Positions 1 to 64,000 of a DNA stretch of 64,000 bases are shown here, one piece after another; within the stretch, counting starts at the first letter, position 1; every line of letters starts with the position of its first letter. The notes beneath the pieces are model-generated. The model was not told where the DNA came from. It saw nothing but the letters and a program-made list of their open reading frames with translations, and made no database searches. Position numbers and translations under genes: made by a program. The stretch is from Phoronis australis (lineage: Eukaryota; Animalia; Phoronida). The stretch lies in NCBI GenBank assembly GCA_002633005.1, contig NMRA01000170.1, positions 406,129-470,128 of the forward strand, in the 5' to 3' direction.

Positions 1-1421
1 TAATTTTTGTCTGTTTATATTTGGTCTTTGTTGATGGTTGCATTTTACACAGTTTATTGAAATTATATTCAGATTGACAATGATTTTTTAATTTTAGTTT
101 CTGATTTTCAGTAAAGTTTAAGGTGTCCAATAATAAACTAATGAAGTGGCAATTTTTTGTTTTTGGTGGAGTAAATTGACCTTCGCTGCATAATTGAAGA
201 TACATTGAGCACTGGTTACTAGGTAATATTACTATAACCTTGGGACATCACGTTTCACGCATTGTCCAATATCTAGTGTTTTGATTTCAAGGGCATTTCC
301 CTGCTGTTAAGCTGTCTATGTTTAATTCTTAATGGCTGCACTTTGGGGCTTAAAAACCATAACTCGTTCATCCGGTCTTGAATTATTACCAAATGAGCTG
401 ACAACTCAAGCCTAGACAATGCGTATATGCGCTTTTTTCAAATATGCAATTTTAGGGTTGGCCAACCTCGGGGATGGACTCAGAAATTTGAGTTAGGAAA
501 ACCAAATTCACTGATGTGTATATGCAACAATGTGTATGCGTGTGAACTCACTCTGCGGAAAACGTTTTCATTCGACACGTGCCTGCCTGCATTACCAACC
601 CTGTAAATTTCTTCCATTGTCTTTATCCGCTCGTGAAACCATATGTTTGCAAAAAAAAATGTCCAGAAGTGTGATTTTAGGTACACAAAAATATTGCCCG
701 GTGTTAGCAGTCGTATGGTTGTTTATTCAAATATCCCATTTTTTATTGCGGGTGACCAATGTCCACAAATGAAAATGTTTGCCGTATCACGAGATAAACA
801 AATTCTACATTCTAACCCCATTACAACTAGCATTCCGTGACCTGCCTAAAACCTTCGTTGTTCAGCTGAGGTTTGGAGTAACCATAAATTAACTTTTTAG
901 GGTGAAATAAAAAACAGGATACCTGAGTACAGGAATAAAATATGTACTGCGGTCTAATATAATTTTTAAAACAATAGTTCTGTTGTTTGTTCTTTTAACT
1001 CGGGCACTCGGGGAGCTACCTGTACAGGTGGTATCCACACGCAAGTAGTATTTTCAGACAATACGAGAAATACAGAAAGAAGTTATCTTACAATCAATGT
1101 CATACAGTTTGTAACGAAATCTGCCCTTCAGGTGTTGTCTGCAGATTTACAATAAAGCTTGCGCAAATACAGATGCACGTTTCTTACAATGGTGGATTTA
1201 GATGTGGCCAAAGGGTCACCTTCCATCCCATAATCCTGACTTCTGCTAAGTGATCTCTGCGAGACCTTAAATGACAAGGGGTTAACACAAGTCTTTCAAA
1301 TACACACGATTTCCTTTTCGCCGAGTCGGTTGACTTCCTCAAGTTTTCAACTAGTCGGGGAAACTACATAGCCTATATTCAAAGGTATTATCACAGAAAC
1401 TAATTATGGGCAAAAAACTAA

Positions 1422-2478
1422 ATACACAAAACGTACCGAGAGTGGCGTACATGAAGTAATATCCCACGAGACACTATTACGCGTATCGGCCGAGACCTAG
1501 GCTCGAGGTCGATACGCGGAATAATGTCTAGTGAGATATCACTTCATGTACGCCAATCGAAGTACGTTTTGTATTTATCCCATACTCTTCGAATTCCTAA
1601 GTTTCTTTCACTTTTCCGCAGATTTTTAAATAGTTCGCTCAAACTGTTCACGTGGCGGATCACATCCTATATGTATGTACTTGCGCGTTAGGATGCAAGT
1701 TTTCTGTAGTAAAAGAAACAGATTTAACTGTGACGATTTATTACATGAAATAAGATAACAAAGATGAAAACAAGGGTAACTTTTCATTGAACTTGTAAAA
1801 TCTCCTAAAATAGTTAAACAACGACAATTTTTGATTTTGTAGTTACCGAAGGATCGGCGCCTGAGTTGCAGACGATAAAATATTGAGCAAATGAAAACTG
1901 GAGCAGAACTGTCATATAATTAACAGTCTTGTTCCAGATGTTATGATTGAGACCTGATTGTATGCTGAGCGTTATTTACACTGTTAAAATTGTATTACTT
2001 TAAACTATTTTCCGAAAGTTTGGTGATTGCACCGGCTAACGACGTCGAGTCGATACTGACCTACCGTTTGAACTTTCCATGTCATAGGTCAATGTTGAAG
2101 TAGTGCGGGAGGTGAATACGGAAAACATTATTACAAGGCCGTATTTCCCTCGACAGGTTCAACGCGTATAGAAAGTAGTTACAAAGCCGAGGCGAGTCGA
2201 GAAAGGTAGATCGATTATGTTCTCAGTCGTTATCCCCCTTAACTAGAGCCCTCGTGGATTTTGGAGAATTATCCACTAGGGCTCTAGAATACGGGGGATA
2301 ACGAATTCGCCATGTAATAATCTATATTTATCCCATACGCGTTGAATCTGTCGAGGGAAATATGGCCTTGTAATAATGTTTTCCGTATTCACCTCGACCT
2401 TCGGTCTCGGTCGATACGCGGAATAATGTCTCATGGGATATTACTTCATGTACGCCACACTCGGTACGTTTTGTGTAT
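1422..2478. mobile_element. Non-autonomous foldback/palindromic DNA element (unclassified) with a nested MITE fragment
   Basis: About 75-bp terminal inverted repeats (ATACACAAAACGTACCGAG.../...CTCGGTACGTTTTGTGTAT), about 155-bp hairpin at the left end, internal IR 2112-2170 vs 2333-2394; second copy at 5299-6018. Confidence 0.75.
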
Positions 2479-5138
2479 GCATTATCACGGTCATTTTTTA
2501 TAGAAAATCGTGATTTTTAGATCGCCAGCAGCTTTTTATGAAGAAATTTCTCTTGTTGTATTAGCAGCTGAATCTAGGTATCTTGGATTTTCCGTCACTG
2601 CACTTTGCCCAAGGACGTGGTTTTCAAAAATGAAGACCTTTTAAGGATGAGCCCAATACATAATAGCAGTCGAAACACTCAGTTCACCTGTTAAATTGCA
2701 TTCGGTGCTCGCATGTAACTTTATATATTCTATTTCACAAATCCCATCCTTTTCAATACACACAGGCTACCCTTCAATCGACACTTCATCCTCGCCGCAC
2801 GAGAATAGGCATACAACGTTCACAACTCCAGCTTCAAGGGATGGCGGTACATGGGAGAGACGGTTGGTCCAACTTGAATTCGGGCTCATGCGTATCTCTG
2901 AACACAGGAAAAAAATAGCTCGTCATTTCACCCGTCGTCAGAACCCACTGTTCACAAATTCCACAATTACTGATCATGCCATGCAAACTACCAAATGTTA
3001 TTGATTGGGAGAATGTTGTCACCTTGAACATATCACCACAGAGTCTCTGGAAACCTGGTAATCGATGTATGCCATAGGGACTAGGGATTTAGACACATTT
3101 TACAATATTTGTATGGGATCTGCTCAACCAATCAGATTCACTTATCGCCCCAACCCAAGCACCAGTTTGAGAATGAATGCTGAAAAGAGGATCCGAACAC
3201 GTTAATAGGTACGTCAGATTTAGCCTGCTTAGAAAATAACCTTATTCCCTCAGTACACTGTATCCGAATGACGGATGAAATTATAGTAAACAAATGTAGT
3301 GCACTGACATGAAATATTAAGTAACCTGTCCGTAAATAAGTATTCAATATAACTGGGGTTACCGATGCATAAAGTAAATTGGATGCTCGTGCATATAGGA
3401 AAACAATAAACTCTCATGGTTTTTTCTGAGTCCCCCCGAAATGAGAGATCCAATTGACTTTTTATAATATTATCAGAACCCGAAGTCTTATTTGCAACCC
3501 AAGAACATTCTAACGGTCGACAGGTGTGGATCTCTTTGTTTTCCTCAAAATACCCATTATGTTCCCTATAAAACTAAAGAGTTTCAAAACCCCTCCTATG
3601 TTGAATATCAAATATCTATCAACGATTTATAGTTAGGAGATTTTGTCACAGAACAGTGCTCATTAGTTTTTAAATCGGTAAACAAACAGTGCGCGGTCGT
3701 CTTTTTTGCCCAAAAGTTATAAACAGCATAGAAGCCAAGGAAAGGAATCGGAAACGATAAAACCGGTAAGTGATGTGATACAGAAAAAATTATAATAGCT
3801 CTCTCCCGGACTTATCTAGCTGTTGAAAGCAATGTTTTTTCAACTAATGCCGGCTTTTTCAAGTTCCGCGATGATTAAAGTCGTCTGTAGATCTTGCGTC
3901 TAACAACAGGAAACTGTGAACCCATGCACGTGATAGATCCATCTCTTCGCAAGAAAATCCACGAAAGAATTATAATTTTTCTGTATCGTACTTTCTTTGC
4001 ACAAGACGCTCAAAGGATGGTGGGTTTAGAATGAATGGCTATGTGTCAATACATATATATACCCTCGAAGTTGTTTTATCAGAACATACAAAAGGGACGC
4101 TTTGCCACGTCTTTAGAGTAACATGCCTCATGCTAATGTTCTGACTTTGAAATGCATGCGATGCACCGAACATATGTTGAATTTCCTTGATCGATAAAAG
4201 TTATAGCTTGGGACATATGTGTGATCGCGCTGAAAGTGTCCGAAATAAAAAAAAATGACAAGTGTGAAGTTTGTGATTTTTCTCCATGAATTCAAAAAGT
4301 GTCGAAAATGACCGTCTCTCCCCTTCGTTAAACACAGGTAGGTTACGTAATTAGTTTTATTACGGACCAGTCCCGAGAACTCAGAAAGTCAAGTACTAAG
4401 CATATCTAATCCATTGTGCGGGTACCTCGCACCTTTTCCTCGTAAAATGCGTCTCTTTCGGATTTACATCCATCAATACTGATATATAGCGGAATGTAGT
4501 CATGAAGGAAAACAAAATTTTGAACTGCTCTAGAAAATCGCAAAAAAAATGATTAGACAGATTTAAAATTCAATAGCAACGGATACAGGACAATGAAACT
4601 ACGTCGGGAAAGATTTTCTCGCTCCCCTGAAGATGCACTTTGGTCACACGTACGAATGCTTTATAACTACTTTCTATGTCAGAGGCGCAGGGTCGGAGGT
4701 CGTGACCTTTCAAAAAAAGCCGAGCTATTTTTGTCAAATAATGCTTTTACTCAAAATCAATTGAAAACTTAAACAAAATAGAAATAAAGTGAATCTATAA
4801 ATTAAGGTTTAGCAACTATTACAGCTTACTACACATTTTATCACGCTAAGCTACGACCGGTAAAATACCGTCTGCTAAAGTAGGTTACCACTGGTAACAG
4901 AGTATAATGCTCAAGTCGAAGGATCCCAACGACACGATACCCGCATTCAAATTGGAGATCGTTGATTTACAAGTGAGAGAACACGAGAGAAAATTTCCCT
5001 GAATTAAAATATCGTTTTTATGGAAATTATGCGTCTTATTTTTCATAGCGTATAAATGTCGGTACAATGCCCTTTGCTGAACATGCGATTGTTGCGTGCT
5101 CATTTAAGTATTCTATTTTCACATTCGATGACGTCAGC

Positions 5139-5216
5139 GGCTGAGTGGTGTAGTGGTAAAGTCGGCGACCCGAAACTCTTGAGGCCCGGGTTCGAAAGTG
5201 GCCTCGGTTTCCCGCC
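5139..5216 (+). pseudogene. Degenerate tRNA-like sequence / tRNA-derived SINE head
   Basis: A-box-like TGGTGTAGTGGTAA and B-box-like GGGTTCGAAAG at tRNA spacing; weak acceptor stem GGCTGAG/CTCGGTT; anticodon and T stems do not pair. Confidence 0.45.
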
Positions 5217-5298
5217 AAAATGTTATCTCCCAAGTGAGATAACTAAATGGGCCATTACACGGTTGCATTTGCCATTCGACGCTAATATTGTGGTATAA

Positions 5299-6018
5299 AT
5301 ACACAAAACGTACCGAGAGTGGCGTAAATGAAGTAATATCCCACGAGACATTATTCCGCGTATCGTGGGATATTACTTCATGTACGCCAATTGAGGTACG
5401 TTTTGTATTTATCCCATGCGCTTCGAACACCTAAGTTTCGTACATTTTTCGGCAGATGTTTCAAATACTTCACCCAGACTGTTCACATGGCGGATTACAT
5501 CCTATATGTATGTACTTGCGCGTTAGGTTGGAAGTTTTCTCTTGTAAAAGAAACAGTTTTAAAAGTAACGATTCATTTCTTGAAAAGAGGTAGAAAATAT
5601 GAAAACAACGGCAACTGTGTAGTGAACTTGTAACATCTCCTGGAAATATTTAAAAAACAACAATATTTGATGTTTTAGTTTCCTAGGAATCGGCGCCTGA
5701 GTTGCAGACGGTATAGTAGGCCTATTCAGCAACTGAAAACTGAGACATAAGTGTCTTATAGTTAACAGTTTTGTTCCAGATTTTACGTTTAGGACCTGGC
5801 TGCATGCCGAGTGTTAGTTACACTGCTTCAACTGTATTACTTTAAACTATATACTGAAAGTTTGATGATCGAACCGGCTGAAGACGTCAAGTCGACATAG
5901 ACCTACCATTTGAACTTTCCCTGTCAGAGGTCGCTGTTGAAGTAGTGCAGGAGGTGAATACGGAAAACTTTGTTACATGGTCGTATTTCCCTCGACAGAT
6001 TCAACGCGTACAGGATAA
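5299..6018. mobile_element. Second, diverged copy of the 1422-2170 element
   Basis: Colinear similarity to 1422-2170 over about 720 bp with a shortened hairpin. Confidence 0.75.
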
Positions 6019-6667
6019 AAATTCTGATTTTGTATGCTAGACAAAATAAAATATACGATGTAAAAAGTGCTGAATGATCATTCTTAAATATCAAGATTTC
6101 GACTAGCTACCGTGCGCCCGACAGTGATAGTGAAGGGTAGCCTACCTCGCTCGATTTTAATAAGCACGTCAAAATTGACTAGCACACCAATGTTCACGTT
6201 TTACCAAAATGAACAGTTTTGATCCTAACCGTTCCTCTAGAACAACGCCATTACGGTCTTATTCTTTGCGTGAATAGGTGACTGACACTGACCCACCTTG
6301 GCAAGTGTCTCAATGGGCGTGGCCTTGACCAATAACAATATGCCACTTCTTATCAAGGCTAGAATCGTTTGCGTTCTGAGCAAGGAACAAGACGAAACCG
6401 TGGCGTGGCCTAACTAAAAAGCTGTTTTTCGTTTACTAAAAGAGCGATTTGTTGCCCCTTTACGGGTGCACGAGCGGCGGAGTCAACTGTTATGTGGGCT
6501 GGGGACACATCCATTGGTCAAGCAAATAATGTTGCCACATAACACAAGATTTATGAGGCCGGCCTGTATTTATGCACATACAAGTAAACAGGTCATAAAA
6601 TCTCGATATCCAAGTTAAGTGTGCAGTGATCACGACGACAAATGTCAGAGACATGTTTTAAGGTTTT

Positions 6668-6947
6668 TACGTCACAAGTCTGAAGGTCCACAAGTCCGAA
6701 GACCTACAAGTTCCGTTGTCGACGACTTCGAGTTACTACTTAAAGACTTACCAGTGTGATCTTCAGACTCGTGGCTCTAAGGATTACGTCACAAGTCTGA
6801 AGGTCCACAAGTCCGAAGACCTACAAGTTCCGTTGTCGACGACTTCGAGTTACTACTTAAAGACTTACCAGTGTGACCTTCAGACTCGTGGCTCTAAGGA
6901 TTACGTCACAAGTCTGAAGGTCCACAAGTCCGAAGACCTACAAGTTC
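6668..6947. repeat. 117-bp tandem repeat (satellite), about 2.4 copies visible, running into the assembly gap
   Basis: Near-identical units TACGTCACAAGTCTGAAGGTCC...CTCTAAGGAT. Confidence 0.92.
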
Positions 6948-7884
6948 NNNNNNNNNNNNNNNNNNNNNNNNNNNNNNNNNNNNNNNNNNNNNNNNNNNNN
7001 NNNNNNNNNNNNNNNNNNNNNNNNNNNNNNNNNNNNNNNNNNNNNNNNNNNNNNNNNNNNNNNNNNNNNNNNNNNNNNNNNNNNNNNNNNNNNNNNNNNN
7101 NNNNNNNNNNNNNNNNNNNNNNNNNNNNNNNNNNNNNNNNNNNNNNNNNNNNNNNNNNNNNNNNNNNNNNNNNNNNNNNNNNNNNNNNNNNNNNNNNNNN
7201 NNNNNNNNNNNNNNNNNNNNNNNNNNNNNNNNNNNNNNNNNNNNNNNNNNNNNNNNNNNNNNNNNNNNNNNNNNNNNNNNNNNNNNNNNNNNNNNNNNNN
7301 NNNNNNNNNNNNNNNNNNNNNNNNNNNNNNNNNNNNNNNNNNNNNNNNNNNNNNNNNNNNNNNNNNNNNNNNNNNNNNNNNNNNNNNNNNNNNNNNNNNN
7401 NNNNNNNNNNNNNNNNNNNNNNNNNNNNNNNNNNNNNNNNNNNNNNNNNNNNNNNNNNNNNNNNNNNNNNNNNNNNNNNNNNNNNNNNNNNNNNNNNNNN
7501 NNNNNNNNNNNNNNNNNNNNNNNNNNNNNNNNNNNNNNNNNNNNNNNNNNNNNNNNNNNNNNNNNNNNNNNNNNNNNNNNNNNNNNNNNNNNNNNNNNNN
7601 NNNNNNNNNNNNNNNNNNNNNNNNNNNNNNNNNNNNNNNNNNNNNNNNNNNNNNNNNNNNNNNNNNNNNNNNNNNNNNNNNNNNNNNNNNNNNNNNNNNN
7701 NNNNNNNNNNNNNNNNNNNNNNNNNNNNNNNNNNNNNNNNNNNNNNNNNNNNNNNNNNNNNNNNNNNNNNNNNNNNNNNNNNNNNNNNNNNNNNNNNNNN
7801 NNNNNNNNNNNNNNNNNNNNNNNNNNNNNNNNNNNNNNNNNNNNNNNNNNNNNNNNNNNNNNNNNNNNNNNNNNNNNNNNNNNN
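6948..7884. other. Assembly gap (N run), followed by (GA)n
   Basis: 937 N bases. Confidence 0.99.
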
Positions 7885-8884
7885 GAGAGAGAGAGAGAGA
7901 GGGCGAGGGAGAGGGGTAGGGGGAGGGAGAGGAGGGGTTCTTTTCAAGACCAGAATGCATACGAAAAGATGCCAATGCGAACAAATTTCTTCCGATAAAG
8001 TTTACTTTCTGGGTTGAAGCAAAGTGACTCAGCTAAGTTCTATAAATCTATAGCGTTTTTTTGGCTTTTGAAAACACTGATTGTCCTTTCTTATGTTATT
8101 TGAGTCTCATTACTAAGTCAATTTTGACTTCCATACAAATCAAGATTGAAGTCTACGTTGAATTCTTAAAATTATTGGAAATAAGTAGGTATCTTTTTGT
8201 GCAATGCCCATAATTTAAGAACTAAGTCCCTAATTTCTATGACTCAATAAAGGGCTCAGTTTTTAGCTATATTATTAGAAAATGTCATTAGTCAAGAAGA
8301 GCTCATAATAAAGATAAAATGCTAGAAAAACATAACATCTGTGAGTTAAGAACGAAGCAAATATGCAAAAGATTTAGGGAAATTGGTTGGGTCCCTATTT
8401 GGGACTGTTCCATGCAACCGGGCACAGGAAACTACGAAAAGGCTGCAACTGCGAGTCTTACAACATTGTATAGACCAGAGTTTAACAAATTTGAAGTGGT
8501 ACGCCAAGGAGCATCAGTCAAAGGCTATAACTGCCAACGCCAAACAGAAGTTAATACCTTTTTGGGACAGGGTATCTGATCCTAGAAATAGCCCATTGTA
8601 TCGTGTCAAATAATACGAAGCCGCGCATATTACAAATATGCAATTATAAGAAATCGCTGTTTGCATTTGCGGTGGTGCTTGTATAGGCTATAAGGAACGA
8701 TACCTGAAGCTATTCTTGGCAGACTATTGAGCACCATTGGTGGAAACTGAGGTAAATTCCGAAGCGGGTATACTCCCGAACCCTGCGTGTGGTCAAAAAT
8801 TTTTGAATGCACATTGAGCGTGTACTCGAAGAGTTGAAGGGTCATTTCCTTGTTACTCACTGCCTAAATACAAAGGAAATTACT

Positions 8885-9545
8885 TAGATGATGACAATAT
8901 CAACAACTACAGACCTACGTCTCTAATTAACACCTTCTCAAAAGCTATTTGAAAAAATGCACATGGCTAACTTAATGCTGACCTTACATAAGACAAGCTC
9001 TGATATGAACGTCAGTATAATTTTCAGAAATTGAGATCTACAGAATTTGCAACTGTCGAACTAACTGACAGAATTAAGGGAAATCTGAACAATACAAGGG
9101 GTAAGCCCAAGAACCATATTTTAGACCTTTCAAAAGCCTTTGATGGAATCTTGGTAGACAAACTTTCATTTTGTGGTTTAACTAGAGTCGAGCATTTATT
9201 CATCAAAATTATTTAACCAATCGAAAGCAATGTGTTTTATTTGACAATTCACCCTCCCAAAAATCATCACATCAGTACTCCAAGGTTCTTTCTTAGTCCC
9301 CTCCTTTTTCTGATTTACGTAAACATCCTCCACAAATGGACTACTCTGGAGACCCCCAAGTATGCAGATGACACCTGTCCTGTATACTCTCACACACACC
9401 TTCGTTTTACAAAACCCACAAACAATGAAACTGAAATCAATAATAAGCTATCAGACGTATTCACACAATTATCAATCAACAAACTGTCGTTAAATGTCAC
9501 CAAAGCTGTATACGCAGCATCCTTCTTCCTTCAGAAAAAAGGTTA
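8885..9545 (+). mobile_element. Decayed non-LTR retrotransposon (CR1/L2-like LINE) reverse transcriptase fragment
   Basis: Frameshifted motifs NNYRPTSL..TFSK, QY.FQK.RST..A, LDLSKAFD, QGS.LSPLLFLIYVN, YADDT, NKLSLNVTK. Confidence 0.88.
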
Positions 9546-9754
9546 ATCTAACCTTAATAGAAATAGTCAAAATCTAACTTTCGTTAAACATTTATGGAAT
9601 AACATTTGACGACACATTTTGGAAAAATTCCAAAAACAAGCCCACGGGCGTATTTTCAGTAACTGTTTGCATGTTTTGAAAATCCGATGAATTGTTTTAA
9701 ATACGTATGTAATGTGTTCTGAAGATTTTTTTTGTTTATATTGTGGCAAGACAT

Positions 9755-9793
9755 AATAATAATAATAATAATAATGATGATAATGATAATAAT
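9755..9793. repeat. (TAA/TGA)n microsatellite
   Basis: Direct reading. Confidence 0.85.
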
Positions 9794-10442
9794 ATGTTTC
9801 GTATAACTATTTCACTCAAATGACTTATCATTTAAAGAGTGACTTTGTTGGAAACTAACCATATTATCAAAGTATTAAAGACAGGTTTAACGCTCTGTGT
9901 TTGCTGAATGAGAAATAAGTATGGAGGAATAAAATTCGTACCAGCGATATACAAGTACATAGTTACATTATGAAAGACCTTCTTATTTCAAACGGTTTCC
10001 GAAAGTACACCCCCTTCCGAATAGCCGTCCATGGGCGGAAATTCCACGTAACCCTTAAATTAGGGTTGTTGCATGAAAAGATCCCTACTTATTTTCAGTA
10101 ACATTACGTTTTCACATTTCAAAAATCATCCATGACAATCAAACGCCTTCTTCAGTTTTAGATATGATAAACACCCTCTCACCTGCTGGACTTGCAAGAT
10201 ATTACAAGAACAAATTTTCGAAACTTATATGCAATAACTCAAGCTCCTTATATATTCACGATGAATATATACATACAATCTGCATTATTACACAGGCATG
10301 TCACACATCTATTCGCACGCACGTGCGCTCGCATAAACGCACGCGCGCACATGATCTAGAAGAGCAGCTCGACAACTACTGGCGCCAATTTGGAGGATCT
10401 GTTGAACTGTTAAACTTCGTTTGACAAAGATTTCGATCGGTA

Positions 10443-12023
10443 TTAGTACTGTGTTTTAGTCCTGTGTCGTATGCCTGGGTCTCTTAACTCCTTGGTTGTA
10501 TTTACCGGCAGATATCCAAATCTGGCATACATTTCTCCACATTCGGTATCAATGAGCTGAACTGTATCGAAGTAGATAGTTTTCTTCCACAAATAAGCAG
10601 TTTCAGACGCATTCTTTCTGTCTGTGCCGTACTTCTTAACACACCGCGAACTACTTTTAAACCTTTTTGACGACACTTTTCTTGGCGACGATTTTCGTGA
10701 CGACGGTTTTTTCGATTTTGTACCTTTCTTTGGCTCATTACAAAGGGTGCTAGGTTTTATTCCTGTAGCAAGTTCGAGCCACGATAGAACGTTCTTGTGC
10801 AGTGTGAAATTTATGAAGTTGTACAAGTTTATAGTTGTTTTAACAGGTTCCTCAGCGGCAGTTTCGTAGTTCAATCTCATTACGCTGTTCTTTGGTAAAT
10901 TCGTTGAATAATCATAATCATCGACTATATCTTTACATAAATTGGAGATATCTGTTATCTTGGCTTTTTCTTGAATAGATTTCCTGGAAACGCGAACACC
11001 TCGCGGGTCTCTAACAAGATGAACTATCTTCATGTCGGGAACGTCCTTCAAAATTTTGACGGTGTCGCGCATTGCTAGTCGGATAACTTTCACGACTCGC
11101 AATGTAGCCTGGTCGCACGCAGCCTTTGCAAGGCTGATACAGTGACCGTAAAAGCGTGGCTGAAGCTTGTCCAAGCACTTGTGAAAATGCATCAGAGACT
11201 TTTGCGCGTCAAACCTTCTAGCCCACTTCCACTGATTCACGAGTACATCTTTCGGTAAAACAGACAAGTTACAAGTCAAGAGATTTTTAATTATTGAAGG
11301 ATCATTATTCGGACGATCTTTTATTCTCAAATAAGGTTCGAAGATATACATGGAGTCCGGGTGCATTCCGTAGATTTTAGACACGTAAGTTGATCCACTT
11401 CTCATATAAGTTAAAACGAGTACCTTTCGGACGTTAGCAGAAAGCTCAGGGTAGATTTCGTTAGCGGCATACATGCTCAAAGCTCCGGGACCTCCGCATC
11501 GTCCACGGGGATCGTCGAAACATTCACTCGTGCAATTGCGCGGAAGAGGTACATAATCACTCACAGTTTTTCCACACCAACAAAATGTGGCCTCGCGAAT
11601 TCCAGCGTATGGCTGGTTTTTTGACTGACAATAATTAATACACTGGGCAACGTTCTTAACAGGCATTTCATTTCTTTTGCGACTTCTTTGCCAACACCCC
11701 AAGTATAAATTCGCCACAGAATATTCAGGAATCGTCGTCGTCGTGTCTCGTTTTTCCGTTGTCGTCTGCTCGGTTGCTGATGTCCGCGTCCGCTCCCTGA
11801 CGGAAGTATGGTAAAGCGTCTTTGTGATATCTGGCCTGTCCACACTCCTGATACTTTTCAGTAACTTTATGGCTGACATTGTTTTCCCATCGCCATTGTC
11901 CCCTGGCTGAGGATTAATTAAGAAATATAAAAGTCCCAAGCAACAAATACATAATGCGACGGTCTGGACACAGCTTCCACGTATCCACCCGATTCGTACC
12001 ATTGTGCAAAAGAAATGTTTCAT
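10443..12023 (-). CDS. WSC-domain-containing carbohydrate sulfotransferase (CHST1/3/4/5/6-like Gal/GlcNAc 6-O-sulfotransferase family), single coding exon, 526 aa
   Basis: Uninterrupted ORF. The track starts at a GTG (12062); the first ATG is 12023 (MKHFF), with an alternative at 12002. N-terminal TM anchor VALCICCLGLLYFLI, Thr-rich stem, WSC cysteine pattern (YLGCW...CINYC...YAG...CWCG...C...C...CGG), 5'-PSB TYMRSGSTY, FEP, KVIRL and 3'-PB VHLVRDPRG..SR motifs. Confidence 0.9.
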   Translation of the reverse strand: MKHFFCTMVRIGWIRGSCVQTVALCICCLGLLYFLINPQPGDNGDGKTMSAIKLLKSIRSVDRPDITKTLYHTSVRERTRTSATEQTTTEKRDTTTTIPEYSVANLYLGCWQRSRKRNEMPVKNVAQCINYCQSKNQPYAGIREATFCWCGKTVSDYVPLPRNCTSECFDDPRGRCGGPGALSMYAANEIYPELSANVRKVLVLTYMRSGSTYVSKIYGMHPDSMYIFEPYLRIKDRPNNDPSIIKNLLTCNLSVLPKDVLVNQWKWARRFDAQKSLMHFHKCLDKLQPRFYGHCISLAKAACDQATLRVVKVIRLAMRDTVKILKDVPDMKIVHLVRDPRGVRVSRKSIQEKAKITDISNLCKDIVDDYDYSTNLPKNSVMRLNYETAAEEPVKTTINLYNFINFTLHKNVLSWLELATGIKPSTLCNEPKKGTKSKKPSSRKSSPRKVSSKRFKSSSRCVKKYGTDRKNASETAYLWKKTIYFDTVQLIDTECGEMYARFGYLPVNTTKELRDPGIRHRTKTQY

Positions 12024-14326
12024 GGCTGACTGTTTACTGAAAGCGCCAACAGATGCGGACACTGGACAACTAATTGATCGTGAATCCGATCAGGACAGAT
12101 GGCATAGCGACTAAATTATACCGGGTAACTATACGTTAAAGCGATTCACGACGTGTAGCCTGTACACAGTTTTTCGTGTGCACATCCGCGTACTTTTGAG
12201 AGGGGTGTGCAAAACGGGTGAATTTTCATAGACATCCTACCTATGGATTGTTCAACCTTGTTGTAATCATGTCATGAATGTTTGCAAACAGAAAATTGAA
12301 TAAACAAAAAATGTAAATAAAAGAATAAAATAAATGCAGACGTGCGCAGGCCGCGCATGTGAACCCCATTGCACTGATCACCTGAAATTGTAAATTATGT
12401 AAGGAATTACTCACATCTAATTTTTTACTCGAAATCCAACTCCAAATTATTTTTGGCATGTCCCATTCTACTATTGTGCGAACTCATGACAAGTGTCTAT
12501 TTTTCTACACCACAGGAACAGAATCAGCTCCACACACAAAGAATCTGTACCACAGAGGCTGAATAGTTTTTGAGTGCAAGGTAAGTATTTTTGTAGTCAT
12601 TTCAGTTCAGGTAACGGGGCACTGGTTATTTTTACGTGATAAAGAGTTCTCACGACGAGTGCTGCTTTACGGGGGGTGGTAAGGTACTCCCCTCCGTGGT
12701 AAGTGATCTGAATCCGCGGTAAAGGTAATATTTTCATCCTGAGTTACTCTAAGACTCACTTTTAAACTGTACACTTAATACTAAGACGGGAACAGACTTA
12801 ACAATTTCCCTGCTAAAATAAAAATTATTTAGAAAATCTGGCCGTGTGACACAAACGGCTGAACATGCACATACATGTAGAACATTCATGTGATTGTAAA
12901 TGACTCAGGAACATCTGTATGAGTAAACAGCTAGTAGTGTCTAGGTTTATTAGAACTGAACAGGCGAAGGTACAACTTCAGGTCCATTTATCATCATTTT
13001 TGACTTGTTGATGACCCATACACTAATTTCATACATTGCAATCCAAATCATGTTAATAAACCCCCACTCCTTGAAGATCAAATATCTACTCGGTTCACGT
13101 TACATCTTTAATATGAATGCAGTCTACTACATATCTAACCCATCTCCTATGCTGAGTTTTCCTTCAATTTTAATTTGATAGAAACTTCCGAGCTCTTTTA
13201 AATTCGTATAAGATTTACACACCCGCAATAAATGTTCGATCCCAGAAACGACCTTTGATTTAAAGTGACATATCGGCGATGATAAAACATGAATAAAATG
13301 CACCAGACCTGAAAAGAATTAAAGGCATCTATCGCAGACAATCAACAATTGTTCAGGGATCTTCGTCAACAGTATTTAGATTTTCTCGCTTATCTTTTTC
13401 TTTTACTTTTGCGCGGCCTATTTGCACTCAAAATATTAAAATTTTGGGGTAGGCCAAGTTTTGGGGCATTCTGTAGGTAGGAATTGCATGTAGGCTCAAT
13501 AAATGTGGTTTGTTTGTGTTTGTGAATATGTTGAAAGCGAAAAGAGACCACTTGTTCGGCTGTAGCTGCACTCTTCTTCAAGATGGCGGCCCCCGTTGTG
13601 CATTGCTGGGTAGCGACTGAGAACTTAAAAGTTCCAATTCATTCAAACTCTTACTCTTAAGAGCCCAAAACTGTGTTTGAGGTTCCAGGTTCCAGGTTTC
13701 AAGAAAATGAAACCATACTATTATATCAAAATCGTGGTTCTAGACGCTGAAGCCAATGAAACAGAATGAAACAATACAGTGACGGTTCCCACATAAGTAA
13801 ACGGTGTCAAGACGGAGCAACTGGATTAGTATTTTATTATTTTTGTATCTATCTGGGTTACGTATTACGATTGTGCTTGTACACCTTTCCAACATTTGGT
13901 GCTCTTACTATATACAATTTTATTGTGACTTTGGTACAAAAACATGTAATTAAGCATGTTGGTCACATCACGTGCCTCACTGCACCGAAGACGACAAGCT
14001 TCAGTGAAAACTCCAGGCGATCCTTTTCAAGCTGGAAAGTACGTCGCTATGCTCAAGCTGACCAATGGCCTCAGCCCACTGGCTTGGCCAATATCATTCA
14101 AGCTTCCAAACAAATTGTTGACCAAGCTTAAAAAATAGTTGTCACACGATGTAGAATTTCCTTGCTCCTTGTAATCACATGCAGCTACGAAAACCCAGCC
14201 CAAAAAGTCTGTCCTAATGCAAAACTATTAGTGTACTATTTTGAAAGTTGGATCTGCACCACGTGAATATTAGAATTAAACATTGACATTAATTTGTGAA
14301 CTCGTAAGTCATATTATATATAGATC

Positions 14327-14555
14327 ATTACATGTTCTCAGTCGTTATCCCCCGTATTCTAGAGCCCTCGTGGATTTTGGATAATTTATACCACATACTG
14401 AACGAGAAACATTGCACTGAATCGATCTACCTTTCTTGACTCGCCTCGACTTTGTAACTACTTTCTATGTCAGAGGCCCGGGGCCGGAGGTCGATAATTC
14501 TCCAACATCAACTCGGACTCTAGAATACGGGGGATAACGACTGAGAACATATAAT
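14327..14555. mobile_element. MITE, about 230 bp
   Basis: About 38-bp TIRs ATGTTCTCAGTCGTTATCCCCGTATTCTAGAG / CTCTAGAATACGGGGGATAACGACTGAGAACAT; related pieces at 2171-2304, 4661-4702 and about 20885-21010. Confidence 0.8.
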
Positions 14556-16977
14556 AATTCGGCTATATAAGAGTAATGAATTCACATGAAAAAATGACAA
14601 GCAATGTTATAGTTTTAAATTTAATGTCATAACAGTATTGCCATGCTACACAGATTACAAAGTCAGTTTTGAGATTTTTCAGCGACGTTATTCTAGATGA
14701 CTGGTATGTGGCAAGCTTGAATTATATTGCCGATCAGCAAGCTTATTTCAGCTTGAAGAACAATGGTCACCAAGAGGGCAAGGTTTTTCAAACTTGGACT
14801 TTAGTGTTGAAAAAGATGACTGGCTCAACGAGTTTATTCAAGGTTTTTAGACATACTTTAAGGCTGTGTACATTTCAGTTGAACAACCTTGTTTAAGCTC
14901 ACAATGTCAGCAAGGGAGAAAGGAAATACAAGGTTAGAAAAAATGTTAAATAAGGGAGTCTGTCACATGAAATAAGCTAATTGCTTAAAGCCTGTTAAGT
15001 ATCGTAAAGACTGAAAAGATCTCTGTCCCGAAGGTGCTTAATGGTTTAATTCAAGGCAGCAAGAGTAAATCAGCCTCAAATTCGACGACAATGGGGAGAT
15101 GATTGCCATACATTCTCACGAAAGAGGCCCCTGGACTATGTGCATCAATTAAGTGGAAAGCTCACAGCTATGAAATTTACTTGTCGTGATTATCGCTGTC
15201 GGCGGTCCTTCGAAATGTAAAATAAAAATAGTCTTATTTTTCCCGTGGTTTTATTTACCACTTTGGCTTCAACAAGGGGCGTCCAAACCCATATCTGTAT
15301 CCGCTCAATGTTAAATCAAAATTAAAGGCAACTACGGGGGTGTGGCATAAGTCAAATACGTCTGAAAAAGTGAAAAGTGTTGTTGTCTTCTTGATACCAA
15401 ATACCATCATGTCAGAAAATGTAGGTCAGTCGTGGTCCTCTCGATAGGACTACATCTATAACATTTCATGGTCATTCAAAGGTATTGGGGTGTATTAATC
15501 TCAATAGCAGCACATCTACAAAATTTCATCCACCGAGGGTGTGGCGATGGAAAGGCAGATGTCAAAAACTGGACATAAAATAATAAAAACATTAAAGCTG
15601 ATTACTAACACGCCACTAGGAGCGCAGCTGCAGTTGAAAGCGTCATTACCTACATAAAAGAAACATTTATGCAACAAGCTTTCACCAGTATCCAACAAGG
15701 GGTTTTGGTGACAATGCGCCCACGGTCCCATAAAAATCCATTGGACAACCATAATGTGGTTCTGCTAGTTTGCTTTTCAATTATTGGTGTTGGCTGCAAA
15801 CAGAAAAACATCAAAAAGAATGTCCTAACAATTTATTAAATAATCATATGCAATTACAAATATTCTAAAAATCATTAACAAGAAGTCCATTCAGGGCTTA
15901 AGATAAAGATGTACAATAAATGTAACACCTAATTTACCAAGAAAATCCTGGGGCAGCCTTTGCCACAATTTTTGTTACTTCCAAAATGATTTCATTGCAC
16001 TCAACTGCTGACAAAATCCTTTTACCAATAGCTCATGGGAGCTGGTGAAAAACAACTCACCCTGGAGTAAACAGTTGTTTTTGCTTCTTTATGTATTAAT
16101 CCTACTGGTAGCAAAATTAGGATAAAAGACACTGGCTATCTGTATCTATAATAATTTCAAAAATAGTTGCTCAGAATACAAACAGATCTCTGTAGATCCT
16201 GCACTTGAAAAGTCCCTCAGAATATCAACTCATCCTAATAGGTCTCACTTTTAAAAATACCAAGAGGGGCACAGATTGACTTGAAAAAACTCAAGAAGTG
16301 ATAAAGCACAGATCCACTTGAAAAGTCATGAAATGATAAAGATAAAAAGTCAAAAAATACTTCCTTATTTGATTAAACACAAAGAAGAGAGGGCTTAAGG
16401 AGGATTTTGTGAGGCAGTCTACCTGGCCATTATACAATCCGTGAGGAATTAGATCTTTGATGCTTAACGACATCTTTATTCTCCACCATATTTTTGAGAA
16501 TGAACACTTGACCTATTCTGACCACCATTTTGTAATTCAATAAATTTATCACTATGTCATCATAATGCATCAAACATAACAACTGAAGATGGTAAATTCA
16601 ATCAAATGCTTTTGCCTTCTCCACACAGAGGCCAGTTTGCGGAAATGTGTTTTGAAATGAGCGTCCAAGAAACTGGCCACATAATTGGTGGCAACATCCA
16701 TTGGGAGGTCGAATACTCTAAGACTTGTACTAGTTAAATATTGATGCTAAATTAAAAAACAAAAACTGCTTGTCTTAGTTCGCACCACTTTCATGGATGT
16801 TTTGCAGACTGTTCGGGGAAATTGAAAATAATTTATGCAAAATTCACATATCACTTATTTCAGAAGACTAATTCCGCAAATGGACATCTGTGTACAGATC
16901 AATGCTTGCACAGATTAACTTTTTGTTGAGTACAACAAAACCTGCATTTGGCACTACTCATTTAGGTATTAAGGCCA

Positions 16978-17230
16978 TCAGTTTCTGATTTTCACTGAGG
17001 CGGAATATTTTTTCTTTAATGCTTCGTATTTGTAATACTCATACGATGTCGATGGCAAAACAGTAAAGGTGCTTGATGTGCCTGAGAATGGAGTTTTGTG
17101 ACCAAACAAGGACTTGGACACCCCAAAGTGGCGTATGCGATATGTTCCTGCAGCCTGATGAGCGGGTATGTCCCAGCGAATCGTGGCAATGCTTTCACCA
17201 AGAATGGTGCTCGTTCTTTGCCATTTAAAT
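16978..17230 (-). CDS. ASAH2: Neutral ceramidase exon 16, terminal (FKW...WDIP...GTYRIRHFG...FSGTSSTFTV...stop)
   Basis: CAG acceptor, in-frame TGA at 16978-16980. Confidence 0.88.
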
Positions 17231-20200
17231 CTGCGAGTGAAACAAAAAAGAATGACTAATACATTTGACTAATACATTTGACTAATACATTAAGTATTTT
17301 AACACACTTTCCATTAAAGCAAGCAAAGGTTACATTTTTACAAAATTTAAAACCAAATAATGCATGTGTACAAAATTGTGAAGCAATGAATACCATACAA
17401 AAAATAAAGCATGAGATAATTTCACATTATTCTCAACAATTTTAAAACTACTATGTTCACTTAACGAGGGAAATTTCATAAATTGCAGCATTTTACAAAT
17501 AATTTTCTAAAGTCATGTAAAGTGAAGTTTCTTGTACTTTAAATATGGCTGCTGCCATTTTGTTGGTGAAACTTACAAAGTCTCCCAAGCACTGTCAGTG
17601 TAAAGAACATCCCACTCTCCCTTAGGGTTCTTCTTCTCCACCGTCAAATATGTTGACTCAGTCTGAAATGACAGTTACAGTAAATGAAAAGACGCATGGC
17701 ATATCGTGGCTCACGCTTAAAAGTCTTCACTGTTGTCTCCTGTGATGATGGTAAAAACGAGAGAAGTTTGATACTAGGAGACAGTTAGTTAGTTGAGCAT
17801 AATGTTTCAAGCCAAGAAGTCAGGTTCTTAATCGCATGACTGTTCTTCCCGCCTTTGAGAAACTGGAAGTAACACATGACCGTAAATATGAGGAAGTTGC
17901 AGACCCTGGTCACATTAAAGTGTGGGTTGCACTGCTTAATGTAAATGATCTCTTTGATCTTACAGGAGTGTCAATGTTCCTCTCTGAATAAAGCTTATGT
18001 ATTGTCCAAAGAGGCCATTTACATTAAACAGTACAACTGCCCACTTAACAGTGACGACAATTTCCTCTTATTTACATACAGGTGTTGCTTCCGGTTTCAC
18101 AACAGCGGGAAAAACAGTCATGTGATCAAGGGCCCGAGCTTCAGGCTTGAAATGTTATGCTCAACTAATTAAATGTCTCCTAGTAAGTAACTTCTCTCAT
18201 TTTTACCTTATCATGGCTCAATTAAACAAAATTTCCAATAGTTCATAATTATGCCAAGGAATCTTGTGTTTACGCTAGAGCTGTGCGGATGTTTTGGTCA
18301 AGGTTTTAATGAAAAGTACAAACATGCAAAGACTCACACATGCATTAGCAAGGCATATGTTGGCAGTGTTGAGGCTGCACAAAATGTGTGAAAGCCCAAC
18401 TTATAAATGGTTGATTCATTGAAGTCATGTCATCGTCAACTATTTAAGATAAATGTGAATGCAGTTTATTTTTGTTTTGATCAAAAACTCCATTTTAGAT
18501 CTTCAAATTGAACGAGAATATAAATCAGATGATAAACACTGAATTTTCACTAATTTAACATTTTCAGCTTTGTTTTTGTTTTGTTTTGTTTTGTGTTGTT
18601 TGAGACAATAGAATAACTACACTGAAATATCAATCTTCACTTTGCTATTTATCAAATTATCATCTCGTTCCCCCAAACATTACATGATTTGATTAGAAAA
18701 GTTTTGGTACACCAAATGAGGAATATTACAGGTGTACCGTTAAAGTTGAACACTAAAAATACCATTCTGAGTATTTGTATGACTCAAAGAATCCTTACAG
18801 GGGGTTCTATGGGCAGCTTCGTCTCATCCTACCTAATTTACATACAACAAACACCATGTGCTCATGAGTGTGGCAGCTCAGTTGTGTCATACACTGCTAC
18901 ACAGAGGTCTAGCTACCAAGGATTAAGTTCACATGCCATGTTGGTTCTCTGCAGTGAATTCTGGGATTGTCTAGTAATAACATCAACTGAAGCTGTATCA
19001 GGACATGGAGGTCAAGATACGCTACTTATTGGCTTATTTAGCACATAATATTGCCAAAAAATGAAATTCTATTTGTCAAATTCTTCCACAAAATGAAGAA
19101 TAAGAAAATTATTACTAGCATAGTTTGTACAGTGCAGACGTCATCAAACAACTTTTGGTACTAAGTTTTCCATTAGTTGCAGTAAAGTAACCAGCCTTTT
19201 AAAAATGGAAAAATGACGATTTTGAAGATTGTTTTTGTGCAAGATAAGAAGTAAAGAATCAGCATGATATGAGTGAGTAAGCAGAAAATGATTTAAGAAC
19301 TTACAAACTTGAGAAAATTCTCAGAGTATACCCTTAAGCAGATGTAAACTCAGATACATCGATGCAAGAGCCATTCAATATGTCAAACTCTCACTCTTGA
19401 CTCGAGATACAACCTGTGACTCACCAATAGATCATTTCTGGGGCTAGCACTGACAAACGTGACGGAGACCGAACTGCCCGGCAGGTACTTGGGTAAAACG
19501 TCTGTTATGACATCACCAAATTTCTTGCCAAAAGGTGTCCCATCCATGACAACAGGGGGTAAGAAGGAAAGTTGCTTACTCCAGTAATTGGGCGGACTGG
19601 GGCCTGGGTAGAGATGACCGCCCTGTTGATAAAGATGATCAAGATGATAAAAGTATAATCACCATTGATTAACGTAACACCAATACAAAAAATGCACTTG
19701 CAGACATTACGTGAATGATCTATTTCATCTCAATGCTTCCACCAAACAAGTCTTAAAAGGAGGTATAACAAAGAAGGTAACAGCCACACCACAAATTACC
19801 ACAACACCGCAATCACGCAGTATTTACCAAGGATAATGAATATGTCTGGCACTTGTCTCATTGCAGCTGTGCTTATTGCAATTTTACATCAAAATTAAAT
19901 CCGCATTTGTGATTCTAATGCCAATAAAGTAGTACTGTTGTACAGTGAGTTGCAATCACACATGAATTTGTCCAGCTTTGTAAGGTGTGATATATCACTT
20001 GTCTGAATCTGAAATGCATCAACCCCCCAACCCTTCAAAAACTAAGCATTCAAGGTTTGGCTATTTAAAGACCACAGGGGGTAAAAACAATTATCTCCCC
20101 AGCCATACCATAAACTCTTGTTAAGCTGAGTTTACCCCCTCCAAGCCTAAAATGAGGGAGAGAGTTGAATTCAGAACATGGGTATTAATGAGAAGGATTC

Positions 20201-23200
20201 ATAACATCATAGGTGGCCCGAGCACATTCATATGGCCAATCAACAACACTGCCCTAACACAGGGCTTAGGGTGACATAAACAAACACTTATATCTGAGCA
20301 AAAGTGAAACTACTCACGGAGGCCATGGCACGGGACAAGTTGCGAAATGCATCGATGTAAATCTCCAAGGTGTGTGGTCCAAAGATAGTGGAAGCCCCTT
20401 CGTAGCGCTGAATCTAGTCAATGACATATTAACAGAACGATCAATCAACGGTATTGTGAAGGAGACTTCCACACGAAAACACTAGAAGTTCTTGAAAAAC
20501 TCTAATATTAACACTGAAAAGCCTCACAGCTTCTAATGTGATAGACAGTTTTGATTTTACAGTATATTTTGTATTTGTGTTGCTACTCTCCAATACATTG
20601 TCGTAATAGGTGACTTTATTCTCCAATACCAGCCTGAACATTAAGCAAATACTGAGTAATAACCCATTACGTTATTCCCTGTAGGAGATAGCAGTTTGGC
20701 AGGAAAAGGTGACAAGTTGTGATGCTCTATAGAGGGCGCTCATGTGTGTGGTATGATCTACTAATAGGGATGATGGACATCTATCACAGCTGAATAGGGA
20801 TGATAAAACGTCAACCACAAAATAAGTTGGATATTTTTTATGTTTTGCAGAATTTATTGCTCAAAATGGAAACTAATTAGATTATTACATGTCCCAGACA
20901 GTTATTTCCCCAATATCGTCCTCTTGTGGGCTAGTAGCCATCGGATGACAGTTCCTCCAAATCCCACTAGAGGGTCTAGATACGAGAAGTAACAGGCTTG
21001 CTTTGTAATAATCAACATTTACATTGGCTACGTGTATCTCATTTTGCTAAAGGGTAAGAAGCTTCACGGACCAATAAACAATGTAATTTTGAAATTTGAC
21101 AATCTCTGATGAAAAATCAAAAGACAGTCACTTTCTAACAAATTCCATGATACATGTCTCTAATTATCAGACACTCACATGGAAGACGTTAATTCGCTGG
21201 CATCTTTCTGTGTGTGCTGTCAGCTTCACCACAGACATTTTCTACTAATCATTAGTTATGAAACAACACTGCATTTACAAGATTCAAGACGTTAAATAAA
21301 CTGATCATTGCGATCATCACAGCAGATGAAGATGATAGTTTTAAAGAAACAATTGCCACTTTAAGGCAAGGATGACAGATGAAAGACCTGAAATGTGTAT
21401 AACCAATGATTTTACCTGATACTCTTCAAATGTGGTGATGTAGTCTGAATAGGTGTTGGATAGGCCAGCAATGACCGCCTTGGTGTCGTTAGAGAAGCCC
21501 CCCGACAACAGTTCCTTGGTAACAGCATCACGAGTACGCCGACCAGACATCGTACTGGCAAGCAGACGTTAACATGACTTAAAAAATCTTCAACGGACAT
21601 TTGGCAAGTTTCAAAAGCTCACTAAGTTTTTGCCAGTCATGTTTAAGACCAGCTCCTGTCTCTCCCTGGTCATCTTCAGCTTTCTTAAAAGAACGAGCTC
21701 AACTGTGTCGTACACTCATGGTGATTAATGACGAGCACTTTGTTGGAAATTTTAAGCACATGGTGGGATCTAAATCAGGGAGATTGGTGACAACAGGACA
21801 ATAGATATTAGAAATGATATTGTTGCTACATCATCACCTCAAAGCAGTTTCAGGAAGTTGTTTCAAAAGGTTATAACATTATGTTTCAGTTATATCTTTT
21901 CACAACAGGGGGAGAACTCTAAAGATTAGTCTGGGCACTTAAGGGATCGTGAGACTTGTCTGTGAAATAAAATGTTTGTATAAAACTGCACCTACATAAA
22001 GGCCAATATCAGCAGACACTGCACATATGAACAAATTAATGAATTTATTTATTATGACAGAATAAACAAGTTATATACAATATCTGAAAAATAACACCCA
22101 GCCCTTTGGGCTTTAAGTCACTGTTATAACTTAAACAAACAAACATTGTGTGCATTTCGAAAATGCAGAAAGCTCTCTGAACAAGTTAACCATTAAAAAT
22201 TTTACTTTACCTAAATCAGAAAAAAAATCTGCCGCATTTTATAATGATGCTTCAGTAGATTTATAAATCAACAGAAACACGAGAGCCATAGTTGAAACCT
22301 TGGTGCCACAGAAATTACAAAAGGTTTAGTACTCCATTGCATTACGATTCTTACTGTACACCTGTTGCTTAACAAGTTATTTAAGTATTTTCACCGGATT
22401 ATTAGAATCTTTCTGTATAAAAATAGTAGCCAGAAACACACAAGCTGGAACAAGACTGAAAGAGCCAACAAAAGTGTAGCAATGTTAGAAGAACACCGTG
22501 GATTCCAAGTGGTGTCCAGTCACCTTAGGTATGTGAGAATTCATTAGGTGCTATGTATCACTTCCCAACCCACAGCTAACTATGAAATTCAATGCTTTTT
22601 GCTGGTTGGGATTAGAATCTTCACAATAGCACCTGGACTTTTAGACGAGCTTCCTTTGTTTGGGAATTAGGAGACAGAGATGGTTGTCAGTGATAACTGA
22701 TGCCTGTTTGAGGTAACATTATTTCCTCACTCCTTTTAGACACTGTGGACTATAAAAATTCAACCAGCCATTGAAACCTGAACCTTTCATTGCTTAAACG
22801 GCAAAAATCTGCTGTTCCATTACTGATATATCCCAACCTCTATGTGTAACTTCCTGAGCAACATAATGGGGAATTTAACTTGCCTACACAACCATACATT
22901 AGAGCACTTATCTAAGTAATCTTAATTAATACCCCAAAAGAGTGCAATGAAATTTGAATGGGGGGAACGCATGATGACCAATGTCACAGAATACTACTAG
23001 GCAACTCGAAACATCAAACTCACGTGAATTCTCCAGGAACTGCAATGATGGCCAACTGACCAATCCTCAGGAGCTGCACTGGTACAATGTGAGGGGCCCA
23101 CGGGTACGGAAAGTCGATCTGGACAGCATAGAAAAATTAAAGGGACCCGTAATTAAAGGTGTATTGAGCCATGTTTAGGTAATTTGAATGTTACATTTAG

Positions 23201-26200
23201 GACATACCGTTTCTCAAGCAATGGCGAGTGTTCAATGCTTCGGTTTAATTTTGCGACGATCACAAAAATAGAGGCGTAAAATAACTCTAACACTTCTCAT
23301 TTTCTATTCTTATACTGTTGTTGGACTGGAGTACAATCATAGAATGACATTTCTTAATTCTTGAAAATCCCTTTTAGCACCTCTACTTACCTCACCAGTA
23401 TCCAACAGAATAGGCTTGGGGTGATGACACTCAACCTGCTCAGCCGATGGTTTGTGTAAGATGTTACGGATGAGGTTCCAGAAAGGGTTGCTGCTCGTGG
23501 ACCCTACCAAAAAGAGCAACGATCTTGCTTAACTTTAGAAAATTTTGGTTTCATCTTGTGGAGCCAGTATACCAAAATTCACTGTAACACTGACAGAAAA
23601 CCTTAAAAAATGATGAATATTAACTTAAAGGGTTTGCTTTTTTGCATATAACACTTGACACTTTTTGTTTTCAAAGGCATATTATACTTATTAGTAGAAA
23701 AGGTGCATTATAAAGGCGATGGCTACATAGTGGAAACCCAGGCATCAAAAGATTGTTCCCCTCATTATGGTATCACCCCACTATCTCTTGGTTGTCAGTA
23801 AATAGGTTTCAAACATGATAGGAAGCTGTGAGTCTCTTACCTTGAGAGAAGTTGAACGCCCCTGGTCCATCAGTAGTTCCAGCTGCAAAGCTGTAGCCCA
23901 TGGCTGGCTTGCAACCCTTCAACTAAAGTAGAACACGGTGTCAGTATGAAGATGATTAGGTTGAGATGATGCACAGGGTGACAAGTATTCCACAGATATT
24001 ATTTGTTATATGTTGGGAATATTTTGTCACAGAGGAATTCAGATAATCAAACGATGCCTGCTTTATGTGATGATGATAGTGGTGGTGGTGATGGTGACCA
24101 AGACGATGATGATGGTCATAATGTTGATAATGACTGTGGCTTTGGAAGTAATGATGACGATGGTGATGATGATGGTGACAACAATTATGGTGATACTGAT
24201 AAGGACTAGTACAAAGATGAAGATATTCATGATATGAAAAGTTACTATACGTACAATGTTTCCACCCTTTGCATACACTGCTGCGCCGCTCATGTTTAAA
24301 AACTGATGCCTGAAGTCCACTGGTCCAACCAACTTTTTTGTAGCAGAGTTCCACAGTTCCTGAAAGATAAGTTAACAAATTAAACTAATCCAATATCACT
24401 AAATCATAGTAAAAATATGCAACCAGCCTTTTGTTACTTTATAAGTTTTACAGTTTAAAGGGAATTTTCCAGCAACGAGAAATACTGAGCAAATATGATA
24501 GTTAAGGAACTGAACTGGAGGTTATAAAATAAAATGAACTGAGTCTCAAAATCTTCAATCAGTTGCCCTTGCATAGATGCAATACACTCGCAAAAACACA
24601 AAATAATGAAGTCTTTGTGAGATATCATCAAACATTACTTGTGAGGCACATGGTCACACTAGCTCAACTCCCAAGATTCTTGCATCTGCACAACTCAGCC
24701 CAGGCCTCTTGCTTTACATCTCGTAGAGTGTAATATTTTAACAGATCAGTTAATAAGTATCAACATTGTCAGATCTTTAAATTGACTATTTTGCAAAAAA
24801 TACAGGTTGCATGTACTCAATAGCTTTGTATGCCACACAACATTAAATTCAATAGTACAATAGTTCAATAGTGTACATGAACCATGTTCAAGAGTCTGAA
24901 TTTCAATTTCTCAAAAGTAAATAATTTTTTCATCCTTGATAGTTTAGAAAATTAGATAGATGTAAAAATACTAACAGTAAAATATCAATTTAGGACACAA
25001 AATGGCCGACAAAAGAAATTTTATTCTGTCACTTTTCCAAAAAATGTACCACTAAAATTAAATGATATTCCATCTTTAAGTTTTGTTCCACAGGAACCGT
25101 TAAACAAATTTTGATAAACTGTGGGCATTCAAAAGAAAGTTAGGTGCTCATGAAAAAGTGTCATTCTGGCTCATAGTTTTTGTCCGAAACTGGTGACATT
25201 TTGCCACAGTCAGTTATCCTCTTAAGAGTTTACAACTATCAGGCACTGGAAGTCAAACCATGATCAGTTTCTGCAGTCTCTTCAGCCAGTATTATGCGAC
25301 TCCAAACCAAAAAGCTTACCTTAGCTTTGTTATACTGGTTCTCGCCAATTATTTTCGTGCTTTCAAACATGTCTTTACCTGGTCCTGATGCTACACACAA
25401 CTCATTCTAAAATACAATTGAAGTTTACACAAATTTAGTGTCGATCTGGGATACCATTTGTTCTACAAAATGAGAAACTGGCATGGAATAAAATGGATAG
25501 CAAGGGATATAACTTCAGGCATAGCTATTAGCACACTGTAGTACAGCAGCTGTTCGAACAGCACCACTTTCCGCCAACCAACACACCAAGGAATACCACT
25601 TTAATATAATTCTCCCCTCTCACACACGCAGTATATTAGACTCACACACCTTGCCATGGCACGTGCTGGTCTTTGTGTCACATGGAAGCCCAGTGTCCAT
25701 ACAATGAGGACCTCTGGTGTTGGGCGAAACGTCACCAAGGTTACTCTGAGCAAAGGCAGCAACAAATGAACCCTAGTGGAGAAGAAAAAGAAGAAAAACA
25801 ATGGATAATGAACACAGTTCACATCATATTGCCTGTGTGTAGAATAAAATAATGTTGTCAATGAACCTAACTTCATTAACACGACTCTTGTATGACATTG
25901 TCTTCAACTTAGTCTGTGTCTGACTTCACTGGCTTGTCTGATACTAGTGTACTGAGGTAATGATGAACCGGAGAGTTGGTGGGACGTGCTTTTGATCTCA
26001 TTGAATTCAGAGGTCTCTAAAGGATTATACCTTTGAATCTGCAGACAAGAAACCATCGACTGCAACATTTTTTTAGTTTAAGACAACTTATAGTACAAAA
26101 ATTGGAATCACAATATTCCTTACCCAGATAAGAAGTTTCCAGTATTTAAATATTGTTTGACTATTTTATTATATGGTACTAATACTGGTGTTATATTCTG

Positions 26201-29200
26201 TTGTTGAGGGCCCTCTTGGAAAGCAGTGCTGACACCGAAGAGGTCACCTTCATTTCACAATATTACAATAAATAAAATAAAAGTGATTTCAGAGATTAGG
26301 AAGAGCTCACAGCTTGTTATCACTAAAAAATTAGAATGTGTAAGTAGGCTTGACCCATCGGAGTTATTTGAGGCACCGACAAGAAATCACTTCTGATTAA
26401 GGTACAAGTCTAAACCAGTTTCATAACTTTAAGTAGGTCTAAATCAAAAGGAAGCAGTTCTTGACAGATGAGGAGTTCATAAGAACTTTACTGTTGCAAA
26501 TGACACTAGAAGGCTGTGTTCTTTAATCCATGTTTTACAATCCTTCCTTTTTGCCAGTATTGAGTGGTGCTATCAATACACTGTGCAACAAAATACAAGA
26601 TTAAGGTTGTATCTCGATTCTTGTCCTCACGAATGCTTAAAGGCAGACTGTGAAAGCAAATAATTACCTTAACACGAGTGACATGCTAGCATTGGTATAA
26701 AGCTAATACACAGGATCAATCTTGGGGAAAAACTGAGCGAAATAAAATCTGACAAAAATCTGCATTCTGATGCTAGTCAACGAACAACTAGCTGGTTGGT
26801 TAATCCTGCACACCAGCAAACTTATCAACATTTGATCTTACGGATGTGTAATGTAGTCAGATGCAATCATATAAGGGAACTCATATCTTGGCAGATATCT
26901 ATGCAATCCAAGTAACTCTGTTAGTTTGACACAAAGCTGAACTGGTCACTAGCAATCTATCTGATATACGTACCTTCCCTGGTAGAGCCTCATTGTTCAT
27001 TTCTCGTTCAAACAGGTAAGAGGCATAACCCTTGTTGTCTCCACTGATGAACCCATTGGTATTGTTCATGCTTGTGCAGTGAACAGCAAACCAACTGCAA
27101 CACAACAGTATGATATCATTAGAACAGCAATATCATCAGAACAACAATATCACCAGAACAACAATATCACCAGAACAACGATATCACCATAACAACTATA
27201 TCACCAGAACAGCATCATCAGAACAAGAACAACAATGCAACAATACCACCAGAGCATCAATAGCCTACGTCATGTTAATTACATTTCATCAACTTCACCA
27301 ACCCAGAATTACACCCCTACTCATGATTTTCAACAATGCCCATAGTTTTCTCAAACCCTTTCACCAGGTTGCTTTCAGGTTTTCCAGAGGAATAAAAAAA
27401 TCAAATATTTCTTGACAAGAATCAATAGGACCACGGCCCGAAATCGCAACTCTTTCTAACATGTTGCAATTGATGAATTTTTTAGTTGAGTTTTGGGTAA
27501 AGTTTGCTTGCCTTGAATGTAAGTTTGTCGAGAGGTACTTACCTCAGTCTCGCTTAAGTGGCCATTCTAATGGTTTATTACTCCCTCTCACCAGTCTCAG
27601 TAAGGTCATTTTTTATTTGTGCCAACTAACTTACTCAATCAGTCCAACTGCTTTGTTACCTGCAGGGCAATCACTGAAGGACAGTGTCTGTGTCATACTG
27701 ATACAGGATTTTCTGACTTGCCCAACCAGATACTTGACATTCACTGGATATTTGATAGTTTTAAAGAAAAACAACTCTTTCCAAGATCTAAATACAGGTT
27801 CCACGTGACCACTTGATGAATGTATGTGTTTTGAACTTCTCAGTGGCGGTAACAAGCTGGAATAGGAATTATGTGTTGATGGACACAGGGGACAGGCTCG
27901 CAATCAAAATTATTTTTGGCACTCTCTGATTCTGTTTTAGTGCAAACCCAAAATATGTGGGTATCAGTCTGTGCTTGAATGCATTATGGTTAATGCATAC
28001 GGTATGGGTTTCCAATCCTAATTCGTACTTGAAAGCCCTACTTATAATTGAGCCACAAACTCAAGTGAGATCTCAAGTAAAACTCAGAAATTTAAGTTCA
28101 GACCTTTAGCCTTAATATTTAGATAATCAAGAGCAAACCAGGATTAGAATGTTATCCACATAAGCCATTATGTGCTTGAGCATAGATACTTCTCTTGAGT
28201 TCAAACAAAACTAAAATTGAAAAGGCCAAAAATAATTTTGAATTCATGTACAAAGATAAGACCCGAGACACTCAAGCCTTACACTTACTTAATCATTCCA
28301 ATTGGTTTATCCTTAGCATCGACCAGCCTAAGTAAGACCATCTCCTTATCTGTATCATAATCGTACTTGGCTCTCTCCTGAGCTGGATTGTTCAGGTAGG
28401 CAGTTGGGCTACGGTTGATGTTGCTCTCCAGCAGTTCTCCTGAGCTCATATAGATGTCGCCAGGTTGAACACTGGCATGGGCCCGGTCGATACTCTGAAT
28501 TATCAAGAATCACAGGTGTGACCGAGAAAGTCGTTTTATGCTCGAACCATGGTCTCAAACAATGACCTACTTTCAGTTCTTCACAAGTCCAGAGACAGCT
28601 CCAATCTCAGACCAGTTTTTATAACTTTCAGTAAGTGGTCACAATCAAAAGTAAACTTTTGTCAGATGAAGGGTTTCCAAAACCTTCAAAAACATGTTTG
28701 ACAAATGATTACAATATTCCTGTAGTCCTATTGGTTTACTATATGACAAAATTGTTAGCAACTCGTCCCTTAGCTTGTGCAAAAAGTGAACACAGCTATA
28801 AATCTCAAATGCACGCCACCAAAACCCTTTGAGTAACAAGAGAGATACAGTTACCTTGACGACTCCTTCAACTAGGGCCACAAATGTGTCGTTGATGAAG
28901 CCCAGGGATGTGATGTCAAAGAGTACGTACTGTAGAAAGCCAGCTGGAGCAGAATGAGTGTGTATTCCACTGATGCATACATTAGCGTCACTATAGAGGT
29001 TGCCATATTTAACCTTTAACCTGTTGATGACCTAAAACAATACATTCCTATGACTAATGGCAATGGAGTAACACTGATTCTCTTAGTACCCTTCAAGTCA
29101 AATACACACTCACTGTATATAGTCATATTTAAGAATAACTTGAAATAAAAACAATTTTTGCAAAAGTACATTAAAATTTCACCAACCTAGTGAAATTCTA

Positions 29201-32200
29201 ATTGATCATTTCTCCATGAAAGATTGTCACCCAAATTTAAAATACTTTTCTTTTTGAAGCTCTGTACCATAGTTACCATCAGATGTTTTGAAAGCATGTG
29301 ACCATTCGCAACAATATTAAAGGCTTTTGAGGAGTGAAAAAGGGGCGAATTTTGTTATCATTTTTGTCCAAAATTGGTAGGATTTTATCGTCCATGAGGT
29401 AAATGCATAGCATTAGACCTTGGTCTGAGACGACCTAATTTTACTAGACGAACCATACAAGCATCATGCAAATGTCTAACTTTGATATGCTGTGATTGGC
29501 CAATTTTTAGTTGAGTTTTTCCTAAAGTTTAATGGTATCTTAGAATGTGTCCTTAGTACAAAGCTATCAGCATGCTTTTGAAACAGATATTGCAAAAAAG
29601 AGATGTCATTTTTACTTTCAGAAATTCACAATACACAAAATGCCAAGTGATTTTCAGTGACCTCTTTTGTCAGATTACACAATCAAGTTCAGTGAACTAC
29701 CTCAATTTTGAGCAGCTGAGAGACCATGCATGCATCGATGCTAACAAAGACAGTACGAGACTTATCCTGACTATCTGCGATGATGAACGCTCGACTGTAT
29801 TGTCGGGTGTGAATACCATGGGCTGTCTGGGATGGGTTGGCATAGCCCATCTGGAATAAGAAAGGAAAGATAAGGAATATATAGATGTATCTAGGGCAGC
29901 TTAATTGCTCCCCAGGAAAGTACGCAAACAATGCATTCATCTGTTAAAAATTAATTAATTAGCACCCTCTTTTGAAATTCTGGATCTGGTGAAGTACCAT
30001 CAAAAACTGAAAAAGCAATTAACAGGAATTTTGCAATAGAGTTAAATCTATTAGTAGTTAAAATCTGCAATATATACATATAACAATTCCAGGACACCTG
30101 GACAGTCTCGGTAGGATGCACTAAGAATGTCCATTTATGCCTATGAACCTTTCTTCAACAAATATATTGAAATCTATCAGTTAACAGAATTTCTTCAGTA
30201 ACGCACAAGCGTTGGTTGCTGACATGTGAAAATAAAGTTCAGCAGGCACTAGCACTAGTCAAATCATATCTACATTTACGTAAACAACTTCATCTTACAA
30301 GTTCCAGCTGTGGTGATTATGGCTAATAACTAACGTGACCCACAGGTCACTTGACCATATCCCTCGGGCATTTATAACTGAACGTGGCAATGCACACACA
30401 TATAAGCTTATGATAACCGGTTGTGTAGTGAATCTTAACTGCCAAATAAAAAAATCTCCTGAAATTCAATTACACGCTTAGCATGACTTCAGTACCTAGA
30501 GCAGACTACAATGCAAAATAGTGCTTCAAGCTTTTTCAATAGTAGAAATTTCATTCACAACAAACAACAGGTTCAACAAAACGTTTGTACGTGAAATGCT
30601 CTCAACAAATAGAATACCAGTTTGAAAATTTGCATCAATTGTACAGTTTGAGCATTTCAAGTCGGGAGGAGAGTGGCTCACACATTTTAAATGTATAACC
30701 AAAAATCTCCAAGTTGCTCGTTTTAGGAAAGCACTGTATTAAAAAACTGCATTTACTGTCAAACTTATAAATAAATAGAAATCTGCTTTTAATGAAAATG
30801 CTGCGGGTGAAGAAAAACTAGTACTTGGTTACAAATTTTGAAACAGGCAAAGTGGTTTAGCTGATTGGCAAAGAGACTTAAGTTTTCAAACTCTTTTATA
30901 CATAGATTGTCATTACACCATTTTTAAAAATCTCAGAAAAATAACACCAACTTTAGGTAGACTTAAACAGCAGATAGTGATGTTACACAATGTAACTGAA
31001 CAATTACACATGAGAAATTTACCACCTGGGAAAATGACGGCTAGATAAGGCCAAAGGGCCAAGTGACACTGCAAGATTGAACAAACGACTGCAATCATCC
31101 TCACACCAGATATACAATCAGTGAAAAACTGCTTTTTAATTTAAAATGAAGCTTATTTTCAGCACCATAGTATTTTTCTACAAAGGATTTACCTAAAGTG
31201 TAATAGCCCAAATTCAAAATTACCTGTAACAGAGTAAAAGAAAATGCAACCAAATGCTGACTGAAGTTGGTTAATTTTCTGAATGTTTTGAAGAAATTTC
31301 TACTGTATCAAATTTTTGTCTTCTGTTTCCATAGTTATGTCTGATGATGTCAAAGCAATTAACAAAATCTTATTATATTTCACAGCAGCAGGACACGACA
31401 GGACTGAGTGGCAAAAACTTCACAAATGACTTTTAACAGCAGTTTGGATTGTTTCGAGTTCCATTTTAGTCCGTACATTTTTTTCCAACAACTGCATCTC
31501 TAAAGCAATGCGCATCCCCATAAGTCACCAATTCCAAGTTCGGGTGCTTCCTGCAGCTAGGAGGCCTCGGCACTTAGTCTATAGCTAGTATAAACATTCA
31601 TAGCTAATGCAGTAATCGGCACTTTGAAAATTGGCAGTTTGACATTTGCAACCTAGTCAAAATCTCAGGTCCCATGGTCCCATTTATGGAAATCAGGACG
31701 CACTTATGAGTTCCAGCTTGAGTAATATTGTGGAATAACAAAGGGTGGTCCTTGACCTTCATTATGCAAATGCCAAGAGAATCTGCACGCAAATGTACAG
31801 AAAGCGTTCATTGTTCACCCCAGAGTATCCAACGAATTCCTCGGGATATCAAAGGCTTGGATGGGCTGCCACAGATTGAACTGAGCCAGTCACTATTCAT
31901 GAGCTTGGTTGATTGTGTATTGATGAAGATAATTACAGTCCTAAACAACCTGCACCTTGAGTACTAGTTCCAAAGTCAAAAACAAACAATAAGTAAGGCA
32001 AACGACTAACATGTTTGTTTTTAAAATTGAAGAGTAAATACTAACCATCTTCAAATTTTTAAAATCCGATACATCGTAAGAAAAATTAGCGAATAGAATT
32101 TCTTCAGTAACATGGCTCAGCCACGAAGCATTAGTCTGTGAATCAATTAAAACACGTTAGTCATAATTTGGATGGAGCTTGAATGTATAGCAGAGGAATT

Positions 32201-35200
32201 GCCTCATGTTTGACTTTGTAACTTTAGTTATCCGCCAGGGCATTTTTAAAATGCTGTAGACTAAGTACGCAATAAGACCAGTAATTTAGTCAGCTTACAT
32301 GGTCCAACCTCATAAATTGAGTTAGGCAATGACCATCACCAACAGAGGTGATGGTCATTGCCCAAGATTAAAGGCGAAGGCAACCTTTTTTCATGTCATT
32401 TTTAGCACAAATTGGGTTCATTGATTATCCCCGATACATTTTTCACTTATTTACAGCTTTTCGTAATTTAATTAATTACTCATCGTCTACTCCGGAAGTG
32501 ATGTTTTGGGAGGCAAGAATTTCGCGCCAATTTCTTTTCATACAGTCTGACTGTGAGAGCAGTCGAGTCAGTCATTGTTCTACCTCGGTTGTGATAAGTT
32601 CGGTCGTCGTTTGCTTTTGTTTACGAGTCAGTCAACATGCCACGCTGTTGCTGCCTACCGAGATGTACTTATTATCGTCTCACGTACAGAGGAAGAACTG
32701 TCCCACTTGCCCGAGTGTCCTGTGACACACTCCCAGTGGATGGTGACTTGAGCACCCAAACTGCTTACATCCCGCCATGCAACTCCCTCGTCACACACGT
32801 GGCACCTTCTAAATAGCTCCAATACAAACTTAGGCTCACCGATCTGTTCACTGGATGACGAACTGTCCTTTTCACTGGGTGTCAAACTGGGCCTGTATTC
32901 ACTCCCACTACTCAACATCGCTGCAGGGCTGCTTACAGGCTCTGGGTTAGAGACAACAGCACACGGGGAATCACTGCTAGATCCTGGAATTGCACGCCAT
33001 GTGTTACGTTCGGAGGCATGGGAGACAGTAGATGAAGTGCCTCCAGTCACTGTATATAGTGGCAACAGCTCACAAGGCTTCTCGCTTCAAAAACGCACTT
33101 CTCGGGGGTGGCGACGGGGCACTGCGGGGAATCAACAGCGACGGTATGGAACCCTTCTTCAGGCGTTGTTTCGCAGGGACCTTCATCAATTCAGCGTACA
33201 TATCTCAGTCGTAATCTGACGGCTGAAATGCATGCCACTGCTTTGTACGTTGTGTGAACAGGTAGCGCTGCGTTCTTCACACCAACGAGCTAGCCAAGTA
33301 CGGCGAAGTGTGTCATCCTTCGGAAAGCGATGCAAGGTACCCAAAGCGCGTGTGAGACGATAATGAGTACATCCTGGTACGCAGCAACAGCGTGGCATGT
33401 TGACTGACTTGTAAACAAAAGCAAATGACGACCGAACTTATCAAATCCGAGGTANGCTAGTATAAATTTTCATAGCTAATGCAGTAATCGGCACTATGAA
33501 AATTGGCAGTTTGACATTTGCAACCTAGTCAAAATCTCAGGTCCCATGGTCCCATTTATGGAAATCAGGATGCACTTATGAGTTCCAGCTTGCGTAATAT
33601 TGTGGAATAACAAAGGGTGGTCCTTGACCTTCATTACGCAAATGCCAAGAGAATCTGCACGCAAATGGACAGAAAGCGTTCACTGTTCACCCCAGAGTAT
33701 CCAACGAATTCCTCGGGATATCAAAGGCTTGGATGGGCTGTCACAGATTGAACTGAGCCAGTCACTATTCATGAGCTTGGCTGAATGTGTATTGATGAAG
33801 ATAATTACAGTCCTAAACAACCTGCACCTTGAGTACTAGTTCCAAAGTCAAAAACAAACAATAAGTAAGGCAAACGACTAACATGTTTGTTTTTAAAATT
33901 GAAGAGTAAATAATAACCATCTTCAAATTTTTAAAATCGATACATCGTAAGAAAAATTAGCGAATAGAATTTCTTCAGTAACATGGCTCAGCCAAGAAGC
34001 ATTAGTCTGTGAATCAATTAAAACATGTTAGTCATAGTTTGGATGAAGCTCGAATGTTAGCAGAGGAATTGGCTTTGTAACTTTAGTTACCTGCCAGGGC
34101 ATTTTTAAAATGCTGTAGACTAAGTACGCCACAAGACCCGTAATTTAGTCAGCTTACATGGTCCAACCTCATAGATTGAGTTAGGCAATGACCATCGCCA
34201 ACAGAGGCGATGGTCATTGCCCAAGATTAAAGGCGAAGGCAACCTTTTTTCATGTCATTTTTAGCAAAAATAGGGTTCATTGATTATCCCAGACATATTT
34301 TTCACTTATTTACAGCTTTTCGTAATTTAATTAATTACTCGTCGTCTACTCCGGAAGTGACGTTTTGGGAGGCAAGAATTTTGCGCCAATTTCTTTTCAT
34401 ACAGTCTGACTGTGAGAGCAGTCGAGTCAGTCATTGATCTACCTCGGTTGTGATAAGTTCGGTCGTCGTTTGCTTTTGTTTACGAGTCAGTCAACATGCC
34501 ACGCTGTTGCTGCCTACCGAGATGTACTTATTATCGTCTCACGTACAGAGGAAGAACTGTCCCACTTGCCCGAGTGTCCTGCGACACACTCCCAGTGGAT
34601 GGTGACTTGAGCACCCAAACTGCTTACATCCCGCCGTGCGACTCCCTCGTCACACACGTGGCACCTTCTACATAGCTCCAATACAAGTCCACAATAAACT
34701 TATCAAACTTAGGCTCACCGATCTGTTCACTGGATGATGAACTGTCCTTTTCACTGGGTGTCAAACTGGACCTGTATTCACTCCCACTGCTCAACATCGC
34801 TGCAGGGCTGCTTACAGGCTCTGGGTTAGAGACAACAGCACACGGGGAATCACTGCTAGTTCTTGGAATTGCACGCTATGGGGTACGTTCGGAGGCATGG
34901 GTGACAGTAGATGAAGTGCCTCCAGTCACTGTATATAGTGGCAACAGCTCGCGAGGCTTCTCGCTTCAACAATGCACTTCTCGGGGGTGGCGACGGGCAC
35001 TGCGGGGAATCAACAGCGACAGTATGGAACCCTTCTTCAGGCGTTGTTTCGCAGGGACCTTCATCAATTCAGCGTACATATCTCAGTCGTAATCTGACGG
35101 CTGAAAATGCATGCCACTGCTTTGTACGTTGCGTGAACAGGTAGCGCTGTGTTCTTCACACCAACAAGCTAGCCAAGTACGGCGAAGTGTGTCATCCTTC

Positions 35201-36032
35201 GGAAAGCGATGCAAGGCACTCAAAGCGCGTGTGAGACGATAATGAGTACATCCTGGTACGCAGCAACAGCGTGGCATGTTGACTGACTTGTAAACAAAAG
35301 CAAATGACGACCGAACTTATCAAATCCGAGGTAGAACAATGACTGACTTGACAGCTCTCACAGTCTGACTGTATGAAAAGAAATTGGCACGAAATTCTTG
35401 CCTTCCAAAACGTCACTTTCGGAGTAGAGGACGAGAAATTAATTAAATTACGAAAACCTGTAATTAAGTGAAAAGTATGTCTGGTATAATCAACGGACCT
35501 TGAAAAAAGGTTGCCTTCACCTTTAAGTGAACTTACGTCCGAGTTGCAGTCTACCACTGAAATCTAAACATAACAATTTTGACATGGTGATTAGTCAGTG
35601 ACCATGTCTTCCACTAAAGACCGTGTCGCAGACTTTTTAACACGTGTGTGGATTTAGGGGTCACAGGGGGCCGCCTGCTACCCCAAAACGAAAACAATGT
35701 TTTTGAAGTCATCGCTTTGTGATTTTTTCATAATAATAGATGGCGTCATTCGACAGATCTATCGATTTACACTGACTCACTTTCGCAAGTCTGTGTGCTA
35801 CAGTAGTTGAAATTATTATGTTGGTTAACAGATAAAAGACGAGTAATAAATTTACTGAAGGAAGTTGAATCCTTACAAAATTCACATCAGCAGCTGGTCC
35901 GGTGATATCTGCAATTCCGGTACCTATCAAGTAATTAGTTTGAGCAGCTAGCGAAACAGAACCCAGAGTCAAAGCGACAGCCACCACTAACCCAACCGAC
36001 ATGACGGCTGTTTGGTAACTGAATGAACTCAT
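16978..36032 (-). CDS. ASAH2: Neutral ceramidase, complete 16-exon gene (2187 nt, 728 aa)
   Basis: Sixteen GT-AG exons join in frame from ATG 36032 to TGA 16978. Family motifs: GIADITGP, MGYA, SRAFII, GIHTHSAP, NRSPTAYLNNP, WFAVHCTSM, GDVSPN, GYSFAAGTTDGPG, VPGEFTTMSGRR, QRYEGASTIFGP. Confidence 0.95.
17577..17662 (-). CDS. ASAH2: Neutral ceramidase exon 15 (STYLTVEK...YTDSAWET)
   Basis: CAG/GTAAGT, 86 nt. Confidence 0.92.
17750..18208. mobile_element. MITE with long imperfect TIRs in a ceramidase intron
   Basis: GGTAAAAACGAGAGAAGTT..TACTAGGAGACAGTTAGTTAGTTGAGCATAATGTTTCAAGCC matches the reverse complement at 18140-18208; the IR continues at 17845-17876 vs 18082-18111. Confidence 0.75.
19425..19622 (-). 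CDS. ASAH2: Neutral ceramidase exon 14 (PGPSPP...PPVVMDG..FGDV...SPRNDL)
   Basis: CAG/GTGAGT, 198 nt. Confidence 0.92.
20318..20413 (-). CDS. ASAH2: Neutral ceramidase exon 13 (IQRYEGASTIFGPHTL...)
   Basis: TAG/GTGAGT, 96 nt. Confidence 0.93.
21416..21554 (-). CDS. ASAH2: Neutral ceramidase exon 12 (TMSGRR...AGLSNTYSDYITTFEEYQ)
   Basis: CAG/GTAAAA, 139 nt. Confidence 0.93.
23024..23118 (-). CDS. ASAH2: Neutral ceramidase exon 11 (FPYPWAPHIVPVQLLRIGQ...VPGEF)
   Basis: CAG/GTGAGT, 95 nt. Confidence 0.93.
23391..23503 (-). CDS. ASAH2: Neutral ceramidase exon 10 (NPFWNLIRN...CHHPKPILLDTGE)
   Basis: TAG/GTAAGT, 113 nt. Confidence 0.93.
23841..23922 (-). CDS. ASAH2: Neutral ceramidase exon 9 (CKPAMGYSFAAGTTDGPGAFNFSQ)
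   Basis: TAG/GTAAG, 82 nt. Confidence 0.93.
24065..24235. repeat. Degenerate (GAT/GGT)n microsatellite in ceramidase intron 8
   Basis: Direct reading; explains the His-rich, Asp-rich and Met-rich spurious ORFs. Confidence 0.85.
24255..24359 (-). CDS. ASAH2: Neutral ceramidase exon 8 (ELWNSA...GPVDFRHQFLNMS...)
   Basis: CAG/GTACGT, 105 nt. Confidence 0.88.
25320..25406 (-). CDS. ASAH2: Neutral ceramidase exon 7 (NELCVASGPGKDMFESTKIIG...)
   Basis: TAG/GTAAGC, 87 nt. Confidence 0.92.
25650..25772 (-). CDS. ASAH2: Neutral ceramidase exon 6 (FVAAFAQSNLGDVSPNTRGPHC...)
   Basis: TAG/GTGTGT, 123 nt, active-site GDVSPN. Confidence 0.92.
26974..27094 (-). CDS. ASAH2: Neutral ceramidase exon 5 (WFAVHCTSMNNTN...GDNKGYASY)
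   Basis: CAG/GTACG, 121 nt. Confidence 0.93.
27121..27260. repeat. 17-bp minisatellite (AGAACAACAATATCACC)n beside the exon 5 acceptor
   Basis: About 6-7 degenerate copies. Confidence 0.8.
28289..28494 (-). CDS. ASAH2: Neutral ceramidase exon 4 (SIDRAH...NINRSPTAYLNNP...)
   Basis: CAG/GTAAGT, 206 nt. Confidence 0.93.
28855..29031 (-). CDS. ASAH2: Neutral ceramidase exon 3 (...NVCISGIHTHSAPAGFLQY...)
   Basis: TAG/GTAACT, 177 nt, Zn-binding HTH motif. Confidence 0.93.
29701..29850 (-). CDS. ASAH2: Neutral ceramidase exon 2 (MGYANPSQTAHGIHTRQYSRAFII...)
   Basis: CAG acceptor, GT donor, 150 nt in frame. Confidence 0.92.
31584..35333. repeat. Tandem 1.87-kb duplication (31584-33454 and 33456-35333) joined by a single N; probable uncollapsed haplotypes
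   Basis: Colinear near-identical copies with SNPs and small indels; N exactly at the junction. Confidence 0.85.
34231..35522 (-). mobile_element. Non-autonomous Kolobok-like DNA transposon with THAP-domain relic (truncated duplicate at 32372-33454)
   Basis: TTAA on both sides (34227-34230, 35523-35526); termini AGG(C/T)GAAGGCAACCTTTTTTCA; about 280-bp inverted ends; minus-strand MPRCCCVPGC...HRFPKD...RRTW (THAP) and LELFRRCHVC...WECVTGHSGKWDS Zn-finger-like remnant. Confidence 0.78.
35877..36032 (-). CDS. ASAH2: Neutral ceramidase exon 1 (signal peptide, YLIGTGIADITGPAADVNF)
   Basis: ATG 36032 (alternative 36002), donor GTAAGG, phase 0. Confidence 0.88.
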
Positions 36033-36472
36033 GACCTCTCGTTTGCTCTTTGACCTAACGAGACTGAATAATAGGTCAAGTCTGTCGAAAGGGAGAGTTG
36101 TTGGCCGCGGTGTGGGAGATTCTCTCGATCATTCGGGGACATTTTGCTTTCCTACATTGCTTGACTGTGAGTCAGTTGATATTTAATTTCCGAAATAACG
36201 TACGAGTTGTATGTTTTTGGTTTTTGAAATCTCTGTTATTTCTGTGTGAATTTTCTGACGCTGGAACTGGGAGGAAGTCGAGCTGGCACGTTGTCGTTGG
36301 TGTGCTGGCTGTATAATTTGATTATCGTTGCCCAACGTTCTACGGTTTATTCTGCACGTAGGCCAAGAATCGGGCTAAGCGTCTTGGTCATAGTAATCAT
36401 TTTACTTATGTCGAAATTTTGTTTCAGAGACACCTAGAAGACTCCACAGCGTTCAGCTGTCCACTGCTAAGA
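36033..36472. promoter_or_regulatory. Compact bidirectional promoter/5'UTR region shared by ceramidase and P4HA
   Basis: Divergent ATGs 440 bp apart; candidate P4HA 5'UTR intron from GTGAGT 36167 to TTTCAG 36427. Confidence 0.7.
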
Positions 36473-36660
36473 ATGAAGAATCTCCATGGACGTTTGTTTT
36501 TGTGCTGTGTGTGTTCCGTTTTGTTAGTAAACAATGTAAAGACAGAACTATTTACAGCGTTGATGGAACTAGAGAAAGTATTACGGGCTGAAGCTTTGAT
36601 AGCTGACGACATTGAGAATTATATTGCTCTTGAACAGGACAGGCTAAATAAATTAAAAAG
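36473..36660 (+). CDS. P4HA: P4HA coding exon 1 (signal peptide, ELFTALMELEKVL...)
   Basis: ATG 36473, donor GTAAGT at 36661; the TTTCAG acceptor at 36427 suggests an upstream 5'UTR exon. Confidence 0.9.
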
Positions 36661-39600
36661 GTAAGTTTTTTAATTGCAAACATGAAACTGTATATTTTGC
36701 TTCAGTTAACTTGTGTTACTTAATTTTTGATCATTCAATCAATGAAACCTTATTGTAATCAAGACCAGGGACCTTAAGCACAAATTATTTACACAACATC
36801 AATGCTTTAGGGGTTCACCATACTTGACAAAACACCATACCTTTTTGGACTTCTTTACTTATTGTTGGAACAGAGACTTGTTCCAACACTTAACTCTCTC
36901 TGGTGGTAAGTCTCCGTTTAGACGTTCAAACACATAAACATAAAATATTCATCTTGTTCATCTCCAGCCCTAAAATCAAAAGTTGAATTTGGCTTGTTAC
37001 CTCCAGGAGATCAGTATCATAATATTCCGCACTATGATAGGATTCTATTGCTGTGACAAACAAGAACACCAAAACTCAGCAACTTAAGAAAACATTTCAC
37101 AGTTGATTACCGTTGGGCAAACGTAAAGTTACGAATTCAAAAATGGCACACACGCATTGCATGTACACTTGAGTTGGTAAGAGAAATAGCATCCTATATC
37201 TCCTTCAGAAATATGCAGCTGATTTTATAAGAGAATACGACCTGTTAATAATTTGATTATTTTTGTGTTTAGCTAGTTAAACTGGGTAAAATGCAACTTT
37301 AAGCTACAACATTTTTGTGAAACTGTCTCCAGAAGTTTGCATAGGCTTTGGGGTACTTATTTTTGACGGGGGTGTCAGCTGGAATAGCAGCTTACCATCT
37401 TGTCACAAACTGTAAGACGAAAAATTTGGTTTCCTTTACCGGCTCATCTTGTTATCCAACGAGATTGAGTTTTGATCGAGCCGGAAACATTTTGTACGCC
37501 AATAAAGAGATCTACATCAAATGTTTGCAATTCCTCTCTATACAGACAAATTATATGGGATTGCCTTTCAAATTTGTCGCTGGGGTTGAAAGTGAAGTAT
37601 GTACAGGATTGCACTGCTGTGCGTGAACTTGGAATTGAATATTCTTTAAGGCAAAAAGGTGAAATTTTTGTTCGGTGAAAAGAATTTTTGTAATTATTTG
37701 CCTCTAATTTGTGTCACTGAACCGGAGGAATATGTGAATGACTAAATCGATTGTTGTTTGGTGAAACTGGTCGCCCGTAGTTGAAAAGGTTGGTTAAATG
37801 ATTGACATTACTTTATTCAAGTGTAACTTGATTTAGTGCAGTGCAAATTTTTATGGCCGTGAATGTGATTACGTTGTCAAGTTGCCTCGCGTATTCCAAG
37901 TTCACGCAACACTCACTACCACTTAATCTTGAGATTAAGCAGGATTCCCAGTTCACCTACAGCAGCACTACATCCAAAATGTGAATATGTAATCAGTTTA
38001 TTCTCTGATCGCTCATGGTTAATGTTGACACAAGTGCTGCTGTTATTTAGTGTTTTTTGATAATTTCTCTAAATGTGCGTAATGTATTTTTGGTAAATTG
38101 CACCACGTACAGGGTTCTTGAGCTCATGAGGTGGTTTTCTGGACAATTCCTACTGTGTGCTGAGGTGGCAGTCTTGTGCTGTCTGTGAGGTGTAAGTATC
38201 AGGTTACATTGCCAACTCAGCAGTGCCACAGATATGTTCCACACAGACAACCTGGTTTCACATGTGTTTCTTCTATTTCTGAAACACTTTGTTTTGGTCT
38301 CCGTGATTTTTAGCATGTATTAGAAATCCAGAGTGTGTGTGTCACTTTGGGGCATTCACCATGGGTTCTACTTTTATGAAATGACCTTTATTGTAGCAGT
38401 GGTTTTGGTAATTCTGGTATTTCCTCCATTTATGTAGGAGTATCGATAGCATAGGGTATTTCCTTTTCTGTGCAGTGTAAAAGCATGGATTGATTAGGTG
38501 TTAGTTTGATGTTGTTGGTGGCATTACAGCTATTACGTACAAACTAATTTGATGTGTTAATAGTTCAAACGATGTTCATATGATACATACGTTTATTATC
38601 AGATGACTTAGCAAGACCTAACTCAAGTGACATCTATTGTAGGCCACTTGCTTTAGGTCATCATGAATTTATGTTAGCCTTAATACGGTAATTAAAACTT
38701 TTAAGCACTTGTTAGGCACCCACATCAGAAAGGTAACTCTTACATTTGGTGTTCTTTATGCATTTGGTCCCAGCTTGAGGTGGCTGATTTCACGACAGGG
38801 AAGTTGGCTTGTTCACAAGTTATTTTATGTGCTGAGTATGCTCTCATCTAGTACCGAAAAAGAGAGGATTTCTCAGAGACCTGGTTTAATAGGGCGAAGT
38901 GTCAACAGTAATCATAAGTTATAAATTTCTTAGATGGAAAATAGGATTATAGTGAGCAGTTTTAATTCCTACGGCATATCATTTTGATATTCCTGTTCAT
39001 TTGACCCAAACCATAGGTTGGCAAGTGCAAAAATTAAAAACATGATCAGAGTTCTGTTTTTAGGGGCTTGAAGTTGTGGTTGGTCCCAAAAATGTAATAT
39101 CCATCCTAGAACTGCCTGTTGCTTCCCCTCATGGTACCTGGGTAAGAACTACCTATATTGCAAATTGTGATCATGATCTCATGATTCTTGGGATGTTGCG
39201 TTATTCTTGAAGAGTTTAGAGATGTTAACTGCTCAGTGTTGTAAGTAAATGGAGCACACAGTCCATGATCTTATTTTGGTTGTGTTGAAGACAGACCTCA
39301 TTGTATTCCGAGGATATGTTCCCTCCACCCAGTTTCACTAACATAGGTGTGCCCTACTAAAAAGTCTTGATTGTGTTCAAAGACTGAGTCAAGCTATTAC
39401 ATAATCATATTTACAATGCACAGCTTGGCAGACCTGAGGGTTGGGGTTACATAATAAATCTGCTTTCATGCCTTTCTTGGTGATCCCTATCAAGTGTAGA
39501 TAGGGAAACAGTGTCCCAGGTATTGTTAGTGGGTGTGTTGAAAAATGGTCCCAAATCAGCTGAAGAATTAGAAGAGACAAAACATTACTACGCAATACTT

Positions 39601-42600
39601 GTTCAATTGATTCTCGTTTCAATACGTCTTAAAACTGAAGTCATGCCAATTTACTGAAGTTGATCCTGATATCTATGTATATTTACCCATGTGTGCTTGA
39701 TAAGCACTGGGACCATATAAATTTTACCAATTCCAATACCAACATTGCCCAAAAAACTGAACCATGTTGACAGTGTGTATCTACTTAACAACTGGAGAAG
39801 CCCTCTGACGGGCGTATTTTGGTATTTTAGATTGTTCTGCGGTTTAACCTGTTACACCTTGGAAACATCATATTCAGCTAATTATCTCAAAATTATTCAG
39901 CTTGCATAGTAAGGTTCATGTTAAGTCTCCACACCAAAAACTCCCAGATAGTCTACTAAGTTCAATTAAATTGAGTGGAGCAAATGTCCCAGTGAAAACA
40001 GCAGAAACTATGGTGAACATTCTCCGGTTTGGGACAGTGAATAAATTAATTATTCTTATACCAAATTTTAGAAATAGCCAATACAAACAATAGGCAATAT
40101 AAACAGTCTCAAATTCAAGAAATAAGTTCAACGACATGTGATCACTCTCCTTGATGTTACACTGGCCTGAAGTGTCACATCTGTGGCCATTTTGAACGAT
40201 TTTATCAATCCTGTTGATTCAAAGTGATGTGTCTGATATTTCAGAAATATGGTTTTGAATTCCAAAGTCAACCTAATTTCCCAATCTTCAGAATTAAGAA
40301 AATTCATTTTCGATATGAATTTGGATGAAACAAATTTTATACTGTCTACGTTGGAGAATTTATACCTGTCTACCACATTATTATGTGATATGTATGATGT
40401 TTGTAGTTGTTGTTGATATCACTTGGGCATTTGTGGTAGTAGTGTTTACTTATTATGTAGATATATTTGTTTTAAAAGAATGCGTAGAAAGAAATAAGCT
40501 CCCATATATTGAGATTCGATTAAGGTGAAGATTTCGTACTCCCGCAGTTAAAACATCACCGATTTAGGACACATTTTATTCGCTCATGTTTAAAAAAGCG
40601 TGCTACACCAAATTCATGAATGCATTTTACCTTGTTCAAATCCTGTGCCATGGCTGCAATTGGACAATATTTTGAAAAATTGTGAGCACTCGCTACAATG
40701 ATAGATGACTTTGAAAGATGAGTAAGGTACGTAATTTTGACTTGGATGTTTATCTGAAATTGGTGAGATTTTACCTAGGACCAATATGTACATATTACTC
40801 CCAGGATTTTACTGTATCTTAGTTTATAGTTGAATTTGGCTTATACTTGTATATCCAGACACGGATTCCAACCGTTACTACTAACTTCAATATCCCTGCC
40901 ACCTGTTAGACTGTAAAAAACAGTTTATCACTTTTCCAAGTGGCCGATTAACCGCTGGCTTTCTCATGCCATACAAGTTTTCTGCTTACATACGAGATCA
41001 TTAAGTCTGTTAAAATGCTTGATTTGTGTTGAGGGTCACCTTTAGGAGTTACACATTTTGGAAAATTGCAGTCCAGATAAATGGCTCTTGTTGACGCAAA
41101 TAATATGAATCCTGTTCTTGAAAAAATCTGACACATATCGGAACAGCAAGAAGAAAAAAATTGATGATAACTAATTTAAACAGTCGTTTTTCCAATTTTC
41201 AGAAGCTTAACGTTTTGCAGAAAAAATTCCAGTTGCTGATGACAGCAGTGGAACATAATCATGATAGCAGTGAAAAAACGTCATGTTTATTTTTGAAAAT
41301 TACCATACATGGGAATTCTTTGTTTTGATTTGGCTACTACAAGGAATGAGGAGGTAATACACATTAGTTTGTGGTAAACAAGAAAAAGGGAGGTTAATTT
41401 TCTATCACACCTCATGGTTCCAATTAAGTTACTGTAAGAATAGTGAATTGTTCATACTAGATCTCAGAGCTTTTTTGGGCATGAAAAGGTAACCAATAGT
41501 TTTGGTGCCACAGTGCTCTATGGATATCCTGATGCTTGGAAATGGCCGTCTGGCAGGCTCGCTTATGTGGGTGTGGTCAGGGGAGCCAAGAAAATGACAC
41601 TCAAAAATTGAGCTAGATCAACTTTTCTGGTAACCACTACAAACTGCCTTGGATATCTACTCCGTAATCCACTGTATCAAAATTGATCGCTGCCAGACAA
41701 TTTCAGTGGTGGGGAATATCAGCCAGACGGTTATAAACAAGGTAAAAAATTGAGCCAGATCAATCCAAGAGGTAACCTCTTGAAACCAGTTCCAAAATAT
41801 TCACCGTGAATCCAGGTATCACGAATGAACACTGCCAGACAAATCTAGTGGTGGGTTAGCCCCGCCAGACACGCCCAAATACCCGAGTTGAGCTAGATCA
41901 ACCCACCAGGTAACCATTTGAAACCAACTGCACGATGTTCAGCATCACTATACATGGCACAACTGTTAGATGCCAGACAATTTCAGTGGTGGAGTGCCCC
42001 TGCTAGAGGATTTTCAAAAAGGTTTACCCAAGAGGTATCCGCTTAAAACCAGTTCCAAATTATTCACCGTAAGCTCAGGTATCATAAATAAACACTGCCA
42101 GACTGTGGGTTAGCCCGCCAGACACGCCCAAATACCTGAATTGAGCTAGATCAACCCACGAGGAAACCAACTGCACGATGCTCAGCATCACTGCACATCG
42201 CACAACAGTAAGGTGCCAGACAATTTCAGCGGCGGGTTGTCCCTGCCAGACGACTAAAGAAGGGCTAAAATTTGAGGTAAATCAACCCAAGAGGTAATCG
42301 CATGAAACCAGTTGCAAAATATTCCACGTAAGCTCTTGTATCATGAATAAACACTGCGAGACAAGTCTAGTTGTGGATAAGCCCCGCCATGTGACAGGAT
42401 CAAATATCTAAGTTTGACCAGATTTACCTGCAAGGTAACCGTTTGAAACCATTTGCATAATGTTGAGCAACATTCTACATGTAACAAAAGATACTTTACA
42501 GACATTTTTAGTGGTGGAGCAGTAGCATGCAGAGGTTTGGTCGATGTAGGGGCGACTTTTTTTAGATGCCCCTATCTCTCTACTCAAGTGCACATATCCT

Positions 42601-45600
42601 ATTCAGGCCCGTAGCCAGCATTGAGCGGGGAATGGTTCGAATTTCAAGAATGGTGGACCTTTTAATATTTTGCAAATGTCGACACTGTAGAAATTTCAGT
42701 AAGGCCTTTGACTCAGCTTAATTAGGGGGAAGAGAACATTGTCGCATTATCTCCTGACAAAGTTTCAAATCAGCCATGCTTAAATGAGTGATTACACCTC
42801 ATTGCATACTCAAGCGGAAATATGAAGTTTAGTCGGCAAATGACTTAACAAAATTGTTTATCTGGTTGTATTTTAGCGTGCTATTTAAGTTGCTTACATC
42901 GCTAGAAATGGGAACATTCCTCTATTTTGAAGGTTTACTACTCGGAAGCTTCACTATTCCGAAGGTTCACTACTTAGACAATTCACCACTCCGAAGATTC
43001 ACCGCTCCAAAAATATCCAAACATTCAAACTCAGATGTGATTTTTAAACTTTTACATGCAAAAATAAACGATATTTCGGTAAGTAGATGCATCTACACCG
43101 AAAACAACACCCGGGCATTAAAACACCTTGGGTTTTATGTAGACAGTGACCACCGTCTCCAGCTGGCCAGCACAACTAGAAACGGTAGTCAGATTTCATG
43201 TGCATGCGAAATTGCCCACATGTCTTAAAATGAGTATGTACTTGCATTTTAAAATGATATGAAATACGAATACTGATGAATTATTAACCATTACACAATT
43301 CATCAAATCCATGTCAAGATGGAATCGCAGCGCGACGCACATGGCCAGGTCGAAACTAAACGAAGTTAGTAGGCCACCCTATCCCTGCCACTTCTCACGA
43401 AATCAGGGAGTGCCATTTAGTCTTCTTAAATTTGAAAACAGCGTTGGTCGCCGACTTCATTGTTCTTGACGCATCTCTGGAGTTCTCTGTGGGCTCGGTT
43501 TATGATAAAGATGGAGAATGCCCAAAACTGATCAGTTTTGCCAAATTTGCCATTAATCACTGTGTGAAATGATGGTAGTTGGCGCGCATACATAACGGAG
43601 ATGACAGCAAAAGACGTCATCTGATATCGATTGTTATTCATTTTAACAGTTGCATTAAATGACTCGTCCGAAAACAGAGGGACGCAGCTTAGACTGGTAA
43701 AACAGGACAACGATAAATCGAAATTCGTGCAAACACAATATGCTATCCGTCTTGGAAAGGTTTTTATGTTTTGTTTTTAGTAGTGAATCATGTGGAGTAT
43801 TCTGCTGTTTTCTCGTGGAGGTCGTGAGGTCGTTACAACATCAGGTGCGATGTTTCTGGTTTTCATGCCCTGAGGTAAACTTACAGACAAAAATCATTCA
43901 CCTTGTGTGGTAACCTATGTCATGTGGTCTAAGTGGCTTTATTAAAAATCAAATTGCCTGGTTCCTCAATGTGATGCATATTCGTTGTGAATGGGACTCT
44001 TTATTTGTCTGATTGGGGCATCTTACTGCGGTGCCACGTGCAGTGATGCTGAACATCAGATGATTGGTTTCAAACGGTTACCTGGTGCCGGTGGGTTGAT
44101 TTAACTCAACTCAGGTACTTGGACGTGTCTGGCGGGGATAACCCACCACTAGATTTGTCTGGCAGTATTTATTCTTGATACCTGGGTTTACGGCGTATAT
44201 TTTTCAACTGGTTTCATGCGGTTACCTCTTGGGTTGATCTAGCTCAACATAGGTGTGTGGGCGTGTCTGACAGGGATAACCCACCACTACATTTGTCTGG
44301 CAGTATTTATTCTTGATACCTGGGATTACGGCGTATATTTTTCAACTGGTTTCATGCGGTTACCTCTTGGGTTGATCTAGCTCAACTCGGGTATTTGGGC
44401 GTGTCTGGCGGGGCTAACCCATGACTAAATTTGTTTGGCAGTGTTCATTCGTGACACTTGTGCTCACGGTGAATATTTTGCAACTGGTTTCACGCGGTTA
44501 CCTCTTGGATTGATCTAGCTCAATTTTTTACCATGTTTATAACCGTCTCGCTAATACTCCCCACCACTGAAATTGTCTGGCAGTGATCAATTTTGATACA
44601 GTAGATTACGTGGTAGGTATCCAAGGCAGTTTGAAGTGGTTACCAGAAAAATTGATCTAGCTCAATTTTTGAGTGCCATTCTCTTGGCTCCCCTGATCAC
44701 ACCCACCAGAGCGAACCTACCAGACAGCCATTTCCAAGCATCAGGATACCCATAGAGCACTGTGGTACCAAAGAAAATAGGTTACCTTTTCATGCCCAAA
44801 AAAGCTCTGGGATCCCAGTCTATACAGGACTACGTTTTGTTGCCTGGCAATGTTTTTATTTGTCGTCAGTTGATATGTCATGTGGTTTATTAAATCTGTC
44901 TCAAAAGCAAATGAATGAGATTTTACCTCATTGCCATTTGCTTGTACTGAAGCTGAAAAGGCATGTTATTTGATGAAAGAGGATATTTTGGGATGCTGGT
45001 ATAATTTGTAACTTCTCAGCATTGCTGTCATATTAATGATTACATGTTCAATTTGACTGCATTTTTGCAACATTGGCACAGTTTTATTGTGATGGTCATA
45101 TATTCCACTGTACATGAACTTTTTCCCGTTAGTAACAAATTTTTTCTCAGACTACCATTTTGATATCAATTAGTAAAATATATATTCAAGTCATATTTTA
45201 CATATAAAGAATAAAATGCCTATTTCAAAATAGATCATGTCTTTATTTTGGCAGATGGCCCCTACATTTTTCTTGAAGGTCATACATTTTTTCTTGAAGG
45301 TCAAATACACTCTCCAATCCTGTGGGAACCTTGGGTACTGTATTTTCTTTTGAAGATAGTATTCATTCAAGTGCAACAGTTTGGGTGTATAAAATAAAGT
45401 TTTCAGTGAACTAAATGATTTCAGACAGAATAAAACAATGCACTTGACATTTTAGTGGCAAAATGTCATTATTTAAATTGCCTAGCTGATCAGCACACAA
45501 CCTCTACCAACTCATTTCAGTATAGCGGAGGACTTCCACAATCACAGCCAGAGTGCACTTGCTGACCTGGACCATCACCTTGGCAACCCAGTAAATTCCT

Positions 45601-48600
45601 ACCTCCTTATCAAAAGATTTACGCGGGACTGGGCTCAAGTAGAAAGTCTCATTCGCGATGGTCCAGTTGTTGGTAATGTATAGTATTCTTTTACTATCAT
45701 ATCAATACTTTTAGTATCGTACTCTTTCACTTTCGCATTACAAGAGGTTTCAGGAACTTAAATATCCAAAACATCCGAGATTTGAGTCCCACTTGTTCAT
45801 ATTCTTTATTGACACAAAACTGCACTACGTCATCATGATGTGCTGAAATTGACGATGCTCACACCTACTCTTAGCCAGTCACCTAGCTGTAGACTAACTT
45901 CAAAATATACCTAAGGAACGATGCCTGTCAATTTTAAGTTTGTTTCAGATTTCATTCTGCCTCCCACATTGTTCCAATGTGTGTGTGTGTGTGCGTGCGT
46001 GCGTGTTAGTCGTACAGTTTGGCTTCAAGACTAACCTGTTCCGAGTCATATCTTGGTACGCCGTAGGCGAATACGTAGTTGTCTCTTCAGTTCAGTAATT
46101 GAGATGTAGCCCAAGGTTGTGTTCCATAGGCCCACTGAATATGTTTGCAGCACTTGTGATAAAAGTTCTTGATTTATACCACAGCAATAGTGAGTTCTGT
46201 CTCATAATTTATGAATTCTTTCATTTCCCATAATTCAACATTCCAGCTTGACCAGCCAATCATTTCATCGGCCACCATTTGGTTAGGATAGGCCAGGAAG
46301 CATGCTACTGAAACACACTTGATATTGAGGTCTTGAGACAGCTTGTTTTTTTCAATACATACTTGGTCTAAAAATGCTAACCAGGTCTCTCCCGTATGAA
46401 CCCTTCGGTACCCTTTAACTCTGTTACTACTTAGTCCAAAAATGCACCTTATCTTTCCTAATTAACCCAAAAACACTCATCTCATTTGTATTCATTATTC
46501 AGTACTATGCACAGCTTAGTATCATAATTATTTATTATGAACATTGTGTATTCACCAAATTTTGTTACATCTTTGTATGCGTACAGATTGATCTGAAATC
46601 TGCATGTAGAATTTCATAAATTGCAGAAATACAGTGGCTCACAATGTTTAATGAGCTCATTCATGATAATTTTTGAACAAATGAAAATGTTTGAATATTG
46701 AACTGTATCGGCCATCTCCAGATCTGTTGACCACCATCGACCAGAGGCGTAAGAACTTCCCCACTGAAGATGACTTAAAGGGTGCTGCCGCTGCCCTACT
46801 ACGGCTCCAAGATACGTACCAATTACCAGCAGAGAAGATTGCCAATGGTGACCTACAGGGGGTCCAGATACACACGAAGCTATCTGGTATGTGTACTTGT
46901 GGTCTCTTGAAAATGACATGTATGTAATAAGCAACGCTTTCGCCGAAGCATTCTTTAGTTGATTGCACTTGTTTTATTCTACCATGCTCAATGTTTGATT
47001 GTTAATTAAAGTTTTAGCACTAATGGAAATGTTATTGTCTGTTTTAAATAGATTTTGCTGCTGGCCAGTATTTACAATTTACGTCATCTTAGTATTGCCC
47101 GAAATCCAGAGTGCCATGCTACGTAGCAACTCTGTAATATGTGCCACAACAGCGCCATCTTTTGAAACGGTTAACTGTATCTCAAGAGACATGTTGCCTG
47201 AGGCCCACTGCCATAAACCTGTAGCCAAAAGTGGGCCTTCCATCAAAAAATGTAAGACCACTTACTGCTTTGAAATTTGCCTCATTTCTTTCCTTGCTAA
47301 AAGTGCAACTGTACTGTTTTCTGGGCTTTTGATAACACTTGCTGTATAAGTTGGCTTATCATGGCATGTGCCGAGCATGGTCTCAACCAAACTTAATAAT
47401 TTCAGATTTGTTTTTACGGCTTGTAAAATAATGACTTGTTAAGGACTAGGTTTTATTTTACTTGAACTTTCCGTATTTTTTTCCTGCATTTAATGATCAT
47501 ATATATTTAATGTCGCAATGCATGTGGAGTGCATGCAGTCATTAACAATAGATTAAATGTCTAACACTTGTGCATGACCAAGTGTACTTTTGGTTTTGCA
47601 CTGTTCAGTAGATACAGAGTGTGAGAGTAGTTGGGTCGCCCTTAATGTTGAGAACGACTGACGAACTACAAAGTATGTCTTTGGATTAATAAAGATTACA
47701 GCGTTTTTATTAAGGAACATGACTATTGTAATGTCGCTTGATTAAATGTAACCACCTGTTCAGTACACTGTTGTCAGCTTAAATTATAAACAGGGCGAGT
47801 GCGATGGGAGGGGCTCATTTCTGTGAGCACGCGTGTTATGTGAACCCTGGGTAACTGCATACCCTGGAAGATTTGTAGTCTAAGGGTTTGGTGAGCTTTC
47901 AAATTAGAATCAACATTACTGGATATATCTACAAGAGATAACTCCTGCAGGTCTACTGAGGTTCACCCTGATGCGGAATTTTTCGAGATTGTTTTGAATG
48001 TATGGCTCATGTATGGAAAACGTGTTCAAGATGTAATTATTTTCACAATTTTTGTTGCTTAAAATGAGTCTTGAAATATGTGAAGTTGGTTTCTTGCCAA
48101 CAGAGGCATTGTTCAAGGTCTCTTACAGCAACTTTGTTATCATCAGAGTGAATCTTCACTTATGCAACATGTTTTAAAGTTCACGGCTAAATGAGCCGCT
48201 GCAGTCAGAAATACATGTTTCCAAAATAACCCCCCTCTTTTTATGTGGAAACAACTTTCTAAAAGTGGTTTGTGTTTTCCCAGCAATAGTCATGAGTGAT
48301 GCGCAATATATTTCACGTGTCTAACCGATCTGTGAACCAGTGATTTATACCCCAAAATTAAGCTGACTGTTGAAACACCATTACTCTTGTCGTGATTTCT
48401 TTTCAAACTCTGCTTTAAGGCTTTTATACCAAAATGGCGGAATGGCATACTTGGTTCTAGTGTGTACCTCACTCATTTTGGGACCTGCCCCTAACTGTTT
48501 AAATAATAAATAAGCATCTGCTTACATCACTTTTTTCAAAGTTACACATGGCTTGACAACTTAACGATAACCCAACCTCCGTGGTCAACTGCTCCCCACC

Positions 48601-51600
48601 CGTTGACGTTGGTAAGCACTGCCAATCGCTTGTCACTGGACCACTGAAAATGGAAATAAAATCACGCACCACTTCAGTTGTTGTTGGGTGACCTTCCTTG
48701 AGAAAATGTATGAGTAAAAAAGACCGTATCACCTCATCAATTCCCCAAGAAACACAAACCAAAACCAGTTGTTATTTGGCCAAGGCATTAACTCACATCT
48801 TGTAGGCTTTAATCTGTTAACAGCTATGTCTGTTGCATGCTTTAGCTGTGGAGTGTTACGAGATAGGCAGGTCAGCATACATTACCGGCGACTACTATCA
48901 TACAATACTGTGGATGGAAGAATCGCTCGACCGCATCCGGGATGAGGTGAATCGTACTGTTGACGAGGCAGACATTCTTGATCATCTGTCCTACTCAAAT
49001 TTCCAGGTGAGACATTGGTGATTGTCAAGGTATGGTAGAAGTAAGACACGGATTCAATACGATGACTATATGCGACCACGTGGATGGTGTCATGTTGTGA
49101 ACTGTTGTGTTTATGCACTCGGGTTCATAGGGGCATGGAGTAAATGTCAAAAACAACAGATACTCTACTTTTTTCAGTGAAATGCTATCTTGTTATTATT
49201 TTTGGTGCAAGTTGTTAGGTACTGAAAAGGTTTCCGACAGTTGTCTGGTGACAAATTTTTAATACTGCTTAAGACACACAGATTCCATGGCTGTTGCTTC
49301 GTGATTTCGTATCCTGGCTAATTTTTCAAGATATCTATGACTTTTTGGTTGTACCCAATAGGATTTTTTGTCAGGTGTAGTCAAAACGATGCCAGGCCGT
49401 GAAGCTGTGACGTTGTAGTAAAACATCCCCATAAATTTTTTTGTTGTTTACTCATGTTAATCCTGCTGCTTTTGTGGTTGGAATGAATTTTCCTGCTCGT
49501 TGGACTGGCAAGGTAGGTCAGTGTGTTTAGATAAGTCTAGTCTCTCTGTCAAATCTTACTCTATTGTTGATAACGGTCAAACTCTGTCAGTGATTGGCTA
49601 AGGTAAGTTGCATGAGCATGGATCCTGGATGCGCAGCACTTCATAACGCCTGGACGCTTGAGAACAGACCCTGATGTTCTTGGAAAACTAGGTTTGCCTA
49701 TGTCGGACTACTTTTATAGCGGAGGAGTGTTACGAGCTTGGACGGTTCGCCTATACGAATAAAGACTACTATCATACCATATTGTGGATGGAAGAGGCGC
49801 TGGATAAATTCGAGAAGGAGGTCAACAAAACAGCAAATAAAGGCAACATTGTTGATCATCTGGCCTATGCGCATTCAGTGGTAAGCACAATAAAGGTCCT
49901 TAGGCATTCACGGATGATAGGGTCAAAAGATGCAGTACGATGGCTGGCATTTTTCAGCAGGTGACGGAACAGATCTCTAGGATGCTTAAGTCTCGGTATT
50001 TGCTGCACGATATAAGCTGAGTGTGGTTTTTCAGTTTGGATTATTTTTACTTCTTTTTCACCTCCTTATCTTTCCCTAAGTGAGCTCCTCAAAACACAAC
50101 ACAATTATTCTACCTGTGGTTGTTGTCTATGTGCTCTGTTTATCTTTAAAATATTGTTCAAGACTGAAACTATTTCGGTAGTAATAGTAACTTAGTTAAC
50201 TAGCGGTAGTCATGGTTCACCTCAGTGCGTAGTGTTGATGTTAGGTCACCAGATCCGTTCACACCCTCCACGCACTCGTGTATAACAAAAAATACACATT
50301 GGTTTGCTTACTATATTGCATTTATGCTGAATTTGTGCTTGTGTAATTTTCATCATCAGGGCGCTTTGTTTTGAATTAAGGACTAATGTACTAGGTATAT
50401 AATTGTTATGCACCCACATATTTATATGTGGTCGCATTATGCCATCATCTTTGTCCCTCCATCCGGGCGGCGTCTGTCCAGCGTCCGTCGTCCGCTGCTC
50501 TATCTCCAAAACCGGTTGACGTATGTTTATGAAATTTTGCACGTGTTCCTTTCATGGATGGGACAGCATGAGCAAAGTTTCAGACGGATCCAACTACCAG
50601 TGTGCCCCCTTGTGGCAATTTTAGTTTTTTACGTTTACCTCTGTATCTTCAAGGTCCTCAACATATTTTCACAAAATTTGGTATATAGGCATTTGTTGGT
50701 GAATGTGACTTCAGCTACCTACAACTATTGGACTGTTCTGACTACTGTTGCACCCCCTAGAGGCAATTTTAGTTTTTAAGTTAATTTGCATCTGTAACTT
50801 TACAGTTCTTTGACAGTTTTTATTGAAATGTGACAAACAAGTTTATGTTATGATGGTGATCTATTCATTTTGGAATGGATTTGACGTATTCTGTGCCACT
50901 TAGTATCCATTTTTGATACTAAGAAACACCCTTGAAGCAAACTGTTTGTATTGCTGTCGTGCGCGCATTTCAGCACTCTGCATTGCTCTTGTGTTTTGTT
51001 TTTCTTGCGTCCACGGCTGTATCTCGTTAACTCCTTGAAAGGTCTTGTGTGAAATGTGGTAGATATGTCCTTATAGAGATGATAATGGATGAGAACGAGT
51101 TTCAGACCACAGGTGTACCCCTAGTGGCAGTTTTAGTTTTTTACGTTTGCCTCTGTATGTTCTTTGATGTATGTTTCTGAAATTTGGCAAATAGGTCTCT
51201 AGTAAGGCGACAAATATGCCTTTCTATTTTTGGACAGGTCCAACGTCACCTAGTGGTCATTTTTATAGTCTTTAGTTTGTTTTTGAGCGTCTGCCAAACT
51301 GCTCAAAAGATCATTATGAATCGTAGCAGTTGTGTTCTTGGTGAGAAGACCATGGCTGACATTGATTTTTGGACGGATCTGACACCCGTGGCGTGCTCTT
51401 GGGGTGATTTTTCATTTTTTGAGACCATGGCTATAGCTCCTTGATTCCTTTACATGATGTTTGTGAGCTTTTGTATGTGTTTTCCTGTAGATGTGACAGT
51501 GGATCTCCATGACGTTTTGGAGGGCTCTAGCTGACTACCACTATGCCCCCCCCCCCGGTAGCAATTTCATTTTACCTTTACCTCTATGTCTCTTCTGAGT

Positions 51601-54600
51601 TCCTTGATGTTTTTAATGAAATTTGGAGACAGGTGTCTATTATAACAATGGCAGCATCTTTACAATTTGTTGAATTTGACATATTCTGCGCCACCTAATG
51701 GCCATGTTAATTATTTCTGAGTCTGCTTTTTGCCGCTTGCTTCTGTATCTGCCAAACCGCTCAGAGGACCATTATGAAAATTTGCAGATATGTTACTGCT
51801 GACATGGGAATGACTTGCATAGATTTTTAGATGGGTCCAACGTAACTTTGGTGCTACCTAGTGACATTATTTTGGCATCTGCGTCCCTTGCAAGATCGCA
51901 ATTTGTCAGGTCTATTCGTATTGACATCAGATGGATGGATTTGACTCCTGCTATTCCCTATAATGGCAATTTGTTTTTTTACGTCTGCCTCAGTCTGTAT
52001 ATCTGGAGTTCCTTGGTAGATTTTCATGAAATTTGACAAACAGTTTTGTAATAGAAAGATGACAAGCTTTTTCCCCGTGTATTCTCCACGAAAGTTGCAG
52101 GTCAGCTAACCAAAACCCACAGGACACCTGACCGTGAAAGTCAACAATACGGGTGTTATGTGTCGCTAGTCAACAAATGTGACATCCCTCTACTGCTAAA
52201 GTGAACCTTGACTGGTATTTCAAGTCAACAAAAGTCAAAATTTAGGTGGAAGCAAGTCTAATTCCTAATAGTCACTTGCACTCATAACACTTCTAAAGCC
52301 CACAGCTCCTCTACTTTTTTCCAAAGAGCTCCCTTGGGGCTTTTTGTAAATGCAAAACACTTCGGAGAAAATTAGAATTTCCAAATTTTGGGAAATCCCT
52401 GGCAATAGTTGCCAGTTCCCTCCAATCTGTTGCTTTAAATAAACATACTGTCATTTGAAATGCGGGTACTGAAAGTAATTGCCTTCTTTAATATTCAGCT
52501 GTTCATATATTAATTAAGATGTTGGTATTATAAAATAAATTTTCGAATGTTGTAATAAAGCTTTCATAGAAGATGGTGGTAATAAAGAAGTCATGATATG
52601 AAATTGCTTAGTAAATTAATTTTTCTGATTTAAATGGAACGCAATTGCTTTGGATGCTATGTTTATTGATATGAATGGTCCAGTGAAAAGTCTGCATTCA
52701 CTTGTATTGAGCAAACACAATGTCCTACAAGTTACTGAACACAGTCTGTGTTGGGTAATTTGTATTTGTTCCATGAATTAGTGAATGCAGAACTAAGATG
52801 CTGGTATTTAGCTGAGCAGCAGGAGTTCATCGGGGATTTCAAAAGTAGAGTTTCCAAAATGGGTTTCCCAATTTTCAGGGCATCTATCACCAATGACCAG
52901 TGACTATTAAGCTTTTATGATGTCGAGTCAAACTGCTGTTATAGTGTAGTATCTTACTGTGGTGACATGGTTGGGCACTGAAAGTTTTTGTGTCTTACAT
53001 TACTTCTATTCTCGACTGGCCAATGAGTCCTCAGAGCTGGTGCTAGCGTGTTCAGAGACACTCGTGCTTTTGCTGACTTTACTTGGGTGTCCAAATGCTG
53101 AACAGGATGTCCTAGCTTAGATGTCTGAATTTGAACCAAGGTGTGTATTTGGGTCCCCTAGACACTCTGTAGCTGAAGGCTTCATTGCTGAGCAGTTGGT
53201 GTGTTTTATTTTTTGTTCATTGAGTAGCAAGTACATACCAATGGAACTATTAAACGGACAATTTCCGTCCGAGAAAACAAATAATTTTTATTTTGTTCCC
53301 TTTAATGATCAGTATTTCGTAAAGAGTATTTTTTCTTTACAGCAAGGAAATGTTAGAAAGGCTCTGGTTTTGACCGATGAGCTCCTAACTCTTGGTAAGT
53401 GGCACTGTTCATGTTATGACAACATCGAATAGTTTATTTAAGGTTATGTGGGACCTAATCGACAAAACTACATGTGCCCAAAGAACTATAGACTTTTACT
53501 CAGTAAGAGTATACGTTCTATGCTAGTAGAAATTCCATAGAATTTGATTTCTGGCTTCATAACTTTTTGCCATTGAGTCATTTGATCTTACTTTTTAGTG
53601 AAATTTAGTAAAAAAATTAATGGTTCATTCTTAGCATAACAACAGGATCGATAACATTTACCAAATTTTGTGTGAATTGCTATTAATGTTCAAGATAAAA
53701 TTATGAAAGCACTGCTACTAGAAGTTTTCTAAGTGATTGTTTCATTTTCATTTTATGCAACTTTAAAGTTTTTTTTCTGTTTTCATAAAAGTCATACAAG
53801 TCCTTTTTTGATAGCCCTTCATGCAAAAGTGGAACATTTAAAGACAATTGCTAACAGCTTTTTAGAGAACTGTGCATAAAGCATAGTACTTGAATGTTTG
53901 TTCTTGATCCAATAAACAATTTTGAGATATAATGTTCCAATATTTGGTAAAAAATTGGAATTTTTCTAGGGTCCTACATAACGTTAATAACCTGTATGTT
54001 GTCCAATTGCTCACGCTAATTAATAAATGTATTATGTTCTCACTCAATGTAAGGCACTTTTATCTTGGATTTGATTATCAGTGACAGTTTTGTGTTTGTA
54101 TAATTTGTTATATTGCAATGATGGTGACTATGAATGTTTGTGTTGTAATAATTGCTGCTAAGAAAGCATCTTTTGTGTGGGCCCCATAATGCAATATTGA
54201 CTGAATTGTATATAGGGCTTCAGGGAGTATACACTAGACATTTACACATAAGCCGTTATCACTGATCTGAATGGACTTTTCCAAGTGTGGGTCATGAAAC
54301 AAGGCAATTAGGTCTGATCAGTTTGTGGAACTGCCGACAGACAATCAAATCAGCTGATATAAATTACTGCTATCTCCCACAAAACTTGGCCAATTTTTGT
54401 GGGGAAAAAGCTCTTTTCCCAAACTTTTTGAGGAATTCAAATGGGGGCTTTGTTTCCATCCACAAATAAGGCGAAAAAAGAATTCAAACATTTTAATTGT
54501 TTGTTCTACTCATATCTTAATGTTGTCGTATGAAAGTACAATATAGTGTAATCTAAGGGAAGGACTTGTGGTTTTCTGACCATCCAGAGTTGCTTGCCTG

Positions 54601-57600
54601 CCAACTCCAGACCGACCATCAGTGCAATGTAATGCTATGCAATTTCTAAATTTGCGTGTGGATGATAGGTAGAGTTGTAATTTTTCTGTCATTCGTGGAT
54701 AGCTAGCGACGTTGGAATTCTTGTGTGAATCACTTGGATTTCCCACTGCACAACAGTGGCAATTTAACGACCGGACATGGCAGTTGAACAAAAAATCATA
54801 AAAATGGTGGGAATTTTACAGAGTTAGGAGCGCAGAATGCTGTCCACCGACTATTCTGCCACCATCGAGTGACAAGACATTTATCATAACATTGCTGCTG
54901 GATCATGAAGTGTCTATTGAGGACAGTTTGGCTGTGGATTTTGTTTGCTTTGTACCCAGTTTTGACGCAACTGACTTGGCCTTGTATATGCACTTCTTAA
55001 TTTTTAGTATTTTCTGTGTGTCTTTTGATTACTAAAAGCAGGAAGAGATAACCAGGAAGGGACAACTAGCTAAACCGCCGTTTTTGGCCTCCTTCCCCGG
55101 ACTAATTTCAGGACTTAAGTTTCGTTTAAAAGGAAACAGATGATTTTATCAGAGAGATTTAAGCTTTTTCTATAGAAGGATATCAAAAAACTCGCTTTTC
55201 AACCTTAAACAGTGGTGTAATTGTACTTTGAAAATATCGACTTCAGCGCACGCAATCGCAATTTCCCACACGCAGTCACGGGTATTTAAGCTTTTCCGTC
55301 GATGTATAGATGGCGCAGTAGTCAAGTACTACCTCATTTGCATATCAAATTTGGATGTGGGAGTTCTGTAACCTGGTTCCCGGGCCTCACAAGATGACGT
55401 CACGGATAACTCGTGGGTCTGTGTAGGAGACTAGGAGTTCTGAGACTCCCGTCAGTTTAGTTGTTGTCGACCGCTTGAGTGCATAAAGCGGTGACCTCCC
55501 GCTGAGAGCACGCGCTGATGAAGATACCACAGCTAACTCGATCGCTTCGCAATCAGGAGGTGAAAACACTCTCATGACCGCAGTTCTGAATTCCAGCTAA
55601 GCAAGCCCTATTTCGAGGAGCGGATTTGAATTGTTTTCGTCCCCAGACTGTGGATTGCAGAGAAGATTAGAATGAGGTCAACATTGAACTTTCTGCGGCT
55701 ACCTATCGTGTTGANATTTGACAAACAGTTTTGTTATAGAAAGACGACGAGCTTTTTCCACGTGTATTCTCCACGAAAGTTGCAGGTCAAGTAACCGAAA
55801 CCCACTCGACACCTGACCGTGAAAGTCAACAATACAGGTGTTATGTGTCGCTAGTCAACAAATGTGACATGCCTCTACTGCTAAAGTGAATCTTGACTGG
55901 TATTTCAAGTCAACAAAAGTCAACATTTAGGTGGAAGCAAGTCTAATTCCTAATAGTCACTTGCACTCATAACACTTCTAAAGCCCACAGCTCCGCTACT
56001 TTTTTCCCAAAGAGCTCCCTTGGGGCTTTTTGTGAATGCAAAACACTTCGGGGAAAATTAGAATTTCCAAATTTTGGGAAATCCCCGGCAATAGTTGCCA
56101 GTTCCCTCCAATTTGTTGCTTTAAGTAAACATACTGTCATTTGAAATGCGGGTACTGAAGGTAATTGACCTTTTTTAATATTCAGCAGTTCATATATTAA
56201 TTAAGATGTTGGTATTATAAAATAAATTGTCGACTGTTGTAATAAACCTTTCACAGAAGATGGTGGTAATAAAGAAATCGTGATATGAAATTGCTTAGTA
56301 AATTAATTTTTCTGATTTAAATGGAATGCAATTGCTTTTGATACTACGTGTATTGATATGAATGGTCCAGTGAAAAGTCTGCGAACACAATGTCCTACAG
56401 GTTACTGAACAGTCTGTGTTGGGTAATTTGTGAATTAGTGAATGCAGAACTAAGATGCTGCTATTTAGCTGAGCAGCAGGAGTTCATCGAGGATTTCAAA
56501 AGTAGAGTTTCCAAAATGGGTTTCCCAATTTTTCAGGGCATCTATCACCAATGACCAGTGACTAGTAAGCTTTTATGACTTCGAGTCAAACTGCTGTTAC
56601 AGTGTAGTATCTAACTGTGGCGACATGGTTGGGCACTGAAAGTTTTTGGGTCTTACATTACTTCTATTCTCGACTGGCCAATGAGTCCTCAGAGCTGGTG
56701 CAAGCATGTTCAGAGACACTCGTGCTTTTGCTGACTTTACTTGGGTGTCCAAATGCTGAACAGGATGTCCTAGCTTAGATGTCTAAATTTGAACCAGGGT
56801 GTGTATGTGGCTTCCCTATACACTCTGTAGCTGAAGGCCTCATTGCTGAGCGGTTTGCGTGTTTTATTTTTTGTTCGTTGAGTAGCAAGTACATACCAAT
56901 GGAACTATTAAACGGAGAATTTCCGTCCAAGAAAACCAATAATCTTTATTTTGTTCCCTTTAATTATGAGTATTCTGTATAGAGTGTTTTTTCTTTACAG
57001 CAAGGAAATGTTAGAAAGGCTCTCGTTTTGACTGATGAGCTCCTAGCTATTGGTAAGTGGCTCTATTCATGTTATGACAACATTGAATAGTTTATTTAAG
57101 GTTTTGTGAGACCTGATCGACAAAACTATATGTGCCCAAAGAACTATAGAATTTACTCAGTAAGAGTATACGTTCTATGCTAGTAGAAATTCCGTAGAAT
57201 TTAATTTTTTGCTTCATACCTTTTTGCCATTGGGTCATTTGATCTTACTTTTTAGTGAAATTTAGTAAAAAATGAATGGTTCATTCTTAGCATAACAACA
57301 GGATCGATAACATAACCAAATTTTGTGTGAATTTCCATTAATGTTCAAGATAAAATTACGAAAGCACTGCTACTAGAAGTTTTCTAAGTGATTGTTTCAT
57401 TTTCATTTTATGCAACTTTCAAGTTTTTTTCTGTTTTTGATAGCCCTTCATGCAGAAGTGGAACATTTTAATGGCAATTGCTAACAGCTTTTTAGAGAAC
57501 GGTGCATAAAGCATAGTACTTGAATTTTGAGTTATAATGTTCCAATATTTGGAAAAAAATTGGAATTTTTCTAGGGTCCTACATAACGTTAATAACCTGT

Positions 57601-60600
57601 ATGTTGTCTAATTGCACACGCTAATTAATAAATGTATTATGTTCTCACTCAATGTAAGGCACTTTTATCTTGGATTTGATTATCAGTGACAGTTTTGTGT
57701 TTGTATTATTTATTATATTGCAATGATGGTGACTATGAATGTTCGTGTTGTAATAATTAATGCTAAGAAAGCATCTTTTGCTTGGGCCCCATAATGCAAT
57801 ATTGACTGTGAATTGTATATAAGGCTTCAGGGAGTATACACTAGACACTTACACACAAGCTGTTGTCACTGATCTGAATGGACTCTTCCAAGTGTGGGTC
57901 ATAAAACAAGGCAATTAGGTCTGATCAGTTTGTGGAACTGCCGACAGACAATCAAATCAGCTGTTATGAATTACTGCTATCTCCCACAAAACTTGGCCAA
58001 TTTTTGTGGGGAAAAAGCTCTTTTCCCAAACTTTTTGAGGAATTCAAATGGGGGCTTTGTTTCCATCCACAAATAAGGCGAAAAAAAGAATTCAAACATT
58101 TTAATTGTTTGTTCTACTCATATCTTAATGTTTTCGTATGAAAATACAATATAGTGTAACCTAAGGGAAGGATTTGTGGTTTTCTGACCATCCAGAGTTG
58201 CTTGCCTGCCAACTCCAGACCGACCTTCAGTGTAATGTAACGCTATGCAATTTCTAAATTTGGGTGTGGATGATAGGTAGAGTTGTAATCTTTCTGTCAT
58301 TCGTGGACAGCTAGCGACGTTGGAATTCTTGTGTGAATCACTTGGATTTTCCACTGCACAACAGTGGCAATTTAACGACCGGACATGGCAGTTGAAAAAA
58401 ATCATAAAAATGGTGGGAATTTTACAGAGTTAGGAGCGCAGAATGCTGTCTACCGACTATTCTGCCACCATCGAGTGACAAGACATTTATCATAACATTG
58501 CTGCTGTATCATGAAGTGTCTATTGAGGACAGTTTGGCTGTGGATTTTGTTTGCTTTGTACCCAGTTTTGACGCAACTGACTTTGCCTTGTATATGCACT
58601 TCTTAATTTTTAGTATTTTCTGTGTGACTTTTAATTACTAAAAGTTATTGTCTCCGTCTCCATGAAAATTGAATGTGGAGAAGGAATACACCACGGAACC
58701 TTGTTGATCTCGAATTGTGATATTACATGAAATATTTACCGGGACATCATTGCGTATAATTTATTTATTTTGAGCTTGGTAAATTCTCACCAAATTAGGA
58801 CACAAGATGGCAGTTAAGTGGAGCATTTCTTTATTTTATTCATTACAAGATGTGCCAAATAAATGCTTCTAGTGCTAAGAGTTCATTGCCATATCTACAT
58901 TAAAATGACGATGTCTTGAAAAATATTGTAGACGTTCACATCTGTTACAATGTTAGAAACCTTTGAAAAGTGAATGACTGTATGCTTCTAGTTCTTGAAT
59001 ATCGAGGTCATATTTATTATTTTTTCTACGATAGTATAAAATACTCTTGGTGTGGTGAATGCATTTACTACATAAGTGACTGGAAGAAAAACTGAGTGTG
59101 CAATGATCGTTATAATCTGCTATGACTGATGTCACAATTTCGGTACGAAAGCCATAATTCTTTCAGTTCCCGACCATGAAAGGGCATTGGGAAACAAACG
59201 TTACTACGAAACAGTCATTGCACAGCAGGAGGCACAAGCGGAAAAGAAAGGAGATGACCTTCCAGTGGAGACAAACCAAAACAAACGGCAACTGGACGAG
59301 TACAGGAACTCGCAGGAGTTTTTCAACTATGAATCGTTGTGCCGAGGGGAAGATGTTATTGTGAGTCTTTGAAACTGCTGAGTGTTTTTTATATGTTTTT
59401 TGGTCTTCATCTGCCATAATTTTCATGTTTAGACTCCTGAGTACTGTAGTCCTCAATTTTACACAAAATAATGCTGAAATCGCTACCATTTTGCTAAGAC
59501 CAAAGTTTTACCAATTGAAAGCGAATGCTTCTCTTTATAACAGTGTGCAGTACAACTGATGCTCATAATCATGTAAAAAATCAGTGTTTCTTTTTGAATT
59601 TGTCAAATTAAAATTACAGTTCTTTGCCTAATTGTCTGCTAAGTTGTAGAGCATTTCCATTGGAAAGGAGTTAAACACTTTTGATATCTGTACTGAATTG
59701 TATCACTGTGACTGTCTCCATCAGCCCAACCCAGACGTTCACAAGCTGAAGTGTTTCTACACACACAAGAACAATCCCCGACGCTACCTGAAGCCGTTCA
59801 AGGAGGAGGAAGCTTACCTCAACCCACGAATTGTTGTTTTCCATGATGTCATCACTGATGCTGAGATAGACCTGGTGAAGAAAATGGCGGGACCCCGGGT
59901 AAGCAGACGTCACGTGACATAGCTGTTGTAGACGTGCTGTCAGTTGTTAGCAGTTGATAGACGTAAACGTTGTTTTCATATTCCTGGTTTTAAGGCTTCT
60001 GCAGAATTCATCTGTTGCTGACTCTATAAACTGTATATTAACTGTCTGTATTTTGTATCCTAAAAGCTCAGACTTGCTGTATTTTATCCATTGCTAAAGA
60101 GTAACTATTAGACCTCACAAAAGCAATTCTAACTAGACAGCACTGAGTCATAACTTGTAATGTTAGACTGTTTACACATACACGCATGTCAGGCTTATGA
60201 TCGAAAATAAAACAAGACTTGTTTGCCTTTGAAGCTTCACTTTAAACCAATGACGTGTTGACCTGTAGTTGGGTGTGCAGTCTAACTTTTGACAGTTGTG
60301 GTTTTCACAACTATTAGTTTGACAATGTTTCATTTTCCTAAATATAAGTTCAATTATTTACATCCCTTATGACGTATTTGCAAAAACAAATGTTTTATCT
60401 TCAGGACATCCATTGTTTGATAAAAGTAGTGTAATCTCATTGATTAACATTGACGGACTTGTTTTTTCTTTGTTTTGAAGGTCATAATCTATAAAAAATT
60501 GTCATTTCCTGGCTTTTAAAGTTCACCAACAATCATATACGTATAACATGTAATATGACATTTGAAACAAAAAGTTGTAGATTGTAATAGTTTGATATTT

Positions 60601-63365
60601 CCCTCTGGATACAGTGATGTAGTAATGTTTAGTGGTTATTATTCTCAAAGATAAGTTGTAACCTACTTTGTCTTGACACTTCTTGCACCAAGCTTTAAAA
60701 CATTTTTTCAGCTTAAACTATGCACAGACGATGAGTCACTAGTCTAGGTATCTGCGTCAAGTGAAAGGTGGTTACCTGCAAACAGCCAGAAAAAATACTC
60801 AGTGAAACACGCCAATTTGGCTAGTTCTTTCAGTTGTTTTCTAATTTTCGCTCCTTGGATACATTTTGCCATGTGCCTCCTGTTTACTACATAACCTCCT
60901 CTGAATGGTGTCGTGATAATTTCGCATGAGTGAATGGTCATATTTCATCGGTCAGTGAAGCTTATCAACCAAGCTCTGTGCAGCTCATCTCACCCGCCCA
61001 CTGTGAGGATTTGGACGCACTTGTTAAGAAATCAAGCACATAGTCTACTTTCCTCACCGCCTTGTGAGGAAAGATGCTCCCAGTTCACTTAGGGGCAGGC
61101 ATGAGTTATTACCTGGTACACACATTTGAGGTGGATGACTCTCTGTCTGAGCCTAGCTTTACAGACTCTCTGTCATTTTTCATCTATTATTCATTATAAG
61201 TATTCTTCCAGCTGAACCGTGCCACGATTCAAAATCCAACTACAGGAAAACTGGAGTTTGCGCCGTATCGAATCAGTAAGAGGTAAGAACAAAGTATGAG
61301 TTAAGGAACCCTTGCGTGTAGACTTATAGGTGCTTGAGGTCCCTAAGTGAAATATTGGAAGTATGTATACTCATTTGATTTCATAACTTGGACGGTTTTT
61401 CTTACCTCAACCTCTTACCTCAACATAAAATTTTTGACACACTGTGTGATGCTGCCTGACTAAAAATAGATAGCAGGCAGTCATTAGACATACACAGGCC
61501 TCATAGGTCGGGCCTATTGTACAAAACACCTGATTTGGATCTCACGAGAACCCTCATGTGTATATTGTGACAAGGTTGTTCTTCCTGAGAGCAGTTGCAA
61601 AATCTGTAGACGGGTAGGTCACATTCATCTGCTATTGGTGGTTGGAATTTGAACCGAGTTACTGTTTACAGATAGAATCCACAACCAATATCGTTTCTGC
61701 TTGTCTGGTCATCTGACTTGACTACCTGAATGTTTCCATGTATGCAGTTGTTACATTATTTCTCAGGCACCACAGTGAGAAACTTGCTGTAAATAATCCC
61801 ATTGTGGATTCAAACAGATTTTTACTATGAACAATTTTGCACTGGGATACAAATTGTGGTGGGATTGTCAGTCCCAGCATCTATACCAGGATTATTCTGG
61901 AAACATTTATTCATTAGTTTGCTGGGTTTGATTGTTTAATCCACTGTCGGAGCATGCGTGATATTACTCTGCCTTTTGTGTTTATTGTCTTTCTGATATT
62001 ATCATGTCTTGGCCACTTAATTATCTGTTCTGACACTGGGTACATTTGTTCTGATAACAGGGTGCAACATAACTTGCTGGGATTTTTTAATAGCACGGGA
62101 CACAACCGATTAAGGAAAATAGTTCCGGTAAGAGATTCATGCAAAATGACTAGGATTTTGAAATATTGGGAACACAGCTTTTGTGAATTTTGAACTAGCC
62201 TTTGTCTTTGGTTCTCCAGTTTATGTAAGAGTGGGTTATTTTTCCCTGACTTGGGTTCTTGCATTTTGTGTTGTCAGTGCCTGGTTGAAGACTTATGAGG
62301 CACCGTTCCTTGAAACTCTAGAACAGCGTGTTGCCGACTTCACACAACTCAACATGGAGGTGGCTGAAGAACTCCAGGTATGGCGATGACTGGTTTCAAC
62401 TTAATTTGCCCCCGTATTTTCATCAATAAATAAGGTGGACAATTATAGATATTAAGCAAATTTTAAACACTTTTTCATAATCATCATATAAAACATGGTT
62501 CATTACATTAAAATCTCAATTATTTGGCAAAAAAGCCAAAATAGCTTTGTCATTTTTCAAAATTTTTAACCTTGTTATGAATGCCTGCAATTTTTCAAAA
62601 TATTGTCTTATGATAGTTTAATGGAAACAGAAAAGTAAAGCAATTTAGTTTTTTGCTAACTTATCAATTAATGAAAAAATGAGACCATTAAGCTCATATA
62701 TCTTTCCATGTTGCATCCAAAATTGGGGAGATTTTACCCCATTCCCAAAATATGAAATTAATGTATTTTCTTTAATTGTATTGCAATTGAGTGAAAAATT
62801 CATTCAATACATTTTCTTCCCTGATACAGACAAAAATTCTTAATTGTGTACAGTGTGTCTTTAAAAGCCATGTTATTGATACCTTTAACTTTGTGATTCA
62901 AGCTGCTTGTACCATGTACACTTTTAGGTTGTCAATTATGGGATTGGTGGCCATTATGAACCGCACTATGACTTTGCAAGGGTAAGTGACTTGTGTGTTT
63001 AGTTTTGGGGGGCATGTCCGTGCTCCATATGTTAACCATTGCGTGAATATGAACCTGGGGTAGACTCGCTCCAGTTTGTGTCACAGAAACTTGAAAATGT
63101 CATCCTTTTTACTTCTAAAATGTCATGGCGTCATTGTATTTGTTTGAAAAATTCATGGTTCACCTGAATCAAATTTTTGAAACGTAGTCAAAGTGAACTA
63201 TATATGAGCTGGAATACCCCTTGTAAATGATTCATGTTTTGGTTGACATGAGCCAGGCCACTGCCCTTTAAGTGCATAGAACCTCTATAAACATGTCTCA
63301 GTGTTTTGTAGGTAGCCAATTATGGAATTGGCGGCCATTATGAGCCTCATTTTGATCACGCACGG
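36473..63365 (+). CDS. P4HA: Collagen prolyl 4-hydroxylase alpha subunit, 5' portion (437 codons visible; gene continues past the window end)
   Basis: GT-AG exons join in frame: signal peptide + ELFTAL, HLGNPVNSYLLIKRF..DW, FPTEDDLKGAAAALLRLQDTY, TPR-like substrate-binding domain, YESLCRGE, FHDVITDAEI, RATIQNP..G.LE.A.YRISKSAWL, AEELQV.NYGIGGHYEPHxD. Paralog number (1/2/3) cannot be assigned. Confidence 0.95.
41456..44819. mobile_element. 3.4-kb foldback element with arms built of about 139-bp tandem subrepeats, in the first P4HA coding intron
   Basis: Left arm (41456 to about 42520) is the reverse complement of the right arm (about 44030-44819); GAGCTAGATCAA/TTGATCTAGCTC recurs every 137-142 bp. 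Confidence 0.88.
42931..43012. repeat. 16-bp minisatellite (AGGTTCACTATTCCGA-like) x5 inside the foldback
   Basis: Direct reading. Confidence 0.65.
45521..45672 (+). CDS. P4HA: P4HA coding exon 2 (HLGNPVNSYLLIKRFTRDW)
   Basis: CAG/GTAATG, 152 nt. Confidence 0.92.
45978..46006. repeat. (GT)n/(GTGC)n microsatellite
   Basis: Direct reading. Confidence 0.85.
46722..46886 (+). CDS. P4HA: P4HA coding exon 3 (FPTEDDLKGAAAALLRLQDTYQL)
   Basis: CAG/GTATGT, 165 nt. Confidence 0.93.
48846..49006 (+). CDS. P4HA: P4HA alternative exon 4a (AVECYEIGRSAY...ILDHLSYSNFQ)
   Basis: TAG/GTGAGA, 161 nt, phase 1 to 0. Confidence 0.9.
49720..49880 (+). CDS. P4HA: P4HA alternative exon 4b (AEECYELGRFAY...IVDHLAYAHSV)
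   Basis: TAG/GTAAGC, 161 nt, same phases as 4a. Confidence 0.9.
50405..52060. mobile_element. Old Helitron/Helentron-like non-autonomous element with a degenerate internal tandem array (about 130-160 bp units)
   Basis: Head TTATGCACCCAC..GTGGTCGCATTATG followed by a CGTC-type microsatellite, then about 10 degenerate units containing GCCCCCTAGTGGC-like cores and TGAAATTTG; family assignment is inference. Confidence 0.55.
53343..53394 (+). CDS. P4HA: P4HA coding exon 5, copy 1 (QGNVRKALVLTDELLTL)
   Basis: CAG/GTAAGT, 52 nt; lies inside the duplicated 3-kb block. Confidence 0.8.
55039..55714. mobile_element. Insertion present only after copy 1 of the duplication (probable polymorphic transposon end, cut off at the contig join)
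   Basis: Copy 1 reads TACTAAAAG|CAGGAAGAG... and copy 2 reads TACTAAAAG|TTATTG...; the segment is more GC/CpG-rich than the flanking intron. Confidence 0.5.
57001..57052 (+). CDS. P4HA: P4HA coding exon 5, copy 2 (QGNVRKALVLTDELLAI), probably the other allele
   Basis: CAG/GTAAGT, 52 nt; 4 nt differences from copy 1. Confidence 0.75.
59167..59360 (+). CDS. P4HA: P4HA coding exon 6 (PDHERALGNKRYYE...YESLCRGE)
   Basis: CAG/GTGAGT, 194 nt. Confidence 0.93.
59725..59898 (+). CDS. P4HA: P4HA coding exon 7 (LKCFY...PFKEEEAYLNPRIVVFHDVITDAEI)
   Basis: CAG/GTAAGC, 174 nt. Confidence 0.93.
61212..61282 (+). CDS. P4HA: P4HA coding exon 8 (LNRATIQNPTTGKLEFAPYRISKS)
   Basis: CAG/GTAAGA, 71 nt. Confidence 0.93.
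62278..62377 (+). CDS. P4HA: P4HA coding exon 9 (AWLK...AEELQ)
   Basis: CAG/GTATGG, 100 nt. Confidence 0.92.
62928..62981 (+). CDS. P4HA: P4HA alternative exon 10a (VVNYGIGGHYEPHYDFAR)
   Basis: TAG/GTAAGT, 54 nt, HxD iron-binding motif. Confidence 0.92.
63312..63365 (+). CDS. P4HA: P4HA alternative exon 10b (VANYGIGGHYEPHFDHAR)
   Basis: TAG/GTAAGT, 54 nt, HxD iron-binding motif. Confidence 0.92.
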
Positions 63366-64000
63366 GTAAGTCGGAGAATGCTTGATGATTTTGGTGGTCA
63401 TGAAGTGTCCATGTGCTGCCTGCAACTTTTCGGTTCCATTCTGGTTTCAAAGCTCACATAATCCTTGAGGCCTTGTCTGTGACCACACACAGTGGAAGTT
63501 ACGGGGTAATGGTTCGCACAGAACTTGAAAGTTTGGGTATTTATAAGGCTTGAAAAGTTGTGTATTTTTTACACAAAACGTTGTCTAGTTTTCAAAAATC
63601 TGAAATATAACGATATTAATTTTGGGAATGATTTTTGTTTCTTTCCTATCGGTCTCATGATTGTCACAAAAATCACGTGGGAAATTAAACTCTTCTCAGT
63701 CATTATGATTCCACCTAGTTATCACGGTCAAACAGGCCTACTCATACCAGCCCTACCAGTCACTGCCCTCAGGGTTGACATACTTGTCTTGTAGGGTGTT
63801 GAAAAATCCTTGAATTATGTCCAAGAAGTTCCGAAAAAGATCGTGCATTTCGTCACCAGAATACTGTGTGAACCACGAGTATTGCTAAGCTGCTTTCGCA
63901 CTGACCTCATTTCTCTTTGCATGATGAAGTCATGTAAACCTGTTGCGTCAATTTCTGCTTCTGATCACCTGGCTGAGCATTTTTAAATTAGCTTGCAGCT

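Follow-up and report, generated by a model that had tools for sequence, protein, structure and literature searches.

On the + strand of the window, a stretch of 64,000 nucleotides from Phoronis australis, lies a collagen prolyl 4-hydroxylase alpha (P4HA) gene, of which the 5' three quarters are included. Its head-to-head neighbour on the - strand is a neutral ceramidase gene (~17000–36035; Pfam Ceramidase_alk). The starts of the two genes are ~440 nt apart (36035–36473), and a promoter is probably shared between them. A long single open reading frame with WSC and sulfotransferase domains is found at 10446–12089 (-). Members of the P4HA family work as alpha2-beta2 tetramers with PDI and hydroxylate X-Pro-Gly sequences.

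Transcript evidence comes from four RNA runs labelled Phoronis australis: X1, which consists of contigs from one study, and X2–X4, raw paired reads from one other study, 18–19% of each run having been read (read counts are given below in the order X2/X3/X4). Coding exon 1 (36473–36660), with the signal peptide and the start of the N-terminal domain, is placed by its open reading frame and donor site and lies outside the RNA coverage. Constitutive exons 2 (45521–45672) and 3 (46722–46886) are joined by 53/40/6 reads and by an X1 contig. Exon 5 (57001–57052, 52 nt) is joined to exon 6 (59167–59360) by 44/36/13 reads, and exon 6 closes the peptide-substrate-binding (PSB) domain, carrying the equivalents of human positions 223, 227, 230, 231, and 233. 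Exon 7 (59725–59898) is likewise seen in RNA; an apparent 59360–59728 joint was rejected as a splice form and reflects a sequence variant at the start of this exon. Exon 8 (61212–61282, 71 nt) encodes the hairpin loop and leads into constitutive exon 9 (62278–62377, 100 nt) in 45/31/17 reads. All these exons are on the + strand, as are two exon pairs: 4a (48846–49006) and 4b (49720–49880), which encode helices of the TPR-fold PSB domain, and 10a (62928–62981) and 10b (63312–63365), which encode the catalytic loop with its His-x-Asp motif. Pfam scores above cut-off for P4Ha_N on exon 3 and for TPR_P4H on both 4a and 4b; the N-terminal dimerisation domain is thus followed by the TPR-fold PSB domain, with PDB matches to human PSB-I/II. 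The positions of the distal His and of the 2-oxoglutarate Lys are beyond the window. Intron 1 contains two inverted copies of an element (41460–42470 and 44017–44814) with internal repeats of ~140 nt, and the intron after 4b contains a highly transcribed repeat family (50260–50910), which draws very many partial RNA reads, mostly of one strand.

The original prediction had described the two pairs as tandem homologous exons with intact splice sites, and their coordinates, lengths, phases, splice sites, and location in the PSB domain and at His-x-Asp, respectively, all hold. Exons 4a and 4b have 161 nt each, AG..GT ends and 105 of 161 nucleotides in common (65%); 10a and 10b have 54 nt each and share 41 (76%). 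No stop interrupts either pair, as had been claimed, and each of the four single-choice combinations keeps an open frame of 437 codons up to the end of exon 10. Inclusion of both 4a and 4b leads to a stop at codon 286 and skipping of exon 4 to a stop at codon 173, and such frameshifted transcripts would be removed by nonsense-mediated decay, backing up exclusivity. Double inclusion of 10a and 10b stays in frame, and exclusivity of this pair must therefore act at splicing. With dN/dS values of 0.32/1.40 for 4a/4b and 0.11/1.73 for 10a/10b, both pairs are shown to be old and to have diverged under purifying selection. The flanking introns, as predicted, are not alignable beyond short motifs (the observed score was reached by 86, 38, 0, and 7 of 300 shuffles for the four flank pairs).

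A scan of 36000–64000 with each exon peptide finds duplicates of exons 4, 10, and 5 only; no second exon 8 was found in the window. The copy of exon 5 (53343–53394, against 57001–57052) had been overlooked in the original prediction of two tandem pairs, which stands for exons 4 and 10. It lies in the first copy (52027–55038) of a 3-kb tandem block with 92.5% identity to 55712–58644, and a single N at 55715 immediately precedes the second copy. The same signature is seen in a 1.9-kb block at 31584–35333, 95% identical and with a single N at 33455. Most reads fit the exon at 57001–57052, the letters of the first copy being present in 0 of 50, 0 of 44, and 6 of 19 reads (X2, X3, X4), and the 6 of 19 in X4 are compatible with one allele (test against one half, p = 0.17). 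A third exclusive pair at exon 5 was rejected on the likeness of the introns (92.5%), the N at the join and the second block of this kind. The exon 5 copy is probably an uncollapsed haplotype, i.e., a false duplication, and the block at 31584–35333 is probably another.

All four junctions expected for the pairs (46886–48846, 46886–49720, 62377–62928, and 62377–63312) are seen in reads. Exon 3 is joined to 4a in 31/51/3 reads (85 in total) and to 4b in 1/3/4 reads (8 in total) and one X1 contig, in which exons 2, 3, 4b, and 5 follow in order. The joints onward to exon 5 have 24/30/3 reads from 4a and 0/2/8 from 4b, the latter again with the X1 contig. Neither a 4a–4b nor a 3–5 joint is present among the best 15 of 29 joints. 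The share of 4b is 2–6% in X2 and X3, and reaches 12 of 18 junction reads in X4. On the upstream joint 4a and 4b are found 82:4 in X2+X3 vs. 3:4 in X4 (Fisher p = 0.0008), the 4b counts being small (18 junction reads in X4) and all contrasts of X2–X4 lying within one study. Exon 4 is thus shown to be a regulated, exclusive, and sample-dependent choice.

The choice at exon 10 is of another kind. Exon 9 is joined to 10a in 48/32/11 reads (91 in total) and to 10b in 17/18/3 (38 in total), and reads continue from 10a into exon 11 in 46/35/12 cases and from 10b into the same exon 11 consensus in 17/18/4. Beside these 129 exon 9–10 reads, a 10a–10b joint is absent from the complete set of eight joints with at least three reads. 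Both pairs hence behave as mutually exclusive exons, sharing their flanking exons and having no pair-internal joint among those listed, as had been foreseen. The 10b share is steady at 21–36%, with no difference in 10a:10b among runs (p = 0.41), which shows exon 10 to be a steady mixed choice. This share may be inflated because some 10b reads are variant (other letters at 63317 in 8 of 25, 4 of 25, and 0 of 10 reads in X2, X3, and X4) and 10–15% of exon 9 reads look paralogous. Read ends after 10b (63366 onward) agree with their consensus at 0.80–0.89, vs. 0.86–0.99 after 10a; the cause could be paralogs, a second exon 11 or intron retention. Steric hindrance between 10a and 10b is unlikely to enforce exclusivity: the intron that separates them is 330 nt long, and 69 nt upstream of 10b it has a branch-like motif. 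A candidate RNA helix, in which 62719–62746 (+) pairs with ~63050–63079 and loops out 10a, perhaps helps. Its predicted energy of -27.6 kcal/mol was reached by 4 of 229 shuffles, and it was the best of four region pairs tested. For splicing control by competing RNA structures (docking/selector), in which one element pairs alternatively with two partners, this one helix and no clear competitor were found, and the helix is a weak, nominally significant candidate.

The choices at the two pairs are not strictly coupled. Strict coupling is rejected in X2+X3 (p = 2e-6), and the rejection holds at p = 0.003 without 16 variant-bearing 10b reads. With 4a at ~95% in X2+X3, the 4a-10a form must account for 65% of transcripts or more and 4a-10b for 26% or more; the latter bound is 15% without the 16 variant-bearing reads. 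Both of these forms consequently exist, forced by the marginal shares. The point estimates in X4 imply 4b-10a and the data suggest that this form exists too, with few reads behind the estimate (p = 0.016 for both joints, 0.16 for the upstream joint only). No marginal share in X2–X4 requires 4b-10b. X1 has no alignment on the downstream exons, and its 1526-nt contig carries no coupling information. The predicted 2x2 set is borne out in part: both pairs are expressed and not strictly coupled, and two combinations are forced, but its fourth member, 4b-10b, has no reads that require it.

Some reads point beyond this gene. About 10–15% of exon 9 reads have other letters, and the read ends before exon 9 are unlike exon 8 in 11 cases in X3 and 6 in X4; no better match to those ends than exon 8 itself (3 mismatches to the degenerate pattern) was found in the window. 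Read ends at 62276–62377 contain two different exon-8-like sequences. These variant sequences hint that P4HA paralogs are expressed from other places in the genome.

The residues encoded by the alternative exons can be placed with the human P4HA1 numbering of the available part of the PMC8373072 supplement and the pockets described in the accessible portion of PMC12433258. Exon 4 carries human PSB positions 158, 192, 193, 196, and 199. Tyr158, Asp192, and Tyr196 are kept in both 4a and 4b, and both have His at 193; position 199 is Phe in 4a and Ser in 4b. Human Tyr199 forms part of the P5 proline pocket (PMC12433258, in part), and among 199 mostly arthropod proteins all 159 motif-matched sequences have Tyr or Phe at this position. 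The tyrosines whose mutation is reported to raise Km are 193, 196, 230, and 233, and Tyr199 is not among them in the portions of the sources at hand. Exon 10 corresponds to P4HA2 residues 418–435, of which Tyr421, Tyr427, His430, and Asp432 belong to the catalytic site (PMC9676403, in part) and have their equivalents in both 10a and 10b. Three of the 18 residues differ between the two copies (Val/Ala at 419, Tyr/Phe at 431, and Phe/His at 433), and none of the three is catalytic. In 179 matched homologues position 433 is Phe in 177 and Tyr in 2.

Tandem exon-4 copies are also present in other animals. A scan of metagenome contigs gave 192 confirmed P4HA loci, of which the best 80 were compared, their splice forms being read from DNA alone. 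Four of the 80 (L024, L038, L051, and L065) have tandem exon-4 copies in the same phase. In the first three the first copy is aromatic at 199 and the second is not, as in the window; L065 is aromatic in both. Copy b of L051 contains a stop and is truncated by the end of the contig; L051 is also closely related to L038. In 56 of the 80 loci, all of them small-intron, intron-poor or spliced records, the stretch from exon 3 to exon 6 or 7 is covered and has one exon 4; the remaining 20 do not cover it. L001–L004, which are small-intron loci, have a single exon 4 with a non-aromatic residue at 199. In a representative search (143 scored matches) such a residue was found in 31 of 66 intron-bounded exon-4 fragments, including some single-copy small-intron genes. 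A gene's sole exon 4 can therefore have a non-aromatic 199, and this state does not necessarily imply weak binding. Its seeming near-restriction to intron-bounded fragments (31 of 33 vs. 35 of 110) is confounded by intron position and was given no weight as proof. Trees of 48–53 columns group neither a with a nor b with b, and the window copies are sisters (98/74). One ancient origin of all a/b exon-4 copies is neither supported nor rejected (all-b clade, AU p = 0.19), and recurrent duplication of exon 4 is the simpler reading.

Other exons are multiplied as well. L038 (3257–11631) has two copies each of exons 4 and 5 (the latter at 4669–4720 and 5154–5205), three candidates for exon 8 (7834–7904, 8437–8513, and 8703–8776) and three for exon 11 (11025–11081, 11207–11266, and 11569–11631). 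The extra candidates have AG..GT ends and matching phase, the hairpin-loop exons being strongly diverged, and up to 36 splice forms are predicted. Exon 8 is paired in four small-intron loci (L005, L013, L021, and L036), and exon 11 in L043 (1946–2161), a locus ~73% identical to Daphnia P0106. In the Trichinella model P0200, which consists of two fused P4HA halves, each half has two consecutive exon-11-like segments. None of the best 80 of 192 loci has an exon 10 pair, and in 15 groups of arthropod isoforms neither exon 4 nor exon 10 is substituted. When single exons served as query, word-seeded protein searches gave almost no matches. Judging from these loci, P4HA may be a hotspot at which tandem exon duplication has recurred in invertebrates, mostly concealed in sequence without annotation.

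On balance we lean toward a reading in which the gene makes its enzyme with 4a or 4b and with 10a or 10b, the exon 4 switch tuning the grip of the PSB domain on proline-rich chains and exon 10 only fine-tuning the active site. The exchange of 4a for 4b likely changes the hold on substrate. With Ser in place of the aromatic wall of the P5 pocket, the grip of 4b on long (X-Pro-Gly)n or polyproline chains would be weakened or redirected, and Km or processivity would change in consequence. Exons 10a and 10b would adjust the surroundings of an intact iron site with all catalytic residues kept. A tetramer with PDI is expected, and mixed-isoform tetramers would be possible.

The exons of each pair might instead be real and regulated yet nearly equivalent, both kept for the fold and with little effect on catalysis. 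The three non-catalytic differences between 10a and 10b, the conservation of Tyr158, Asp192, and Tyr196 in both exon-4 copies and the single-copy genes with a non-aromatic 199 are in keeping with this, but synonymous sites are near saturation while both copies are intact, 4a/4b use shifts about tenfold between samples, and three other loci show this asymmetry at the pocket too, so that we consider near-equivalence rather unlikely. More doubtful still is the proposal, made in the original prediction, that four splice forms stand in for P4HA1/2/3 and give specificity for collagen type or X position. In its favour are the uncoupled choices at a binding exon and at a catalytic exon, and the end of exon 10, which adjoins the betaII–betaIII loop. 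Vertebrate X-Pro-Gly preference, though, is ascribed to the hairpin and betaII–betaIII loops (bioRxiv 10.1101/2023.06.28.546674, in the part available), and the 2x2 set is therefore weak as a mimic of paralogs. These loops and the Tyr233 pocket of PSB-I, as far as the accessible text describes them, all lie outside the alternative exons, in exons 8, 11, and 6, and the window has one copy each of exons 6 and 8. Constitutive exon 6 encodes Thr at position 233, and the unmatched read ends before exon 9 suggest real paralogs; the claim is not supported. That the exon 4 and 10 pairs are assembly artefacts or dead copies, as the haplotype-like tandem blocks beside single Ns (33455, 55715), one duplicating exon 5, might hint, is practically excluded, as the pairs are only 65% and 76% identical, have unalignable introns and no N, and the splicing of all four exons in RNA refutes it.

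Natural and regulated PSB variants on one catalytic domain, differing at the proline pocket, offer a ready-made test of this domain. A wider proposal, which we put forward tentatively and would not yet bet on, is that many invertebrates have repeatedly made one P4HA gene combinatorial, in that as many as five substrate-contacting positions have interchangeable exons (36 possible forms in L038), and that the 'b' PSB exon is a pocket-less switch setting collagen hydroxylation by tissue or stage. If true, the recurring 'b' exon would reveal the PSB domain's function.

Alternative splicing of P4HA, known so far at two loop exons, is here seen in the binding domain and at the active-site strand as well. 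Neither a PSB-domain nor a His-x-Asp exon pair is described in the open full-text literature searched (most subscription papers lie outside it), and the same pairs were not found described before. The available parts of PMC8373072, PMC9741552, PMC4165533, PMC7954323, and PMC9189910 contain no such pair, and P4HA names are absent from those of PMC4165533 and PMC7954323. The isoforms may already be present in automatic gene models of related species. New are the PSB exon switch, the Ser of 4b at the P5 pocket and the tandem exon-4 pairs in other animals. Human P4HA1 exons 9a/9b (9/10) belong to the same family and are likewise tandem homologous exons used one per transcript; this pair is dated to Bilateria (PMC8373072, in part) and regulated by hypoxia (PMC11868403, in part). 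The exon concerned is the 71-nt one for the hairpin loop; its homologue here, exon 8, has one copy in the window. Human P4HA2 exons 12a/12b are of the same family and splice type, and alter the betaII–betaIII loop in the exon after His-x-Asp, i.e., exon 11, outside the window. The pairs described here thus differ in position from both human pairs, as had been predicted (PMC8373072, available part of the supplement). Vertebrate C-P4H-I and -II, with PSB-I and PSB-II, similarly provide two versions of the peptide-binding domain per animal (PMC12433258, in part), but there, according to the same portion, the versions come from paralogs and are distinguished chiefly at Tyr233, whereas here they are made by splicing and differ at position 199 of the P5 pocket.

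Follow-up and report, generated by a model that had tools for sequence, protein, structure and literature searches.

Human P4HA1, which encodes an alpha subunit of collagen prolyl 4-hydroxylase (P4HA), carries a pair of duplicated exons, 9a and 9b, that are used on an either-or basis and lie in the catalytic domain; alternative transcripts also exist for P4HA2. The 9a/9b ratio is under hypoxia control (PMC11868403, PMC12525012; these and the papers below are cited from those parts of their text that were available). In addition, vertebrates possess two isoenzymes, C-P4H-I and C-P4H-II, whose peptide-substrate-binding (PSB) domains are variants with different peptide affinities (PMC12433258, Table 2). 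These isoenzymes go back to a gene duplication, differ at residues 182 and 233, and both have an aromatic residue at position 199. Further relevant cases are known as database models from lophotrochozoans. In the isoform pairs of Lingula anatina (XP_023930564.1/XP_023930562.1), Octopus sinensis (XP_029649806.1/XP_029649805.1), Pecten maximus (XP_033757090.1/XP_033757100.1) and Tubulanus polymorphus (XP_074648752.1/XP_074648755.1), the same PSB segment (roughly 53 residues) is swapped between identical flanks, with a non-aromatic residue 199 in one of the two forms.

The window (the whole 64,000-nucleotide stretch of Phoronis australis DNA that was analysed) contains a lophotrochozoan P4HA gene with two versions of exon 4, 4a and 4b. 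As with C-P4H-I and C-P4H-II, two PSB variants are thereby encoded in one animal, but they are splice forms of a single gene and differ at residue 199. In contrast to human 9a/9b, the exchanged exons lie in the PSB domain, and whereas most of the lophotrochozoan database isoforms also differ at 196 (Phe versus Tyr), Tyr196 and His193 are found in both exons of the window. The reads confirm 4a and 4b as a genuine pair of mutually exclusive PSB exons, at a position common to several lophotrochozoan phyla. Such pairs have been annotated automatically, and we found no description of alternative PSB exons in the literature searched, which consisted mostly of main texts outside subscription journals, so that the pair could still appear in genome-wide tables of splicing events; a preprint on Drosophila PH4alphaEFB (PMC12340787) makes no mention of exons, splicing or mutual exclusivity. 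The novelty is tempered because the isoforms are already present in automatic annotations and either-or exons of P4HA have long been known elsewhere. On balance, we consider it probable that 4a and 4b arose by tandem duplication, that only one of them enters any given mRNA, and that the resulting P4HA forms differ at 199 and likely also in the tightness or selectivity of substrate binding.

Two versions of exon 4 in a P4HA gene

The gene was rebuilt over 36473-63365 on the forward (+) strand. Coding exon 1 (36473..36660), with the ATG, the signal peptide and the start of the N domain, was placed by its open reading frame and GT donor. Exon 2 (45521..45672) continues the N domain, is flanked by AG/GT, and is joined to exon 3 in 53, 40 and 6 reads of RNA runs X1, X2 and X3, respectively. 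Exon 3 (46722..46886), supported by read joints, ends the N domain in phase 1 and scores 50 bits against Pfam P4Ha_N (cut-off 25.3), which shows that the N-terminal dimerisation domain is present. Exons 4a (48846..49006) and 4b (49720..49880), both 161 nt long and placed by read joints and Pfam TPR_P4H, encode PSB helices H7-H9 with Phe199 and Ser199, respectively, and are separated by an intron of 713 nt (49007..49719) across which no joint was listed. Exon 5 (PSB helix H10) was assembled twice, at 53343..53394, with read joints from both 4a and 4b, and at 57001..57052, where it differs by 4 nt; most reads carry the letters of this second copy, which is likely the other allele, within a 3-kb tandem duplication that has a single N between its copies. 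Exon 6 (59167..59360), present in one copy only, encodes PSB helix H11 (Arg223, Asn227, Tyr230, Tyr231 and Thr233) and a linker. The catalytic domain follows in exons 7 (59725-59898), 8 (61212-61282) and 9 (62278-62377), and the reading frame is open for 437 codons with either exon 4. The gene contains a second duplicated exon pair of 54 nt each (62928-62981 and 63312-63365; 41/54 nt identical) with the HxD iron-binding motif, and judging from its sequence this pair is likely mutually exclusive as well; the distal His and the C-terminus lie past the window end. In five other lophotrochozoan pairs that were checked, catalytic-domain variation was found in the segment after the HxD-exon segment instead.

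Of note, two tandem duplications are present in the window, 52027-55038 versus 55712-58644 (3.0 kb, 92.5%) and 31584-33454 versus 33456-35333 (1.9 kb, 95%), each with a single N at the junction, and in both cases two alleles have probably been assembled one after the other. It is the 3.0-kb duplication that doubles exon 5, for which X3 reads show the letters of both copies. P4HA is arranged head-to-head with a neutral/alkaline ceramidase gene at about 17000-36128 on the (-) strand (Ceramidase_alk match), the first coding exons of the two genes being only some hundred bases apart, and a single open frame of 548 codons with WSC and sulfotransferase domains lies at 10446-12089 (-).

The first-pass annotation had described 4a and 4b as exons of 161 nt with 31 of 54 amino acids identical, both running from phase 1 to 0, and this description held: exons 1-3 total 505 nt, both exons have AG/GT flanks, and 30 of the 53 whole codons are conserved (31/54 when the split Ala codon is counted). 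At the nucleotide level 105 of 161 positions are identical, with synonymous differences at 13 of the 30 conserved codons. The features it had listed were also recovered, namely DYYHTILWMEE, an N-x-T sequon and DHLxY in both exons, DH where human PSB-I and PSB-II both have DY, and a difference in charge (exon net -8 for 4a versus -3 for 4b; -3 versus +1 over residues 175-191). Both products exceed the TPR_P4H cut-off of 27 bits by a wide margin (72.7 for 4a, 67.7 for 4b), with human PSB-I and PSB-II as their best PDB matches (E 1e-12 to 1e-13). A tblastn search returned no third copy of exon 4 in the window, and exon 4b, used by itself as query for homologues, gave no match.

Either-or use of exons 4a and 4b in RNA

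RNA evidence came from three raw-read runs (X1, X2 and X3; 18-19% of each was read) and one contig set (X4), all chosen by species label. In X1, X2 and X3, respectively, exon 3 was joined to 4a in 31, 51 and 3 reads (total 85) and to 4b in 1, 3 and 4 reads (total 8), while exon 5 was joined to 4a in 24, 30 and 3 reads (total 57) and to 4b in 0, 2 and 8 reads (total 10); all of these introns are GT..AG. In X4 a single contig reads 2-3-4b-5, and 4b is the only form there. The RNA-seq check across exons 3-5 that had been proposed at the outset thus connected both exons with both neighbours, and one of the two outcomes named as fatal to a switch, that one exon is never spliced in, did not occur. 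Within a narrow, repeat-free stretch, 3>4a and 3>4b were the only joints listed. Loose read ends behind 4a (30, 31 and 3 reads; 64 in all) without exception ran into exon 5, as did those behind 4b (7 reads, X3); exon 3 also had loose ends behind it (3+3 reads), which ran into 4a. Joints from 4a to 4b or from 3 to 5 were not listed in any of the three runs, where listing required 3 reads with 2 starts within a run. Within this detection limit, 4a and 4b are spliced one at a time.

The ratio of the two forms depended on the sample. The 4b share of joints was 1/56 in X1, 5/86 in X2 and 12/18 in X3 (upstream and downstream joints pooled, so that the same fragments may supply both), which amounts to 2-6% in X1 and X2 and about two-thirds in X3. 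When upstream and downstream joints were tested separately, X1+X2 differed from X3 with Fisher p=7.5e-4 and 1e-6, respectively. Thus, 4a is the major form in X1 and X2, and 4b in X3 and the X4 contig, with total support for 4b amounting to 18 joint reads and that one contig. Because the alleles of X3 differ from those of X1 and X2, genotype could explain the 4b ratio, and tissue, stage and genotype are confounded in this comparison. The reads list 11 variants in 4a, of which 6 are synonymous, and 3 in 4b, of which 2 are.

The first-pass annotation had further argued that inclusion of both exons or of neither would shift the frame and that NMD would thereby enforce exclusivity. The frameshift is borne out by the gene model, in which the first stop in exon 5 falls at nt 29 when both are included and at nt 12 when neither is. 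Transcripts with a stop several introns before the mRNA end are, as a general rule, NMD targets, and both stops are so placed; any such mRNAs would therefore be expected to be cleared in this way. NMD enforcement of exclusivity is accordingly possible, and the data are compatible with it; steady-state RNA cannot tell NMD from exclusive splicing as such. Simple steric exclusion is unlikely because of the 713-nt intron and a 26-nt AG-free zone, and a search for RNA-pairing elements gave 18 short inverted repeats, which is at chance level and included none that was convincing. Regulation of the switch by tissue or stage would fit the sample-dependent ratios. Intronic repeats at 50216-52279, 53656-54687 and 55032-55700 draw many RNA reads that are 90-95% alike; these belong to repeat families transcribed from elsewhere in the genome.

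Two other readings of the pair can be judged against these data. Since haplotype-like tandem duplications across single Ns occur twice in the window, 4a and 4b might themselves be two alleles assembled in tandem, like exon 5. This we regard as refuted for practical purposes, because the exons are only 65% identical, the introns that flank them are unrelated (34/100 and 26/100 identical), and in the reads each exon has the same splice neighbours and its own allelic variants. Slightly less remote, yet still very improbable, is the notion that 4b is decaying or seldom used, and that its mRNA is splicing noise. The few 4b joints in X1 and X2 are what such a notion would predict, but the predominance of 4b in X3 and its exclusive presence in the X4 contig are not, and in addition the 4b frame is intact, most of its few listed variants are synonymous, and b-forms are kept across phyla. 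Decay or noise as the source of 4b is thus largely refuted by the read joints.

Residue 199 and the proline pockets

In humans, the residues that make up the PSB pockets are Tyr158, Asp192, Tyr193, Tyr196, Tyr199, Arg223, Asn227, Tyr230, Phe231 and Tyr233 (PMC12433258), a numbering that is confirmed by Phe199 of PSB-II (PMC13377042). Alignment to human PSB-I and PSB-II placed the first five of these residues in exon 4. Tyr158, Asp192, His193 and Tyr196 are the same in 4a and 4b, and only 199 differs. This residue falls within the LSYSNFQ/LAYAHSV stretch, which had been quoted earlier without 199 being singled out, and in human crystal structures it lines the P5 pocket (PMC12433258, PMC13377042). 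In outgroups it was Tyr or Phe in 130/130 proteins (vertebrate-range 96/96, ambulacrarian 10/10, arthropod 24/24; 11 more proteins could not be segmented and were left out of the count). His193, present in both window exons, was also seen in the Tubulanus b form and in the short ORFs P0002, P0003, P0005 and P0022, which include both aromatic and non-aromatic 199; elsewhere Tyr193 is nearly invariant.

The initial proposal had been that aromatic residues in this region, which underlie the isoenzyme difference in vertebrates, make the two exons a splice switch for substrate preference. In humans, the difference between types I and II in poly(L-Pro) binding has been ascribed to Ile182 and Tyr233 (PMC12525012, PMC12433258). 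For these positions the analogy failed: both exons have Asn at 182, whereas 233, encoded by the constant exon 6, is Thr here and was never Tyr in the 12 lophotrochozoan proteins checked, and 4a and 4b consequently do not reproduce the human type I/II-like difference. What stood was a pocket difference, at 199. Alanine mutants of Tyr193, Tyr196 and Tyr230 raise the Km (PMC12433258), and the texts covered here describe no mutant of 199. By analogy with those mutants, loss of the aromatic wall of the P5 pocket, which would leave this pocket more open in the b form, may lower the affinity for proline-rich peptides or shift the preference among them. A functional substrate switch is plausible, within the limit that four of the five pocket residues in exon 4 are identical between 4a and 4b.

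Equivalent pairs in other animals and the origin of 4a and 4b

The ortholog survey that had been suggested for this locus showed that the segment at this position is also exchanged in 19 taxa (molluscs, a brachiopod and nemerteans), known for the most part from automatic NCBI isoforms. Both forms were present in 12 of the 13 lophotrochozoan clusters looked up (the Pomacea b form being an unnamed cluster member), with one form only in Sepia; the Mytilus and Physella pairs were obtained directly, apart from the cluster look-ups. In all 15 pairs that were aligned, the difference block was the roughly 53-residue exon 4 segment; beyond it, 5 pairs had another block, in the catalytic domain, and one pair had three single changes. 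Seven gene models (Lingula, Tegillarca, Biomphalaria, Aplysia, Candidula, Pinctada and Nucella) have both copies in tandem, and in 7/7 of them, as in the window, the exon with aromatic 199 comes first and the non-aromatic one second; P0001 and P0153 were not counted, since each has two matches because it holds two gene-length copies. One exon has a non-aromatic 199 in 17 of the 19 pairs, and Tyr199 is found in both exons of the clams Ruditapes and Mya; because the a/b labels of isoforms were set partly by 199, the tandem set provides the unbiased count. A search for proteins with the same flanks and a different segment, for which 349 of 367 long proteins could be segmented, yielded lophotrochozoan pairs and, besides these, just one unnamed pair, which is oyster-like. 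No annelid pair was among these proteins, and b-like proteins with Ser/Ala199 were found among unnamed records that group with annelids. An alternative PSB exon was seen in 0/7 arthropod and 0/9 ambulacrarian clusters read (Saccoglossus left out; as these are annotated isoforms within 90% clusters, absence is unproven), and the vertebrate proteins examined likewise showed no PSB swap.

Molluscs, brachiopods and nemerteans split in or before the Cambrian. Across groups, a-forms resembled a-forms and b-forms b-forms in 120 of 131 comparisons (114/131 without columns 199-200), and in the exon tree (52 columns; 27/63 forks open) the a and b labels each needed 4 changes, versus 15.9 for shuffled labels. 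This likeness and the few label changes suggest that the pair likely predates the mollusc radiation. A single duplication would then be ancestral to the molluscs, brachiopod and nemerteans, and the window pair would descend from it.

Whether this also holds for 4a and 4b themselves, and whether the exchange affects substrate binding, was weighed against two alternatives. The window pair fitted the a/b classes in 14/19 comparisons over all columns, but in only 7/19 without columns 199-200. Moreover, the 58% identity of 4a and 4b is the joint highest of 20 pairs, and a tree with both as sisters was not rejected (p-AU 0.32), which together with the shared and rare His193 makes an independent duplication or gene conversion possible. 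Such a separate, younger or gene-converted pair, with convergent loss of the aromatic 199, is in our view doubtful and concerns the origin only. Against it, the gene belongs to Lophotrochozoa by the constant-exon tree (86/98, not starred), where it falls outside the molluscs that were sampled and, with weak support, near Lingula and annelids; the segment limits, the order and the direction of change match all seven tandem models; and one origin of all b exons was not rejected either (p-AU 0.25). For comparison, AU tests of single-species sister pairs gave p values of 0.12 for Pecten, 0.10 for Lingula and 0.002 for Octopus, a rejection that is trivial because other cephalopod rows are present. 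Still less likely, though deserving consideration, is that the exons are kept for stability, N-domain packing, glycosylation or splice regulation while both bind substrates alike. Besides the unchanged pocket residues, this would agree with the packing of H7-H8 against the N-terminal domain (PMC12433258), with most of the 23 differences between 4a and 4b falling outside the listed pocket residues, and with the occurrence of the sequon in 8/19 a-forms and 12/19 b-forms. On the other hand, the sequon is kept in both window exons, and two positions of the pockets belong to the clearest a/b differences over the 19 pairs, namely 199 (aromatic in 19/19 versus 2/19, partly by labelling) and 196 (Phe in 17/19 a-forms, Tyr in 17/19 b-forms; Tyr in both window exons).

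The reading that we prefer, an exclusive tandem pair whose products probably differ in substrate binding, can be extended, more tentatively and with less than even confidence, to a duplication in a lophotrochozoan ancestor that left Phoronis, molluscs, brachiopods and nemerteans with two isoenzymes from one gene, one with the canonical groove and one with an opened P5 pocket, the latter being switched on by tissue or stage for other proline-rich substrates. If true, this would be the equivalent, at the level of splicing, of the split between P4HA1 and P4HA2 in vertebrates, arrived at via a different pocket residue. The pairs are natural enzymes that are alike except for half of the PSB domain, they are kept over several phyla, and the change in the proline pocket recurs among them; they would permit a clean test of the PSB contribution with a constant catalytic domain. 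More speculatively, they may be relevant to the way in which a single gene lets molluscs and related animals hydroxylate a variety of collagens. Finally, long and often acidic insertions between H8 and H9 were seen in the a-exons of heterobranch gastropods (P0335, P0348, P0386 and P0331), reaching about 38 residues in the Aplysia model, with the b-type exon being without the insertion.
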